A DNA stretch of 58,982 bases from an uncultured Candidatus Poseidoniales archaeon (GCA_964618995.1 CAZUBQ010000009.1:1-58982); one strand, 5' to 3'; shown: positions 1 through 58,982, counted from the stretch's first letter. The notes: generated by a model from the sequence alone, not told the origin. Numbers and translations: made by a program.

Positions 1-2
1 TC

Positions 3-98
3 GTCAACGAGGAGGGCAATGTCACCTGGAAGTGGGTCGCCGACAACCCAGGTCAGGAGCCCGACTACGACGCTGTGCTCGCTGCTCTGGGTGTCTGA
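3..98 (+). CDS. 3' end of a gene truncated by the window edge (31 codons plus TGA); function not assignable
   Basis: Frame 3 reads VNEEGNVTWKWVADNPGQEPDYDAVLAALGV* open from the window edge to TGA at 96-98. The fragment is too short for a family call. Confidence 0.4.
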   Translation, partial: VNEEGNVTWKWVADNPGQEPDYDAVLAALGV

Positions 99-140
99 TT
101 ACGCCACAACACTCATCCGAGCCTGCGATAGACAGCACTT

Positions 141-638
141 GTGGATGTGAAGAGTGCGTATCTACGGATGGCTGCGCGGTTTGCTACGGCTGGGCCTGAA
201 GCTCTAGAACTGACCAAACGTCACTCGCGTCAGTTCCTTCGTGGAATCACAGATTTCGATTCTGATGGAAACTACGCTTGGAAGGATCCGCGTTATGCGC
301 CGCATACCTACCAGTTCAGCAGAGCCGCCTGGGTACATCGGGATGCAGACACCTACCGTGATCTGTTACATGGGGAACACGTTATTCCAGTCACAATTGT
401 GTTTCAACGCTTGATCCGCCTAGTCGAGGAAGGTGCGTCGGAAGAAGAGTTGATGGATTTCCTTGAAAATTCACTCATCGTAGTGTGGGTCACGATTCAG
501 GAGAGAAAACTGATGGACAGCGAATTGGGTTTGAGTCGGTCGATGCCGACAGGTTGGGACTGGGGGGACGACCCTTACTCACGATTGGTTGCAGCGCGGA
601 TTGAGTTGGAGCAGGAATCTCCCCGGCCGATACGATGA
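141..638 (+). CDS. hypothetical protein (165 aa), no family recognised
   Basis: GTG-initiated ORF with no better competing ORF over most of its length. It contains 'LHGEHVIPV', which only loosely recalls His-Me/HNH nuclease cores, so I make no call. Confidence 0.5.
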   Translation: MDVKSAYLRMAARFATAGPEALELTKRHSRQFLRGITDFDSDGNYAWKDPRYAPHTYQFSRAAWVHRDADTYRDLLHGEHVIPVTIVFQRLIRLVEEGASEEELMDFLENSLIVVWVTIQERKLMDSELGLSRSMPTGWDWGDDPYSRLVAARIELEQESPRPIR

Positions 639-643
639 CAGTC

Positions 644-943
644 TCAGTCGTCGCGCTCGTGCACCCAGATCAGGTGGTAGCCGAACCCGGTCTTCACGAA
701 CGGTCCGACAGCGTTCAGATCCTGCTTCCATACGGCCTCTGAGAATTCACGCGCCATCTGCCGGTCGTGGAACCATCCGAGGTCCCCTCCGCTCGAGCCT
801 GACGGGCACTCGGAATGCTTGCGCGCCATCTTCTGGAACTCCTTCAGCGGCTTGCGCGCGTTCTCGATGCGCTCGCGCAACTGCGCCGCCTCCCCCTTGG
901 AGCGCACCAGTATGTGCCGCGCGTGTGCTCTCCGGATTGCCAT
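644..943 (-). CDS. parvulin-type peptidyl-prolyl cis-trans isomerase (PpiC/PinA-like)
   Basis: Parvulin signature 'HARHILV...CPSGSSGGDLGWF...FGYHLIWV'. I start at the internal ATG (943, 'MAIRRAHARHILV') because the longer ORF (to 1012) would overlap the upstream gene, which ends at 981. Confidence 0.85.
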   Translation of the reverse strand: MAIRRAHARHILVRSKGEAAQLRERIENARKPLKEFQKMARKHSECPSGSSGGDLGWFHDRQMAREFSEAVWKQDLNAVGPFVKTGFGYHLIWVHERDD

Positions 944-980
944 GCCACCACGTGTGCGTGCTCTGATATCACGACTTCGC

Positions 981-2852
981 TCACACTTCTCCCCAGGCGA
1001 GCCAGCGGGCATATGTTCCGTAGACGATGCCGGACACAGCCAGACTCTCCTCGTTGAAGCGACTCATGTCATCCTTGTAGGTGTGGTACTCCCACGAACC
1101 GGATCCGTAGCAGACCAGAGCGTGGCCGTTGGCGTCACCATCATCCTGCGCGGTGTCATAGACGAACGGGCCGTGGTCGGAGTTGTAGGGCATCCCAGTG
1201 GGGGTGTTCTTGGCACCTGATTTCACATTGATACTGATGTCGTAATTGCTGGCGATGTCCGAGCGTTCGGTGTTGAACTTCTCAACGATGCGCGTTATGT
1301 GGTCTACATCCGATTGGTAGTTCCCGAACAGCGTGAGTCCGTTCCCTCTTTCGAGGTCGGCGTGGTTCATGTCGAGGTTGATGTAGACGATCAGGTTCTC
1401 ATTCAGGTAAGCCGCATACTTGTCGACCCACGCCTTCGAGCCGTGCAGCCCCTCCTCCTCGCCGCCCCAGGTGCAGAATTTCAGCGTATGCTTCGGCTCA
1501 CCCAGTTCAGACAACAGATACCCGAACTGCTGCGCCAATTCGAGCACGGTGGCCGTTCCGGAGGTGTCGTCGATGGCTCCGGGCCCGTTGTAGACGGTGT
1601 CGTGATGGGCACCGAAGATGATCAGTTTCTCTGACTTGCCAGGGATGATGCCGCAGGGAACCCGTACTTCGCGTTCTCCTTGGTTGTCGACCGGGACGTA
1701 CATGCCGATGCGCACGTCAGTGGATGCCTTGTCCTCCCACGCCTGCCACAATTCTTCACCGGTTTCACGGGAGAGCTGCAGGAACCCGATGTCCGGGGGG
1801 ATATGTCCCGGGTCGTCAAGCAGCGATTCGGTGTCTACGGTCTTGAAGATGGGAACGCAGTCATCTGCTTCGACCTGGCCGCAGTTCCTCTCTGTGTTTA
1901 CAACCAACAGGGCTGCCAGCGTGTGGTTGATTGCCAGACGATAGAGGTCCGTGTTGCCGCCCACACTCGTCCCGGACCACACCAGACCGATGTTCTCGGA
2001 CGCCTCCGCCCAGAGAGAATCGTCGGTGCCGTTGGAGAGGTTGATCAGTTCCATGTCCTGACCGAACGATATCTCCCGATTGCCACTGTATCCTTGGATG
2101 ACGTAGTCCATGCGGTGGTCGAACTCGACTACAGTCGCCTGACTATCTAAGAATCCGCACGCTTCCGGGTTGAAGTTGCCGAATCCGCCATAGGTGCCGG
2201 GAATGCAATAGCGCAGGATGGGGTCATCGGTTATCTCGAACATCTTGACGTTGAAACCCTCGATTGTAGCAGCCATGCCGGCAGAGGTGAAGTTCGCCTT
2301 GTTCGATTCGGCGGTCGCCAACTCTTCCGCAGACCCCGAGTGTCGACCCGCCCATTCCGGATGGCCCAGACTCACGAGGTGCTCGGCGAAGCCACGGGCT
2401 CTGGCGGTGTCGAAGTCAATCAACTCGTACTCCGGTTCAGGCTGAAGCCACGCCATGATCATCGGACCTGCCAGGAATCCAGCACCGAGGGTCCCGAGCA
2501 GCAGAACGCCGACCAGAGCGATTGCTGGAATCTGCACTCCGAACAGTTCGACCTTGCGCCTGATGAATCGGCTTGCGAAGTCAGCATCTTCGACAACTTC
2601 CGCTGTCAGCACCGCGCCGCTGGAGTCCGCGAGGGTGACACGGCCATCCGGGTCGACCAGGATACGCTCAGCAGATATGCCCGCATCGGCCAGTCGAGCG
2701 GCGCGTGTACCCTTGTTGCCGCTGGTGGCGAGGCCAGCGTGTGCGAGCGCATCAGCCAACACCTTCGAGGTGAAATCGTCGTAGTCGACCATCTTCTCAG
2801 TGTTCTCGGACCGCGGGCCCCTCATCAACCCAACCGTGTTCGGTGTGAGCAT
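981..2852 (-). CDS. membrane-anchored M28-family Zn aminopeptidase with an N-terminal SAP-like motif
   Basis: M28 metal-ligand motifs 'FGAHHDTVYNGPGAIDDTSGTATVLELAQ' and 'TWGGEEEGLHGSKAW'. One TM helix ('IPAIALVGVLLLGTLGAGFLAGPMIMAW'). N-terminal 'SKVLADALAHAGLATSGNKGTRAARLADAG' resembles a SAP helix-extended-helix. Confidence 0.8.
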   Translation of the reverse strand: MLTPNTVGLMRGPRSENTEKMVDYDDFTSKVLADALAHAGLATSGNKGTRAARLADAGISAERILVDPDGRVTLADSSGAVLTAEVVEDADFASRFIRRKVELFGVQIPAIALVGVLLLGTLGAGFLAGPMIMAWLQPEPEYELIDFDTARARGFAEHLVSLGHPEWAGRHSGSAEELATAESNKANFTSAGMAATIEGFNVKMFEITDDPILRYCIPGTYGGFGNFNPEACGFLDSQATVVEFDHRMDYVIQGYSGNREISFGQDMELINLSNGTDDSLWAEASENIGLVWSGTSVGGNTDLYRLAINHTLAALLVVNTERNCGQVEADDCVPIFKTVDTESLLDDPGHIPPDIGFLQLSRETGEELWQAWEDKASTDVRIGMYVPVDNQGEREVRVPCGIIPGKSEKLIIFGAHHDTVYNGPGAIDDTSGTATVLELAQQFGYLLSELGEPKHTLKFCTWGGEEEGLHGSKAWVDKYAAYLNENLIVYINLDMNHADLERGNGLTLFGNYQSDVDHITRIVEKFNTERSDIASNYDISINVKSGAKNTPTGMPYNSDHGPFVYDTAQDDGDANGHALVCYGSGSWEYHTYKDDMSRFNEESLAVSGIVYGTYARWLAWGEV

Positions 2853-2865
2853 GAGGCTGAAAGCC

Positions 2866-3492
2866 TCAGGGCGTGAAGTCAGGGTTCGCTGACTCCGCGG
2901 TGTGGATCTCCTCTCCGGTCCAGCGCTGTCCTAACTCATGTTCGACATCCAACTGGTCGAGGATGCGTGCGACCACGAAATCAACGAGGTCATCGATGGT
3001 CTCAGGCTTGTTGTAGAATCCGGGATTGGCGGGCAGCACCACCACACCCCAAGTGGAGAGGCGGGTCATGTTCTCCAATTGCACGGTTGCATAGGGAGTC
3101 TCACGGGGAACGACCACCAACTTTCGCCGTTCTTTCAGGGCCACCATCCCCGCACGAGTGACGAGGTTGTCGGAGATGCCGTTCGCCAGTTTTCCCATGG
3201 TTGTGCCAGACGCCGGGCAGATCACGTAGGCGTCGAATTTCGCCGAGCCCGATGCCGCCTTCGCTGCCAGATTGTCATTGTCCTCCAATAACGCCCCTTG
3301 CTCCGCCGCCAGTTCCTCAGGTGTGATGCCGCACTCGAGGTCGAGGTTGATCGCTCCAGCGCTGGTCACGATGAGATGCACCTCCCATCCAGAAGCACAC
3401 AACTGCTCCAGCAGGCGTACTCCGTAGCGGGCGCCAGAAGCGCCTGAGATGGCCAGAACTGCCGAGGACATGGGTCGCACCACAGGCTTCAC
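2866..3492 (-). CDS. ubiX: flavin prenyltransferase UbiX (prenyl-FMN synthase)
   Basis: 'LAISGASGARYGVRLLEQL', 'VHLIVTSAGA' and 'LVVVPRETPY' are typical of the UbiX/Pad1 flavoprotein family, and the length (208 aa) is right. Confidence 0.85.
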   Translation of the reverse strand: MKPVVRPMSSAVLAISGASGARYGVRLLEQLCASGWEVHLIVTSAGAINLDLECGITPEELAAEQGALLEDNDNLAAKAASGSAKFDAYVICPASGTTMGKLANGISDNLVTRAGMVALKERRKLVVVPRETPYATVQLENMTRLSTWGVVVLPANPGFYNKPETIDDLVDFVVARILDQLDVEHELGQRWTGEEIHTAESANPDFTP

Positions 3493-3507
3493 TCCTTAGA
3501 GGATTGT

Positions 3508-4701
3508 TCACGTCAGACGTCCGAGGAACTCGTCGAACGCAGCCAACGACTGCTGGAATTCCTCAGGTGAAGCGCCCCATCCGATTCTTATCTGGTTCGC
3601 CAGTTGTGGCGCGAACATCGTGCAGGGTATCGCCAACAGCCCCAGCGGCTCAGCAACCTGTTCGATCGCTTGCTGAGCGTCACGATCACCTGGCAGCGGG
3701 ATGCAGCCGAAGATGCCGCTGGGCGGAGGAACCCAATCGATGCCGTGGGAAGAGAGCACTTCGAGCAACAACGGCAGGTTCTGCTCTCGTCTGCGTCTGC
3801 TCAGAGCAAGTGGTTCGGCGAGGTGTGGCCAGGCGAGTTTAATCAGCCGCAGAGTCGGAATCGAGAGCAGCGATTGCAGATTATGCATGGCACGAGTGGC
3901 AACGGAGATGCGCGCCGGAGAGCCGATGACCCAGCCGAAGCGCAGCGAGCCCAGACCGTAGCACTTGGTCAGCGAATTCACCGACAGGCAGTGTTCACCA
4001 TAGGTGAAGAATGGGCGGTGTTCGGGAGTGTCTCTCGTCGAATCGAGGTAGACCTCATCAGCGACGATGGCCACCCCTGCCTCAGAGCACGCATCAGCTA
4101 ACCACTGCTGGTCTTCTGCCGTCATCATCCAGCCTGTGGGATTCTGCGGGCTGGTCGTCACCACAGCCGACACATCCTCCAATATCTCTACCAACCCCTC
4201 TCTGTCGAGCAGCCACGGCCCGGTATCCCCGGTGTGCGCTGGCCCCCTCCAGAAGGGCACGACTTCGCAACCGAGCAGGCGAGCGAACTGTGCAGCGGGA
4301 GCGTACGACGGCGTCTCGACCGCCACACGACGGGGGGCGCCATCATCGATTGCAGCCAGTAGCGCCAGCGTCAGGCACTGCGTCACGCCGTGTCCAACCA
4401 CAACCCGTTCCGGAGCAACACCTTCTCGATCTGCCACCCAGACGTTGGCGTCGAGCGGTTCACCGAACTGGGCACAGATGTCATCGGGCAGTGACCCACC
4501 CGTCAGCGCGCTCCAATCCCATGGATGCTGAAATCCGGACTGCGTCAGGTCGTGTTCGACGCCGGCGTAGAGGCGAGGGAAGTACCAGTCGAAGTAGTCG
4601 ACCGCCGGAACTGCGGCACCCGAAGCCGACCCGCCGAGATTGGGCGACAGCGGGTGTTCCCAGTCCTCCATCAGGCGCTGCAGAGCAGTCGCGCCCATCA
4701 A
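3508..4701 (-). CDS. class I/II PLP-dependent aminotransferase
   Basis: PLP-lysine motif 'SVNSLTKCYGLGSLRFGW', 'PQNPTGW' and a length of 397 aa. Substrate is not assignable. Confidence 0.8.
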   Translation of the reverse strand: MMGATALQRLMEDWEHPLSPNLGGSASGAAVPAVDYFDWYFPRLYAGVEHDLTQSGFQHPWDWSALTGGSLPDDICAQFGEPLDANVWVADREGVAPERVVVGHGVTQCLTLALLAAIDDGAPRRVAVETPSYAPAAQFARLLGCEVVPFWRGPAHTGDTGPWLLDREGLVEILEDVSAVVTTSPQNPTGWMMTAEDQQWLADACSEAGVAIVADEVYLDSTRDTPEHRPFFTYGEHCLSVNSLTKCYGLGSLRFGWVIGSPARISVATRAMHNLQSLLSIPTLRLIKLAWPHLAEPLALSRRRREQNLPLLLEVLSSHGIDWVPPPSGIFGCIPLPGDRDAQQAIEQVAEPLGLLAIPCTMFAPQLANQIRIGWGASPEEFQQSLAAFDEFLGRLT

Positions 4702-4713
4702 CGATGCGCTGCA

Positions 4714-5454
4714 TCAGCGCGAGCGAATCTTGGCCAGCAGACGCAGCAGTTCGACGTAGAGCCAGATGAGCGTGACCATCAGACCGAACGCGGCGTACCA
4801 TTCGAGATGCTTCGGCGCTCCCGATTCGACTCCGTTCTCGATGAAGTCGAAGTCGAGTACGAAGGTGAGGGCGGCGATGACGACCACCACCAGCGAGAAA
4901 CCGATTCCGATGAGCCCGTTGCCGTGCAGGTAGGGGACACCTCCGCCGAACATGCTGCTGATGATGCTGACCAGATAGATGAGCACGACAGCACCGATGG
5001 CAGCCGACATTCCGATGCGGAAATTCTCCGTCGGCTTGATCAGGCGCGCCCGATAGATTCCGAGCATGGTCAGGAACACTCCGAAGGTGAGCGCGATCGC
5101 CTGCCAGACGATGCCCTCGTATGCTACTCCGAATATCCCTGATATCGGCCCGAGGAACAATCCTTCGAAGCCGGCGTAGAGCGGAGCTGTGTAGGCGGCG
5201 TTCTTCTTGTCACTGAAGATGGTGACAAGAGCGAGAACCAACCCCCCGATGACTCCGACGATCATCAACAGGAATCCGAGTGCGGGATTCTGCAGCAGCG
5301 TCATCCATGATGCGACCGCAGTGACCAGACAGATGCCGAGCAGGATGCCGGTCTTGTTCGCCACGCCCTCGAGACTCATCTGAGTGTGGGCTTCACTTTC
5401 CCACGGCGCCTCGAAGGTGTTCTGATTCAATGCAGGGTTGCCAGAGCGGAACAT
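4714..5454 (-). CDS. Bax inhibitor-1/YccA family membrane protein
   Basis: The N-terminus 'MFRSGNPALNQNTFE' followed by about 7 hydrophobic helices is typical of BI-1/YccA proteins. The start is set at ATG 5454; the longer ORF (to 5610) would overlap lipB. Confidence 0.7.
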   Translation of the reverse strand: MFRSGNPALNQNTFEAPWESEAHTQMSLEGVANKTGILLGICLVTAVASWMTLLQNPALGFLLMIVGVIGGLVLALVTIFSDKKNAAYTAPLYAGFEGLFLGPISGIFGVAYEGIVWQAIALTFGVFLTMLGIYRARLIKPTENFRIGMSAAIGAVVLIYLVSIISSMFGGGVPYLHGNGLIGIGFSLVVVVIAALTFVLDFDFIENGVESGAPKHLEWYAAFGLMVTLIWLYVELLRLLAKIRSR

Positions 5455-5479
5455 GCCACCTGCTCCGTTGAGGCCCTTC

Positions 5480-6163
5480 TCAAACCTTCGCTTCTTCCAG
5501 CAGCCATGGTGGCGAGCTAACAGGTTCGTGCACTTCACCCGCTGACCTGTGCAGAACATCCGCCGCCGTGATGAGCAGCGCTTCTTCCAGGGCAGCTCTA
5601 GTAAGGCCATCCTTACCTAATGCAGACAGACTGGTTGTCGTACCCTCCCCCATGCCGCATGCAGCCAGTGATTCTACTCGGCCAGTCGGTGTGTCGTAAT
5701 TGATGGTGAAGCCGTGCCGTGATACCCACTTGAGGAATGCGAGTCCGATGCTCGCAACCTTATGTCCCGCCACCCAGACACCCTGCATACGCGGGTCGCG
5801 GCCGGAATCAACCCCTAGGGATGCGAACGCTGCGATGATCCACGACTCAAGCAACGAAGTCACCGAAGCAACATTCGCTTCACCATCGAGATCCCATCGG
5901 AAAATGGGGTATCCGACCAATTGTCCGGGTCCATGCCATGTGATACCCCCGCCACGGTCTATAGGTGCAGTAGCATAGGATTCAGGAACCACCACTCCAT
6001 CCCTGCGCGCCTTGGGGCCGACGGTCACGATCTCAGGGTGCTCGACCAGCATGAGCGTGTCAGGAATCATCTCTGCCAGCCGTGCCTGCTGCATACGCAG
6101 CATCTCCGCGGCCACCTTCTCATGTTCGATCACACCCAGTCGAAGTACGGTGAACTCCCTCAA
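5480..6163 (-). CDS. lipB: lipoyl(octanoyl) transferase LipB
   Basis: 'GGGITWHGPGQLVGYPI' and 'KVASIG' are LipB hallmarks. It is the last gene of the 2-oxoacid dehydrogenase operon. Confidence 0.9.
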   Translation of the reverse strand: MREFTVLRLGVIEHEKVAAEMLRMQQARLAEMIPDTLMLVEHPEIVTVGPKARRDGVVVPESYATAPIDRGGGITWHGPGQLVGYPIFRWDLDGEANVASVTSLLESWIIAAFASLGVDSGRDPRMQGVWVAGHKVASIGLAFLKWVSRHGFTINYDTPTGRVESLAACGMGEGTTTSLSALGKDGLTRAALEEALLITAADVLHRSAGEVHEPVSSPPWLLEEAKV

Positions 6164-6167
6164 GGGC

Positions 6168-7604
6168 TCACCTCGTGTGAATCGCTTGGCCGAGTGACTT
6201 GAGCACCGCCTCGTGGAATGATTCAGTCAACGTAGGATGAGCATGGACCGTGGCAGCCACATCTTCGAGCACCGCGCCCATCTCCAAGGCAAGAGTGAAC
6301 TCGCCGACCAGTTCTGCCATGTGGCTACCGACTGCCTGCACCCCGAGAATCACGTGGTCCGACTCGCGCGCTACTACGCGCACGAAGCCACCGCCCTTGT
6401 CGGCCTCCAGAGTGAGTGCCCGTCCGCTCGCTGCCAGAGGAAACTTGCCCACCAATACTTCCTCGCCTGCAGCCTCTGCCTCCTCGGCAGACAGGCCGAC
6501 GCTGACGATTTCCGGCTCGGTGAACACGATGGCTGGAATCGCCATCTTGTCGAACTCGCGGTCCTCGCCGGCAATCACTTCGGCGACCATCTCTCCTTGA
6601 GCGCTCGCTCTGTGGGCGAGCATCGGCTCGCCGGTCACATCACCGATGGCGTAGATGCCGCGCATGTTCGTCTGGCATTGTGAATTGATGGCGATGAAGC
6701 GGCCAGAGTCGTCGAGTTTCACACCCATCTCATCGAGCCCCCAACCGGTGATGTTGGCCTTGCGTCCAACGGTCACAAGCACGCGGTCGAAGTTCTCAGT
6801 GACTGATTCGTCCCCGTTGTTCCAAGTCAGGTCGACTCCCGAATCGACGACCTCAGCACCTTCCGCAGTGCAGCCGGTGTTCACGGTCACGCCGTTCTTT
6901 CGAAGCCACCTCTCCAAGGGGCGGCGCAACTCCTTGTCGAACATCGCCAGTATCGAATCGAGCCCCTCGATGACGGTCACCTCGCTGCCCAACTTCCTGA
7001 GCGCACAGCCGAGTTCAAGGCCGATGTATCCGCCACCGATGACCGCCACCTTCTGTGGCAGCTCATCCAGGTCGAGCGCGCCCGTGGAGGAGATGATGTG
7101 CTGTTCGTCGAACGGCATGAATGGCAGTTCGATGGGAACAGAACCAGTGGCGATGATCACGTTGTCAGTGCTGATGTGTGCAATCCGCTCGCCAGCAGAA
7201 TCGGTGACCCAGCAGGATTTGCCATCGAGGAAGTTCGCCCACCCGGTGACCAGTCTGACCCCCGCATTCGATAGCAGGGATTCGACCCCCTTGTTCAGTT
7301 TCGTGACGATGTCATCCTTCCAACCGATCAGCGCGGGCATGTCCAGCGACACTTCGCCTGAGATGGACATGCCCATGTGCCCATCCTGATGCTGTTTGAG
7401 CCACTCGAAGCGCTCGGCGGCGTGAATGACCGCTTTGGAGGGGATGCACCCGCGGATGAGGCAGGTTCCCCCAGCCTTGTCACCCTCGACGATGACGGTG
7501 TCCAGCCCCAGTTGGCCAGCCCGGATGGCGGCGACGTAACCCCCAGGTCCCGCGCCGACCACGAGTACCTCACAAGAGATCTGTTCGACCATGGCGGCCC
7601 TCAC
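6168..7604 (-). CDS. lpd: dihydrolipoyl dehydrogenase (E3)
   Basis: FAD motif 'VVGAGPGGYVAAIRAGQLG', redox disulfide 'GGTCLIRGCIPSK' and C-terminal 'HAHPTLTE'. Its ATG overlaps the E2 stop (ATGA). Confidence 0.95.
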   Translation of the reverse strand: MRAAMVEQISCEVLVVGAGPGGYVAAIRAGQLGLDTVIVEGDKAGGTCLIRGCIPSKAVIHAAERFEWLKQHQDGHMGMSISGEVSLDMPALIGWKDDIVTKLNKGVESLLSNAGVRLVTGWANFLDGKSCWVTDSAGERIAHISTDNVIIATGSVPIELPFMPFDEQHIISSTGALDLDELPQKVAVIGGGYIGLELGCALRKLGSEVTVIEGLDSILAMFDKELRRPLERWLRKNGVTVNTGCTAEGAEVVDSGVDLTWNNGDESVTENFDRVLVTVGRKANITGWGLDEMGVKLDDSGRFIAINSQCQTNMRGIYAIGDVTGEPMLAHRASAQGEMVAEVIAGEDREFDKMAIPAIVFTEPEIVSVGLSAEEAEAAGEEVLVGKFPLAASGRALTLEADKGGGFVRVVARESDHVILGVQAVGSHMAELVGEFTLALEMGAVLEDVAATVHAHPTLTESFHEAVLKSLGQAIHTR

Positions 7605-8854
7605 ATGAAGATCGACGACGGATGCTCCAGCATGCCCTTCAGCGCCTGCACCAGAGCAGCCCCGTCAGCCCCGTCCACAACCCTGTGGTCCCACGAAGAG
7701 GAGAGATTCATAATACGACGGATGACGATGTTTCCGCCGCGCACGACCGCTCTCTCGGTGGCGCTATGCACGCCTAGGATTCCCACTTCGGGATGGTTGA
7801 TGATTGGTGTCGCGCCGATGCCCCCGTCGCGCCCAAGGCTGGTGATGGTGAATGTCGAACCAGACAGGTCGTCCAACGCTGCCGAGCCGTCGCGCGCTGC
7901 GCCAGCCACTCGATTGAGTTCGGCCGCCGTTCCCCAGATGTCGCGTGCCTCGACGTTCTTGACCACCGGCACGTAGAGCCCGCGCTCGGTGGAGGTGGCG
8001 ATGCCGATGTGCGCCGCAGCATGTTGCAGAACCACCTCCCGCTCCTCGTCGTAGTGCGCATTGCAGCCGGCGTGTCCGGAGTTGAACGCCTTGACCAATG
8101 CCTGCATGATGAACGGCAGATAGGTCAACTTCTCCTGACCCTGTTCACGGTTCTCGTTGAGCCACTGGCGTAGGGCTTCGAGATCGGTCACATCAACCTC
8201 TTCGAAGTAGGAGAAATGCGGGATGCTGCTGGTTGACTTCACCATCTGTTCTGCTATCTTGCGTCGCAGCCCCTTGACCGGAATCTCGGTTACTCCCGAA
8301 GCGGCCGCACGGCCAGACCCACCGGATTGCACGGCCGCTAGTTCACCTCCGCCTGCCATGAATGTCTCCAAGTCGCCTTTCGTGATTCTGCCCGCAGGTC
8401 CACTGCCTGAAACGCTGCCCAGATCGACACCCGCCGCCTTCGCTGCCCGGCGCACGGCCGGTGATGCCAACGCCTTGCCACCTTTCGCCGGTGCTGCCGC
8501 TGCCGCTGCCGCAGCCGGTGCCGCTTCTTCCTTCGCCGAAGTCGGAACAGGTGCCTCAGGTTCAGGCTCGGCTTCCGCCTCAGGTTCCTTCGAGCCATCG
8601 ACGTTTCCGTCGCCCTCGACCTCGAATTCGATGCACACCTTGCCCACGGCGATGATCTCGCCGACTCCACCGACCGTCTTCAGAACCGAGCCGGTCACCG
8701 GACTGGGAATAGTCACGTTCGCCTTGTCGGTCATCACGTCGACGATTGGGTCATCTTCCCTGACATCGTCGCCCTCCTTGACGTGCCAGGCGACCACCTC
8801 GCCCTCGACTACACCCTCACCGATGTCGGGCAGTTTGAATGCGTGGATTCCCAT
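7601..8854 (-). CDS. dihydrolipoamide acyltransferase (E2) with a single lipoyl domain
   Basis: Lipoyl-lysine motif 'VMTDKANVTIPSP', an Ala/Pro/Glu linker, PSBD 'ASPAVRRAAKAAGVDL' and catalytic 'SWDHRVVDGA'. The start is set at 'MGIHAFKLPDIGEG' (8854), directly after the E1beta stop at 8857. Confidence 0.9.
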   Translation of the reverse strand: MGIHAFKLPDIGEGVVEGEVVAWHVKEGDDVREDDPIVDVMTDKANVTIPSPVTGSVLKTVGGVGEIIAVGKVCIEFEVEGDGNVDGSKEPEAEAEPEPEAPVPTSAKEEAAPAAAAAAAAPAKGGKALASPAVRRAAKAAGVDLGSVSGSGPAGRITKGDLETFMAGGGELAAVQSGGSGRAAASGVTEIPVKGLRRKIAEQMVKSTSSIPHFSYFEEVDVTDLEALRQWLNENREQGQEKLTYLPFIMQALVKAFNSGHAGCNAHYDEEREVVLQHAAAHIGIATSTERGLYVPVVKNVEARDIWGTAAELNRVAGAARDGSAALDDLSGSTFTITSLGRDGGIGATPIINHPEVGILGVHSATERAVVRGGNIVIRRIMNLSSSWDHRVVDGADGAALVQALKGMLEHPSSIFM

Positions 8855-8856
8855 TC

Positions 8857-9870
8857 TCAGGCCTCCTGAGTCCTCTGTATCGCCTCTGCAATTCGACTCG
8901 GTCCTGGCATGTAGTCCCACTCTGTGCTGTGTGGGAACGGAGTGTCCCAGCCGGTCACTCTTTCGATGGGGGCTTCAAGTGAGTAGAAACAACGTTCCTG
9001 AACGCTAGCAGCCATCTCAGCTCCGAACCCGCTGGTCTTGGGCGCTTCATGCACTATGACACACCTCCCGGTCTTGTTGACAGAGTCCACTATCGCGTCT
9101 CGGTCCCACGGAACGAGAGTTTGGAGGTCTATGAGGTCACACGCCACCCCACTGTCGCGTATGCCCTGTTCGCACACGTGTACCATTGCGCCCCAGGAGA
9201 TCACCGTGCACGCCTCACCTTCCTGCACCATCCGTGCTTCTCCGAGGGGAATTGTGTAGTGTCCCTCTGGGACCTCTGCGTCTGGATGGTCGGCCCACGT
9301 GGGGACGTCGTGGGGGTCTCCGTAGAAGGGACCGCGATAGCAGCGCTTCGGTTCGAAGAAGATCACCGGATCGTTGCATTCGATGGCGCTGGTGAGCAGC
9401 CCCTTGGCATTGTACGGGGTAGAGCAGTAGACGACCTTGAGGCCCGGTGTGTGCGTGAACTGCGACTCGGGAGACTGGGAATGGTGGTGCCCGCCCCTGA
9501 TTCCTCCTCCCGCGGGTGTGCGCACGGTGACAGGTGTCCAGAACTCGCCGCCGGAGCGGTGGCGCAATTTGGCGATCTCATTGACGATCTGGTCGTAGGC
9601 AGGGAAGATGTAGTCGGAGAACTGGATTTCGACGACGGGACGCAGTCCGTTCAGACCCATCCCGAAGGCGATGGCCGCGATTCCACCTTCTGCGAGCGGC
9701 GAATCGAACACGCGGTGGGCTCCGTGCTTCTCCTGTAATCCGTCAGTGACTCGGAACACGCCACCGAAGTAGCCGACATCCTCTCCGAAGATGACGACGT
9801 TCTCATCTTGGTCGAGCATGCTGTCGAGGGCGCTGTTCAGCGCGCCGATGATGTTCATGTTCGCCATCAT
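8857..9870 (-). CDS. 2-oxoacid dehydrogenase E1 beta subunit
   Basis: 'FGEDVGYFGGVFRVT' and 'FDSPLAEGGI' are typical of BCKDH/PDH-type E1 beta; 337 aa. Confidence 0.9.
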   Translation of the reverse strand: MMANMNIIGALNSALDSMLDQDENVVIFGEDVGYFGGVFRVTDGLQEKHGAHRVFDSPLAEGGIAAIAFGMGLNGLRPVVEIQFSDYIFPAYDQIVNEIAKLRHRSGGEFWTPVTVRTPAGGGIRGGHHHSQSPESQFTHTPGLKVVYCSTPYNAKGLLTSAIECNDPVIFFEPKRCYRGPFYGDPHDVPTWADHPDAEVPEGHYTIPLGEARMVQEGEACTVISWGAMVHVCEQGIRDSGVACDLIDLQTLVPWDRDAIVDSVNKTGRCVIVHEAPKTSGFGAEMAASVQERCFYSLEAPIERVTGWDTPFPHSTEWDYMPGPSRIAEAIQRTQEA

Positions 9871-9877
9871 CTCACCC

Positions 9878-11119
9878 CTATTTCCCCAGCTCCTCGCGCT
9901 GCTCCTGAATGTGCCACGGGATTTCCTCGTAGACCTCGGTGAAGATGGTGGACGCCGGCGGATACGGACCGCTGGCGAGGTCGCCGTGCGTCACCGCCTC
10001 CTTGTAGGCGGCCATGACCTCATCATCGATGCGTGATTCCAACTCATCCTGCTGCTCATCGGACCATTCGCCCAGCGCGCACAAGTGCGCCTTGAGTCGC
10101 TCGATCGGGTCGCCGCCCGGCCAGGCGCCGTACTCATCCTCGGGGCGATAGCGGGTCGGGTCGTCGCTGCTGCTGTGACCAGCAGCGCGGTAGGTCAGCA
10201 CCTCGATGTGAGTAGGACCCGCGCCCGCGCCCGCTCGCTCGCGAGCCCATTTGGTGACCGAGTAGAGAGCGAGGAAGTCATTCCCATCGACGCGGATCGA
10301 AGGAACTCCGTAGGGAAGTCCGCGGGAGGCGAAGTTCGACCCTCCGGTGGCGAAATTACGGTGTGTTGAGATGGCCCATTGGTTGTTCACGACATTGAGA
10401 ATCACTGGCGGCTTGAACACGCTGGCGAAGGTCAGCGCGTAGTGGTAGTCACCCTCAGCGCTCGCCCCGTCCCCGATCCAGGTGATGGTCACCTCATCGA
10501 GACCGCGATACGCCGATGCCATCGCCACCCCGACAGCCTGCGGAAACTGAGTGCCCACAGGACTGGATACGGAAATATAGCGCCCGTCGCGATACGAGTA
10601 GTGAACCGGCATCTGCCTTCCCTTGATGTTGTCCTCGATATTGCCTATGCAGTGGTTGATCATGCTCACCATGTCCCGCCCGCGCACGAACTGCGCACCA
10701 GGTTGGCGATAGGTGGGGAACACCCAATCCTGCTCCTCCAACGCCATCGTCTGGGCGATGGCGATCGCCTCCTCCCCGAATGAACGCATGTAGAAGGAGA
10801 GTTTCCCAGTCCGCTGCATCTTCATCATGCGGTCGTCGAAGATGCGCAGGAGCACCATCAGTTCGAGGCCTCTGCGCAGGGTGTCGGCATCCAGCCCTGG
10901 GTCCCACGCGCCGGAGGCGAGGTTGTCTTCGGAGAGCACGCGCACCAGCCCGCGAGCGTGCTCGCGGGTGTCCGCGCTTTCACAGGTAGCGGGGTCCGGG
11001 CGGTCGAGGTCGGCTGGTGTCCATGGCCAGGAGTCGAACTCCGGATGGTCACCTGGCCGGAACGGAGCGGTGGGGACGGTGTACGGTTCAGACGTTTCGT
11101 CTGGCCCCCGTTCGGTCAT
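9878..11119 (-). CDS. 2-oxoacid dehydrogenase E1 alpha subunit (TPP-binding, BCKDH-like)
   Basis: TPP motif 'GDGASAEGDYHYALTFA...NNQWAIS' and the phosphorylation-loop-like 'YRAAGHSSSDDPTRYR'. Confidence 0.9.
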   Translation of the reverse strand: MTERGPDETSEPYTVPTAPFRPGDHPEFDSWPWTPADLDRPDPATCESADTREHARGLVRVLSEDNLASGAWDPGLDADTLRRGLELMVLLRIFDDRMMKMQRTGKLSFYMRSFGEEAIAIAQTMALEEQDWVFPTYRQPGAQFVRGRDMVSMINHCIGNIEDNIKGRQMPVHYSYRDGRYISVSSPVGTQFPQAVGVAMASAYRGLDEVTITWIGDGASAEGDYHYALTFASVFKPPVILNVVNNQWAISTHRNFATGGSNFASRGLPYGVPSIRVDGNDFLALYSVTKWARERAGAGAGPTHIEVLTYRAAGHSSSDDPTRYRPEDEYGAWPGGDPIERLKAHLCALGEWSDEQQDELESRIDDEVMAAYKEAVTHGDLASGPYPPASTIFTEVYEEIPWHIQEQREELGK

Positions 11120-11145
11120 GCTTTCACCTCATCTCCTGCTGACTA

Positions 11146-12243
11146 TCATGATTGTCCTGCGGCCTCGTCAGTGAGTGTTGCCGGCGCCAGATTGCTGACG
11201 GCAGACCCCGATGCCGCGACTGTCACGACTGGTGGTCCGCCGCGGGCCTCAGCCAACAACATCCCAGCACGATACGATGAACGAACCAGCGGGCCGCTGG
11301 CGACCGCCAGGAAGCCTAACTCACGGGCGCAGGCATCCCACGATGCAAACTGTGTGGGTGATGGGAAACGGTCGATTGCGATGTGCTTCCACGAAGGTTG
11401 CAGGTACTGCCCCAGAGTAATCAGATCCACTCCTGCATCACGCAGTTCGGCCAGCGCCTGCTCGACCTCAGCATCGGTCTCACCCAGTCCCACCATCAGG
11501 CTGCTCTTGGTGAGCATGTCCGGGCGCAACCGCTTCGCCTCACGTAGAACGGAGAGTGACTGAGAGAAGGAGGCGCGTGAATCTCGGACCAACGGGTCGA
11601 GGCGTGGAACGCATTCAACGTTGTGCGCGAACACGGATAACGGGCTGGAATCCAACAGGTCGGCGAGCGCGTCGAGATTACCATCGAGGTCTGAGCAGAG
11701 CAGCTCCAGTGTGACTTCTTCAGCCCGTTCATGCACCGCGTCGAGACACGCCTTGTAGTGAGCCGCTCCCCCATCAGGAAGGTCATCCCTGTTGACGACG
11801 GTGATGACGGCATGTGTGATTTCCATCAACGCCACCGCCCGAGCCAGGTCCGCTGGTTCATCGGCATCCAGCGGCGGAGGAGATTTCACCGTCCCTACCG
11901 CGCAGAATCTACAGGAGCGAGTGCACTCTTGACCGGCGATCATGAAGGTGGCGGTACCCCTTCCCCAGCAATCGTGGATATTCGGGCAGCGGGCCTCTTC
12001 GCATACCGTGTGTAATCCATGCTCCTGCACGACCGAGCGGGTTTGATTGTAGGTCGATTGAGCACTTCCTGTCGGCAGACTCGTCCTGAACCACTGTGGC
12101 AGACGTTTGCGCGACGCCTTACGCCTCTCCTCGACGGTCATCCGTGCTGCCCCGCCACATCCTCCTGGCATGCTCACGTCCGCTGACTGGTCGGACAACG
12201 GCAATTCGCGGCTCACTGAGTATGCACCCCGCTCCGCTGTCAT
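11146..12243 (-). CDS. lipA: lipoyl synthase LipA (radical SAM)
   Basis: Auxiliary cluster motif 'CEEARCPNIHDCW' and radical-SAM motif 'CTRSCRFCAV'. The N-terminus may start at a later Met (M25 or M35). Confidence 0.9.
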   Translation of the reverse strand: MTAERGAYSVSRELPLSDQSADVSMPGGCGGAARMTVEERRKASRKRLPQWFRTSLPTGSAQSTYNQTRSVVQEHGLHTVCEEARCPNIHDCWGRGTATFMIAGQECTRSCRFCAVGTVKSPPPLDADEPADLARAVALMEITHAVITVVNRDDLPDGGAAHYKACLDAVHERAEEVTLELLCSDLDGNLDALADLLDSSPLSVFAHNVECVPRLDPLVRDSRASFSQSLSVLREAKRLRPDMLTKSSLMVGLGETDAEVEQALAELRDAGVDLITLGQYLQPSWKHIAIDRFPSPTQFASWDACARELGFLAVASGPLVRSSYRAGMLLAEARGGPPVVTVAASGSAVSNLAPATLTDEAAGQS

Positions 12244-12268
12244 ATGCTGAGGCGAATAAGGATTCGTC

Positions 12269-12285
12269 CGCCGGCGTAGCCGGCG
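12269..12285. promoter_or_regulatory. perfect palindrome CGCCGGC-GTA-GCCGGCG in the lipA/SDR divergent intergenic region
   Basis: Read directly: 7-bp arms with a 3-nt GTA spacer, 26-42 nt from the lipA ATG (12243). The sequence fact is certain; the function (operator or 5' hairpin) is unknown. Confidence 0.35.
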
Positions 12286-12357
12286 CGTGAGGCGATGTAT
12301 TCCGCGGTATGCTGAAGTTGAATGGCAGTGTAGACGGTCTGCCTTGGGGGACAGTTG

Positions 12358-13107
12358 ATGCGGTCAGCACTAGTCACCGGTGGCGCGAAGAGGATTGGTG
12401 CAGCCATCTGCAGAGAGTTGGCTGCACAGGGCACAGATGTCACGATTCACTGCAATCGCTCCACCGAAGAAGCCGCCCAGTTGGCGACAGAACTCACCGC
12501 TGTCGGTGTGCAAGCCGTCGTTGTTCAGGCTGACCTCAGCGAACCCGCTCAGGTCGCCGGCTTGATCACCCAGGCAAGTGCGGCGTTCGGGCCGCTCGAT
12601 CTGCTGGTGAACAACGCCTCGCTGTTCGAGTACGACGATCTCGATTCACTCGACCCAGAACGCTACCTACGCCATCAAGCGATCAACGCGCTGGCCCCGT
12701 TGCTGCTCAGCAGGGCATTCGCCAGCCAGGTTCCCGAATCTGGCGGAACTGTGGTGAACATCCTCGACCAGAAACTGTCCAACCCCAACCCGGATTACCT
12801 TTCGTACACCGCCAGCAAGCAGGCGCTCGGTGGCCTCACCAGCGCGCTCGCTCAACAACTGGCCCCGGATGTCCGTGTCAACGGCGTCGCCCCCGGTTTG
12901 ACACTGCCATCCGCACACGCTTCACCCGAAGCGTTCGCAGAGGTTCACGGCAGCAATCCACTTGCTCGTGGTGTGCGCCCAGAAGACATAGCCGAAGCGG
13001 TCATCTACCTCGCGCGGGCCACCGCCATCACCGGAGTGGTGCTGCACGTAGACGGTGGGGAGCACTTGGCGCCTCGTTCGGATGACGTCCTCTACGGAAA
13101 AGGGTGA
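12358..13107 (+). CDS. short-chain dehydrogenase/reductase, pteridine-reductase (FolM/PTR1)-like
   Basis: 'LVTGGAKRIGAAICRELA' and catalytic 'YTASKQAL' (YxxxK). It lies 4 nt upstream of a FolB-like gene. I use ATG at 12358, one codon inside the TTG that opens the ORF. Confidence 0.75.
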   Translation: MRSALVTGGAKRIGAAICRELAAQGTDVTIHCNRSTEEAAQLATELTAVGVQAVVVQADLSEPAQVAGLITQASAAFGPLDLLVNNASLFEYDDLDSLDPERYLRHQAINALAPLLLSRAFASQVPESGGTVVNILDQKLSNPNPDYLSYTASKQALGGLTSALAQQLAPDVRVNGVAPGLTLPSAHASPEAFAEVHGSNPLARGVRPEDIAEAVIYLARATAITGVVLHVDGGEHLAPRSDDVLYGKG

Positions 13108-13111
13108 ATCC

Positions 13112-13516
13112 ATGCTCGAAGACCCCTTGGCCGTCCTGCTCCAGCGCAGGGGCGTAACTGGCATCACCACCTTGGCGCTGCGCGACCATGTAGTAGAGAT
13201 GGAACTCGGAATCCTCCCCGAGGAGCAGGATGGAACTCAACGCATCTGCTTCGATGTCGAACTGCATCTCATCGGCGCGACGTCGCCTGCCGAAGACCAG
13301 ATCGATCAGGTGCTCGACTACGACTTCATCCGCGCCACCATAGATGCCGCCGCGGCTGGTGGACGCACCAATCTGCTGGAGACTGTCGTAGCCGACCTGT
13401 TGGACAGCTACATGCTACCCCACGAGGTCGAAGCGGCGAGCGTGACTGCGACCAAACTCGATGTCTACGATGGCGATGCCAAGGTCGGTTGTCGGATGAT
13501 TAGAATCCGGGATTGA
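13112..13516 (+). CDS. dihydroneopterin aldolase/epimerase family protein (FolB/FolX-like)
   Basis: About 134 aa, with 'LRDHVVEMELGILPEEQDGTQRICFDVEL...VLDYDFIRATI...LLETVVADL' matching the FolB tunnelling-fold pattern. ATG at 13112 follows the SDR stop (13105-13107). Confidence 0.6.
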   Translation: MLEDPLAVLLQRRGVTGITTLALRDHVVEMELGILPEEQDGTQRICFDVELHLIGATSPAEDQIDQVLDYDFIRATIDAAAAGGRTNLLETVVADLLDSYMLPHEVEAASVTATKLDVYDGDAKVGCRMIRIRD

Positions 13517-13569
13517 GTCTCACTGAACGAGCGGGGGGTTCATGTCCATAAGGCTCTCCTCGCAAGGTT

Positions 13570-13653
13570 GCGGGGATTGCCAAGCCTGGTCAACGGCGCT
13601 GGACTTAAGCTCCGGTCCCAAGCGGTACGTGGGTTCGAATCCCTCTCCCCGCA
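13570..13653 (+). tRNA. tRNA-Leu (anticodon UAA), class II with a long variable arm, no encoded CCA
   Basis: Manual cloverleaf: acceptor GCGGGGA/TCCCCGC, anticodon stem CTGGA/TCCGG with loop CTTAAGC, long variable arm, T-loop GGGTTCGAATCCC, discriminator A. Confidence 0.85.
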
Positions 13654-13666
13654 TCACTCTCTCAAC

Positions 13667-13681
13667 ATCGCTTACAGCGAT
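13667..13681. other. perfect palindrome ATCGCT-TAC-AGCGAT just downstream of tRNA-Leu(UAA)
   Basis: Read directly: 6-bp arms with a TAC spacer, starting 14 nt after the tRNA 3' end. It could be a transcript-end or processing hairpin; function unknown. Confidence 0.3.
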
Positions 13682-13753
13682 GGCTGAGATAAACGACTCA
13701 TGGCATGGCCTAATGACGGTGAACCTCTTATGACTCCTATGTGACGGAGAGCC

Positions 13754-16723
13754 GTGATAAGAGCGCATGCTGCCTTTCAGAGGCACCGAAACCGTACATC
13801 GGCGTCCATGTTGATACTGGTGTTCCTGCTCGCAAGCCTCGCCTCGCTTGTCACGCCCCCAATGACAGAACTCCCACAGGATGAAATGAATCGCTACGTC
13901 GAGGAAGATCCGCTCTATCTCTATACCCTCTACATGGCAGAACGGAACTCCAACGCAGGCGGAGACGGCTTCCTGACAACCGATGCCCCAGACTCCGGTT
14001 CCGACAATCAACGCAACGAGAGTGCGCTAGGAGACTCACTCGAGTTCCGCACCCCTGTACTGCTCTCCGACTTCCGCATCGCCGGGCGCACCACTGCCAA
14101 CACCGGGGAGTACAAGATTCCGCTGAACGTGTTCCTTCGAGCCACTGGCGGTCAGCAGGACGTAGCCACTTACACATTCACGCTGAAGGTTGACACGGCC
14201 GGTGGAGAGATCACCAAGTCAACAGAGCAGAAGGAGATGAACGCGTGTGATTCGATTCTTCCGGGCGGCTGCGGCTGGAATCAGGTGGTCATCAATCTCA
14301 AGTGGACCGGGGCGCAGGAATTCACCGTCATCGCCGATGGTCAACTCAAGTTGTTCATCTCCGCTGAATCCTCTTGCGAGGGTTCCTCCGGGGGTCCGTT
14401 CTCTCCATCTTGTGACGCAGAGGTGGCGTGGGGGAAGCCAGACGACATCACCGACTACTCGTCGATGGAGTTCTGGGCTAACGCACTCTCGGGAAGTTCA
14501 GTCAAACTGCAGCAGCCAGGTGCACTGTGGACGGACCCCGAGGTCGTCGATTGGTATCCCAACTCAATGCCTGATGACCGAGAGATGAACTTCACTCTCG
14601 ACGTGCGCGATTCACTCGGAAGCTTCGACATCCAGTCGGTCAGCGTACAGTTGCGGGACCCCTCGGGTACCTACGTCGTCGACCACTCCTTCCCGGACAA
14701 CGAACTCGTCGAGAACAACAACGCGTTGCGAGGGGTATACCAGTGGGTACATCCAGCGAATGTGGAACATGGGGAGTACGAACTGACTTTGGAGGTGATT
14801 GACATCCAAGGGCATTCGGTACTCATCGAGCATTCGCCTGTCTACTTCCATCGCTACGGTATCAACATCCGTCATGCACTCGACCGCACTGTGGAGTACA
14901 TTGCTCCCGGTCAGACGACACCGATCAAACTGTCTCTCAGGCATATCGGGTCAGTTGGAGAATCGCTCGACGTCGAGCTTGACCTGCTTACCAATCTGGG
15001 CAGCAACTGGGTGGTGGAATTCGATCATCCTGACTCATACTACCTTGCCGACGGTGGAGATGAGGTGCTGGCCATCCTGACTCTAGGCGCTCCCTCCGAA
15101 CTTTCCAACGCGCCCTCACGGCTGGAAATCGCCGTCCGCGCGCACAACGCCAGTGGAGCCGAGGTGCAGTACGTCGTCTTCAATCTCGACCTTGAGAAAC
15201 TGGATGTCTATGCACCACCGATGGCATCCCTCTGGGACTCGAAACACGAGCACCAGATAGCCAATTCGAGCCGCCCCGAATCGTTCGACCCCTCCATCCC
15301 GCGCTTCGTCGATCAAGGTCAGTTCACACCATTCTATCTCGAGTTGTTCAACACCGGATTCGATGTCGACTCGTTCCGTCTGGATGTACCGATGAAGCCT
15401 CGTGGGACAGTGTTCTACTTCGTCGACAATGACACCAATCCACCGGTACAAATCGAGCAGAACCTGCAGGATGGGCTGTGGCACACCGCGCAGTTGGATC
15501 GGCACGTGACCCAGACTATCGTCCTCTACGTCAAGCCGTCACAGGATGAGGATGATCCCGACTCGGGGCTGATGCGTATCGAAGTGATCAGCGCTGGAAA
15601 CAATTCACTGATATCGACCCTTGAGTTCAGCCCTCACCGCACTCGTGGAATACAGGCGCGTGTGACATACGATTGTGATGGTGTAGGAAACGGACTGGGA
15701 CATGTCGAAGCTGATGTTTGTTCTCCCTCCTCGGGCGGCATCAACATGCGGGTCGAAGTTACACAGACCTCTGGTTCGCCCAATGAGGTCACGGAGTGGG
15801 TATTGGTGAACCCTGCGAACTATGTTGGCAACGCCGAGGCCAACATTCGCTATACCCAATGGAATTACTTCATCAATGACACGAACAGCACTCCGATGCC
15901 GAGGATGCAGTTGGCTGCGGGGGATGCAGAAGAGTTCGAACTCAGCATCGTACTCACCAATCAGGTTCTGGCCGGCAATCACACGATCATCATGCGTATC
16001 GAGGAGGCTACTGACGGCAGTGAGCCTGAACGCTATTTCGATATGCCATTCTCCATCGAAGTTGGCGAAGGTGAGCCTAACTTGGAGATTGTACAGGATT
16101 CCCCCAATCATCCGATGGTACCTGGTGGTCATCGCGAGATTTCGATGATTCTCAAGAACGAAGGCAACGCCGACCTGCAGGTGCTGTTGACAACCGATGC
16201 ACCAGATGGGTGGGTGGTAGACGTATACAACCCAGCCACTTCCTCACCGACGTTGTTCGTCGAGGCATTCAGTCAGGTGGATTTCACAGTAGAAGTCGAT
16301 GCTCCAACTGATGCCCGCCACAAGGACCTGCACACGATTATCGTGATTGGTGAACCTGTGTCTACGGAACGATCCTACAGCCAAGACACGCACGCTAAGC
16401 AGGATGTCATCGTGCAGGTCGAGATTAACGACCTGTTCACGCGCCTCAAGAACGAATTGTTCGACAACCCTAGGACGGAGACGATGCTTCTCATGCTTGG
16501 TGGATTCATGCTCATAGTCGCCTGGGTGGCCGGTCAGCGGAGGAAGCGCAACGAGTGGGATGAAGAAGAGGACGACTGGGAATACGATGACGAGGAAGAA
16601 TCCCTAGAGGAGAGTACCGCCGACATCCCCGAACCGGTCGTAGATGAGTTGGAAGACGATGAAGTGGAACTCGCCGAGGATGAGATCGAACTTCTTGAGG
16701 ATGACATCGAAATCGATGATTGA
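13754..16723 (+). CDS. large cell-surface protein (989 aa) with CARDB/NEW3-type beta-sandwich repeats (COG1470-like), a C-terminal TM anchor and an acidic cytoplasmic tail
   Basis: GTG start preceded by GGAGAG, and a signal-like 'MLILVFLLASLASLV'. Segments such as 'ISMILKNEGNADLQVLLTTDAPDGWVVDV...DFTVEVDAPTDA' are typical of CARDB/NEW3 domains. TM helix 'LMLGGFMLIVAWVAG' is followed by about 60 aa rich in D/E. Confidence 0.75.
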   Translation: MIRAHAAFQRHRNRTSASMLILVFLLASLASLVTPPMTELPQDEMNRYVEEDPLYLYTLYMAERNSNAGGDGFLTTDAPDSGSDNQRNESALGDSLEFRTPVLLSDFRIAGRTTANTGEYKIPLNVFLRATGGQQDVATYTFTLKVDTAGGEITKSTEQKEMNACDSILPGGCGWNQVVINLKWTGAQEFTVIADGQLKLFISAESSCEGSSGGPFSPSCDAEVAWGKPDDITDYSSMEFWANALSGSSVKLQQPGALWTDPEVVDWYPNSMPDDREMNFTLDVRDSLGSFDIQSVSVQLRDPSGTYVVDHSFPDNELVENNNALRGVYQWVHPANVEHGEYELTLEVIDIQGHSVLIEHSPVYFHRYGINIRHALDRTVEYIAPGQTTPIKLSLRHIGSVGESLDVELDLLTNLGSNWVVEFDHPDSYYLADGGDEVLAILTLGAPSELSNAPSRLEIAVRAHNASGAEVQYVVFNLDLEKLDVYAPPMASLWDSKHEHQIANSSRPESFDPSIPRFVDQGQFTPFYLELFNTGFDVDSFRLDVPMKPRGTVFYFVDNDTNPPVQIEQNLQDGLWHTAQLDRHVTQTIVLYVKPSQDEDDPDSGLMRIEVISAGNNSLISTLEFSPHRTRGIQARVTYDCDGVGNGLGHVEADVCSPSSGGINMRVEVTQTSGSPNEVTEWVLVNPANYVGNAEANIRYTQWNYFINDTNSTPMPRMQLAAGDAEEFELSIVLTNQVLAGNHTIIMRIEEATDGSEPERYFDMPFSIEVGEGEPNLEIVQDSPNHPMVPGGHREISMILKNEGNADLQVLLTTDAPDGWVVDVYNPATSSPTLFVEAFSQVDFTVEVDAPTDARHKDLHTIIVIGEPVSTERSYSQDTHAKQDVIVQVEINDLFTRLKNELFDNPRTETMLLMLGGFMLIVAWVAGQRRKRNEWDEEEDDWEYDDEEESLEESTADIPEPVVDELEDDEVELAEDEIELLEDDIEIDD

Positions 16724-16818
16724 CGGTATCGCCCCCACTATGTGGGGGCTGTACGTGTACGAACCTTGCTCCATTTGTCTTAAGTGCCAAAGGAACCGGT
16801 TGCGAAGTGGGTCCAGAC

Positions 16819-19800
16819 ATGTCACTGCACCGAAGCACCGTTGAAACGACCGAATGGCGACCGCTCGTGCGCGCCCGCGCACGCTCGCTGTCGCTCACAC
16901 TGCTGATGCTGCTTTCCAGCCTCGTTGGAATGCAGTTCGCTGCTTACGAAGCGATGGCGGGGACTGATCAGGACGGAGATGGCCTGACCTGTGGAACCGA
17001 GTTCCTTCTCGGAACACAGTGCCAGGACTGGGACTCCGACAATGACGGACTTCCCGATGGCTGGGAATGGCAGTACGGACTTGACCCGACCGACGGGTCC
17101 TCGCTGACAAACAACGGTGCCAGCGGCGACCCTGATGGGGATGGTATGTCCAACCTGCAGGAGTACTCCTACCTCGAGCCCACCAACTGGGACAACTCCA
17201 ACACCCCCAACGAACTCGATAACGGCGTCTGGTGGAACGGCACGGTTCCAGTGCGCAACTGGAACGAGGAGAACGCCATGCAGGTCAATCAACCGGGCTG
17301 CGGCGACCCTGGGTCTGACGGAAATGGTTCGTCAGTCATTCTCTGCGACGAGGATCCTCCTGGAGACATCTGCAACGACGGATTGGACAACGACAAGGAT
17401 GGGTTGGTGGATACTGCCGACCCAGACCGTGACGGAGATGCTGTGTGTGGCTCGAATGACGACGACGGCGACGGATACTTCGACGAGGATCCCGACGGAT
17501 GGGACACCGATGGAGACGGAATGCCCGACGGCTGGGAGGTTTCGAACGGATTGAACGCCACCTTGGCGACCGGCATGGATGGCGCTTCTGGAGACCCCGA
17601 TTTCGATGGCCTGACCAACCTCATGGAATACATCAATCCTGGATGGACCACTGGTAGTGGAGGCAACTACTACTTCCAACCCGGTGACCCGAACGTCGAG
17701 AGTGCTACCGAGAACATCAACCCGTGCAATCCGGTGCTCGGACTGGGTCCCGGAGGCTGCGCCTCGCTCACCGCATCTGTCGACCAGGACTTCGATACCA
17801 ACCCATTCAACAATGACACCGATGGCGACGGCCTCGAAGATGGCTACGAAGCGTTGGTCATTCTCACAGATCCGACCACCAGTGACACCGACTCCGATGG
17901 CATCTCGGATGGCGTCGAGGCGAACACCAGCACCTACGGAAACCCGCCGCTGCACAGCGACCCGCGCGATAACAACACCGACGGAGACCAGTTCGATGAT
18001 GGCGACGAGGACATCAACGGCAACGGGCGGGTAGATTCCAACGAAACCGACCCGACTCGCCGCGAGGATTCGGGCGACTACGACAACGACGGCATCGACA
18101 ATTGGCTGGAGAACCTCAGCTGCACGCTGTGGAACGTCTACGACTCCGACTTCGGCGGCATTGGTGACGGAGACGAGAGCAATCTGTCGCACAGCACCGA
18201 CCCATGCATGACCTTCGTGGACTACAGCACCACCGTCGTCTCCTACAACAGCGGCACCAACCGTCTGACCATATCCAACGCCTCGGGCATCGACCCGAAC
18301 CCGGTAGACTGGCGCACCGGGATGCCGGGCATCCTCTACTACAACGACTCCAGCGGAAGCCTCACCTCGTTCGCCTACTCCTCCGTTACGGGGAATGTGA
18401 TCAGTGGAGTGGCAGTTGCTCCTCCCGCGGGGATGGTCAGTGTGATTGCCAAGAATGGCTCCTGGTGTCACTACGAGGGTACGCAGGCGGGCACCATCAC
18501 CACCACACACAGTCATTGCGACGACGATTACATGGACAGCGACGGCGATGGATTGGCCGACTGGGAAGAGAACCAGGCCGTATGGGGTTGGTTCTCGCTC
18601 CCCACACAGTATGATTCTGATGGCGACGGCGTCAACGACCTCGATGAGATTCTCAATGGCACCAATCCGATGGAGCCGTGCGACAACCGTCTCGATTCGG
18701 ACGGTGACATGCTCAACGACTACTTCGAGAACACCACTGGTTGCGACCTGATGTACGTGCCAGGGATGGGTGGAGGAAACGGTTCAACGGACGCCTACGT
18801 CACCGACCCGTTGAATCCGGACACGGACCATGGAGGAGTGATGGATGGGCAGGAGTACCTCGACGGCACCAACCCACAGAACGATCCTCTCGACGACATG
18901 AACCCGGCTGATACCGATGGAGACGGCATTCCGGACAACATCGAGAACCAGACCGGTACAGACTGGCGTGATCCGGATACTGACGGCGGCGGCATGAGTG
19001 ACTACGAGGAGTGCCCTCCACAGTTCTGGCAGGACTGTTTGCTCGGACCGCAGAATCCGTGGGATCCGACCGATGACATCATCCAGAACGAGATTGCCTT
19101 CTGGGCCAACAACACCACCAGCACAGGCAACGGAGTCGACCCGGACCTGTCCCACTACTGGCGAGTGCGCACCTACGAGTACTACACCGGCGCCGCTTAC
19201 GGGATGAACGAGAGTTCGCTCATCGAGACTGAGATTTCACCTGGTTGGATTGATTATCATTGGATTGCAAACAACACCTTCTGGAACTCATCGGAGGACT
19301 ACATGATGACCTACGTGCAGCCGGTCAATCCCGGATCGAGACTAGCGCAACCGGCGTCAGCCTACTCATGGATGAACTGGAACGACCCGTTCGCTTACCT
19401 CAACCAATCCAATGTTTCTCACGACCTGCGCATCTCCGCGGCACAAATCTACAACCTGATGGTCGCGCAACCAGAGATCTGGTTCTCATCCACTGAATAC
19501 GCCAACTCGATTCCCTACGCTGGTCCGGGCAACTACGGCACCGACCTGCCAGCCTACTTCACCGACATGACCGCACCCGAGTCATACGTCTACAACGTCA
19601 CGCAGGGTGTGATCACGGACGCAGGCGCGGTCAGCGCGTGGGACAAGGTTGTCGCCATTCGAGACTATCTGAACAACGTTGATGGTAATACAACGGTGGA
19701 GTTCAAGCTCAACTTCGATGGTTCAGGTCTGCCGATGCTCGAGGATGTCAGTCGCTTCATCATCCAGGATATCACGGAGGGTTCCTGTCAGGAGTTCTCC

Positions 19801-22800
19801 ACCGTGTTCACCACCATGGCACGACTGGCCGGAATCCCAGCGCGCAAGGCGACTGGCTACAACGGCGGGGTCTGGACGGGCACTGGATTCATGGTCATGG
19901 GGCGAAACTGGGATTCATGGGGTGAGGTGCACCTGCAACAGAATGCGGCAGGCAACAACCACGACATGGGCTGGATCCCTGTCGATGCCTGTCCACCGGC
20001 TGAGGAGGTGGAGGTTGTCAACGAGAGCAGTTGGCCAGGTACCATCGAGCGAGACATGTCCACCGGTGACATTTACATGAACGGCACTCTGCAATTCATC
20101 GACAACCAGTCCGCGGCCGCCGACACGCTCGTGCGCGCCTACCTCGTGCAGGCTAACGACACCAATCCGTTCAATCCGGCTGCGCTGAACGGAGATTCGC
20201 TGCTCGGTGCCAACCTGACCGATACGAACGGCAACTTCAGCATCAAGGGCTTCCCGTTCGGCATCACTCACCCGGGATACGGCCGCATCGTGGTCGAGAC
20301 CCAGCAAGGGGGTTATGTGCCATACAGCACGCACGATTTCGTCTGGACTGTGAACATCACAGATGATTCCAACCTGACTCAGGATTCTCCTTCGCCGGTA
20401 GGCATTCCGTATGTCGGCGCAGGGTCGACCACTGACATCACTGGCACGATGATGTGGAACTCGCCACCTCCGCTGGATGTGGCGACCAAGACCAACTACA
20501 CGGTCTCGCTCACCTATCCTTCGAGCGTGCTCAACCAGAATGTCACGCTGACCACACAGGTTGGTAGCAACGGTTACTTCATGTTCACGGTGAACCTGTC
20601 GGAGAACGAAACCCTCGGTTATCGTAATGCATTCCTGAACTTCTCAGGCTGGCACGAAGGAGACCTGCATCTCGGACCGTCACCGATCTATCACGCGCGT
20701 CCGACAACGTACAACTTCCAGTTCAACGTCACCCCCGCACCAGATCTCACCGCCACGCTCCATGGTCCATCGGGGAACGACTCGTTGCTGGAGATTGGTG
20801 AGAACATCTACGTCAACGGGTCGATTCTCTCCGGAGGAGCCTCGCCCGCGCCGATGAACGGCACGCTCACCCTGCTGCTGCGCCGCAACGGTTCGACCGG
20901 ACCATACGCCGAAACCGCCTTTTGGGTGCTGAACAGCAGCAACGTGAACCCAGTGACGGGTGATTTCTCGATTATCTGGAACTTCTCCGCGCTCAATGTG
21001 ACAATCGGGCCCTCATACTGCGATGTCATCCTACGCTTCTCACCCGACGTGCCCGGTGCGACTGATGATGCCGATCTCAATCCTGTATTCGCATACGGTA
21101 TCCAGAGCACGGTGGAGATCAACTTCCCGATTTACGTCATGCTCCGCGGTCAGTTGGGGTCCATCCCGATATCGTTCGTCGACCACACAGCAGGAAGCGA
21201 CATTCCCTTCAATGGGACTTGGGTCACGAGTTTCAACGGTGTCGTCATCAACACCACGACCGACCCGCCCAATCCATGGATGGAAATCGAGTTCACTCCC
21301 CCGGCCAATCTGGCCGCCGGTGACTACGCCTTCAACGTCACCTACACTCCGAGTACGCAGTGGTACAAGGCTGCAACCAAGGAGGGGCTCCAGCGGGTAC
21401 AGGCAGACATCGCGGTATCGATTAATCTGGCACAGGATTGGACGCATCTCGGTGGGCAGAACGTCATCTCGGGAACAATCACCGACGCGGTGCTGCTCAG
21501 CACTGTGCTCAACAACCAGACCAACATGCAGTTCAATCTGGAGATTCCCGGCACTGGACCACCCGGGCCCAACGGAGAGCCACCGATACCGATGATCATC
21601 CCGCTCGGAAACGGCTCGAATGACCCAATCACTGGCAACTATTCGATTACTGTGAACATGCCAGCCTACCTTCCTGCTGGTGCCTACAACCTGACGCTGA
21701 CGACCGACTGGGACATCTACAGCAGCGACCCTGGCTCGTACTATACGCAGATCGACCCGATCTACCGCTGGATCGGTATCGAATCTGAACTCGTGCTCAC
21801 CACCAACCTCTCGGTGATTGTGGTCGAGGCGGGCAACCTGATGGAACTGAACATCAGCGTGCAGGACGTCGCCGACATGTCCGCCGTGAGCGGGGGAATC
21901 GTCAATTTCACCTGGGATTGGGGTAACAGCAACACGAGCATCGGTCAGGCAACCTCGAACTCCGAAGGATTCGCCTTCTTCAACTGGCAGGTTCCACTGG
22001 CGATGGACCCCGGATACTACGATGTGCGCGTATCGATGGACAACGACCAGTCAGATCTGCTCGTGCCAGGAAGTCAGCGCTGGACTGGTAATGAGACGTT
22101 CGTGAACGTCACGGTTCAGGTCCCGAGTTCTGTCAACGTCCTTTCGATGCCTGCGAACGTGACTGCAGGGCAGAGCTTCATGCTTGAGGGCAACGTCACG
22201 GATGGCAACGATCCATTGCGACCGCTCATCGGTTCGGTGGACATCGAGGTGTACTTCTTCAACGACACCAGCGAGATTTTGGTCACTTCATTCACCACTC
22301 AGCCGAATGGATCGTTCAACCTGTCCGTTCCCACCGACCCTCTGGGTGATGGAATCACCAGCGGCAACAAGACGGTGGTTGTCTCGGTCCTCAACGGCAG
22401 CAGCCCGTTCTATCTGGCGGGTACGGGACAACAGGACATCCTCGTCATCGGCGTGACTATCTTCGAGAATCCGGTTCCGCTCATCCCGGTCGTCATCACC
22501 CGCGGTGATCCAGTTAGCTTCGGTGCACGCCTTGTCGAGGAGAGTGACAACTTCCGCTCCTTGGCGAACATGAGCGTGTCAGCCATGTTCCACGACACGT
22601 GGATGTCTGCAGAGAACACCACCGACGCCAACGGCACGGCACTGTTCAACTACACCGTGCCCATCACGCAGCCGCTCGGGCAGGTGACTGTCACCTTGTA
22701 CTACAACGGCACGTGGACCCTGCACCCGACAAGTCGCTCTCTCAGCACGATCAGCGTGCGCTCGCTCACCTTCCTGGTGGTCGACCCCATCACAGCCAAC

Positions 22801-25788
22801 CCGATGGCCGGAGATTCATTCAATGTCACCGGAACACTGGTGTCGGACAACGGCTCGGGCATCATCTTCCGAGACGGATCAGGGATGCTGCCGCAACTGT
22901 CGTTCAACATCGACGGGTTCAGCGACACCTTCGTCGTCAGCAACGGCGTTGCTCAGGCGAATGGAACCTGGGGAGCGGTTCTCACACTCGACACCGACTT
23001 CCCGCGCGGGAACCACAACCTCACTGCCACCTACACTTCTTCTGTGAACTACTACGGCGGATCGTCTGGTAACAACACCTTCGACAGCCGCGGATTCTCC
23101 GTGTTGCAGATAGTCACTCCACGTGATCTGCATCCTGATGACAGAACGATTCGCGGTGACAACGTCAGTGTGCAATTGCTGCTGCAGGACAACACCTTGG
23201 CCGCAATCAGCAACGCCACGATCACCGTCGCCCTCCCCGACCTGAACATCAGCGTCACCGCAATCACCGATGCCAACGGAACAGCCTTCGTGCTGCTGAG
23301 CGTTCCCGCCTCCACGGCGCCCGGGCCGCTCAACCTCACCGCCGAATACGCTGGCATCGCCGGTACGACTGGGGTCGCCGGAGACAACGACATCGCCCGC
23401 ATCATCATCCTCGCGCCCACTGTACTCAACATCACTTCGGTCGAGGGCGAGTTCGTCTCGGGCGAGGTCATCTACGTCAACGGCACCCTGCTCGATGAGT
23501 TTGGGCAGGTGCTCCTCGATGGAGGTGTGCCTCAAGGCGGTGTCGTCCATCTAGAGATGGACGGAGAGAACACACTGACGATGGTGGAGTCCAACGCGAC
23601 AACGGGCATCTTCAGCATCCAGTATACTCTGCTGGGCGATATTGGACCGGGAGCGCACCTAGTCAGCGTCTACTTCCAAGGCGGTTACATGTGGGTGGAT
23701 CCCATGGGTCAAGGGGACCCATCCAATCCGGAGTACTACCTCAACAGCACTGATCAGCAGTGGGTGAACGTGAGCGTGCCAACGTACATCGTGCTCTCTT
23801 CCAGCGGCACTGACATCGACCGCGAAGAGTTGCTCGTCATCGACGGAACACTGCTGGACATTGTCGACAATCCACTAGCCAACGAGACGATTGAGGTATG
23901 GTTCAACGGCTACTGGCTCACCAACGTCACTACAGCCACTGACGGCACCTTCAGCGTCTACTACCCCGTGCCTCAGGACTCGGAGCTGGGTCCGCAGCAG
24001 ATGGAGATTCGTTTCATGGGCAGCACGTTCTACCTGCCTTCGGAGGCGAACACCACCTGGGACGTCTACAGCCCGGTCAACTTGGATCTGGTTCTGCCGT
24101 CCGAGATTGCAATCAACGACCCGATTGCGTTCACTGGCACGGTGCGCGACAACCTCCCAGACGGTTGGATCTACAACCACTCGGTCGAGTTGCGCTTCAA
24201 CGGTACCTTGGTGGGGACCGCGTACACAGATTCCGAAGGCGTCTGGGTGCTGAATTGGATCATCCCCCCGAACATCGGACTTGGCAGTCATCCCGTCGAA
24301 ATCTACTCACCCGCACAGGGATGGTACCGCGAGAGTTCAGCCAATGGAACGATTTGGGTGGCTCACCATTCCTCCATCCTTCTGTCTGTAGAGGACAATG
24401 GCCTTGCCACACGCGGCGAGTTCTGGAACGTCAGCGGGCGACTCTACGATTCGGATGAGCCGGGTCTGCCTGGAATATCAGGCCGCAACGTCGACATCCT
24501 GCTCGATGGTGTGTTCGTGGATACTGTGACCACGGATGCCGAAGGCAGGTTCCAACTGCTCGTGCCTGTCAGCATGGTCTCCGCTCGTGGAGGGCACACG
24601 CTGTCAGCGCACTACGCCGGAGAATCCGCATGGTTGGCGACCAACGACACGTTGTCTCTGACGACTTGGGCCGACATCAGTTGGCAACTGGTCGAGAGCA
24701 GCAACATGGTCATCCGTTCATCGTCCAGTCACCCAATCATCATCGAAGGGCGTATCCTTGAGGTGGGTGGAAGCGGTAACCCGGTGTCAGACCTCGACCT
24801 GACGCTCTACTGGAACACTTCGTCCCTCGACATTCGCACCAAGTTGGTGTGGCTGAACGACAGCAGCTTCCGTATCGAGTTGATCGCTCCACAGACGATG
24901 ACTGCCGGTGACATCACGCTGACCCTCAAATCCTCCAAGAACAGCACTCGCTACTTCAACTACGGCGAGGTCAACACCTCAATCTTCGTCGTCATCGCTG
25001 TCGACTTCGAGGTGGGCATCCTCGATGTGCCACACATGGGCAAGAAGGTCATCGTGTGGGTCGAGGCGCACGCCCGCGACACTCAGTTGCCGGTGGCGGA
25101 CATCGAGGTGGCCGCGGTGCTGCACAACGAGTCCTATGTCTACAGCCGGACGCTGATAGGGCGCACCTCTGCCAACGGCTCGTTCTGGTTTGAGTTCGTC
25201 TCGGTGGCGCCCACCGACCCGTACGGAGACAAGTCGGCGTACGGCGACCTCTACGTGCAGATCAATTCCTCGGACGATAAGGTGGCGGCCGACGACCGCG
25301 CGCTGCTGGAGCAGACGCTGTCAGTGAACGTACTGCCTCCCGAGGCGGTGGCGGATTCAAGCTTCGGCTGGATCTATGGCGGCATAGCAGCGCTGGTACT
25401 CGCAGCGCTGGTGTTTGCCATCTGGTGGCGTCGTCGCCAGTTGACCGCCATCGAGGAGTTGGCTGACATCTTCTCGTACACCGCAGAACTGCTGGCGGCT
25501 GGAGATGCTGTACGAGAGGCGATTTTCAACTGCTACGAAGGGATGTGTGCCGTGCTGATGAAGCACAGGTTCCTGCGGCGCGACTTCGAGACCGTGCGCG
25601 AGTTCGAGATGGCCATCCGCAAGGCACTGCCAATCAACGAGGATGCGCTCGTCGCGCTCGACAGCGTGTTCGAAGAGGCGCGCTACTCACGCCACGAAAT
25701 GGCTGAAGCGCACAAGAATCAGGCCCAGGAGGCGCTACGTCAGGTGCTGGTTGAGATCGAGAATCTCCAGGAAGTCCCAGCGCGGTGA
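16819..25788 (+). CDS. giant surface protein (~2989 aa): TSP3-like Ca-binding repeats, transglutaminase-like core, many Ig-like (CarboxypepD_reg/CARDB-type) repeats, TM helix, DUF4129-like cytoplasmic tail
   Basis: ATG at 16819 gives a signal-like 'SLSLTLLMLLSSLVGMQFAAYEAMA'. Repeated 'DxDxDGxxDxxE' motifs. TGase triad context 'GSCQEFSTVFTTMARLAGIPARKATGY...WDSWGEVHL...GWIPVDA'. Recurrent 'TD(A/S)NG.F....VP' repeats. TM 'WIYGGIAALVLAALVFAIWW' then 'TVREFEMAIRK...FEEARYSRHEM'. Confidence 0.85.
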   Translation: MSLHRSTVETTEWRPLVRARARSLSLTLLMLLSSLVGMQFAAYEAMAGTDQDGDGLTCGTEFLLGTQCQDWDSDNDGLPDGWEWQYGLDPTDGSSLTNNGASGDPDGDGMSNLQEYSYLEPTNWDNSNTPNELDNGVWWNGTVPVRNWNEENAMQVNQPGCGDPGSDGNGSSVILCDEDPPGDICNDGLDNDKDGLVDTADPDRDGDAVCGSNDDDGDGYFDEDPDGWDTDGDGMPDGWEVSNGLNATLATGMDGASGDPDFDGLTNLMEYINPGWTTGSGGNYYFQPGDPNVESATENINPCNPVLGLGPGGCASLTASVDQDFDTNPFNNDTDGDGLEDGYEALVILTDPTTSDTDSDGISDGVEANTSTYGNPPLHSDPRDNNTDGDQFDDGDEDINGNGRVDSNETDPTRREDSGDYDNDGIDNWLENLSCTLWNVYDSDFGGIGDGDESNLSHSTDPCMTFVDYSTTVVSYNSGTNRLTISNASGIDPNPVDWRTGMPGILYYNDSSGSLTSFAYSSVTGNVISGVAVAPPAGMVSVIAKNGSWCHYEGTQAGTITTTHSHCDDDYMDSDGDGLADWEENQAVWGWFSLPTQYDSDGDGVNDLDEILNGTNPMEPCDNRLDSDGDMLNDYFENTTGCDLMYVPGMGGGNGSTDAYVTDPLNPDTDHGGVMDGQEYLDGTNPQNDPLDDMNPADTDGDGIPDNIENQTGTDWRDPDTDGGGMSDYEECPPQFWQDCLLGPQNPWDPTDDIIQNEIAFWANNTTSTGNGVDPDLSHYWRVRTYEYYTGAAYGMNESSLIETEISPGWIDYHWIANNTFWNSSEDYMMTYVQPVNPGSRLAQPASAYSWMNWNDPFAYLNQSNVSHDLRISAAQIYNLMVAQPEIWFSSTEYANSIPYAGPGNYGTDLPAYFTDMTAPESYVYNVTQGVITDAGAVSAWDKVVAIRDYLNNVDGNTTVEFKLNFDGSGLPMLEDVSRFIIQDITEGSCQEFSTVFTTMARLAGIPARKATGYNGGVWTGTGFMVMGRNWDSWGEVHLQQNAAGNNHDMGWIPVDACPPAEEVEVVNESSWPGTIERDMSTGDIYMNGTLQFIDNQSAAADTLVRAYLVQANDTNPFNPAALNGDSLLGANLTDTNGNFSIKGFPFGITHPGYGRIVVETQQGGYVPYSTHDFVWTVNITDDSNLTQDSPSPVGIPYVGAGSTTDITGTMMWNSPPPLDVATKTNYTVSLTYPSSVLNQNVTLTTQVGSNGYFMFTVNLSENETLGYRNAFLNFSGWHEGDLHLGPSPIYHARPTTYNFQFNVTPAPDLTATLHGPSGNDSLLEIGENIYVNGSILSGGASPAPMNGTLTLLLRRNGSTGPYAETAFWVLNSSNVNPVTGDFSIIWNFSALNVTIGPSYCDVILRFSPDVPGATDDADLNPVFAYGIQSTVEINFPIYVMLRGQLGSIPISFVDHTAGSDIPFNGTWVTSFNGVVINTTTDPPNPWMEIEFTPPANLAAGDYAFNVTYTPSTQWYKAATKEGLQRVQADIAVSINLAQDWTHLGGQNVISGTITDAVLLSTVLNNQTNMQFNLEIPGTGPPGPNGEPPIPMIIPLGNGSNDPITGNYSITVNMPAYLPAGAYNLTLTTDWDIYSSDPGSYYTQIDPIYRWIGIESELVLTTNLSVIVVEAGNLMELNISVQDVADMSAVSGGIVNFTWDWGNSNTSIGQATSNSEGFAFFNWQVPLAMDPGYYDVRVSMDNDQSDLLVPGSQRWTGNETFVNVTVQVPSSVNVLSMPANVTAGQSFMLEGNVTDGNDPLRPLIGSVDIEVYFFNDTSEILVTSFTTQPNGSFNLSVPTDPLGDGITSGNKTVVVSVLNGSSPFYLAGTGQQDILVIGVTIFENPVPLIPVVITRGDPVSFGARLVEESDNFRSLANMSVSAMFHDTWMSAENTTDANGTALFNYTVPITQPLGQVTVTLYYNGTWTLHPTSRSLSTISVRSLTFLVVDPITANPMAGDSFNVTGTLVSDNGSGIIFRDGSGMLPQLSFNIDGFSDTFVVSNGVAQANGTWGAVLTLDTDFPRGNHNLTATYTSSVNYYGGSSGNNTFDSRGFSVLQIVTPRDLHPDDRTIRGDNVSVQLLLQDNTLAAISNATITVALPDLNISVTAITDANGTAFVLLSVPASTAPGPLNLTAEYAGIAGTTGVAGDNDIARIIILAPTVLNITSVEGEFVSGEVIYVNGTLLDEFGQVLLDGGVPQGGVVHLEMDGENTLTMVESNATTGIFSIQYTLLGDIGPGAHLVSVYFQGGYMWVDPMGQGDPSNPEYYLNSTDQQWVNVSVPTYIVLSSSGTDIDREELLVIDGTLLDIVDNPLANETIEVWFNGYWLTNVTTATDGTFSVYYPVPQDSELGPQQMEIRFMGSTFYLPSEANTTWDVYSPVNLDLVLPSEIAINDPIAFTGTVRDNLPDGWIYNHSVELRFNGTLVGTAYTDSEGVWVLNWIIPPNIGLGSHPVEIYSPAQGWYRESSANGTIWVAHHSSILLSVEDNGLATRGEFWNVSGRLYDSDEPGLPGISGRNVDILLDGVFVDTVTTDAEGRFQLLVPVSMVSARGGHTLSAHYAGESAWLATNDTLSLTTWADISWQLVESSNMVIRSSSSHPIIIEGRILEVGGSGNPVSDLDLTLYWNTSSLDIRTKLVWLNDSSFRIELIAPQTMTAGDITLTLKSSKNSTRYFNYGEVNTSIFVVIAVDFEVGILDVPHMGKKVIVWVEAHARDTQLPVADIEVAAVLHNESYVYSRTLIGRTSANGSFWFEFVSVAPTDPYGDKSAYGDLYVQINSSDDKVAADDRALLEQTLSVNVLPPEAVADSSFGWIYGGIAALVLAALVFAIWWRRRQLTAIEELADIFSYTAELLAAGDAVREAIFNCYEGMCAVLMKHRFLRRDFETVREFEMAIRKALPINEDALVALDSVFEEARYSRHEMAEAHKNQAQEALRQVLVEIENLQEVPAR

Positions 25789-25791
25789 GCC

Positions 25792-26316
25792 TCAGGATTG
25801 ACTTCGGTCGAGATTGAGGTGCAGTTCGCCCGCCGCCCAGGTGGCGTCAGAGAGGTTACAGTCCGCCGGCAGCGTGAACAGCCGCTCCAAGCGTTGGCTG
25901 CCTTCGGTCGTCAGTTGCAAGCGGAACACCACACTGTCATCGACCACGCCCATCGACAGGCCTACGCCGGCCAACTCGCAGCCGTGTAGTGGAATGACCA
26001 ATGCACCGTCCTTCTCGCTGCCGCCGAACAGGTCGAGAAACGCGTCGGTGCGTAGCACACCTGCGACCCTTTCGAAGCGCGCTTCGATATCTCCTGACTG
26101 CTCGACGACTATCTCCTGATGCAGGGATATCGCCGCCTCGAGGTGATCGAGTTCACCGAGGAAGTGGTCGTGCAATATCTCGGGCGTGACATCCAGTCCG
26201 GCGGTCGCTCGTGGTGCGTCTGGAGCCGGCGTATCCGAGTGGTCAGGGTCGCGCTTCTCGATGGGCACTGCGTTCCAATCCATGCCGACTCCCCACTGCG
26301 CTCCTCGCCACCCCAT
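25792..26316 (-). CDS. hypothetical protein (174 aa; may start at M12, nt 26283)
   Basis: ORF 17 nt downstream of the helicase gene on the same strand, so probably co-transcribed. The C-terminus 'LFTLPADCNLSDATWAAGELHLNL' faintly resembles an Hsp20/alpha-crystallin beta-strand pair, which I cannot support. Confidence 0.5.
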   Translation of the reverse strand: MGWRGAQWGVGMDWNAVPIEKRDPDHSDTPAPDAPRATAGLDVTPEILHDHFLGELDHLEAAISLHQEIVVEQSGDIEARFERVAGVLRTDAFLDLFGGSEKDGALVIPLHGCELAGVGLSMGVVDDSVVFRLQLTTEGSQRLERLFTLPADCNLSDATWAAGELHLNLDRSQS

Positions 26317-26333
26317 TCAAACGCTTCGCGGAA

Positions 26334-28448
26334 TCACTCACTAGAATGGTCGCCCTTCGGGTGGCGCTCAAAGAAGCGACGCACATGCCTGCGGGTGACC
26401 TCGGGAGAGGTACACCTGAGCGTTTCGAGCCCTTCTGGAAGCAGCCGGTAGTAGTTCGGGGTGAGCAGGCGGTCCTCTAGCAGCAGCACGAAGGCACGGT
26501 CACCGATTTTACGAATCGGTCTGCCCATCCCCTGTAGCACGCTGTTCAGAGCAGGCTGCTGCACCGCGTAGCGGTAGGAATTACCTCCGAATCTCGTTCC
26601 GTAGTAGCGCTTGCGAGCGTCGGATTCGACCGACGGGGGAGCTACTGGAAGACCGACGCAGACAACCGCGTCGAGCAGATTCGCCTCGTAGTCGATACCC
26701 TCGGCCAGTTTCGCCCCGAAGGCACCTGCCAGGAGCACTCGCTCCCCGGTGCTGCGCGCCAGATGCAACTCGCGCAGCAACCCATCGACACGCCTCTTGC
26801 TCCATCCGCGCTCTTCGAGCAACAGCCTGCGCCCGGGCCAGAATCCGTCGCCGATGATTTCCTCCAGCAGGCTGTAGGATGGAAGGAATACAGCGACATG
26901 ACCGGGCGTTTCCTGCAGCAGAGCCAACAGGTGCTCACGAATCGCCTTGGTGTTCTGCTCGCCACGTCGACCGTAGAGAGTCGTCACCTGGGTTGCGATG
27001 GCGACCGGGCGGCGGTCAGCGAGAAAGGGCGAAGGGTACTGCTTGGTGAGCAATTCACGGTCATCGGGAAGCGCGAGCAGGTCGGAGTACATCTCTGGTG
27101 GGTAGAGTGTCCCCGACATCAATACCGTGCCGTGCACCTCAGAGAACACCGGACCGGCCACCACACCTGGGTCCAGCAGGTGCGTCGTCACGCGCGGAGT
27201 ATCCCCGACACGTCCGAAGACCAGCGCCAACGCCGCGTCACCGCGGAAGCGATGTACCAAGCCGAGAAGTTCGGCCAACCGCGTGGATGCAGTGTCCTTC
27301 TCATCGGTCTCGTCAGGATCGAGTTCGACTTCCACGGTGAGCAGCTTCCGCACCACTGCCGGCAGTTGCAAACCACCTTCACTGACCTCCTCTGAGAGCG
27401 CACCTTCGATGACCTGCAGCATGTCGTCTGCGGTCACCTCGTGTTCCTTCTGCTCACCACGCGTGAGGGTGACATCATGCACCCGATACCACGCTGACAG
27501 GTCTCGATGCATCCTCTCCAATGCGGCCTCCAGTCTGTGCAGGTCTCCCATCAGAGCCTGTTCCGCATCGAGGTCTTCGTCCCGCTGATTCTGCTCCTGC
27601 TGCGTTCGTTCCCTGTGCTCCTGAACCTCGAGCCGCGCGTCCCGAACCAGTTTGGTCGTCAGCGTGCGCTGCATCCCCATGCGAATCCTGTCAGGCAGGT
27701 TGTGGGCCTCGTCGACGACCAGGATGATATCATCGAGGGAGATTCCCATTGCCTCCAGCGACACCTCGCGCACCCGTTCATGGAACAGATGGTTGTAGTC
27801 ACACAGAACGATATCCGCTCGTCCAGCCACGGCCCGTGCCACCTTCCACGGGCAGGTAGGGCTCGCTCGTCCGTCCTCCACGTGTCTGCGCGACATCTCA
27901 ACCAACTCGTTCACGTGCAGAGGATCCTGCAGCACACGCAGTTGCAGCCCGGGTGAATCGCGCACGAATGGAATGCACTTACGCGTTGAGCGCAGCGAGG
28001 CGCACAACTTCGAGAACACTGCTGGGAACTCCCCTGAGATCTCGTTGATGCACATCCCCTGCTGGCCGATCATGTCGACAAGACTCACCTTTGGCACGTG
28101 TTCTTCGCGGCGCTCATTGATGCGACGGACCGTTTCGACGACAATGCGATGCTGTGCCTGGCGACCTGTCAGGAAGAGGATTGTCAGTTTGCCACTGGAA
28201 CTGCGTTGCACGTCCAGAGCCGCAGACAGCGCTGCAGCCGTCTTGCCGATTCCAGTCGGTGCCGCGGCGAGCAGAGAGCCACCGGATGAGAGCGCTGTCC
28301 AAGCATCCTCGATCATCTCTGATTGTCCACTGCGCAGGGTCGCATGAGCAAGATGCCCAGGATTGTGAACGGAGGCTGATTCAGTCACGGAACGCCGCGT
28401 GGCGAGCGACCGCTCAATAAGGTTGGGAAGCGCGCGCTGTTCGCTCAT
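26334..28448 (-). CDS. XPD/Rad3 (DinG-family) superfamily-2 DNA helicase with a putative 4-Cys Fe-S domain
   Basis: Walker A 'AAPTGIGKTAAAL' and DEAH box 'VVDEAHNLPD'. Four Cys lie between them ('GMC','KLC','RKC','PTCPW'), as in XPD Fe-S domains. C-terminal helicase motifs 'SGTLYP' and 'QGMGRPIR'. Confidence 0.85.
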   Translation of the reverse strand: MSEQRALPNLIERSLATRRSVTESASVHNPGHLAHATLRSGQSEMIEDAWTALSSGGSLLAAAPTGIGKTAAALSAALDVQRSSSGKLTILFLTGRQAQHRIVVETVRRINERREEHVPKVSLVDMIGQQGMCINEISGEFPAVFSKLCASLRSTRKCIPFVRDSPGLQLRVLQDPLHVNELVEMSRRHVEDGRASPTCPWKVARAVAGRADIVLCDYNHLFHERVREVSLEAMGISLDDIILVVDEAHNLPDRIRMGMQRTLTTKLVRDARLEVQEHRERTQQEQNQRDEDLDAEQALMGDLHRLEAALERMHRDLSAWYRVHDVTLTRGEQKEHEVTADDMLQVIEGALSEEVSEGGLQLPAVVRKLLTVEVELDPDETDEKDTASTRLAELLGLVHRFRGDAALALVFGRVGDTPRVTTHLLDPGVVAGPVFSEVHGTVLMSGTLYPPEMYSDLLALPDDRELLTKQYPSPFLADRRPVAIATQVTTLYGRRGEQNTKAIREHLLALLQETPGHVAVFLPSYSLLEEIIGDGFWPGRRLLLEERGWSKRRVDGLLRELHLARSTGERVLLAGAFGAKLAEGIDYEANLLDAVVCVGLPVAPPSVESDARKRYYGTRFGGNSYRYAVQQPALNSVLQGMGRPIRKIGDRAFVLLLEDRLLTPNYYRLLPEGLETLRCTSPEVTRRHVRRFFERHPKGDHSSE

Positions 28449-28479
28449 CAGCGAGACAGCCTTTCGGCAGGATGCAGTC

Positions 28480-28563
28480 GGGGTCCCCCCCGAAGGGGGG
28501 AGGGGTATGACGATGCTTCACAGATCGTCGGTGATAGGGGTCCCCGAATACTCGGGGAGGGGT
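28480..28563 (-). other. 84-nt array of three perfect hairpins; the outer two are 27-nt modules GGGGT-stem-loop-stem-AGGGGT (candidate structured RNA or DNA element)
   Basis: Read directly. Module A, 28480-28506: TCCCCCC-CGAA-GGGGGGA. Hairpin B, 28509-28529: GACGAT-9 nt-ATCGTC. Module C, 28537-28563: TCCCCGA-ATAC-TCGGGGA. In minus sense, A has a C(UUCG)G tetraloop. Function unknown. Confidence 0.4.
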
Positions 28564-28693
28564 TTGTGTGATTCTTTGTTGATGTTGACCATCGCTGTGC
28601 GTGCGCGCTGGCGCAGCAGGAAGATGCCCAGGGTCAGCACGGAGGGCGGGCGCTCGTCGCGGTTTGATTCAACCACAGGAGATTTGGGTGCGA

Positions 28694-28711
28694 GGGGGCC
28701 CGAAGACCCCC
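28694..28711 (-). other. hairpin GGGGGUC-UUCG-GGCCCCC, fully paired only in minus-sense RNA
   Basis: The plus strand reads GGGGGCC-CGAA-GACCCCC with a C-A mismatch that becomes a G-U wobble in minus sense. The loop is a C(UUCG)G tetraloop. It lies 56 nt downstream of the RHH gene stop. Confidence 0.4.
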
Positions 28712-28766
28712 CCGCGTTGTTGTCCGTGTGCATCCCATCACTCACGTCTCTCACCACTTTTTCCGA

Positions 28767-29138
28767 TTATTCGGTATGATCCTCATGCTTGGTATCTGCA
28801 GCGATCTTCTGAACGAGTCCAAGACCCGCCTCACGTCGCTCGTTGATTTCAGCAATCACTTGCTCGTAGTAGAGTCCGATTCCTGCAATCGCAGCCTGCT
28901 CAGGTGTGATCTTACGCAGCTCCTCGAGAACCTTGAGTTCCTCGTCCAGAGAAGTTCCGACATCGACTGTGATGACCTTGCCTTCACCAGAGGTGGCGGT
29001 TTGGTCAAGGAAGCGGTGGACTGACCTGCGCAGCACATCGGTCCGGTTGCGCATCCCATCGAATCCGATGCGCCTGTCGATCTCGAGAATCTCCTCCTCA
29101 GTCAGACGAAAAGAGATCATCACACTCGGCGTTGTCAT
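28767..29138 (-). CDS. ribbon-helix-helix (CopG/Arc-like) DNA-binding protein
   Basis: The N-terminus 'MTTPSVMISFRLTEEEILEIDRRI...RTDVLRRSV' fits the RHH beta-alpha-alpha pattern. ATG 29138 is preceded by GGGAG 12-16 nt upstream; the longer ORF start (29180) sits inside a TATA-like box. Confidence 0.65.
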   Translation of the reverse strand: MTTPSVMISFRLTEEEILEIDRRIGFDGMRNRTDVLRRSVHRFLDQTATSGEGKVITVDVGTSLDEELKVLEELRKITPEQAAIAGIGLYYEQVIAEINERREAGLGLVQKIAADTKHEDHTE

Positions 29139-29177
29139 GGTCGGCCACTCCCGGTTCAAATTGGCAGAACTGCTGCA

Positions 29178-29188
29178 CATATATAATC
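29178..29188 (-). promoter_or_regulatory. TATA-like box (ATTATATATG on the minus strand) upstream of the RHH gene
   Basis: This is the only strongly AT-rich run in the region, about 45 nt upstream of ATG 29138. That is compatible with an archaeal TATA box at about -27 plus a short leader. Confidence 0.35.
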
Positions 29189-29507
29189 TGTATGACAGTC
29201 ATCTGACAATGTATGCTCATTGAATGGGCTCTGAGTCCATCATTCAACGTCTTTTTCCTTCATTGGCCGCTCGATATGGCTCCGACCACGGCCGGGCCAG
29301 TTACTGGGCTCGGTACACTTCCATCCTCGACGCCCCGTTGGTCATCGAGATCACCCACCCCTCCGGAACACCCCTCTCTCGCTCTCCTTCCGCGACCACG
29401 CGCGCGCCCGCGCGAGGCACTGAAGTTCCATCACCTCCATCCGTCACAATCACGACCATCTGTGAAATCTGGTTCGTTGGTGAATCGACCGTCGATTTCC
29501 ATCCGCA

Positions 29508-29516
29508 TGATATAGG
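29508..29516 (+). promoter_or_regulatory. TATA-like box (TGATATAGG) centred ~27 nt upstream of tRNA-Leu(CAG)
   Basis: Position read from the sequence: ATATA at 29510-29514, tRNA 5' end at 29539. The spacing matches the canonical archaeal TATA-to-start distance. Confidence 0.4.
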
Positions 29517-29538
29517 CGCAACCCATCAGGGAACGTAA

Positions 29539-29622
29539 GCAGGGGTCGCCAAGCTTGGTCAACGGCGCTGCGTTCAGGTCGCAGTCCTCAGTGGTTCGCA
29601 GGTTCAAATCCTGCCCTCTGCA
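29539..29622 (+). tRNA. tRNA-Leu (anticodon CAG), class II with a long variable arm, no encoded CCA
   Basis: Manual cloverleaf: acceptor GCAGGGG/CCTCTGC (one G-U), anticodon stem CTGCG/CGCAG with loop TTCAGGT, long variable arm, T-arm CAGGTTCAAATCCTG, discriminator A. Confidence 0.85.
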
Positions 29623-29712
29623 TAACACTCATCGGATGGACGAACAAACGGTGAGAATCAGAGCCAGCGGCGCACGGTGAGGGTGAAATAGGCGGCCCTC
29701 TACGACCGCAGC

Positions 29713-30162
29713 ATGGCACTGGAGTCGAGCCGCGGGCTCTACCTGTTCCTGCGTACTCTGGAGGTGGCTGTGGATGATGATGTCATCACCGAAGATGAGA
29801 TGGCTATTCTCGACATCCTCTCCAGGTGTCTTGACCTCCCCGAGGGAGTGATTGGCGCTTGTTGGGCGGTTGTGCGTGGCTCCATGGCGTCACCGATTTC
29901 CTCTGAGCAGGAGGTGTCGTGGTCAGGCAAGCGCCTAGGGGATGCGACCTGCTACCAGTCGGCAATCATCGCTGCCCTCGATGATGAGGTCATCACCGAA
30001 GAGGAGATGGCGATGCTCGACTGTCTTCGTAGGGCGATGGGAATCCAGACAAACGAGCACGCCATGGTTGCTGAGGCAGTTCTACAGATGATCAACGATG
30101 CTGGTGAAGACAGGCATAGAGACAGGTTCGAAGCATACCTGACGAGCCACCCCCACCGCTGA
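29713..30162 (+). CDS. hypothetical protein with an internal duplication, TerB-like helical repeat suspected
   Basis: Two copies of 'DD(D/E)VITE(D/E)EMA(I/M)LD.L.R.(L/M)' about 70 aa apart. This pattern resembles TerB/DjlA-N-type helical bundles, a weak call. Confidence 0.5.
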   Translation: MALESSRGLYLFLRTLEVAVDDDVITEDEMAILDILSRCLDLPEGVIGACWAVVRGSMASPISSEQEVSWSGKRLGDATCYQSAIIAALDDEVITEEEMAMLDCLRRAMGIQTNEHAMVAEAVLQMINDAGEDRHRDRFEAYLTSHPHR

Positions 30163-30184
30163 GCCGATTCGCAGACGTCGTTCT

Positions 30185-30203
30185 GCGGCTGCTACGCAGC
30201 CGC
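30185..30203. terminator. perfect palindrome GCGGCTGC-TAC-GCAGCCGC downstream of the TerB-like gene
   Basis: Read directly: 8-bp arms with a TAC spacer, 23 nt after the stop at 30160-30162. No following T-tract, so a terminator role is only a guess. Confidence 0.3.
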
Positions 30204-30256
30204 CGACCTTCTAGGGGAAACATACAACATCACCCGCACCTCGTGTCTGTAGAGGG

Positions 30257-33200
30257 TTGCCCTTGCCATACGAGACTGTGAATCGTCGATTGCCAATCAT
30301 CATCGCGCTCGGCCTGAATGTACTGATGCTGCTCGCACTGCTGAGCGTGACTCTTCCACCTGCGCCAGAGGAACTCGAATCGGGTCCGCGATACTCGAGC
30401 AGCCAAGAGGCGCTTCTCTGGGGTCAGAAGGTCTCTGGCACTCAAAGCACGGACAGCGTCGAATCGATAGACATGGATGCCTACGGAAACACCTACGCGT
30501 GCGGCTACTTCTACGGCACCTCCACCTTCGGTTCGTTCACGTTGTCAGGACAGGGACAGGAAGGGTTCGTCGGGAAGATCAACCCCTCAGGAAACTGGGT
30601 CTGGGTGCAGAAGATGGGTGGCAGCAGTTCGGATCAGTGCAAGGATATCGATGTCGACGACGGGGGCAATATATCCATCACCGGATATTTCTACAACACC
30701 GCGACATTCGGAAACACATACCTCTCCGCTCAGGGAGGCAACGACATCTTCGTCGCCAAACTGGACACCAATGGAACATGGCTGTGGGCGGTGAAAGCAG
30801 GAGGCAGCAGCTCTGACTACGGGCACGGGGTTGCAATCGACAACAGTGGACGTGTCTACATCACAGGTTACTACTACAGTTCCGGAACAATCTACTTCGG
30901 TCCATTTACGCTGTCGAGTACCCATTATGATGAAGCATTCGTCGCCGCATTGAATCCAAGCGGTCAGTTCGTTTGGGCGAAGGCCTTGACTTCAAGTTAC
31001 TATCAGAGAGGTCGAGGAATCGATGTCAACGACAACGGAGAATTAGCGATCACTGGTGATTTCAGTTATCGAATTGTCATGGGGGGAAATTGCGGGACAT
31101 TGATTCCCGGTTATTCGTCAAGCAACTACTATCGCCCTTACACTGCAAAATTCAATGCAAGTACTGGAAATTGCATATGGGCGCAGATGGGGCAGCCTCG
31201 AACCTCGTACAATGCATATGCGGAAGATGTGGCGATTGACAACAGCGGTCAGATTGCCTCCACCGGGTGGTTCTACAACAGGATAGATTTTGGCGCCGGG
31301 TATACCTATGTCTATCAGCAGTCCTCTAATTGGGATTGCTATGTGACAAAGTACACCAACAGCGGTGCGAATCTCTGGGCGCAGGCTGTTGGTGGCAGCA
31401 GCAGCGATTACTGCTACGCCATTGACATGGACGAGGCATCGGGTAACATCACTATCGCTGGCATGTTCCAGAGTACCGCATGGTTCGGAAACACCTACAT
31501 CGCCAGCAGAGGAAGTACCGACGCCTTCTACGCTACACTCACCCCCTCTTCTGGAGGGGGATATGTTTGGGACACGATACACCACTTCGGTGGAACCAGC
31601 AGCGAGTACGCCTACGCTGTAGCTGTCAGGGATGGGACGGTTGCATATGGTGGATACTTCCATTCTAGTGCCTACGATGATTCAAACACCCTCACTCTGA
31701 GTAGTATCGGGGGCGCAGATGGCTGGATATTGGTTTATGGAGTTGATTCCGATGGCGATGGAGTGGGCGATGGCACAGATGTCTTCCCCAACGATTCGAG
31801 TCAATGGGCGGATCGGGATGGCGATGGATTCGGGGACAACCTGACAGGATTGAACGGTGACGACTGCCCCAACACTTTCGGTAACTCGACCGGCGGGGCG
31901 GGGGTGTATGGCTGCCCGGACCGAGATGGCGACGGCTGGGCAGACTCTGTCGACATGCTTCCGGATGAACCGACCCAATGGGAGGACACAGACAACGACG
32001 GCTTCGGCAACAACATGAGCGGTTACCAGGGCGATGGCTGCCCGATGATGTGGGGCAACTCGTGGCGTGATCAGTTCGGCTGCCTCGACCTCGATAACGA
32101 CGGCCAGTCGTTCATGAACGACAACTTCCCGAGCAAGAACACCCAATGGAACGACACCGATGGTGACGGATTGGGGGACAACTGGGCTGACAAGACTTGG
32201 AACGTGACGAGGTCGGAACACTGGCCGGGTGAATGGATTGCCGGTGCTTGGCATCCCGACTCGTCTCCGCTCGACTGGGATGACGACGGGTACGAGGATG
32301 GCGATCTGGAAGGGGCCGCCCATCCATGGGATGACTGTGTCTACGAAGCAGGTGACTCCTGGCGCGACTTGATCGGTTGCCCCGATTCCGATGGCGATGG
32401 CTGGTCGGACATCAATGACAAGGTGGATGACAATCCTAGCCAGCACGAGGATCAGGATGGTGACGGATTCGGTGATTCTGCCAACGGATCGATGTTCGAC
32501 GACTGTCCGACTCGCTGGGGTAACAGCACGATAGATCGCTTCGGCTGCCCAGACAACGATGGCGACGGAGTCTCCAACGACAATGACGACTGCCCTACGG
32601 TAGCGGGCTTGCCTTCCAACGGCTGTCCGGACCGGGATGGGGATGGTTACGTGGATCAGGCAGATGAATCAGACGATCCTGTCGACGACTGTCCAGATGA
32701 CTTCGGAACCTCGTACATCGACCGCTACGGGTGTCCCGATGGCGACGGTGATGGCTGGTCGGACGGGAATGACCCATTCCCCAATGACGCCACCCAATGG
32801 GAGGATTCCGACGGTGATGGATATGGGGACAACCCCGATGGGGAGATGTCCGACGACTGCCCGAGTCGCGCTGGTCAGTCGAACCAAGGCGGTGTAATGG
32901 GTTGTGAAGATTGGGACCTGGACGGCTGGGCAGACCACATCGATCCCTATCCACAGAATGCAAGCATGTGGTCCGATGAGGATGGCGATGGCTTCGCCGA
33001 CCAGCAAGGGACGAACATCTCGGACAACTGTCCGGTTGAATGGGGTAACTCGACTCTGTTCCGACGCGGCTGCCCCGACATGGATGGCGACGGGGTTCCC
33101 GACAACCTAGACTGGGATATCGACGGTGATGGATACTCGAACACCGACGAAATGCGATCTGATCCAGTCACCGACCCGTATGACCCCCTAGCTACTCCTC

Positions 33201-33688
33201 TGGACAGCGACAATGACGGCCGCGCCGATGACGTCAAAGCGTCAGAAATATCCAGCAGCTCCCTGATGCAGGACACGTTTGGCAAGGTAGTGACTGGGGC
33301 AGTACTGCTGCTGGTGGTGTTCGCCGTGGTGCTTTCGTTCATGATGGTGAACACCAATACAGGTCGCCGAAACACGTTCGGGCGGCTAGAGGGGCAACTT
33401 TTCGAAGCCGAAGGATTCGAAGGACTCGCCGAGGTCGAGGAGGAACTCGAGGAGTTACTCCGCCGAGGTAGCATCACAGGCTCGCAGGGGATGCTCCTGC
33501 GCCAACAGGTGGATGAGAAACGATACGCGCTCGACGAGGAGTTGCGCGTCAGCCAGCAAGCTCAGTGGTGGGCAGCGATGGGACAACAGAATCAGCAGTG
33601 GGGTGGATGGTACCCGACGACCGAGCAGGCGCAGTGGTATGGACAGCAGGATCAAGGCCAGTATGACCAGTACGGCGGCCAGCAGTGA
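30257..33688 (+). CDS. large surface protein (1143 aa): N-terminal TM/signal anchor, SBBP-type beta-propeller repeats, ~12 TSP3-like Ca-binding repeats, C-terminal TM, coiled-coil and Q/W/Y-rich cytoplasmic tail
   Basis: Repeats such as 'GGSSSDYGHGVAIDNSGRVYITGYYY' (SBBP-like). Periodic 'D.DGDG(W/F).D..D.FP.D..QW.D.DGDGFGDN....DDCP...GNS...GCPD'. TM 'VVTGAVLLLVVFAVVLSFMMV'. Tail 'QQAQWWAAMGQQNQQWGGWYPTTEQAQWYGQQDQGQYDQYGGQQ'. The opening codon is TTG, so the true start is uncertain. Confidence 0.8.
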   Translation: MPLPYETVNRRLPIIIALGLNVLMLLALLSVTLPPAPEELESGPRYSSSQEALLWGQKVSGTQSTDSVESIDMDAYGNTYACGYFYGTSTFGSFTLSGQGQEGFVGKINPSGNWVWVQKMGGSSSDQCKDIDVDDGGNISITGYFYNTATFGNTYLSAQGGNDIFVAKLDTNGTWLWAVKAGGSSSDYGHGVAIDNSGRVYITGYYYSSGTIYFGPFTLSSTHYDEAFVAALNPSGQFVWAKALTSSYYQRGRGIDVNDNGELAITGDFSYRIVMGGNCGTLIPGYSSSNYYRPYTAKFNASTGNCIWAQMGQPRTSYNAYAEDVAIDNSGQIASTGWFYNRIDFGAGYTYVYQQSSNWDCYVTKYTNSGANLWAQAVGGSSSDYCYAIDMDEASGNITIAGMFQSTAWFGNTYIASRGSTDAFYATLTPSSGGGYVWDTIHHFGGTSSEYAYAVAVRDGTVAYGGYFHSSAYDDSNTLTLSSIGGADGWILVYGVDSDGDGVGDGTDVFPNDSSQWADRDGDGFGDNLTGLNGDDCPNTFGNSTGGAGVYGCPDRDGDGWADSVDMLPDEPTQWEDTDNDGFGNNMSGYQGDGCPMMWGNSWRDQFGCLDLDNDGQSFMNDNFPSKNTQWNDTDGDGLGDNWADKTWNVTRSEHWPGEWIAGAWHPDSSPLDWDDDGYEDGDLEGAAHPWDDCVYEAGDSWRDLIGCPDSDGDGWSDINDKVDDNPSQHEDQDGDGFGDSANGSMFDDCPTRWGNSTIDRFGCPDNDGDGVSNDNDDCPTVAGLPSNGCPDRDGDGYVDQADESDDPVDDCPDDFGTSYIDRYGCPDGDGDGWSDGNDPFPNDATQWEDSDGDGYGDNPDGEMSDDCPSRAGQSNQGGVMGCEDWDLDGWADHIDPYPQNASMWSDEDGDGFADQQGTNISDNCPVEWGNSTLFRRGCPDMDGDGVPDNLDWDIDGDGYSNTDEMRSDPVTDPYDPLATPLDSDNDGRADDVKASEISSSSLMQDTFGKVVTGAVLLLVVFAVVLSFMMVNTNTGRRNTFGRLEGQLFEAEGFEGLAEVEEELEELLRRGSITGSQGMLLRQQVDEKRYALDEELRVSQQAQWWAAMGQQNQQWGGWYPTTEQAQWYGQQDQGQYDQYGGQQ

Positions 33689-33739
33689 CGCTGTCGTACC
33701 CCTCTGTGTCATCGGCGCTTCTATGAGGAGTGCCCTGAG

Positions 33740-35083
33740 GTGGCTGGATTAGGTGGGGGCGTGTCGGTCAAGGCGATCAACGACACCATCCATGGCGTCA
33801 TCCATGTCGACGGCGCCTGTAGGGAACTGTTGTCAACACCGGAGTTCAACAAACTGAGCCACATCAAGCAACTCGGTCTTGCTCATCTGGTCTTCCCTGG
33901 TGCACACCACACGCGCTTCGAGCATTCCCTCGGTGTTTCACATCTGGGTGGCAAGATGGCTGATTCTGTGGGACTCGACGCACACGAGAAGCAACTCGTG
34001 GAGACGGCCGCAATGCTGCACGATGTCGGTCATGGCCCTTATTCGCACACTCTTGAGCACATACTGCACGCTCGCGGGGGGATGGACCACATGTCGGTCA
34101 CCGAGGGCATCATCACAGGTGATTACGACGTCCTGCGCGGGGATGAGAAGCGGATATTCTCAGAGCGCAGGAGCATACCTGAGATTCTCGAGAAGCACGG
34201 CATGGACCCCAAAGAGGTCGCCAGCCTCATCCGCGGACCTGATGCTGGTGGCAGTGAGCGCAATCTGCTCTACTGGACCGAGGGCTCAGAGTCGTTCCAG
34301 TCCGTAGACAAAACTCTGGGTAATCTTGTACACGGGCCGGTGGACTGCGACCAGATGGACTACCTGATGCGCGACTCCCACTTCACGGGAGTCAAGCACG
34401 GCATCATCGACCATGAGCGGCTAATCGCCTGCATGGAGCGGCACGCGGACGACGTGGCGGTGAGCGAAGGAGGACTCTCGGCTCTGGAGGGGATGATGAT
34501 GGCGCGCGGCCTGATGTACAGTGCGGTCTACTTCCATCGCGTGACGCGCATCACAGAACTGATGCTATCTCGCGCCGTCGAACGCATGGAGGGGATCGAG
34601 GTCGATCCGGTCGATATGCAGCGGATGGTCGATGCTGAGATCTGGCAGGTGCTTGACCAGGCCGGAGAATTCTCACGCGACATGCTCACACGCATCAAGT
34701 ACCGACAGCTGCTCAAGATCGCAGTCAGCCGCCGAAGGGACGAGTTCGATGAGCCGCAATTGCAACGTCTCATCGAACTGGCGCAGAACAGTACACTCAG
34801 GCAGGAGATTGAAGCTGAGATTGCAGGGCGCGCCGGTGTTCCTGAAGGGTATGTGGCACTCGATGTCCCGAGCGTGAAACTACTGCTTTCGGAACCGCGC
34901 ATGGCGCAGGTAGACATCCGCATCATCGGAGATGATGGCGTCACGCGCTGGTTCACCGAGCACACACCCATCGCAGACGCCCTGCGCGAACGTCAGGTAT
35001 CGCAGTCGGCGATGTACGTCGCCACACTCCCGCAAGCAGTTGACAAGGTGGCCGGAATCGCTGAGCGGGTCATTTTCGCGTGA
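33740..35083 (+). CDS. HD-domain phosphohydrolase (COG1078, SAMHD1/dNTPase-like)
   Basis: 'HHTRFEHSLGV', 'MLHDVGHGPYSH' and 'QMDYLMRDSHFTG' are the HD-superfamily metal-ligand motifs of this family. Confidence 0.85.
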   Translation: MAGLGGGVSVKAINDTIHGVIHVDGACRELLSTPEFNKLSHIKQLGLAHLVFPGAHHTRFEHSLGVSHLGGKMADSVGLDAHEKQLVETAAMLHDVGHGPYSHTLEHILHARGGMDHMSVTEGIITGDYDVLRGDEKRIFSERRSIPEILEKHGMDPKEVASLIRGPDAGGSERNLLYWTEGSESFQSVDKTLGNLVHGPVDCDQMDYLMRDSHFTGVKHGIIDHERLIACMERHADDVAVSEGGLSALEGMMMARGLMYSAVYFHRVTRITELMLSRAVERMEGIEVDPVDMQRMVDAEIWQVLDQAGEFSRDMLTRIKYRQLLKIAVSRRRDEFDEPQLQRLIELAQNSTLRQEIEAEIAGRAGVPEGYVALDVPSVKLLLSEPRMAQVDIRIIGDDGVTRWFTEHTPIADALRERQVSQSAMYVATLPQAVDKVAGIAERVIFA

Positions 35084-35125
35084 ATGCAATGGTGCTGAGC
35101 CACTGTGGCCGTGCGATAAGTGTGA

Positions 35126-36562
<1,437 letters not shown>

Positions 36563-36565
36563 AGT

Positions 36566-36883
36566 TCAAATTGCCGTTGGGGCGACATGGGAGTCGTCCT
36601 TGTCAGAACGATCAGTGACCCTGCTCCATACGTTGGTCATCAGTTCGTCGTGATGCTGCTTGCAGTAGTGGAAGCGCCGGTAGGCTTCGCGGAACGAGTA
36701 GGCCTTCTTGCCGGTAGCTACGAGGTAGCCGTCTGGTGACAACCGGCTGACAATCCCACCTTCGACTTCACAGCCAGGATAGTCGCAGCGCGGGCCGACA
36801 TCATCACGCCCGGGACCGGGATAGTCGCAGCGCATCCCTTCTTCCTCCCCTTGAGTTGGCTTTTCCGGGACGTCATCGCTCAT
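36566..36883 (-). CDS. small Cys/His-rich protein (105 aa) with a duplicated 'RCDYPG' motif, possible Zn-binding
   Basis: 'MRCDYPGPGRDDVGPRCDYPGC' and later 'HYCKQHH'. The duplication is visible in DNA as GGATAGTCGCAGCGC at 36777-36791 and 36819-36833. Confidence 0.5.
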   Translation of the reverse strand: MSDDVPEKPTQGEEEGMRCDYPGPGRDDVGPRCDYPGCEVEGGIVSRLSPDGYLVATGKKAYSFREAYRRFHYCKQHHDELMTNVWSRVTDRSDKDDSHVAPTAI

Positions 36884-36937
36884 CGTCTCAACCTCCCGGC
36901 ATTCCAGTACACTCGGGGCTATTTGGCCTTGCGCCCA

Positions 36938-37378
36938 TTATTCATCCCCCTCCGCTTCGATGACGACCAACGAGACGTTGGCCTGGACGTTATCTCCCGC
37001 GGCACAGTTGATCTCGGTCACGGTTCCCGAGATAGGTGCTGCGACCTCGTTCTGCATCTTCATCGCCTCGAGAACGAGCACCACATCCCCCTCTCGCACG
37101 CTTTGTCCAATCGCCACCTCGACCGTCACCACCTTGCCCGGAATGGTGGTAGAAACGTTACCTGACTTGCTCTTGCGGCCACCTGTCTTCCGTTGGCGCG
37201 GCACCGACACCTCCTCTCCTTCGACCTGAACTTCGAAGGTTTGCCCGTCTATTGTCGCCGTCCACCTGTCGCCGTCTTGGGATAGTTCGACCTCGAATGT
37301 CTCGCCATCCACGGTCACACGGCGCTTTCCGCTCAACTGTTCACCTCCATCTCGCCCGTTTGTTGCGGTGGCTTGCAA
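36938..37378 (-). CDS. biotin carboxyl carrier / biotinyl-domain protein
   Basis: Biotinyl-lysine motif 'VLEAMKMQNEVAAPISGTV' in the C-terminal ~70 aa. The start is uncertain: ATG 37378 overlaps the upstream ORF by 38 nt, and GTG 37318 is an alternative. Confidence 0.85.
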   Translation of the reverse strand: MQATATNGRDGGEQLSGKRRVTVDGETFEVELSQDGDRWTATIDGQTFEVQVEGEEVSVPRQRKTGGRKSKSGNVSTTIPGKVVTVEVAIGQSVREGDVVLVLEAMKMQNEVAAPISGTVTEINCAAGDNVQANVSLVVIEAEGDE

Positions 37379-37685
37379 GGCCCGACATTCCCATTCGGCG
37401 GCGTCGGTGATCCCGAGACCAGGCGCTGCCGAGCCGACGACCGGTCTTGGAGCGGCTAGTCGGCCGTGCTCCTGTCGCTGAGAGCACCGCGATCAGGGCA
37501 GCGGTACGCATGCGCATCAGGCGTGAACTATCCCCTCCTTCAATAGACGCAACAGGCTCGTTCTGCACCGAGACAACAGGATCAGGGGTGTGTTGGTCGA
37601 AATCCTCGAGGTCAGTTAGCGGCCCGCGGGCGTCTCTGAGGATGTGCGAGAGTCCTGTTGCGTAGGACTCTTCCTCCTCGTCCAT
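37341..37685 (-). CDS. possible acyl-CoA carboxylase epsilon-like small subunit
   Basis: The ORF sits immediately downstream of the carboxyltransferase, where actinobacterial AccE/PccE genes lie. 'RTAALIAVLSATG' followed by a basic W/R-rich tail resembles the epsilon 'ELAAL.AVL' motif. The call rests on memory of that motif only. Confidence 0.4.
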   Translation of the reverse strand: MDEEEESYATGLSHILRDARGPLTDLEDFDQHTPDPVVSVQNEPVASIEGGDSSRLMRMRTAALIAVLSATGARPTSRSKTGRRLGSAWSRDHRRRRMGMSGLASHRNKRARWR

Positions 37686-37696
37686 CGGGATTCACC

Positions 37697-39250
37697 TCAC
37701 AATGGGATGTTACCATGCTTACGCGCCGGGCGCTCCTCCTGTTTGTCGAGCAGCATGCCCAGCGCCTTCACCAATCTAGAACGGGTATCACTCGGTTCGA
37801 TGACATCGTCGATGTAACCGAGGGCCGCTGCCTTGTACGGGTTCGCGAACAACTCCCCGTACTCCTCGACCAGTCGTTCCCGTTCCTGACTGGGATTGGC
37901 TGCCTCTTCGATGCGCCGGCGATGGATAATCTGCACTGCACCATCGGCTCCCATCACGGCCAGTTCAGCGGTTGGCCAGGCGATGTTGTAGTCACCACGT
38001 ATGTGCTTAGAGCACATCACGTCATATGCGCCACCGTACGCCTTGCGCATGATAACTGTCAGTTTCGGGACGGTGGCCTCTGAGTAAGAGAACAGGAGTT
38101 TGGCACCATGGCGGATGATTCCGCCCCATTCCTGGCTGGCACCGGGCAGGAATCCGGGAACGTCAACGAAGGTGAGCAACGGGATGTTGAACGCGTCGCA
38201 GAAGCGGACGAACCTCGCCCCTTTCACGCTAGCATCGATGTCCAGACAGCCGGCGAGCACCTGTGGTTGGTTGGCTACCACGCCGATAGGGTGCCCTCCT
38301 AGGCGAGCGAATCCGGTCACGATGTTGGCGGCGAACTCCCGCTGTGACTCCAGGAACTCTCCGGAATCGACGATTTCAGTGATGACATCGAGTACATCGT
38401 AGGGCTTGTTAGAATCTTCGGGAATGATGTCGCTGAGTGCGTCGCAGCTGCGGTCAAGGGGATCAGAACAGGAGTGGCTCGGCGGGGTCTCGAGGTTGTT
38501 GAGCGGCATATGACCGACCAACCTGCGAACCAGATGCAGGGCATCTTCGTCATCGGATGCGGTGAAGTGGGTCACACCGGACTTGCTGGCGTGTGTGCTC
38601 GCTCCTCCGAGTTCTTCGAACGTCACCTGTTCGTTGGTGACAGTGCGAATGACCTCTGGTCCGGTGATGAACATATGCGCTGTCTGGTCTACCATGATGA
38701 CGAAATCCGTGATTGCCGGTGAGTAGACCGCACCCCCTGCGCATGGACCCATGATCACGCTAATCTGTGGTATGATGCCACTCGCCTGCACGTTGCGGAA
38801 GAAGATCTCAGCGTAACTACCCAAGCTCGCAACTCCCTCTTGGATGCGCGCCCCACCACTGTCGTTCAGGCCAATCACCGGTGCCCCGGTCTTGAGCGCC
38901 ATGTCCAGAACCTTGCAGATCTTGAGGCCGTGCATCTCACCGAGTGAGCCCCCGTAGGCCGTGAAGTCCTGTGAATAGCAGTAGACCGGCCGACCGTCGA
39001 TCATCCCATGACCTGTGACCACGCCATCGCCGGGGATGACCTTCCTGTCCATCCCGAAATCGCGGCAGCGATGCTCGACCAGCGAATCAATCTCTTCGAA
39101 GGTGCCATCATCGAGCATCAGTTCGAGACGTTCACGAGCGGTCAGTTTGCCTTTTGCATGCTGAGCATCTACTTTAGCCGCGCCGCCACCCGCCTCAGCT
39201 TGGGACTTGCGTCGGCGCAGGTCACTGAGCCTGTCGTCGTTCTCCTCCAT
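37697..39250 (-). CDS. pccB: propionyl-CoA carboxylase beta chain / methylmalonyl-CoA carboxyltransferase (12S type)
   Basis: '[17 protein letters not shown]', '[12 protein letters not shown]' and '[11 protein letters not shown]'; 517 aa. These are typical acyl-CoA carboxyltransferase features. Confidence 0.9.
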
Positions 39251-39292
39251 GCAATCGTTGATTCGAACAACTGAGTGCCGTTTATTGTCTTG

Positions 39293-39311
39293 GCGTCACC
39301 TACGGTGACGC
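39293..39311. promoter_or_regulatory. perfect palindrome GCGTCACC-TAC-GGTGACGC between the divergent pccB and mcm/meaB operons
   Basis: Read directly: 8-bp arms with a TAC spacer, 43 nt from the pccB ATG (39250) and 66 nt upstream of the preferred mcm start (39377). Candidate operator or leader hairpin. Confidence 0.4.
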
Positions 39312-39376
39312 TGAACTGCAGAGATAATGGAGAAGTTGTCGTTCAATTGAAGGGGGTCAGGCGACTCGATGCCTAC

Positions 39377-39841
39377 GTGAGCACCCCGTTACGCATCGTG
39401 ATTGCCAAGCCGGGTCTCGATGGCCACGACCGCGGCGCCAAGGTCATCGCCCGCGCACTGCGAGATGCCGGGCACGAGGTCATCTACACTGGATTGAGAC
39501 GGTCACCCGAGCAGATAGTACGCACTGTGATGGACGAGGATGCTGATCTGCTTGGCCTGTCCAGCCTTTCAGGAGCACACGACTTCCTATTTCCACGGGT
39601 CTGCACGCTGCTCGTCGAGGCTGAACTGTTGGATGTGGTGGTGTTCGGTGGTGGTATCATCCCGGATGCAGACCGCCCTCCGCTGCTCGAACAGGGAATT
39701 CGAGCCATCTTTGGCCCTGGAACCACGATTGAGGAGATGTTGGCATTCGTCTCAGAACTGCGTGAACGTAGGGCGGCCGGTGAGCCGAGTGGGGTCGGGG
39801 AAGGCGGAGACTGGACTTGGCAGGGTATTGGTGAGGCCTGA
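39377..39841 (+). CDS. methylmalonyl-CoA mutase small subunit (cobalamin-binding domain)
   Basis: B12-binding motif 'AKPGLDGHDRGAKVIARALRDAGHEVIYTG'. I prefer GTG 39377 ('VSTPLRIVIAKPG') over the ORF-opening GTG 39275, which would leave only 24 nt for two divergent promoters. The start is uncertain. Confidence 0.85.
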   Translation: MSTPLRIVIAKPGLDGHDRGAKVIARALRDAGHEVIYTGLRRSPEQIVRTVMDEDADLLGLSSLSGAHDFLFPRVCTLLVEAELLDVVVFGGGIIPDADRPPLLEQGIRAIFGPGTTIEEMLAFVSELRERRAAGEPSGVGEGGDWTWQGIGEA

Positions 39842-40722
39842 TGGACGCTGCAACCGCTCATGCCGCCGCCAAAGCTGGTGATCGCAGGTCACTTGCCCGC
39901 TTGCTGACATTAATCGAATCAGGAAACATCAACGGCGCTGAACTCGGATTCAGTTCCCGCGAGGAAGATGGACGCATCCTCGGGGTGACGGGCTCACCCG
40001 GCGTCGGGAAGAGTTGCCTCGTCGACAGGCTGCTCCATGATTGGGCGGCTGCAGGCGAGAAGGTGGCGGTGCTGGCAATCGATCCTTCGTCACCGGTCAC
40101 CGGTGGAGCCCTGCTCGGAGATAGGATGCGCATGCAGGCCGCTGACGACCTCGACGAGGTGTACGTGCGTTCGGTCGCCACGCGCAATCAACCCGGAGGC
40201 CTGCCGGTCCGGCTCGGTGCCATGGCAGAGGCACTGCTCGACTGCGGTTATCACAGAGTGATCGTCGAGACGGTCGGCACTGGTCAGGCTGAGGTCAGAA
40301 TCGTGGCCGTGGCCGACCGGGTGCTGCTGGTCGAAGGTCCGGCAAGGGGCGATTCGATTCAGGCTGAGAAGGCCGGCCTGCTCGAACTGGCCGACATCGT
40401 GGCCGTCAACAAGTCAGACCTGGACGGCGCTGACAGGTTCTCTGAGGAGATCCGAGGCTCTCTGGAACTGAGCGGCCAGGCGCCACCCGTGATACTGGTG
40501 TCAGCGCTCGAAGGAACGGGGATTCCAGAACTGGTGAGCGCGCTCGAACAGTTGGGGCCAGCTCGTGCCGCCCAACGCGCTCGCTGGCGCGAACGGTTGC
40601 TGTCTGAATGGGAGGCGGCCTTGCTCACGAGAGACGATGTCGAACAACTGCTCGACAGTCTGGAGTCTGGTGATACTAGTGTATCTCAGATAGTTGATAC
40701 ATTCTATAGAGGGTGTGACTGA
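39841..40722 (+). CDS. meaB: methylmalonyl-CoA mutase-associated G-protein chaperone MeaB/ArgK
   Basis: P-loop 'GSPGVGKSCLVDRL', 'ETVGTGQ' and 'VNKSDL'. Its ATG overlaps the mcm stop (TGATG). Confidence 0.9.
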   Translation: MDAATAHAAAKAGDRRSLARLLTLIESGNINGAELGFSSREEDGRILGVTGSPGVGKSCLVDRLLHDWAAAGEKVAVLAIDPSSPVTGGALLGDRMRMQAADDLDEVYVRSVATRNQPGGLPVRLGAMAEALLDCGYHRVIVETVGTGQAEVRIVAVADRVLLVEGPARGDSIQAEKAGLLELADIVAVNKSDLDGADRFSEEIRGSLELSGQAPPVILVSALEGTGIPELVSALEQLGPARAAQRARWRERLLSEWEAALLTRDDVEQLLDSLESGDTSVSQIVDTFYRGCD

Positions 40723-41373
40723 ATGACTAATGACCTACTATTGGAACCGGATGATTACGAGCCTGACCATGTGAAGCACAGCGTTGGAGGTATGGGTGGC
40801 CATCTGTTCCGAAGGGCGGTTCACCTTGCCATGGCCATCCTGCCATGGATCTATTATTGGAATGGCGATTACGTTGCTGAATTGTTCAGTGTCACCCCCC
40901 CTCAATTTGCCAGTGCGGTCGTTCTCATACTCATCATGGCCGAGGTAGTGCGTCTCAAGATAGGATTCACCATCGTCGGGCAACGAGAATACGAGGCACA
41001 TCAGATCAGCGCGCTCGCCTGGGGTGCAATCGGCGTGGGATTGGTTCTGCTCGTTGCTCCCGAAGGGGGACTGAACGGAGCAGCATACGGAGCTCCGCTC
41101 ATCTGGTCGCTGACGTTCGTCGACCCTTTGATGGGTGAATTGCGTCGCGCTGATGCGGCCCCTCGCACAGTCGCAATCGCGGGAGTCGTGGCCTGTGCGC
41201 TTGTCTGGGTCGGTTGTGGATTCTGGCTTGGCACCCCCTTATGGCTGGCCCTGCTGATGGCCCCGGTGACCGTGGCGGCAGAGTGGCCACGTCTTCGGTG
41301 GATTGACGACAACGGGATGATGGTGCTCGTGCCCTTCACCCTGTTGCTCTTGCTGTATCCATGGTTCGTCTGA
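40723..41373 (+). CDS. polytopic membrane protein, possibly of the CTP-dependent polyprenol/dolichol kinase (COG0170-like) family
   Basis: About 6 hydrophobic helices. 'LFRRAVHLAMAI' and 'FVDPLMGELRR' loosely match the family pattern (basic-x-x-H near helix 1 and a D...G motif). The ATG abuts the meaB stop. Confidence 0.35.
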   Translation: MTNDLLLEPDDYEPDHVKHSVGGMGGHLFRRAVHLAMAILPWIYYWNGDYVAELFSVTPPQFASAVVLILIMAEVVRLKIGFTIVGQREYEAHQISALAWGAIGVGLVLLVAPEGGLNGAAYGAPLIWSLTFVDPLMGELRRADAAPRTVAIAGVVACALVWVGCGFWLGTPLWLALLMAPVTVAAEWPRLRWIDDNGMMVLVPFTLLLLLYPWFV

Positions 41374-41440
41374 GTATTGACTGTGACCCGCGCGTGTGGT
41401 GCTTCCTGCTGGCGCTGTCAATACCTTTACAATCCGTTTT
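41374..41440 (+). terminator. stem-loop (GTATTGAC ... GTCAATAC, 35-nt loop) followed by a T-tract
   Basis: 8-bp inverted repeat at 41374-41381 and 41417-41424, then 'CCTTTACAATCCGTTTT'. It starts directly after the stop at 41371-41373. Confidence 0.3.
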
Positions 41441-41455
41441 CAGGTGGCGGGGGCG

Positions 41456-41566
41456 ATGGATACCGACGAGAACGTCCACGACGACGCTCCCCCGCAGAGC
41501 CTCTACTTGCTGGCATATTCCATTGCTCTCATCGCCACCTTGGTCATCGGCGTCGTCTACTGGTGA
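41456..41566 (+). CDS. candidate 36-aa single-TM microprotein (below the ORF-track cutoff)
   Basis: ATG preceded by 'CAGGTGGCGGGGGCG' (GGTGG 9-13 nt upstream). Translation is MDTDENVHDDAPPQSLYLLAYSIALIATLVIGVVYW*, an acidic head followed by one hydrophobic helix. Confidence 0.35.
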   Translation: MDTDENVHDDAPPQSLYLLAYSIALIATLVIGVVYW

Positions 41567-41626
41567 TGCACACCTGCTCACTCTCCCGTGCAGGGTTTGA
41601 AAGCCGACGCCCACTCGAATGGTTCG

Positions 41627-43495
41627 ATGTGCGGCATTACTGGCTCGTTGGGTGGCGGGGATGCTGACCTTGTGCACAGGATGGCAACGTCACTGCAGCA
41701 TCGCGGCCCTGATGGCGTGCGCACGTGGGCCGACGACGATTGCTCGCTCGGGCATTCGCGACTTTCGATCGTCGATCTGAAATCATCTGACCAGCCGATC
41801 GGCTCGGAACATGGCTGCTGGTTGGTGCAGAACGGGGAGATCTACAATCAGGTTCCACTAAGAGCGGCAGAGACGGCATATCCGTGGCGTACGAAGGGTG
41901 ATGCAGAGGCCATACTGGCAGCGCACGCGGCAGCGATTCCAGCCCCGACCACTCCACCTGGTCCGGCCTCGAAGGGCGTCCGCGTCGGTTGGGTGAACCG
42001 CGCTCGCGGCGCCGCGCAAGCAGGTGGTGAGGCTGCTCGGCATGTCGAATGGGTCAGTCGACTGGATGGGATCTGGGGTTTCGCACTCTGGGATGCCCGC
42101 TATCGTGAACTGATTCTGTGCCGTGACCCCCTCGGCGTCAAACCTCTGCTACGAACGCAGATGGATGACGGGCTCCTGCTGTTCGCTTCTGAGGCGAAGG
42201 CGTTTCGCTACCATCCAGAATACGAGCCAGTGATGGATGAGGCAGCCATGGTCGCCCGGCTGGCCTACGAATATCCGCTGGATGAGACCAGCCTGTTCGC
42301 TGGGGTGGCTCAGGTGCGGCCGGGCACGATTGAGACGTGGCGGCTTGAAGAATCCGGGATTGCTGTGCTCACTGGTGTTGCTCGCTATTCGCGCGACGAG
42401 GTGAAGCCGGCAGCGAGTTGGAATCCAGAGACCGATGCCGCAGCACTGCTCGACAGCCTGTGCGAATCGGTAGAGGACCGCCTGATGTCCGATGTGCCGC
42501 TCGGCATCATCCTCTCGGGTGGCCTAGATTCCAGCATGGTCGCGGGCTTGGCCCATCGGGCAGCTAAGGCTGCTGGGAAACCGGTCCCAGAATGCTGGAC
42601 GGTCGCTGAGAGTGAGGACAATCCTGACTTCCGCGCCGCTGAGGAAGTGGCCGCCGCGCTCGACCTCGGCCATCACACGAGCACGCTTGAGGAAGAATCG
42701 TTCTGGAAGAGGCTCCCCGCACTCGCCTGGCACGGCGAGGATCTGGATATCTCCGTACTATTCTTCCAGCCGTTGTTCGAGCATATGGCTCGTGACGTCA
42801 AGGTTGGTCTGTGCGGCCAAGGAGCAGACGAATTGCACGGTGGCTATCCACGCTACCGCGACCTGTCTGCGCACCGAGAAATCGTGCGCGGGCGGCTGAT
42901 GTCAAGCCGGCATCCGGTAGCGGATGCGATGTTGGATCCTGAGCCGCAGCGAGGTGCACTCGTGGGATTCGGCCAGCCGTGGAGAACGCTAGACCACAAT
43001 CCCGAGGATCATTTCTGTGACCTCAAGTCAACATTGCAGTTCGAGTTGGAGCACGGTCAGTTGAGCAACTTCCAGTTGCGGCTGGTCGACCGCCACAGCA
43101 TGGCGCACGGCTTGGAGGTGCGCGTGCCGTTCCTCGGCAGAGCCCACCGGAAGATGGCGCACACCTTGCCGCTGGATTGGCGGGTCCGGGGCAGCGATGA
43201 GAAACTGGCCCTCCGCGCCGCTGCAGCCTTGACTGACCTGCCACCGGACATCGTCAGCCGCCCGAAACTCGCCGCAGGCACTGCAACCACACCAACACTG
43301 CTCGCCGAACTGCTGACTGAACTCAGGCCGCGCGCGCAGGAATGGGCAGCTGCACACCCAAGGCTGGAGAGGATGCTGGCGAAGCAGCCGGACATGGCAA
43401 TAGGACTGCGCCTGTTCGAATCGCTGCATCTGGTGGACGGCGGCCGCGGCAGAGAGGGCAAAGACCTGATGACCCTCCTGGATGACATTGATTGA
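41627..43495 (+). CDS. asnB: asparagine synthase (glutamine-hydrolysing) family amidotransferase
   Basis: N-terminal nucleophile 'MCGITG' (the start must be ATG 41627, not the upstream GTG), 'HRGPD', 'NGEIYN' and PP-loop 'SGGLDSS'. It carries a ~40-aa Ala/Pro/Gly-rich insertion after 'EAILAAHAA'. Confidence 0.85.
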   Translation: MCGITGSLGGGDADLVHRMATSLQHRGPDGVRTWADDDCSLGHSRLSIVDLKSSDQPIGSEHGCWLVQNGEIYNQVPLRAAETAYPWRTKGDAEAILAAHAAAIPAPTTPPGPASKGVRVGWVNRARGAAQAGGEAARHVEWVSRLDGIWGFALWDARYRELILCRDPLGVKPLLRTQMDDGLLLFASEAKAFRYHPEYEPVMDEAAMVARLAYEYPLDETSLFAGVAQVRPGTIETWRLEESGIAVLTGVARYSRDEVKPAASWNPETDAAALLDSLCESVEDRLMSDVPLGIILSGGLDSSMVAGLAHRAAKAAGKPVPECWTVAESEDNPDFRAAEEVAAALDLGHHTSTLEEESFWKRLPALAWHGEDLDISVLFFQPLFEHMARDVKVGLCGQGADELHGGYPRYRDLSAHREIVRGRLMSSRHPVADAMLDPEPQRGALVGFGQPWRTLDHNPEDHFCDLKSTLQFELEHGQLSNFQLRLVDRHSMAHGLEVRVPFLGRAHRKMAHTLPLDWRVRGSDEKLALRAAAALTDLPPDIVSRPKLAAGTATTPTLLAELLTELRPRAQEWAAAHPRLERMLAKQPDMAIGLRLFESLHLVDGGRGREGKDLMTLLDDID

Positions 43496-43506
43496 GGGAG
43501 ACACGC

Positions 43507-44736
43507 ATGGAAGCATTCAGCGGACCCGAACTGCTCGCGCAGTTCCAGCCACGCCTCGAGGATGCCCGCCCCGCGCTCACAGAATTCTTCTCCCGCCAAC
43601 GTGCCGAGCTACCCGACCCGATCTACGGCTCCATCGACGTGCGTGATGCTGGTTGGAAGGTGGCCGCCGTCGATGCCAACGCCTTCCCGGCAGGCTTCAA
43701 CAATGTCGGCCGCCGGGGCCGCCGGGGCCTCTCCCAGTGTCTGGTCGCTTGGTTAGACCGCGAACATCCGGAAGCGAAGCACATCCACATCTGGCCTGAG
43801 AGCCATACCCGTAATCCGGGTTATGTAGAGAGCCTGCGTGTACTCTCCAACTTGCTCTCCCAGAAGGGCCGCTGGGTCACCATTGGCTCACCTGAACTCG
43901 CCGGAATCTCCACACTCGAAGGTAACGAAGGTGAACTGCTTCTTTCAGCGGTGAACCAGACTGGGGATGGACTGTTGGTCGAGGGAGTAACCCCTGACCT
44001 GCTGCTGCTCAACAACGACCTGACCGCAGGACCCTTGACTGGACTCGGTAATCTGCCGGTCACGCCTCCTGAGGGGATGGGTTGGCACAGTCGACGCAAG
44101 TCATCCCACTTCCGCGCCGTGCAACCGTTAATCGACGAGGTCGCCGAACTCATCGGAATCGACCCGTGGCTGCTCGGGACACACTGGCTGGTCTCAGAAT
44201 CCAAATGCCTCGAACGTGAATCCTGCCTGATTGAGTTGGCCGCAGAGGTGGACGAGTGCTTCGGATTCATCCGAGGGAAGTATGTGGAATACGGGATCGA
44301 GGGAGAGCCTGTTATGTTCGTGAAAAATGAATCAGGGACCTATGGTTTAGGCATTATCGAGATTCGCTCGGGCGGGGAGCTTCTCGACCTGTCAAAGCGT
44401 AGACTGAACCGCCTCACCTATGGGAAAGGTGGGCAGGATGCGGAGGATTTCCTGCTTCAGGAAGGAGTGCCGACCGCTCTCCGCTGGGGTGACTCAGTGG
44501 TAGAGCCGTGCATGTATGGCGCCGGAGGACGTGTGTGCGCCTGGTTCTACCGCACAAACGACCGCAAGGGGGTGATTGCCAACCTCAACTCCCCCTCCAG
44601 TCGCTTCCACACCCCAGAGGATCTTGAGGGCGATGCGGACGTCGCAGACCTGCTTGAAAGGGCCGAAGGTTGGCATGGCCTGATTGCGGAAATTGCGCTG
44701 TTGGGGATGGCTGTCGAGATGGCGGAACTCAGTTGA
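43507..44736 (+). CDS. glutamate-cysteine ligase-like protein (GshA, 'T. ferrooxidans-type' family as I recall it)
   Basis: 'PIYGSIDVRDAGWKVAAVDANAFPAGFNNV' matches my memory of the N-terminal signature of the ~400-aa GshA family (TIGR02049-like). ATG 43507 is preceded by GGGAG. Needs HMM confirmation. Confidence 0.55.
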   Translation: MEAFSGPELLAQFQPRLEDARPALTEFFSRQRAELPDPIYGSIDVRDAGWKVAAVDANAFPAGFNNVGRRGRRGLSQCLVAWLDREHPEAKHIHIWPESHTRNPGYVESLRVLSNLLSQKGRWVTIGSPELAGISTLEGNEGELLLSAVNQTGDGLLVEGVTPDLLLLNNDLTAGPLTGLGNLPVTPPEGMGWHSRRKSSHFRAVQPLIDEVAELIGIDPWLLGTHWLVSESKCLERESCLIELAAEVDECFGFIRGKYVEYGIEGEPVMFVKNESGTYGLGIIEIRSGGELLDLSKRRLNRLTYGKGGQDAEDFLLQEGVPTALRWGDSVVEPCMYGAGGRVCAWFYRTNDRKGVIANLNSPSSRFHTPEDLEGDADVADLLERAEGWHGLIAEIALLGMAVEMAELS

Positions 44737-44747
44737 TGAATCGCCCC

Positions 44748-45044
44748 TCAGTCATCCATTCCACTTTCCTCGTCTTCGGCGCCTTCGAGGGTCTCCATGC
44801 CGGTGATTTCGTAATTAGAGGGGAACAGGGCGATGGCGATGCCGGCAATCGCAGCGGCGAGGCCCCACCAGAATCGCTGCTGAACGATCATCATCTCGAG
44901 GGCGATGACGCACAGGAAAAGTCCACCTAGATTTGAGATCCACACCAGCGTCTTGAACGTCGACACCGAGACACCGCGGGTGCGACTCGAGCGGTAGGGT
45001 CCGAACTCAGCCCCGAACCGGACCGGATCTTCTTCCTCTGCCAT
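44748..45044 (-). CDS. small two-TM membrane protein (98 aa)
   Basis: Hydrophobic segments 'LVWISNLGGLFLCVIALEMMIV' and 'FWWGLAAAIAGIAIALF'. It is the last gene of the Rieske/cyt b cluster, 12 nt after the ferredoxin gene. Confidence 0.55.
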   Translation of the reverse strand: MAEEEDPVRFGAEFGPYRSSRTRGVSVSTFKTLVWISNLGGLFLCVIALEMMIVQQRFWWGLAAAIAGIAIALFPSNYEITGMETLEGAEDEESGMDD

Positions 45045-45056
45045 CGTTCATCCCTC

Positions 45057-45389
45057 TCAGCGGTCAATGGACACGATGGCCTTCGTTGGACAGGCGAGCA
45101 CGCATAGCCTGCAGCCGGTGCAGTTGTCGCGTATCACCCGCGCCTTGCGGTTGATGTCTACGTTGATGATCGGTGAGCGGTTGGGCACGTCATAGAGCTC
45201 GATTGCTTTGTCGTCACAGACGATCATGCACTGGTCACAACCGATGCACGCCTCCTCGTTGACGAACGCCACCACGTCGTCCCCACCGCGAATCTCTTCG
45301 CGCTGCTTGGTACGCATGCGATTCATCATCAACATGACTCGATCCGTCTCGGCTTGGCGCCGCGCGGCGAGTTCATCCAGCGTGGTCAT
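45057..45389 (-). CDS. 2x[4Fe-4S] ferredoxin-domain protein
   Basis: 'CIGCDQCMIVCD' and 'CTGCRLCVLACP' follow the CxxCxxCxxxC(P) pattern. Confidence 0.85.
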   Translation of the reverse strand: MTTLDELAARRQAETDRVMLMMNRMRTKQREEIRGGDDVVAFVNEEACIGCDQCMIVCDDKAIELYDVPNRSPIINVDINRKARVIRDNCTGCRLCVLACPTKAIVSIDR

Positions 45390-45456
45390 CGGTCATCCTC
45401 GGATTCATCCGGGTGGTCACCCATTCTCAATGCTGCGCTCGCCCACTCGCGCTGAT

Positions 45457-48351
45457 TCAGCTGCTCGCTTCGACCGAAGTGCCACTGGAATCTTCAGATG
45501 AGATTTGAATCGCCTCAGTCCCTGCAGCCTTCTTCTCGTCGACCTGACGAGCGAGGAAGGAGACCACATCGAGGATCTCGAAGTCGTATCTCGCATCGCC
45601 TTCGAACTTGAGACACTCGAAGTGCGCCACGCACTTCGGGCAACTGGTGAGCATCATGTCGGCGCCGGTGGCGAGCACCTCTTCGAATCTGGCGATGCGC
45701 ACGATGCGGCTGTCCTCGTTGCATGACTGCATTGCTGATACTCCGCAGCAGCCACCCTCCTCGCGGTTGTGCTCCATCTCGACCAACTCCACACCCTTGA
45801 CCGCCTTGACGAGGTCACGCGGGGGCTCGTAGAGGTTCATGTGTCGGCCCAGTCGACAGGGATCGTGGAAGGTGACCTTCGTCTCGTCTTCGACGGCGAG
45901 GTCCACTTCGTAGCCGTTCTCGACGAGATACTCGGTTGTGTGCATCACCTTCATGTCCAGTTCGTAATCGAGCGAGAACGTCCTGAAACACTCGGCGCAG
46001 CTGGTGACCAGTGTGTCGATGCCGGTTTGCCCGAGCTTCTTCTGATTGTACGCTCTGAGCTTCTCGAACACCTCGGTCATACCCTGCCACTTCTGGTCGT
46101 GCCCGCTGCATTTGAGGAAATCGCGCCCGAGATATGACACATCCAGGTCAGCCTCCTCGAACAGGGTGAACGCCGCCGTGGTGGTCTCGCCCAGATTCAT
46201 CGAGCCGTGGTTCTTGTGGCTGAAGATCATCTCCTGGTCGAAGTAGTCAACGCACCCTCCGTAGTAACCGACGTTGGAGTCGATCGGGTAGTCCTCCACT
46301 GAGATGAAATCGTCATCGAACTCCTCCTCTGCCTCGGCGATCATCACCGCTGAGAGCACCGAGTGCGGGATGTCCGCCTCCGGCGGGCCACCCACGACGA
46401 GGTTGCGGCGGATGTCGACGTAGGTGTCGTAGTCGACCAACTGCGGGCAGGCGTTGGTGCACGCACCACAGGTGAGGCAGGAGTACATCGGCACGCCGTC
46501 GTGTTCGTTGTTCCAGGTGTTGTAGATGATGTTCAGCTTGTCACCGGCGTTGAACATGCGTACCGGACAGGCGTCGTCGCACAGGTCACACCCGTAGCAC
46601 TTGTTCATCTCATACTCGTAGCCGCGCGCCATGCCGCGCATGGTGACGTAGACGACCGCACCGACTCCCAGGCAGGGAATGAACAGGGAGTAGGTCAGTT
46701 TGGCGTCGAGGCTCTTCGGGTTACGATGGTAGGTCGGGTTCTCCACCGCCAGGGCCATCAGGGCAGCGTCATCGAGGTTGGTGGTGCCACGGTCAACTGC
46801 CATCCCTGTATCTGGGTCGAGGAACAGCGGCTGGAAGGCCAGCACGGAGGATGAGGCATCGACTGTGACGGTGGCGTTCTCTGGGGTGTTGAAGGTGGAA
46901 TCGAGTGTGAAGTCGACCGTGTATGTACCCGGAGCGAGATGGACAGTGCGCGTGACGCAGGTCGAGCCTTCCTCGGGGTCGCCCGCCAGCGATGCGACCA
47001 CCGTGCCAGCTGTATTACTGACTGAAAGGCCGAGCGTGTGGTCGCCGGCCTTACGCGTGCTCGTGCGGAAAGTGCAGCCGAGGTCCACCTCGGTCGTCTC
47101 CAGACCGAGGTCCTCGATGACCAGCGCGTATGTGCTGCTGGTGCTGTGAGTCCCGTTGGACTGGTAGGAATCGCTCAGCGCGTTGGTACCGCTGGTCACC
47201 TCTCCGGCAACGGTGTGCACCTGCTGGTGGTTGTTTGCGTCGGAGAAATCGATGATCTGTTTCTGAGTCGGTTGATGAATCGTCCAATCGAGCCAACGAT
47301 TCGCAGGTATCAGGCACCAGTCGCCCCTGTCTTCAGCATCGTCCCCGTTGAACATCTTGTCCTCCCACACAGCGTTCTCGCCACTGTTCGCGTAGGTCAG
47401 GCAGGCCGTCTGCAAATCATCCCAGTCGTGCCCCTCTTCGATGGCTACGAGCGTGTCAGAAGGCTGGCCGCGCATCGTGGCTAGATCATCGACATCGTCC
47501 ATGGCGCCGAACCCACCGAGGTCCCAGAAACCGTTGTCGTACACAGGCCAGGCGAACGCGGAGAACAGCACAGTCACGACCAACGTTCCCAAGGCGACCT
47601 GTTTGCCTAGCCGAGGAGTCGTCCTGGCTCCCGCTGACGTTACCAGGAACCAACGTATCGCGAAGTATAGCGCCACCCAGATGAAGATACCAGTCAATAT
47701 CCATGGAGAGGCGTTGAACACATCGGCCAGCCAAGGTTCGCGGACCCCGCAACTCAATCCTGCATGCGAGTTATGCAGGCAGAAATCGGAGCGGTTCTTG
47801 GCATAGATGTCGAGGAAGATGTTGATCGAATACACGGAGATGAACCAGACGTGCGCCAGATAGATGGCTCCCGCAGTTGCGAACCACGGGTCCTCCACAC
47901 CCCGCTTGGCGCGCCCCCCGAGGAACGGTGGCAGCGCTAGGATTCCAACAGGGAAGCCTGTCAGGAATGCCCCCCACCAGCCTGCGTTCCAAGAGATGAT
48001 CGGGCTGCCGAAGAAGTTCCCGATGATGCTCGGCAGCGGGATGTCGAACTGCGGCAGGTACTCTCCCCAGCGGAGGTATCCGTAGGAGAACAGCACGTAC
48101 CAGTCGGGGAACACGAAGCCGGCTTGGGCGAACGGGTCGGCGGAGTTGTGCAGGGGCGGCGGGATGATCCACGAATAGAACAGGAGCACTGCCATCATGG
48201 AGGCGAAGATGATGCTGTCACGCAGCACCTCGTGCGGCCAGAACGGATGTCCCGTGAACACCCTGCGACGCTCTTTCTCAGCGTCGCGCAACTGCTCCTT
48301 CTCGCGGATGTAGACGTCAGCGATGCGCCCGAAATTATCCATCAAACCCAT
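45457..48351 (-). CDS. fusion protein: cytochrome b C-terminal (subunit IV-like) domain + extra TM helices + ~270-aa extracytoplasmic domain + TM + HdrD/GlcF/GlpC-type Fe-S module with CCG domains
   Basis: Qo-site motif 'FPDWYVLFSYG' at aa 82-85. Fer4 motifs 'CYGCDLCDDACP' and 'CLTCGACTNACP' from aa 585. CCG-type motifs 'GGC...KCSG...SCAEC' (degenerate) and 'HDPC...GGCCG...SCPKC' (canonical). Confidence 0.8.
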   Translation of the reverse strand: MGLMDNFGRIADVYIREKEQLRDAEKERRRVFTGHPFWPHEVLRDSIIFASMMAVLLFYSWIIPPPLHNSADPFAQAGFVFPDWYVLFSYGYLRWGEYLPQFDIPLPSIIGNFFGSPIISWNAGWWGAFLTGFPVGILALPPFLGGRAKRGVEDPWFATAGAIYLAHVWFISVYSINIFLDIYAKNRSDFCLHNSHAGLSCGVREPWLADVFNASPWILTGIFIWVALYFAIRWFLVTSAGARTTPRLGKQVALGTLVVTVLFSAFAWPVYDNGFWDLGGFGAMDDVDDLATMRGQPSDTLVAIEEGHDWDDLQTACLTYANSGENAVWEDKMFNGDDAEDRGDWCLIPANRWLDWTIHQPTQKQIIDFSDANNHQQVHTVAGEVTSGTNALSDSYQSNGTHSTSSTYALVIEDLGLETTEVDLGCTFRTSTRKAGDHTLGLSVSNTAGTVVASLAGDPEEGSTCVTRTVHLAPGTYTVDFTLDSTFNTPENATVTVDASSSVLAFQPLFLDPDTGMAVDRGTTNLDDAALMALAVENPTYHRNPKSLDAKLTYSLFIPCLGVGAVVYVTMRGMARGYEYEMNKCYGCDLCDDACPVRMFNAGDKLNIIYNTWNNEHDGVPMYSCLTCGACTNACPQLVDYDTYVDIRRNLVVGGPPEADIPHSVLSAVMIAEAEEEFDDDFISVEDYPIDSNVGYYGGCVDYFDQEMIFSHKNHGSMNLGETTTAAFTLFEEADLDVSYLGRDFLKCSGHDQKWQGMTEVFEKLRAYNQKKLGQTGIDTLVTSCAECFRTFSLDYELDMKVMHTTEYLVENGYEVDLAVEDETKVTFHDPCRLGRHMNLYEPPRDLVKAVKGVELVEMEHNREEGGCCGVSAMQSCNEDSRIVRIARFEEVLATGADMMLTSCPKCVAHFECLKFEGDARYDFEILDVVSFLARQVDEKKAAGTEAIQISSEDSSGTSVEASS

Positions 48352-48360
48352 GATTACACC

Positions 48361-49236
48361 TCAATGCGGCTCCGCTATCCCTTGTACCCAGACGATGAAC
48401 AGGTGTACGATGATCAGCGCTGTGACAATGACAGGCAGGATGAACACGTGCAGGAAGTACATCCTCGTCACGGTCGCCCCCGAAAGGCTGGTTCCCCCGA
48501 ACAACGCTTTAGCGACCCATCCACCAATCAATGGCGTCGAGTTCGCCATGTTGATGCCGATAGTGGCGGCGCCGAAGGCGAGTGCATCCCACGGAAGCAG
48601 ATAGCCCGAGTATCCGAAGAAGATGGTGAAGAACATCAGACCGACCCCGATGAGCCAGTTGAGTTCTCGGGGGTTGCGGTAGGCGCCGGTGAAGTAGACG
48701 CGGCACATGTGCAGGAACACCGAGGCGACCATGAAATGCGTCCCCCAGTGGTGCAGCGAGCGCATGATGTAGCCGAACGGCAACTGTGTCATGATGAACT
48801 GCATGCTGCCATAGGCAGGACTCGGGTCACCCTCCCCTCCCGGGACGTAGTAGATTCCGAGCACGGTGCCGGTGATGATCAGCAGGATGAACGCCAGGAA
48901 GGAGATTCCGCCGAGACAGTAGAGTGGATACCAGTACCAGATGATACGCAGTTTGTACTTCTCGGCATGCGTCATCGGCATCTGCCTGTGCATGCTGTGG
49001 TAAGCGTCGCGGCTCATCGCCCAGTAGTCCTGGATGCGGAAGCGGGTGTCTAGCCAGGAGAACACCCATAGGAACAGCTTCTCCGCCAGCCCCATCCTAG
49101 TTGATGCTTCGACTGCGCGCAGAATCTCCTTGCGCGGCATCTCCTCGCTCTCTTTGCGCAGGGTGAAGGCTACGAGCACCACGATCAGCGCGATGAACAG
49201 CCACAGGAACCAGAATTGCAGTATCATCTCATTCAC
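48361..49236 (-). CDS. cytochrome b, N-terminal (b6-like) half
   Basis: Haem-ligand pairs 'LHHWGTHFMVASVFLH' (H-x13-H) and 'HVFILPVIVTALIIVH' (H-x14-H), plus 'LPWD'. Four predicted TM helices. Confidence 0.9.
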   Translation of the reverse strand: MNEMILQFWFLWLFIALIVVLVAFTLRKESEEMPRKEILRAVEASTRMGLAEKLFLWVFSWLDTRFRIQDYWAMSRDAYHSMHRQMPMTHAEKYKLRIIWYWYPLYCLGGISFLAFILLIITGTVLGIYYVPGGEGDPSPAYGSMQFIMTQLPFGYIMRSLHHWGTHFMVASVFLHMCRVYFTGAYRNPRELNWLIGVGLMFFTIFFGYSGYLLPWDALAFGAATIGINMANSTPLIGGWVAKALFGGTSLSGATVTRMYFLHVFILPVIVTALIIVHLFIVWVQGIAEPH

Positions 49237-49239
49237 CTC

Positions 49240-50115
49240 TCAATCGCAATATGTGTACCAGTCGAGCATCGCCTCGATTCCCTCTGCGGCGAAGTCGACG
49301 ACCTCGATGACATCGTTGTTCACGGTGAACGGGATGAGTGGCATTCCTACAGGTGTCGGGCCACCGGTCCGCTTGATTCCGAAGTATTGGAACACCGTCC
49401 CGCTGGCGCGGTTGCGGTTGGTGTTCTTCTCTACGACAGTGGGGTCGTAGCGGCTGGAGTGGCAGATGCAGAACAGTTTGTTGCCCCCTGAGTCGAGGCC
49501 GCCCGGCTCCCAGTTATCGGCGGTGAAGTTGTTCTCGATGAGCTGCCAGCCGGGGATGCAGCAGAGATGCGGGCAGCGGCCGAAGATGACCAGGATGTTG
49601 TTGCTCACCTTGAGAGAGGCATATGCCGAATCCTCCTCCATATCTCCACCGTAGCCGATGATGGCACCGGTCTGGTCGACGCCATCCATGAACTGGATTC
49701 TCGGCTTGTTCTGCATCGGTGGGAGATTCTTGTTCTCCTCGTGAGGGATGTAGACGACGTTCACCGGCAGCCCTGACCAGACACCCGAGGCTCCTGACAT
49801 ACCGGTTGTCGATCTTCCCGCCTCTTCCTTGAATCCTGATTCGGTCATGGTCTCGAGGTGCTGGTCACCATACCACACACTGTCCTCGGAACCCTTTGGC
49901 ACCCAGAAGCGGATTGCCGAATCGCCCCCGCCGGTTCCCGTATCGCCCATGAGCAGCGAAGCGAAGCCGATGGCACCGAGGCTGATGGCGGTGATCACGC
50001 CAGCGGCGCTGTTGAACGAGTAGCGGATGAACTGACGCCGGTCAAGCACCTGTCCAGACTCGGCTTCGCCTTCAGGTGACCAGGGCGATTTACGTAATCG
50101 GAATTCACGCGCCAT
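49240..50115 (-). CDS. Rieske [2Fe-2S] protein with a twin-arginine leader
   Basis: Tat motif 'DRRQFIRYS' with a TM helix. Cluster boxes 'CPHLCC' and 'CICHSSRYD' (C-x-H ... C-x-x-H). Confidence 0.9.
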   Translation of the reverse strand: MAREFRLRKSPWSPEGEAESGQVLDRRQFIRYSFNSAAGVITAISLGAIGFASLLMGDTGTGGGDSAIRFWVPKGSEDSVWYGDQHLETMTESGFKEEAGRSTTGMSGASGVWSGLPVNVVYIPHEENKNLPPMQNKPRIQFMDGVDQTGAIIGYGGDMEEDSAYASLKVSNNILVIFGRCPHLCCIPGWQLIENNFTADNWEPGGLDSGGNKLFCICHSSRYDPTVVEKNTNRNRASGTVFQYFGIKRTGGPTPVGMPLIPFTVNNDVIEVVDFAAEGIEAMLDWYTYCD

Positions 50116-50118
50116 GTC

Positions 50119-50568
50119 TCACACCTTGTAATCGAACCAGCTGTCCGGGTCCTTCCTGCTCATGTACTTGTTTCGCCGATGCTTGACGATGACGACATCG
50201 GGCATGACCCACTTCAGGTAGACGATACCCATGATGATCAGCGTCACCATCGTCATCCCGAAGAAGAATGAGAGTAACTGCTGGTTCCAGTCAGCGAACA
50301 ACCCGTAAGTCGTCGCACCTGCCCAATAGAGCGTCCACGCCAATCCCCAGACGAAAGTGAGCACCACCAATGCCGACTCGCCGGTCGGAGACATGCTAGC
50401 CCTGACGATCGTGCCAGGATCAGGTTCGTTGAACACGCCGTGATCGAGCGCTGAGATGTAGGTGTCCTCGTCGAGTTCAACTCCCTCCAACGCTGCTCGG
50501 GCGTCCTCGACACTGACTTTGCCGCCGGCCACCTGCTCAAGCAGTTTCATCACCATGTCCCGCTTCAT
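50119..50568 (-). CDS. two-TM membrane protein (149 aa) of the Rieske/cyt b operon
   Basis: Soluble N-terminal helix pair 'LLEQVAGGKVSVEDARAAL', then TM helices 'ALVVLTFVWGLAWTLYWAGA' and 'FFFGMTMVTLIIMGIVYL'. There is a 3-nt gap to the Rieske gene. Confidence 0.6.
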   Translation of the reverse strand: MKRDMVMKLLEQVAGGKVSVEDARAALEGVELDEDTYISALDHGVFNEPDPGTIVRASMSPTGESALVVLTFVWGLAWTLYWAGATTYGLFADWNQQLLSFFFGMTMVTLIIMGIVYLKWVMPDVVIVKHRRNKYMSRKDPDSWFDYKV

Positions 50569-50587
50569 TTGGAAAGCCTCCAGTCAC

Positions 50588-51424
50588 TCATACCTGGTCA
50601 CCTCTCCTCAGATGCTTGATGCGCAGTTTCAGCAGGTTGCTGCGCCCCTCGTAGTGGCGGCTGAACCCGAATCGCAGGAAGAAGCCGCAGAACAGAATCA
50701 CCGTGATCACTGCAGCGAATCCTAGCAGACCGAGCCAGTGAGCACGGAATTTCGCACCCATGTGGTGCAGGTCGAGTTCCCCTGAGTGCGCTTCAGGTGC
50801 GGCTATGTTGCCATCACCGGCGAATACGGTGCGGGTGCGCCCATCATCCTCGCCTTCACCGAGCGTCAGCGACAGCCGGTTCCAAGCATCGGGGGCCATC
50901 GGCGCGTGATTGCCATCGACCGAGTTTCCAGACAGCCAGATGCCAACCTCGCCGCTTTCAGCACTAGGTGCGGTCCAAATCACCACCCAGGTGCGGTCAG
51001 CGGTCAGCGCCCCTGACGCAGTGTGGGTCAGCGTGGTGGCATCGTCACCGTTCTGAACCAGTGAATCGAAGCCTGATGCGGCCGAGAGTTCACCTGCGCT
51101 GACGCGCATCGAGAAACCTCCCGTGTTCGAGGAAGTGTCAATCGAGGGGCCGCCGATGAGTTGGATTGTCAACTCGTATGCCGAGCCCGCCGTCCAATGG
51201 TACGGGACTCCGTCGAGGATGAGGGTGACGGAGTTAGAGGGGGTGATTGCGTTGTTCGTGTGGCAGGTGCAGCCGGCCGCCGCCACATCGGTTCCACCTT
51301 CAGCCTCATCACCTGTTATTCCCCCTGAACGGGCTTGGCTCGCACTGGCCAGAAGAAGCGTCAGCAACACGACTGCCAACAGTGGTCTGAGACGGCTTGA
51401 CAAACGACGCATGGAATACCCCAC
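50588..51424 (-). CDS. secreted, C-terminally TM-anchored beta-sandwich-like protein with a 'GCTCH' motif (first gene of the Rieske/cyt b operon)
   Basis: Signal peptide 'RLRPLLAVVLLTLLLASASQA', then 'AAAGCTCHTNN...GGFSMRV...WVVIWTAPS...NSVDGN'. C-terminal TM 'WLGLLGFAAVITVILFCGFFL'. No family is confidently recognised. Confidence 0.6.
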   Translation of the reverse strand: MGYSMRRLSSRLRPLLAVVLLTLLLASASQARSGGITGDEAEGGTDVAAAGCTCHTNNAITPSNSVTLILDGVPYHWTAGSAYELTIQLIGGPSIDTSSNTGGFSMRVSAGELSAASGFDSLVQNGDDATTLTHTASGALTADRTWVVIWTAPSAESGEVGIWLSGNSVDGNHAPMAPDAWNRLSLTLGEGEDDGRTRTVFAGDGNIAAPEAHSGELDLHHMGAKFRAHWLGLLGFAAVITVILFCGFFLRFGFSRHYEGRSNLLKLRIKHLRRGDQV

Positions 51425-51573
51425 CTATGGTGAATCGACCGACCTGATTCGGTCTAATAATCGTTTGCTGATGAGCCGGTCACGACTGCGCCGCAGTCCC
51501 TCGATTTCCACCATAGAAAACAGTCGACCTCAAGGCTGCGCTGGAGCGCCGTACGTGCAAAGGGCTGAAGTGG

Positions 51574-51912
51574 GTGAGCGGACCGCGGTCAGTCGAGGTG
51601 TGGTCGGTGACCGAGAGAAGGTGGAAGAACGTCTACCAATTGACTGACGATCAACTGGCTCGGCTAGACGAGGCCGAGGCGCTGATGGAGCGCCATGACC
51701 TGTCGGCTGCGGAGGTGCTTCTCAAGGAGATGGAGGAGGAGGACCCTCTCTGCATTCCTGTGCTCTCGGTACTCGGCCACCTGTACGGGAAGTATCTCTC
51801 TGAGTTTGAGAGGGCGGTCGAGTACTATGAGAAGGTGCTAGAGCGAGAACCCGACAACGCCTGGGCTCGCGATGAGCGCAGACGCTACCAAAGATACCTG
51901 ACATACGACTGA
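51574..51912 (+). CDS. small TPR-like protein
   Basis: 'LGHLYGKYLSEFERAVEYYEKVLEREPDNAWA' fits a TPR helix pair. GTG start is uncertain. It lies 43 nt upstream of the FtsZ-like gene on the same strand. Confidence 0.5.
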   Translation: MSGPRSVEVWSVTERRWKNVYQLTDDQLARLDEAEALMERHDLSAAEVLLKEMEEEDPLCIPVLSVLGHLYGKYLSEFERAVEYYEKVLEREPDNAWARDERRRYQRYLTYD

Positions 51913-51955
51913 GTCATCCGAAAGTTCAACGGTTCGCATAGCCCCGGGTGGAGAC

Positions 51956-52858
51956 ATGCACGACGGCAGCATACTCGTGGCGGGAGTCGGAGGGCTCGGC
52001 TGCCTGTGGGCGCGCCGCGCCCACGACAACTGCTCCGACTACGCCGATTTGCTGCTGGTCGATGCCGACGATCGGTCGTTCGAAGATGCTCGCCACGCAC
52101 ATTGTCTTCCCTTGGGAGACACTTCATCGCAAGGATGCGCCGCTCTTCCCGAACTGGCCGAGTCACACATGCGCCGCGCCAAGTCTCTGACCGAGCAGAT
52201 GCTGGCACCGGTCGAACTCATGCTGCTGCTGACAGGTCTCGGGGGCGGAGTTGGCACGGGTGCCGCACATGCCCTGGCGACCCAGGCGAAGCAGAGTGGC
52301 GCGCTGGTGCTGTCTGTCGCCGCCTCTCCATTCGAGGACCAACCAGCCAGATGCAATCTGGCAGAGGCCGCCCTTCCCCGCCTCGAGGATGCATCTGATG
52401 TGTGCGTGCGACTGTCGCTCGACCGACTGGCGTGGCAGGCTAGAGAGCGCGGGGCTGACTGGAGACGAGACGCCTCATGGGTGGAGGAACTTGTGCAGGG
52501 CATCGTTCTCACTCTCGGCCGCGTCGGACTGATCAATCTCGACCTGATGGATCTGAGGGCAGTGGTCGGCCACATAGGGGAGGCCACATTGTTGGTGGCT
52601 GAGGGTGATGCCACGGACCCCGAGGCGCTGTTCCGTTCAGCGCTCGCATCCCCGCTCGCAGAGCTGCAAGTGCAGGGGGCATCCGGATGTCTGCTGCAGA
52701 TCGAGGGCGGACGGCGCATGACGGTGGCTCAGGTGAACTCAGTCGCCGACGCGTTCACCCGCGGATTCAGCGACGACTCACAGGTGATCCTTGGTGCAAG
52801 GATGGCTGACGAACTAGACGGCAGCATGCGCGTTGTCGCTGTGGTAAGCGGTCTATAG
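51956..52858 (+). CDS. divergent FtsZ/tubulin-superfamily protein, core only (300 aa)
   Basis: It aligns by eye over the whole FtsZ core: 'ILVAGVGGLGC' (T1), 'LLLTGLGGGVGTGAA' (T4 signature), 'SPFEDQ', 'GLINLDLMDLRAV' (T7) and the C-terminal domain '...GCLLQIEGG...VILGARMADELDGSMRVVAVVSGL'. ATG is preceded by GGTGGAG. Confidence 0.8.
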   Translation: MHDGSILVAGVGGLGCLWARRAHDNCSDYADLLLVDADDRSFEDARHAHCLPLGDTSSQGCAALPELAESHMRRAKSLTEQMLAPVELMLLLTGLGGGVGTGAAHALATQAKQSGALVLSVAASPFEDQPARCNLAEAALPRLEDASDVCVRLSLDRLAWQARERGADWRRDASWVEELVQGIVLTLGRVGLINLDLMDLRAVVGHIGEATLLVAEGDATDPEALFRSALASPLAELQVQGASGCLLQIEGGRRMTVAQVNSVADAFTRGFSDDSQVILGARMADELDGSMRVVAVVSGL

Positions 52859-52860
52859 GG

Positions 52861-54162
52861 TCAATCAAGCAGTTCCAGTTCATCGAGTTCATCCTCATCG
52901 ATTTCCCACTCTACTACCTCGATATCATCATCTTCATCGGGTGAAGACGCTTTGTCAGAATCGGTTTCAGGTTCAGGTTCCTCTGAGTCTGCTTCCTCCT
53001 CGCCCTGGGTTGTCGTCAGCAGGGTGTTGTGGCTGGTGATTACGGCCGGATGCATCAGAACGAGTGCACCTGCGGTCACCAGGTGTCCGAATCCCATGGT
53101 GGTCGCGAGGCCGCCCCCCGTCAACCGAGTGATCATGGCGATGCTTCCGGCATAACCGAAGCCGAACGCCAGCCCCCAGAAGAGCGCGTTGTCCGAAGTG
53201 AACAACTTGCTTCCCTTCTTGACCCCGCGACTTGAGAGCGCCCAGATTGCCATCACGACCGCGAACACCATCAGGATGCTCTCCTCAAGAAGTTGGGCAA
53301 TAGCTGAGGGGGGGTCGATGAACCGCCTCCACGCGCTGAGCATGTGCCAGGTGACGAACGCCTGTGCAACGATGCCCCAGCGCAGTGCGAAGCGTGCGCT
53401 TCCCTTGCGTACCGCCGCCGCTTCGTAGTGTGAGTGCAGCCAGCGAAGGATTCCGAACTGGATCAAGCCGACCACCAGCACGAATCCACCCCAACGGAGA
53501 TGTGTACCGAAATCGGCATCTGCCGGGTCACGTCCTCCATATCCGAACATGAACGCCAGCGCCCCAGCGAGCAGAATCAACGCGAGCATGTGCTTGGTGA
53601 ACATCCCGCCCACGCGACCGGGTCCAGGTCTGCTGTCGCGCGATTTTCTGCTTCCTGCCAGCCACGAGGAGCAGGCCGTGCGGAACGAACCCGCCTGGCC
53701 GGCGGACCAGACGATGAACAGACCGGCGAGGCCCAGGGCCGGCCATGTGGCATACGCATCATCGGTGAGCACGGTTCCCTTGGCTGCGCCACCGATCAGC
53801 GCTGACAGCATCAATGGCAGGGACCAGACCTTGACACAGCGCAGCGCGAGTCCCTTGATGCCGCCAGCAGCCTCCCCGCTGGTGTCGGTGCGCACCCAGT
53901 CGTGCACGAAGCCGAAACGGGTCAGAATGGCAGTGAGGGCGTAACCCAGTGAGAGCGATAGGAAGGCGAGCGAAGTCAGTTCGTACGCACCATCGGACAT
54001 GCGCGTCAGCGCGAATAGTCCTGTGGAGAGCAGCGTGAGCAGCAGCACATGTGGAAGCGTCTGCCTATTGAGCAGTGTGCGGAGCAGGTCGCGCAACCCG
54101 AAGACAGGCTCCTCCTCAGCCTTCCCAGCAATATCCACGAGGGGGCTCTCCTCTCCTTCCAT
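52861..54162 (-). CDS. polytopic membrane protein (~433 aa) with an acidic C-terminal tail
   Basis: About 10 hydrophobic helices and the tail 'DEDDDIEVVEWEIDEDELDELELLD'. The start is set at 'MEGEESPL' (54162) because the 5' third of the 587-codon ORF is antisense to a recognisable Pop5 gene. The start is uncertain (54183 also possible). Confidence 0.55.
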   Translation of the reverse strand: MEGEESPLVDIAGKAEEEPVFGLRDLLRTLLNRQTLPHVLLLTLLSTGLFALTRMSDGAYELTSLAFLSLSLGYALTAILTRFGFVHDWVRTDTSGEAAGGIKGLALRCVKVWSLPLMLSALIGGAAKGTVLTDDAYATWPALGLAGLFIVWSAGQAGSFRTACSSWLAGSRKSRDSRPGPGRVGGMFTKHMLALILLAGALAFMFGYGGRDPADADFGTHLRWGGFVLVVGLIQFGILRWLHSHYEAAAVRKGSARFALRWGIVAQAFVTWHMLSAWRRFIDPPSAIAQLLEESILMVFAVVMAIWALSSRGVKKGSKLFTSDNALFWGLAFGFGYAGSIAMITRLTGGGLATTMGFGHLVTAGALVLMHPAVITSHNTLLTTTQGEEEADSEEPEPETDSDKASSPDEDDDIEVVEWEIDEDELDELELLD

Positions 54163-54216
54163 GGTGATTCGGTGGCGTCCCATCCTGTTAAGGCCGATGC
54201 CCCGCCGCGAACAGCG

Positions 54217-54522
54217 ATGCCCAGACTGCGTAAGGCGGCCCGCGGCAAGCGACGCTGGCTCGGACTCGAGGTCGACGCTGTGTTCAGCACTCGCGACGAC
54301 CTTCAGGAGCTTCTGGAGCGTATTCCTGCTCTGGGTGAGGATTGGCGCCTTTACGATTTCAAGGACAACACGGCCATCGTCCGCGTCCGCCTCGAGCACT
54401 ACGCGGAAGCCCGCGCCGTGCTCGAACCTGGCTTCGAAGGCGTCCGCTGCGTGACCGCCTCGGGAAAGATCAGGTTGGTTCGCCAGAGGCTCGGCATCGA
54501 CCGGCCTCCTCGCCGAAGATGA
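54217..54522 (+). CDS. rnp2: RNase P protein component 2 (Pop5/Rnp2)
   Basis: 'MPRLRKAARGKRRWLGLEV...AIVRVRLEHYAEARAVL...VRCVTASGKIRLV' matches the archaeal Pop5 pattern (LPPTLR..RYIAFEV ... SGTI). About 101 aa. Confidence 0.7.
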   Translation: MPRLRKAARGKRRWLGLEVDAVFSTRDDLQELLERIPALGEDWRLYDFKDNTAIVRVRLEHYAEARAVLEPGFEGVRCVTASGKIRLVRQRLGIDRPPRRR

Positions 54523-54598
54523 GTCAGCCTCGTAGTAGCGCCGCCTCAAAGACGCTAACAGCACTCGCTTGAAGTAGGAGACACGCCCAGCCGGTGCG

Positions 54599-55186
54599 AT
54601 GGATTCGTGGAACGAGTTCCGCAAGGGCCACTCTGGGCGAGGACTGTCGGCGTCGGAGATCTCCGAACTGTGGAAGCGCTACAAGGAAGGTGACTACGAT
54701 CCCGACGATAACGCTCCCGAGGTTGATGAATCGGATGATGAGGACCTGACGGCGGCTGTGGAGGCTGCTTCTGAAGAATCGGATGAGGAACAAACTTCAC
54801 CAGTGGAAATTGAACCTCCATCAGAATCAGGATTCGGTGAATGGCTGAGCTCATGGGTGTGGACCGAGAACTCGCAACTCTCCCATCTGTTTCCTTCGAT
54901 TCCGGGGTTACGGCAACCGGGGGTGAACCTCGCTCTGGTGCTCGCAGGCGCCTTCGCCTTCCTGTTGCTTCTGTACAACCTGTTCATTGGTCTCGCAAAC
55001 GGGTGTCAGGCGGATCTCTCAGCCGGATGCACGGTGGACTGGGCGACCCTGCTGTCAAACAAGTTCCTGCAGCAGTCAGTTGCCGACAGTTCACCCTCTC
55101 CAGGGGAGCCTGACTGGTTCGGGTCAGTGATGATCTTCCTGTCCGCCAGCCTACTGTGGGCGACGATGCCCGCCGATGATTCCTGA
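54599..55186 (+). CDS. hypothetical membrane protein with an acidic N-terminal region
   Basis: An acidic stretch 'DPDDNAPEVDESDDEDL...EESDEEQ' is followed by TM helices 'LALVLAGAFAFLLLLYNLFIGL' and 'FGSVMIFLSASLLWA'. Confidence 0.5.
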   Translation: MDSWNEFRKGHSGRGLSASEISELWKRYKEGDYDPDDNAPEVDESDDEDLTAAVEAASEESDEEQTSPVEIEPPSESGFGEWLSSWVWTENSQLSHLFPSIPGLRQPGVNLALVLAGAFAFLLLLYNLFIGLANGCQADLSAGCTVDWATLLSNKFLQQSVADSSPSPGEPDWFGSVMIFLSASLLWATMPADDS

Positions 55187-55262
55187 TACAGAGGACCCAA
55201 CTCCACGCAATGTGCGCGCCTCAGGGTGTGCCATTCATGAACAGCGACTGGGTGGGGCGGCC

Positions 55263-55877
55263 ATGAGTGATGAAGCGGGAATCTCCGAGCCGTCCGAGAC
55301 GCCTGTCAAGACGCTGGAGGCCGCAGAGGAGATTCTCCGCGGTCGCGACCTTGACCGAATCCTGGGCTACATCCGACTGAAGATGGATGTCGCGCTGGCC
55401 GCCAACAGCGAACTGTCCTCGATGCGTACACAGATGGTGCAAATGGGTTCCTTCCTCATCGTGGCGCTGGTCATCGGCACCGGTGGTGTGCAGGTCATCC
55501 TAGGTTGGGACGTACAGCCGATCGCCATCTCAGCGGTCAGCGCGCTGGTGGTTGCGATGGCGGTGTTCAGCGTCACCCGCACCAGCGCGACCTACACGGA
55601 CATAGTGATGGATGAGTTCCTCGCACTTGAGACCGTCTATTCTCTGATCGTATGGGAGAACGTCGACGACCTCGAAGCGCTGTCCAAGGAGATCATCTTG
55701 ATCGAGCACACGACGCGCGAACGCATCGACGCGCAGAACCGAAAGCACAGGCTGCTGGCTGGTACCATCCTGCACTCGATGATCCACTACGAAAGGCCCA
55801 GCCCCTTTGAGGACAACATCGGTGAGTCACGCCACGAGTTGCCGTTCACTCATGCGGATGGACACCGCCGCGATTGA
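55263..55877 (+). CDS. hypothetical two-TM membrane protein
   Basis: ATG 55263 is preceded by GGTGGGG; the ORF opens at 55176, which would overlap the previous gene. TM helices 'MGSFLIVALVIGTGGVQVILGW' and 'IAISAVSALVVAMAVFSV'. Confidence 0.5.
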   Translation: MSDEAGISEPSETPVKTLEAAEEILRGRDLDRILGYIRLKMDVALAANSELSSMRTQMVQMGSFLIVALVIGTGGVQVILGWDVQPIAISAVSALVVAMAVFSVTRTSATYTDIVMDEFLALETVYSLIVWENVDDLEALSKEIILIEHTTRERIDAQNRKHRLLAGTILHSMIHYERPSPFEDNIGESRHELPFTHADGHRRD

Positions 55878-55906
55878 TGGACTCCGAGTACTGCTCCGGA
55901 GAGGGT

Positions 55907-57907
55907 TCACTCTTCACCGCTTGATTCTCCGCGGTTTCGAGCATCTTCCTCAGCCGCAACACGAATCCCTTCCTCGAGATCTATCTTGTTGGCAAGATAG
56001 GTGCCGAGCAGAATGACGACGGTGACCGTCATGAGCGCAACACGGCTATCAAATGCCGAGCTGGTGATACCATAGATGAAGGTCCCAATCATCGCGGCTG
56101 ATTTTCCAAGGAAGCCAAAGAATCCGAAGAACTCTGAAGTGCGTGTTTCAGGGACCAATTGTGAGAACATCGAACGAGCTTGTGCACCGGCAGAGCCCAT
56201 GGCCACCCCAACGAGCATTCCGAGGATGATCCATTGCAATGCTACCCCGATATTGAGTGGAGCCCATACGTAATCGCGCATGGATTTGGCCCACCAATCA
56301 ACTGGTCCGCCCTGTTCGACAATCGTTGGATGCGTATCCCCGATCTCCGAAGAACCTGCAATGGACTCATCTCCGCCGACGATGATGATGGAGAATCGGT
56401 GGTCGTTGGTCTCATCGAATGCAGCCACGAGTGCGACCGCATCCGCCTCTGTGATCGTCTTCACATCATCTTCCTTGATTGTTGCTTGATCGGCAAGGAA
56501 TGATGCAGCGAAGATCCCCGTTCCAACGAGCAGGACTGCTGCGATGACCCCCATCCAGCCCATTTCCCGATCTTGCAACCACATGACACCTCGACCCAGT
56601 ACAGCGACCATGACCAAGATGAACAGACAGACCATCACTCCGGTCCCGAGTGTACTTTCGCCGGCACTGTCTACACTGTAATCCGGCTCAGGGAAGTGCT
56701 CTTGGAAGGCATCACGGAAGGCCGCATCACCTTCCGAATTTTCACCAATCCAGTTCTCGTAACCGCGATCATAGAGAGTGGTCATCTCGTATACACCGGT
56801 TTCATTGTTCCATGTGAAGGCGAAGTCATAGCGCTCAGCATCCTCCTCCCCTTCCAATTCCAACGGTGCGAATCCCGCTGCGGCAACCGCAACGAAACAG
56901 TAGATGAGCAAGGCCAACATCAAGGCGAACTTAGTTCCCTTGATATTCGCCAATTTCCCGAATACAAGCGTCATCGGGATGGCGACGACGTTCACAGTCA
57001 GCAGCAACATGACATTCATGCTGGTATCTAGACGCAGGACAGATTCTCCGAACGCACTCGCCATGCTTGCAATAGTGTTCACGCCATCATAGAACAGAAG
57101 ATAAGCGACTAGGAACAGTGCAAGAACCTTGAATTTCTTGATCTCGCGTGCGGTCTGAAACACCTGAGCGTAGGCGACCTTGGCTGCTTTGACGACGCCT
57201 TCCCATTCCATGTGCGAGGGGAGTTCCGGCTCGGGGGTCCACTTGAACATCAGCATACCAAAGCCCCACCACCACAACGAGGAGGTGACGAAGATCACGG
57301 CCAGTTTGAAGTTGGTATCCCAGTTGAATGGCCCCATCAAGACGAACAGATGGAAGATGAGTAGAATTGAGCCACCCATGAATCCGTATGAGTATCCCCA
57401 CGAGGAGACGTGGTCCTGGCAGTGCTTTTCGGCCAGATAAGGCATGAATGAGTAATAGATGACGTTACCACCGGTGAATCCGATTGTCCCGATGGTGTAC
57501 ATCATGGCGAGGACAATGTATCCTTGTGAACCAAAGTATGGTGTTGCTCCCATCAGAGCCGTGAATACAACTCCAGCGATGGTATACCATTTCAGTAGCT
57601 TCTTCTTGACCGGCATCCGATCTGCGATGACGCCCAAAGCGGGCGCGGTGATGACCACGAACACCATCGAAAATGTCAGCACGTATGCGTAGAAGGTGTC
57701 ACCCGACTGAGTTCCAGTGGCCAGATTGTACAAACTGGCCATCAATTGCGGTGCGATGACCACCATCACGGTGAGCGCATAGGCTTGATTCGCCCAGTCA
57801 TAGAGATACCATCCCTTCAGTGCACGCTTACCATCTGGAGACATCTGGTCGATGGACTTCCTCACCGACTCGGAATTAGTGCTGGTCACACCGATGCCAA
57901 CGCTCAC
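55907..57907 (-). CDS. MFS transporter, UMF1/Atg22-like family, with a large mid-protein insertion
   Basis: 'KGWYLYDWANQAYALTV' is the characteristic N-terminal motif of this family. There are at least 12 hydrophobic helices plus a ~200-aa insert containing two extra helices. Confidence 0.75.
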   Translation of the reverse strand: MSVGIGVTSTNSESVRKSIDQMSPDGKRALKGWYLYDWANQAYALTVMVVIAPQLMASLYNLATGTQSGDTFYAYVLTFSMVFVVITAPALGVIADRMPVKKKLLKWYTIAGVVFTALMGATPYFGSQGYIVLAMMYTIGTIGFTGGNVIYYSFMPYLAEKHCQDHVSSWGYSYGFMGGSILLIFHLFVLMGPFNWDTNFKLAVIFVTSSLWWWGFGMLMFKWTPEPELPSHMEWEGVVKAAKVAYAQVFQTAREIKKFKVLALFLVAYLLFYDGVNTIASMASAFGESVLRLDTSMNVMLLLTVNVVAIPMTLVFGKLANIKGTKFALMLALLIYCFVAVAAAGFAPLELEGEEDAERYDFAFTWNNETGVYEMTTLYDRGYENWIGENSEGDAAFRDAFQEHFPEPDYSVDSAGESTLGTGVMVCLFILVMVAVLGRGVMWLQDREMGWMGVIAAVLLVGTGIFAASFLADQATIKEDDVKTITEADAVALVAAFDETNDHRFSIIIVGGDESIAGSSEIGDTHPTIVEQGGPVDWWAKSMRDYVWAPLNIGVALQWIILGMLVGVAMGSAGAQARSMFSQLVPETRTSEFFGFFGFLGKSAAMIGTFIYGITSSAFDSRVALMTVTVVILLGTYLANKIDLEEGIRVAAEEDARNRGESSGEE

Positions 57908-57958
57908 TGCACTATGTTGATTTCGACAGACCGGAATAGTTGTCGGGAGCGGGCTTAC

Positions 57959-58927
57959 TCAGAGAACTTGGAGTAGGAAATTCGTGCCATCTTTCAGTGC
58001 ACGAGACCGTGCATCGACATCGCCCCCGATATGCGCGCCCACATTCTTGGCGTAATCGAATGCTGCTTGGCGCTGGAATGGCTCGTTGAGCGATATGCGC
58101 CTCCCTGGCTCGATCTCCGCCCACATCTCACCATCACTGTCGATCTGGACCGTCCTGGTATCCAACTTGATCGCATTCGCCAGCCAGGTCATCGGCTCTC
58201 TCGAGTCGAAGGCGTGATGCCCGTTCGCATAGACCTCGACCTCGATGTTAGCGCCGTTCGCACCCGCCACATCTGCGAGCCCCAGCACGAAATCCAGTGG
58301 AGTATAGTCATCGTTCTCTCCGTGCAGGACCTTGATTGGCGCACCCTCCCAACGCTGGTCTTCGGGGCGCATGTGGGCAGCTGGGTAGAAGGGCAGGTAG
58401 GCCGCGAACCGCTCGCCCTCCGGTGCCAGCGCTTCGGCGATCGGAGACCACGCCGAATAGAGAGCGACGGTCCCACCAAGGCTCCAACCGGATATGGCGA
58501 TCCTGTCGGAATCGATCATCTCGTGGGTTCCGAGCAACTTCAGCGCCTCGAAGGCATCGTTGAGCATCATCGCATGCGTCACCATCATCTGGTCCTCGAC
58601 GACGCTGATCACCTGACGGGCATCGAAACTATGGACGCGGAACACGGCCATTCCCGCCTCCAGCCAATTGGCCATGTGGTCGTGGTGATGCTCAGCCCAG
58701 CCGCGGCTTCCATGGCAGGCGACTACGCAAGGCATGGGTTGGGATGCAGGCTCGTCGGGCAGAAGCAGGTGTCCGAACACTGGATGTCCAGGCGCTGAGT
58801 CCAACTTGCAGAGGATGTGGTGTACCTCGAACGGGCTGGCGGAGATGTATGCGATCTGACCGCTGCGGCCATCGGCGAGATCGGAGACGACATCCATGGG
58901 ACTCATCGACAGATTTGCGCTTCCCAT
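57959..58927 (-). CDS. alpha/beta hydrolase, dienelactone-hydrolase-like
   Basis: Nucleophile elbow 'ISGWSLGGTVALY', 'HGENDDYTP' and 'GHHAFD' give a Ser-Asp-His triad arrangement. Confidence 0.75.
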   Translation of the reverse strand: MGSANLSMSPMDVVSDLADGRSGQIAYISASPFEVHHILCKLDSAPGHPVFGHLLLPDEPASQPMPCVVACHGSRGWAEHHHDHMANWLEAGMAVFRVHSFDARQVISVVEDQMMVTHAMMLNDAFEALKLLGTHEMIDSDRIAISGWSLGGTVALYSAWSPIAEALAPEGERFAAYLPFYPAAHMRPEDQRWEGAPIKVLHGENDDYTPLDFVLGLADVAGANGANIEVEVYANGHHAFDSREPMTWLANAIKLDTRTVQIDSDGEMWAEIEPGRRISLNEPFQRQAAFDYAKNVGAHIGGDVDARSRALKDGTNFLLQVL

Positions 58928-58982
58928 CTATTGCGCTTCGGGTGGACGCACAAGCGTCAACTACGGGCATGAGCAGGCCCTA

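Follow-up and report, generated by a model that had tools for sequence, protein, structure and literature searches.

A Marine Group II gene cluster joining a b6f-type Rieske/cytochrome b core to an EtfD/HdrD-like Fe-S module and a dedicated ferredoxin

In b6f complexes, and in the b6-type menaquinol:cytochrome c reductases of Firmicutes and Heliobacteria, cytochrome b is split into a four-helix b6 protein, which has H-x13-H and H-x14-H ligand spacing and a heme-cn cysteine, and a subunit IV with a PEWY-type loop, both of which are accompanied by a Tat-exported Rieske protein and a c-type cytochrome. In archaeal complexes, the c-type cytochrome as third redox subunit is already variable. The Rieske/cytochrome b complex SoxLN-CbsAB of Sulfolobus does without cytochrome c1, the role of which is attributed to CbsA, a membrane-anchored and exported non-c-type protein (a heme b glycoprotein); to our knowledge, this complex has no Fe-S tail. 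Fe-S modules made of a Fer4 dicluster and two CCG (non-cubane Fe-S cluster) domains belong to another set of systems – HdrDE, DsrMK, TfrB, GlpC and SdhE – which are tied to a membrane cytochrome b system. The same holds for the EtfD/EMO proteins (M. smegmatis, 9ojn; Syntrophus aciditrophicus), in which two cubane and two CCG clusters come directly after a TM helix and the membrane part is an HdrE/NarI-like mono- to tri-heme b domain (5-TM in EtfD) with its own quinone site. In EtfD and EMO, the CCG clusters are a non-catalytic electron entry toward heme b and menaquinone (PMC13083937; bioRxiv 10.64898/2026.08.18.745454), and electrons in EtfD pass from a cytoplasmic donor to the CCG clusters, then to [4Fe-4S], heme b and quinone.

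A cytoplasmic redox module added to a Rieske/cytochrome b core is also the idea behind the complexes of anammox bacteria, where this module is proposed to link the low-potential branch to a cytoplasmic carrier, a function that is unproven (PMC12954380). The additions described there are an FAD/NAD(P) protein and multiheme cytochromes, as opposed to the HdrD-like fusion and ferredoxin described below, and the hosts are bacterial and anaerobic, unlike Marine Group II. The latter, among the most abundant archaea of the surface ocean, live aerobically and heterotrophically by degrading proteins and fatty acids, and they have acyl-CoA dehydrogenases as well as a lone 'RnfB' that is unexplained (PMC6336850). 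Published work on the group credits them with no methanogenic cofactors and, besides this orphan 'RnfB', with 'a cytochrome b and a Rieske protein but no canonical bc1'.

The DNA analysed here (the window) is a stretch of 58,982 nucleotides from an uncultured Candidatus Poseidoniales archaeon. Its minus strand carries, at 44748-51424, seven ORFs (O1 to O7), the coordinates of which are those given by an earlier, sequence-only reading of the window. From these coordinates, the intergenic gaps are, in order, 19, 3, 3, 9, 67 and 12 nt. The features are as follows.

O1, 50588..51424, minus strand: exported Reeler-fold ('choice-of-anchor V') protein with a C-terminal TM anchor
O2, 50119..50568, minus strand: 2-TM membrane subunit, family DUF7318
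O3, 49240..50115, minus strand: Tat-exported, N-terminally anchored Rieske [2Fe-2S] protein
O4, 48361..49236, minus strand: cytochrome b6-type protein
O5, 45457..48351, minus strand: 964-aa protein, subunit-IV domain fused to an outside domain and a cytoplasmic Fe-S module
O5 aa 1-275, 47527..48351, minus strand: homologue of the cytochrome b C-terminal half/b6f subunit IV
O5 aa 276-551, 46699..47526, minus strand: variable, acidic extracellular beta-sandwich domain
O5 aa 552-639, 46435..46698, minus strand: last TM helix, then 2x[4Fe-4S] dicluster
O5 aa 695-911, 45619..46269, minus strand: two CCG domains
O6, 45057..45389, minus strand: 110-aa 2x[4Fe-4S] ferredoxin with a 40-aa N-terminal extension
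O7, 44748..45044, minus strand: 98-aa 2-TM protein
Divergent intergenic region upstream of O1, 51425..51573, no strand assigned: putative archaeal promoter, read from sequence

The order O1-O7 is identical in 80/80 Marine Group II (Poseidoniales) loci as far as each contig reaches, in a scan that covered 66-80 loci per gene at 55-99% identity, and the genes are clustered, not scattered, in sibling genomes. The cofactor ligands of the cluster proteins are all invariant. With conserved gene order and invariant ligands, the cluster exceeds chance. The region at 51425..51573 has an A/T-rich ATTATTA element about 45 nt before ATG 51412 and a GGTGG ribosome-binding-like site. This ATG is most likely the true start of O1, which would then be 274 aa long, since GGTGG lies just upstream and the database homologues of O1 measure 267-277 aa.

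The core of the cluster is of the b6f-type Rieske/cytochrome b kind, a predicted quinol oxidoreductase and the Marine Group II version of complex III. O4 matches Pfam Cytochrome_B (4.4e-42), and its best solved relative is cytochrome b6 (1.1e-42), against which the H-x13-H and H-x14-H pairs reported earlier were confirmed; the heme ligands, H162/H176 and H263/H278, are kept in 82/82 loci. Cys107 (LYCLGG) aligns to Cys35 of b6 (FYCIGG), the heme-cn cysteine, and is kept in 80/81 loci; going by this one aligned residue, O4 probably carries a covalent heme cn. By hydropathy, an additional N-terminal TM helix precedes helices A-D. O3, which has a twin-arginine motif (RR kept in 67-69/69 loci), box I (CPHLCC) and box II (CICHSS), aligns to the bc1 Rieske protein in PDB, and its assignment as a Tat-exported Rieske protein holds with TIGR01416 (6.5e-9), the match to Pfam Rieske being weak (E 0.097, score 13 versus a cut-off of 20.3). 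Of 75 loci, 74-75 retain the ligands of its cluster, its disulfide cysteines and Ser221. In bc1, the box II serine equivalent to Ser221 accompanies a high-potential cluster, hence a larger driving force.

The rest of cytochrome b is encoded by a separate gene, O5, as in the b6f-type subclass. The domains that had been predicted for O5 were in part found directly, CCG (PF02754, 1.8e-20, in two stretches) and Fer4 being detected by their models, while Pfam Cytochrom_B_C gave no match on the O5 of the window at E<=0.1 and the cytochrome b homology had to be recovered by profile. Searched against PDB, a profile of the N-terminal domain (alignment A5) scores 1e-13 on residues 232-354 of cytochrome b, in its C-terminal half, and 7e-9 on b6f subunit IV (0.0023 by phmmer), PF00032 is recorded for shorter relatives of O5, and the PDWY motif of the Qo site, the counterpart of the PEWY-type loop, is invariant. 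On such profile evidence, the homology is solid. This domain comprises helices E, F and G plus two additional TM helices. The cluster therefore has in common with the b6f type its split cytochrome b, its ligand spacing, the heme-cn cysteine, the Qo loop and the Tat-exported Rieske protein, but departs from it in having (i) a subunit IV with three more TM helices, an outside domain and a 390-aa cytoplasmic Fe-S module, (ii) a dedicated ferredoxin gene and a DUF7318 subunit, (iii) a Reeler-fold CxCH protein instead of a c-type cytochrome and (iv) an archaeal host.

Hydropathy gives O5 six TM helices, with aa ~273-551 outside and 573-964 inside. The outside domain, which is specific to the Marine Group II fusion and missing from the short fusions, is poorly conserved (alignment A1) and beta-rich, with an AF2 pLDDT mostly of 75-94; Foldseek finds for it only generic beta-sandwich matches (GOLD, tail fibre) at ~3e-4. 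Since O5 lacks a Tat signal and Fe-S clusters are built in the cytoplasm, the Fe-S module must lie inside. It starts close to the membrane, with ~13 residues between the last TM helix and the first Fe-S cysteine, and its dicluster (aa 581-637; Pfam Fer4_9, Fer4_8 and Fer4_10 around 1e-7), for which the AF2 model has low confidence, has invariant cysteines at C585/588/591/595 and C625/628/631/635 (alignment A4). The first CCG domain has C700, C748, Ser749 (Cys elsewhere), C785 and C788, and the second C832, C868, C869, C904 and C907. The ligand motifs establish the tail as a predicted cytoplasmic wire of four Fe-S clusters, two cubane [4Fe-4S] and two CCG. The Fer4/CCG region ranks second in conservation within O5, after the Qo region, and its remaining 18 ligand cysteines vary neither among homologues of 60-72% identity nor in the short fusions (35-38% identical) that A4 includes. 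The first CCG motif reads CSG in the window, a variant confined to the window and one other sequence (P0001); 183 of the 187 MGII-type sequences scanned have CCG, with all ten CCG cysteines kept, and 3 were unmatched by the pattern. The CSG reading, the start of O1 and the additional O4 helix are corrections to the sequence-only reading.

The closest solved relative of the Fe-S module is mycobacterial EtfD (9ojn; phmmer 1.2e-25, Foldseek 7.8e-13), followed in Foldseek by LutA and HdrB. The best NCBIfam match of O5 is TfrB, at 92.4 bits versus a cut-off of 385 (DsrK, 29 versus 400), and none of the HdrD-like equivalog cut-offs (TfrB, DsrK, HmcF, TmcB, GlpC) is reached by O5, by a wide margin. 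O5 thus shares with HdrDE and its kin the Fer4 dicluster and two CCG domains, and with EtfD/EMO the clusters placed right after a TM helix, but its cytochrome partner is bc-type rather than an HdrE/NarI-type di-heme protein, and its own membrane part, unlike that of EtfD/EMO, is a heme-less subunit-IV domain in need of a separate b6-type cytochrome and a Rieske protein. This bears out the earlier statements that the cluster combines a bc/b6f-type core, an HdrD-like module fused to the subunit-IV half and a dedicated ferredoxin, and that the CCG modules known otherwise go with cytochromes b of the HdrE/NarI type rather than the bc type. There are further differences from EtfD: no ETF genes are adjacent (etfAB is absent within the 59-kb window), most MGII sequences have a full first CCG motif, and the position of EtfD His583 is taken by Glu in 187/187 sequences.

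A further point of departure is the place of the c-type cytochrome. None of the motifs CxxCH, CxxxCH, CxxxxCH and CxxCK occurs in any of the seven proteins, so that no c-type cytochrome subunit is present, as had been claimed. O1, which matches NF041895 (1.4e-22; 80.3 bits, above the cut-off of 42) and the AF2 model of which resembles the F-spondin Reeler domain in Foldseek (4.6e-6, target-normalised TM 0.53), is a candidate outside redox subunit in place of cytochrome c1/f. Besides a signal peptide, a C-terminal TM helix by hydropathy and a conserved cytoplasmic tail, it has an invariant GCTCH motif, invariant H130, H216 and H225 and a nearly invariant M218 (alignment A3, 25 homologues); AF2 confidence is low in the CxCH segment. 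The comparable protein of Sulfolobus, CbsA, is a heme b glycoprotein, whereas O1 is a Reeler-fold CxCH protein.

O6 was correctly read as a 2x[4Fe-4S] ferredoxin: it matches Fer4_21 (3.5e-13), has eight cysteines, all invariant, and is present wherever a locus extends that far. The orphan 'RnfB' published for Marine Group II is probably this protein. As the RnfB of an Rnf complex it was rejected, since it scores 41.6 bits against rnfB TIGR01944, below the cut-off of 68.7, and MGII are without RnfACDEG (PMC6336850). O6 also matches positions 568-624 of the HdrA2 profile (1.2e-6) and the C-terminal part of an HdrA2-fragment gene in two loci (L083, 4e-6; L085, 1e-5). These loci belong to a wider family. 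Rarer relatives of O5, at 36-43% identity, share the fusion but lack the outside domain and, in three of the five contexts that were read, the fusion is followed by HdrA2/MvhD-type or HdrABC genes, the neighbours of the relatives being HdrA2-fragment, MvhD/FlpD or HdrABC genes. Beside one such fusion (L082) lies a bona fide HdrB (TIGR03288, 380 versus a cut-off of 345). The outside position in readable clusters is filled by an O1-type CxCH protein, a cupredoxin fused to cytochrome b or a pentaheme cytochrome c, the position of which O1 occupies in Marine Group II; CxCH homologues of O1 head the cluster in distant loci L084 and L085. From these matches, O6 looks like a remnant of the HdrA ferredoxin domain, and the Marine Group II form appears to be an aerobic derivative, reduced to the point of keeping this domain alone.

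The mechanism that we favour, tentatively and with slightly more doubt than trust, is that of a complex III with an Fe-S input wire on its cytoplasmic side. Quinol would be oxidised on the outside, at a Qo site made up of the PDWY loop together with the Rieske protein, the first electron going from the Rieske protein to O1, a carrier and a heme-copper oxidase, and the second through hemes bL and bH, and probably heme cn on Cys107, to an inside quinone site in the manner of a Q cycle. The Fe-S tail would be an additional cytoplasmic entry, in which a reduced donor passes electrons to the CCG clusters, the two cubane clusters, heme bH/cn and quinone; the donor might be O6, loaded by ferredoxin-linked oxidoreductases, or an ETF-type flavoprotein. 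Such a complex would be a quinol oxidase and, at the same time, a donor:quinone reductase like EtfD/EMO and, in the rarer anaerobe-type relatives, the same port would be coupled to an HdrA2/MvhD flavin module. Electron transfer from ferredoxin or ETF to quinone is downhill and the reverse steeply uphill, going by established midpoint potentials. An entry for electrons from ferredoxin or ETF would also suit aerobic heterotrophs with acyl-CoA dehydrogenases and a lone 'RnfB'. In favour of an input wire, EtfD, to which the module is closest among solved structures, conducts toward quinone, and Ser749 of the window lineage (P0001 also has Ser) aligns to Thr539 of EtfD, the exact site at which EtfD binds a linear [3Fe-4S] cluster. 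There is a parallel in b6f, for which a route of cyclic electron flow from ferredoxin to heme cn is proposed, heme cn having been suggested to accept ferredoxin electrons (PMC5600118).

Against an input wire speak the lack of ETF genes within the window and two features of the CCG domains: MGII-type homologues outside the window lineage (183 of 187 sequences scanned) keep the ten CCG cysteines as catalytic HdrB/HdrD do, and Glu, not His, stands at the EtfD His583 position, so that a thiol/disulfide active site is possible. These features lead to the best-surviving alternative, which we nevertheless consider unlikely: an HdrDE-like disulfide reductase on a bc-type core, in which the low-potential electron from Qo would run through bL, bH, the cubane clusters and CCG to a cytoplasmic disulfide, either of a low-molecular-weight thiol (e.g. 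bis-gamma-glutamylcystine) or of a protein, so that Qi recycling would be replaced or supplemented. This corresponds to the disulfide-site half of the proposal made in the sequence-only reading, in which the low-potential branch drains outward to a disulfide site and a ferredoxin; that direction is not established, and EtfD runs the opposite way. The complete pair of CCG motifs in most sequences fits a reductase, as do the catalytic CCG site of TfrB, the best NCBIfam match, and the HdrB of L082, but the CCG cysteine that is lost in the window lineage is the one whose replacement makes EtfD non-catalytic. A gene for GshA (glutamate-cysteine ligase, 2e-91) lies 11 nt from the cluster end, which would also fit, but this adjacency, seen in 40 of the 80 loci scanned, is part of a block that is syntenic as a whole and is missing in a large subclade. 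Furthermore, Marine Group II are aerobic and without CoM/CoB metabolism, and there is no known candidate for the substrate. Catalytic non-cubane clusters that are exposed to solvent should be sensitive to oxygen, and aerobes usually rely on NAD(P)H-dependent disulfide reductases.

Less probable again is bifurcation at the Qo site, in which the high-potential branch would push the second electron through the hemes and the Fe-S wire onto O6, yielding a low-potential reductant for the cell or, in relatives, feeding HdrA2. A dedicated ferredoxin at the end of the wire would fit, and the conserved box II Ser221 is a hint, but the step from bH (about -50 to -100 mV in known b6-type proteins) to a 2x[4Fe-4S] ferredoxin (about -400 mV) would, on established values, be uphill by hundreds of mV and run against the membrane potential. 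We know of no characterised enzyme that reduces ferredoxin with quinol in this way, and an aerobic heterotroph has little need of reduced ferredoxin derived from quinol. A similar proposal has been made for the anammox Rieske/cytochrome b complexes, which would make NAD(P)H (PMC12954380). Finally, a tail off the main electron path – a redox sensor or regulator of complex III, or an Hdr-linked leftover serving assembly or stability – would agree with the loss in Marine Group II of the HdrA2 flavin and MvhD parts of the relatives and with one CCG ligand being dispensable in the window lineage, but is the least probable of all, because the strong purifying selection seen in 18 invariant ligand cysteines, in a Fer4/CCG region conserved second only to the Qo region and in the retention of O6 with its eight cysteines argues for an active redox role.

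The layout may allow electrons of the cytoplasm to pass directly into or out of a complex III-like enzyme. No description of this architecture was found in the literature, in line with the novelty claimed earlier. Whether it stands for an undescribed class, in which a Q-cycle Rieske/cytochrome b core is hard-wired by an HdrD/EtfD-like subunit-IV fusion to cytoplasmic ferredoxin or flavin modules, with Marine Group II as its aerobic, reduced representative, is rather doubtful. If true, (i) the anaerobe-type relatives would have a full HdrA2/MvhD or HdrABC flavin-based bifurcation unit, (ii) electron bifurcation of the quinone-based and of the flavin-based type would be joined physically within a single complex, (iii) Marine Group II would gain a direct route from ferredoxin or ETF to complex III and (iv) O1, as the acceptor outside, would represent a novel type of redox protein that binds its cofactor through CxCH.

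There remain the two small membrane proteins, each of which has two TM helices by hydropathy, a topology that agrees, together with the signal peptide and anchor of O1, with the one described earlier. O7, which has no family match in Pfam or NCBIfam, always adjoins the cluster and comes after O6 in 73 loci, in ~10 of which an opposite-strand glycosyltransferase gene separates the two. O2 belongs to PF24002 (3.1e-6) and shows a weak likeness (QcrA_N, 0.0018) to the N-terminal TM region of the actinobacterial Rieske protein QcrA; DUF7318 genes hold the position of O2 in the L083 and P0124 loci, and O2 matches that of L083 at 5.6e-10.

All seven same-strand ORFs picked out by the sequence-only reading are present, exactly where it had put them, with spacings in transcription order of 19, 3, 3, 9, 67 and 12 nt:

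O1, 50588-51424, minus strand: 278 aa, outside subunit
O2, 50119-50568, minus strand: 149 aa, DUF7318 protein
O3, 49240-50115, minus strand: 291 aa, Tat-exported Rieske protein
O4, 48361-49236, minus strand: 291 aa, cytochrome b6-type protein
O5, 45457-48351, minus strand: 964 aa, fusion of a subunit-IV N-domain, an outside domain and a cytoplasmic Fe-S tail
O6, 45057-45389, minus strand: 110 aa, ferredoxin
O7, 44748-45044, minus strand: 98 aa

HMM searches recover cytochrome b in O4 (Pfam Cytochrome_B, 4.4e-42), two CCG domains (1.8e-20) and a 4Fe-4S dicluster (aa 581-637) in O5 and a 2x[4Fe-4S] ferredoxin in O6, as had been proposed. The Rieske assignment of O3 holds less evenly, the Pfam model giving a weak match (0.097) and TIGR01416 a clear one (6.5e-9). 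The same searches place O2 in the family DUF7318 and find in O1 an NCBIfam 'choice-of-anchor V' domain above cut-off (1.4e-22), while a motif scan of the seven proteins bears out the claimed absence of a c-type cytochrome, no CxxCH-type motif being present in any of them. O2 is also weakly similar to the N-terminal TM region of the actinobacterial Rieske protein QcrA (QcrA_N, 0.0018; bc1_QcrA_actin, 0.029), and O2 and O3 together may represent a three-TM QcrA-type Rieske protein split across two genes.

The Rieske/cytochrome b core of the cluster is, on sequence grounds, b6f-type. The heme spacing first counted in O4 (H-x13-H and H-x14-H) is indeed that of its best solved relatives, which are cytochromes b6 (1e-42), and the four heme histidines are invariant (82/82 loci). 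O4 'LYCLGG' aligns on b6 'FYCIGG', whose cysteine is b6 Cys35, the carrier of heme cn, and the cysteine at this position is kept in 80 of 81 loci. In O3, the Rieske ligands and disulfide cysteines are kept in 74-75 of 75 loci, and the final serine (Ser221) of Rieske box II, CICHSS, is invariant; it corresponds to the serine known to shift the cluster of bc1 Rieske proteins to a higher potential, which we take as a hint only.

The cytochrome b C-terminal half was correctly recognised in O5, since (i) O5 aa 31-94 align to b6f subunit IV aa 25-89, PEWY/PDWY included (E 0.0023), (ii) an N-domain profile made from 11 family members matches the C-terminal half of bc1 cytochromes b (residues ~232-354, 1e-13) as well as subunit IV (7e-9), and (iii) PF00032 is recorded for shorter O5 relatives. 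The Pfam Cytochrom_B_C model misses O5 of the window (E<=0.1), which could have been taken as a refutation but is overruled by the profile-to-PDB searches and the relatives' PF00032. For O5, hydropathy and charge distribution place the N-terminus inside, predict six TM helices and put aa ~273-551 on the outside and aa 573-964 on the inside, in agreement with the Fe-S domains having to be cytoplasmic. A fold search with the outside domain returned generic beta-sandwich matches only.

In the cytoplasmic module, eight cysteines for two cubane clusters (aa 585-635, the first lying ~13 residues past the last TM helix) precede the two CCG domains. Its closest solved structure by sequence is EtfD, the ETF:menaquinone oxidoreductase of Mycobacterium smegmatis (9ojn, 1.2e-25), which also comes first in a fold search (7.8e-13), followed by LutA and HdrB. 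In EtfD and in EMO, an ETF:(methyl)menaquinone oxidoreductase, the CCG clusters are non-catalytic and relay electrons from ETF to two cubane clusters, heme b and menaquinone (PMC13083937; EMO preprint bioRxiv 10.64898/2026.08.18.745454), and neither the EtfD structure paper nor the EMO preprint mentions a bc-type partner. The CCG domain of EMO, with the non-cubane clusters, has been produced in E. coli. O5 'KCSGHD' aligns on EtfD 'TCTGDS', with Ser for the second Cys (codon 749, 46105-46107); EtfD has Thr539 in place of the Hdr cysteine, which results in a linear [3Fe-4S] cluster, and O5 has its serine at that very position. Only the window and P0001, a cluster 96% identical to it, show this change in the first CCG motif, whereas CCG is kept in the other homologues of Marine Group II (MGII) type (183 of the 187 sequences scanned, 3 being unmatched by the search pattern). 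Unlike EtfD, which has His583, all 187 of these sequences have Glu at the corresponding position.

Full-length O5 homologues (917-969 aa, 60-96% identity) are very numerous in marine metagenomes, and the named ones belong to Candidatus Poseidoniales, Thalassarchaeaceae or Poseidoniaceae, i.e. Marine Group II a and b, where their annotation goes no further than 'Fe-S oxidoreductase' or 'heterodisulfide reductase-related'. Scanning a single genome for each species gave 374 loci with a relative, and the best 80 of these, on which gene order was analysed, are all from Marine Group II. The clustering claimed for the window extends to these sibling genomes, the O1-O7 order holding as far as each contig extends (66 to 80 loci per gene), and all eight cysteines of O6 are present in every locus that reaches it. 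The cluster thus conserved combines two known kinds of machinery. Marine Group II papers speak only of 'cytochrome b and Rieske but no canonical bc1', an 'MGII specific complex III' and a lone RnfB (PMC6336850), and one survey of archaeal fusions, one paper on cytochrome bc evolution and the papers on EtfD, EMO and Hydrothermarchaeota contain no description of a subunit-IV/HdrD fusion, which within the open-access literature appears undescribed, although a prior mention is possible.

O1 consists of a signal peptide, a domain of ~200 aa and a C-terminal TM helix followed by a cytoplasmic tail that is basic and very strongly conserved. It has invariant G-C-T-C-H, H130, H216 and H225 and a nearly invariant M218. 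Its sequence matches nothing in the PDB at E<=10, fold search alone being informative: the AF2 model (pLDDT 71) contains a beta-sandwich, matched best in the PDB by F-spondin Reeler domains (4.6e-6), the CxCH segment being of low confidence. CxCH-bearing homologues of O1 head the clusters of two distant loci, L084 and L085 (1e-19 to 8e-26), and elsewhere its position is taken by a cupredoxin fused to cytochrome b (locus L083) or by a pentaheme c (locus L082). Given this either/or pattern at the outside position and its cytochrome c1- and f-like topology, O1 probably accepts the electron from the Rieske protein. The idea that O1 is a diverged homologue of the L082 pentaheme cytochrome c was rejected (BLASTP, E 4.4), the two sharing position and topology only.

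Beyond Marine Group II, an exhaustive representative search turned up ~8 more clusters (at 50% identity) that carry the fusion seen in O5 (36-43% identity). In these short fusions the PDWY subunit IV, the Fer4 dicluster and both CCG domains are present, together with four TM helices, but the outside domain is missing. Their gene surroundings are informative:

L082, 4808-14955: pentaheme c, 77-aa protein, Rieske, cytochrome b, fusion, HdrC, HdrB (above the TIGR03288 cut-off), tandem HdrA2-like protein (1010 aa), MvhD/FlpD, multiheme c
L083: DUF7318, Rieske, cupredoxin fused to cytochrome b, fusion, three genes amounting to a split HdrA2 (profile positions 140-512; 1-230 plus ferredoxin domain; 645-773, MvhD-like)
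L085: downstream module as in L083
P0124 contig: 499-aa protein (weak Reeler-domain match), DUF7318, 260-aa protein at the Rieske position (no family match), cytochrome b, fusion, polyferredoxin, small protein, which is the Marine Group II layout

The L082 host (GC 37%) is probably a member of Candidatus Hydrothermarchaeota, going by the 90% cluster name of one neighbouring gene, and L083-L085 and the P0124 contig are judged archaeal by their A-type ATPase, RFC, archaeal pilin and DUF61 neighbours. In these relatives the outside domains are joined to cytochrome b, with cupredoxin and Big_7 in L083 (6406-7968) and Big_5 in L085 (5426-7924) and the P0124 contig, whereas in Marine Group II the outside domain is in O5. 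In L082, as in L081, a Q-cycle complex may be physically linked to a flavin-based bifurcating Hdr. O6 is similar to the ferredoxin domain encoded by the HdrA2-fragment gene (4e-6 in L083, 1e-5 in L085) and also matches HdrA2 profile positions 568-624, so that the cluster of Marine Group II appears to be a reduced version from which the flavin and MvhD parts have been lost.

On the parts list, topology and conservation documented here, electron routes can be drawn. Quinol would be oxidised at Qo, the outside quinone site, one electron passing via the Rieske protein and O1 to an oxidase and the other from heme bL to bH (and perhaps cn). As for the Fe-S tail, we lean tentatively towards an electron input port, in which ferredoxin/O6 or ETF would feed the CCG clusters, then the cubane clusters, bH/cn and quinone, because (i) EtfD, the closest characterised module, works in that direction, (ii) the window lineage has an EtfD-like loss of a CCG cysteine, (iii) ferredoxin has been proposed to deliver its electrons to heme cn in b6f (PMC5600118), (iv) the direction is downhill and (v) the host group consists of aerobic heterotrophs with acyl-CoA dehydrogenases and an unexplained 'RnfB' (PMC6336850). 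An HdrDE-like disulfide reductase, which the complete CCG motifs of most family members support, seems rather unlikely. It draws weak support from an adjacent glutamate-cysteine ligase gene (43492-44736, plus strand; Pfam GshA, 2e-91), which converges on the cluster, its stop 11 nt from that of O7, and points to thiols of the gamma-glutamylcysteine type in this archaeon; this adjacency was rejected as evidence that would prove a thiol substrate, being kept in just 40 of the 80 loci and inside a generally syntenic block. Quinol-driven ferredoxin reduction would run the tail the other way, which is thermodynamically hard, and we consider it improbable. That the tail is a sensor or a relic is very improbable because of its conservation.

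If the tail is an electron input port, ferredoxin- or ETF-linked peptide and fatty-acid catabolism could feed electrons at complex III, which would alter the model of the respiratory chain. Cytoplasmic electron exchange of Q-cycle enzymes has long been debated for b6f in cyclic electron flow and for anammox bc complexes, and the wider family, with its HdrA2 and MvhD, would lend itself well to asking whether such an enzyme can trade electrons with cytoplasmic carriers on its cytoplasmic side. The interest lies in this mechanistic question raised by the fusion and in the abundance of the organisms, Marine Group II being uncultured and among the most abundant surface-ocean archaea, with an energy metabolism inferred from genomes alone. 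The unexplained 'MGII-specific complex III' and orphan 'RnfB' (PMC6336850) are here placed, the 'RnfB' probably as O6, in one seven-gene unit, in which the protein annotated 'Fe-S oxidoreductase / heterodisulfide reductase-related' is the missing subunit IV.

Elsewhere, the gene content of the window is in keeping with an aerobic archaeon that degrades peptides and fatty acids, its metabolism genes including glutamate dehydrogenase and a complete 2-oxoacid dehydrogenase complex flanked by lipoate genes (5480-12243):

11146-12243, minus strand: lipoyl synthase
9878-11119, minus strand: E1 alpha
8857-9870, minus strand: E1 beta
7601-8920, minus strand: E2
6168-7604, minus strand: E3
5480-6163, minus strand: lipoate-protein ligase domain protein

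Further genes at 37697-41373, for a propionyl-CoA carboxylase carboxyltransferase, the B12-binding subunit of methylmalonyl-CoA mutase and MeaB, indicate a propionate/methylmalonyl-CoA pathway for odd-chain and branched-chain substrates. Very large ORFs at 13754-25788 and 30257-33688 (plus strand) encode proteins of 989, 3022 and 1143 aa, presumably giant surface proteins; the first has no Pfam match at 1e-5 and the last a sole match to a weak beta-propeller (SBBP) repeat. Rfam and tRNA scans of the window gave two tRNA-Leu genes only, irrelevant to the cluster. Divergent from the cluster, at 51574-52858 (plus strand), are genes for a small TPR protein and for a 300-aa divergent member of the FtsZ/tubulin family, a pair that adjoins O1 in about 65 loci. 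An extra 85-aa membrane ORF lies between O5 and O6 in some Marine Group II genomes (10811-11068 in L024), and in about 10 genomes a gene of ~1.3 kb is inserted between O6 and O7, which in the one locus read (L035, 11204-12424) lies on the opposite strand and encodes 406 aa, by appearance a candidate glycosyltransferase.
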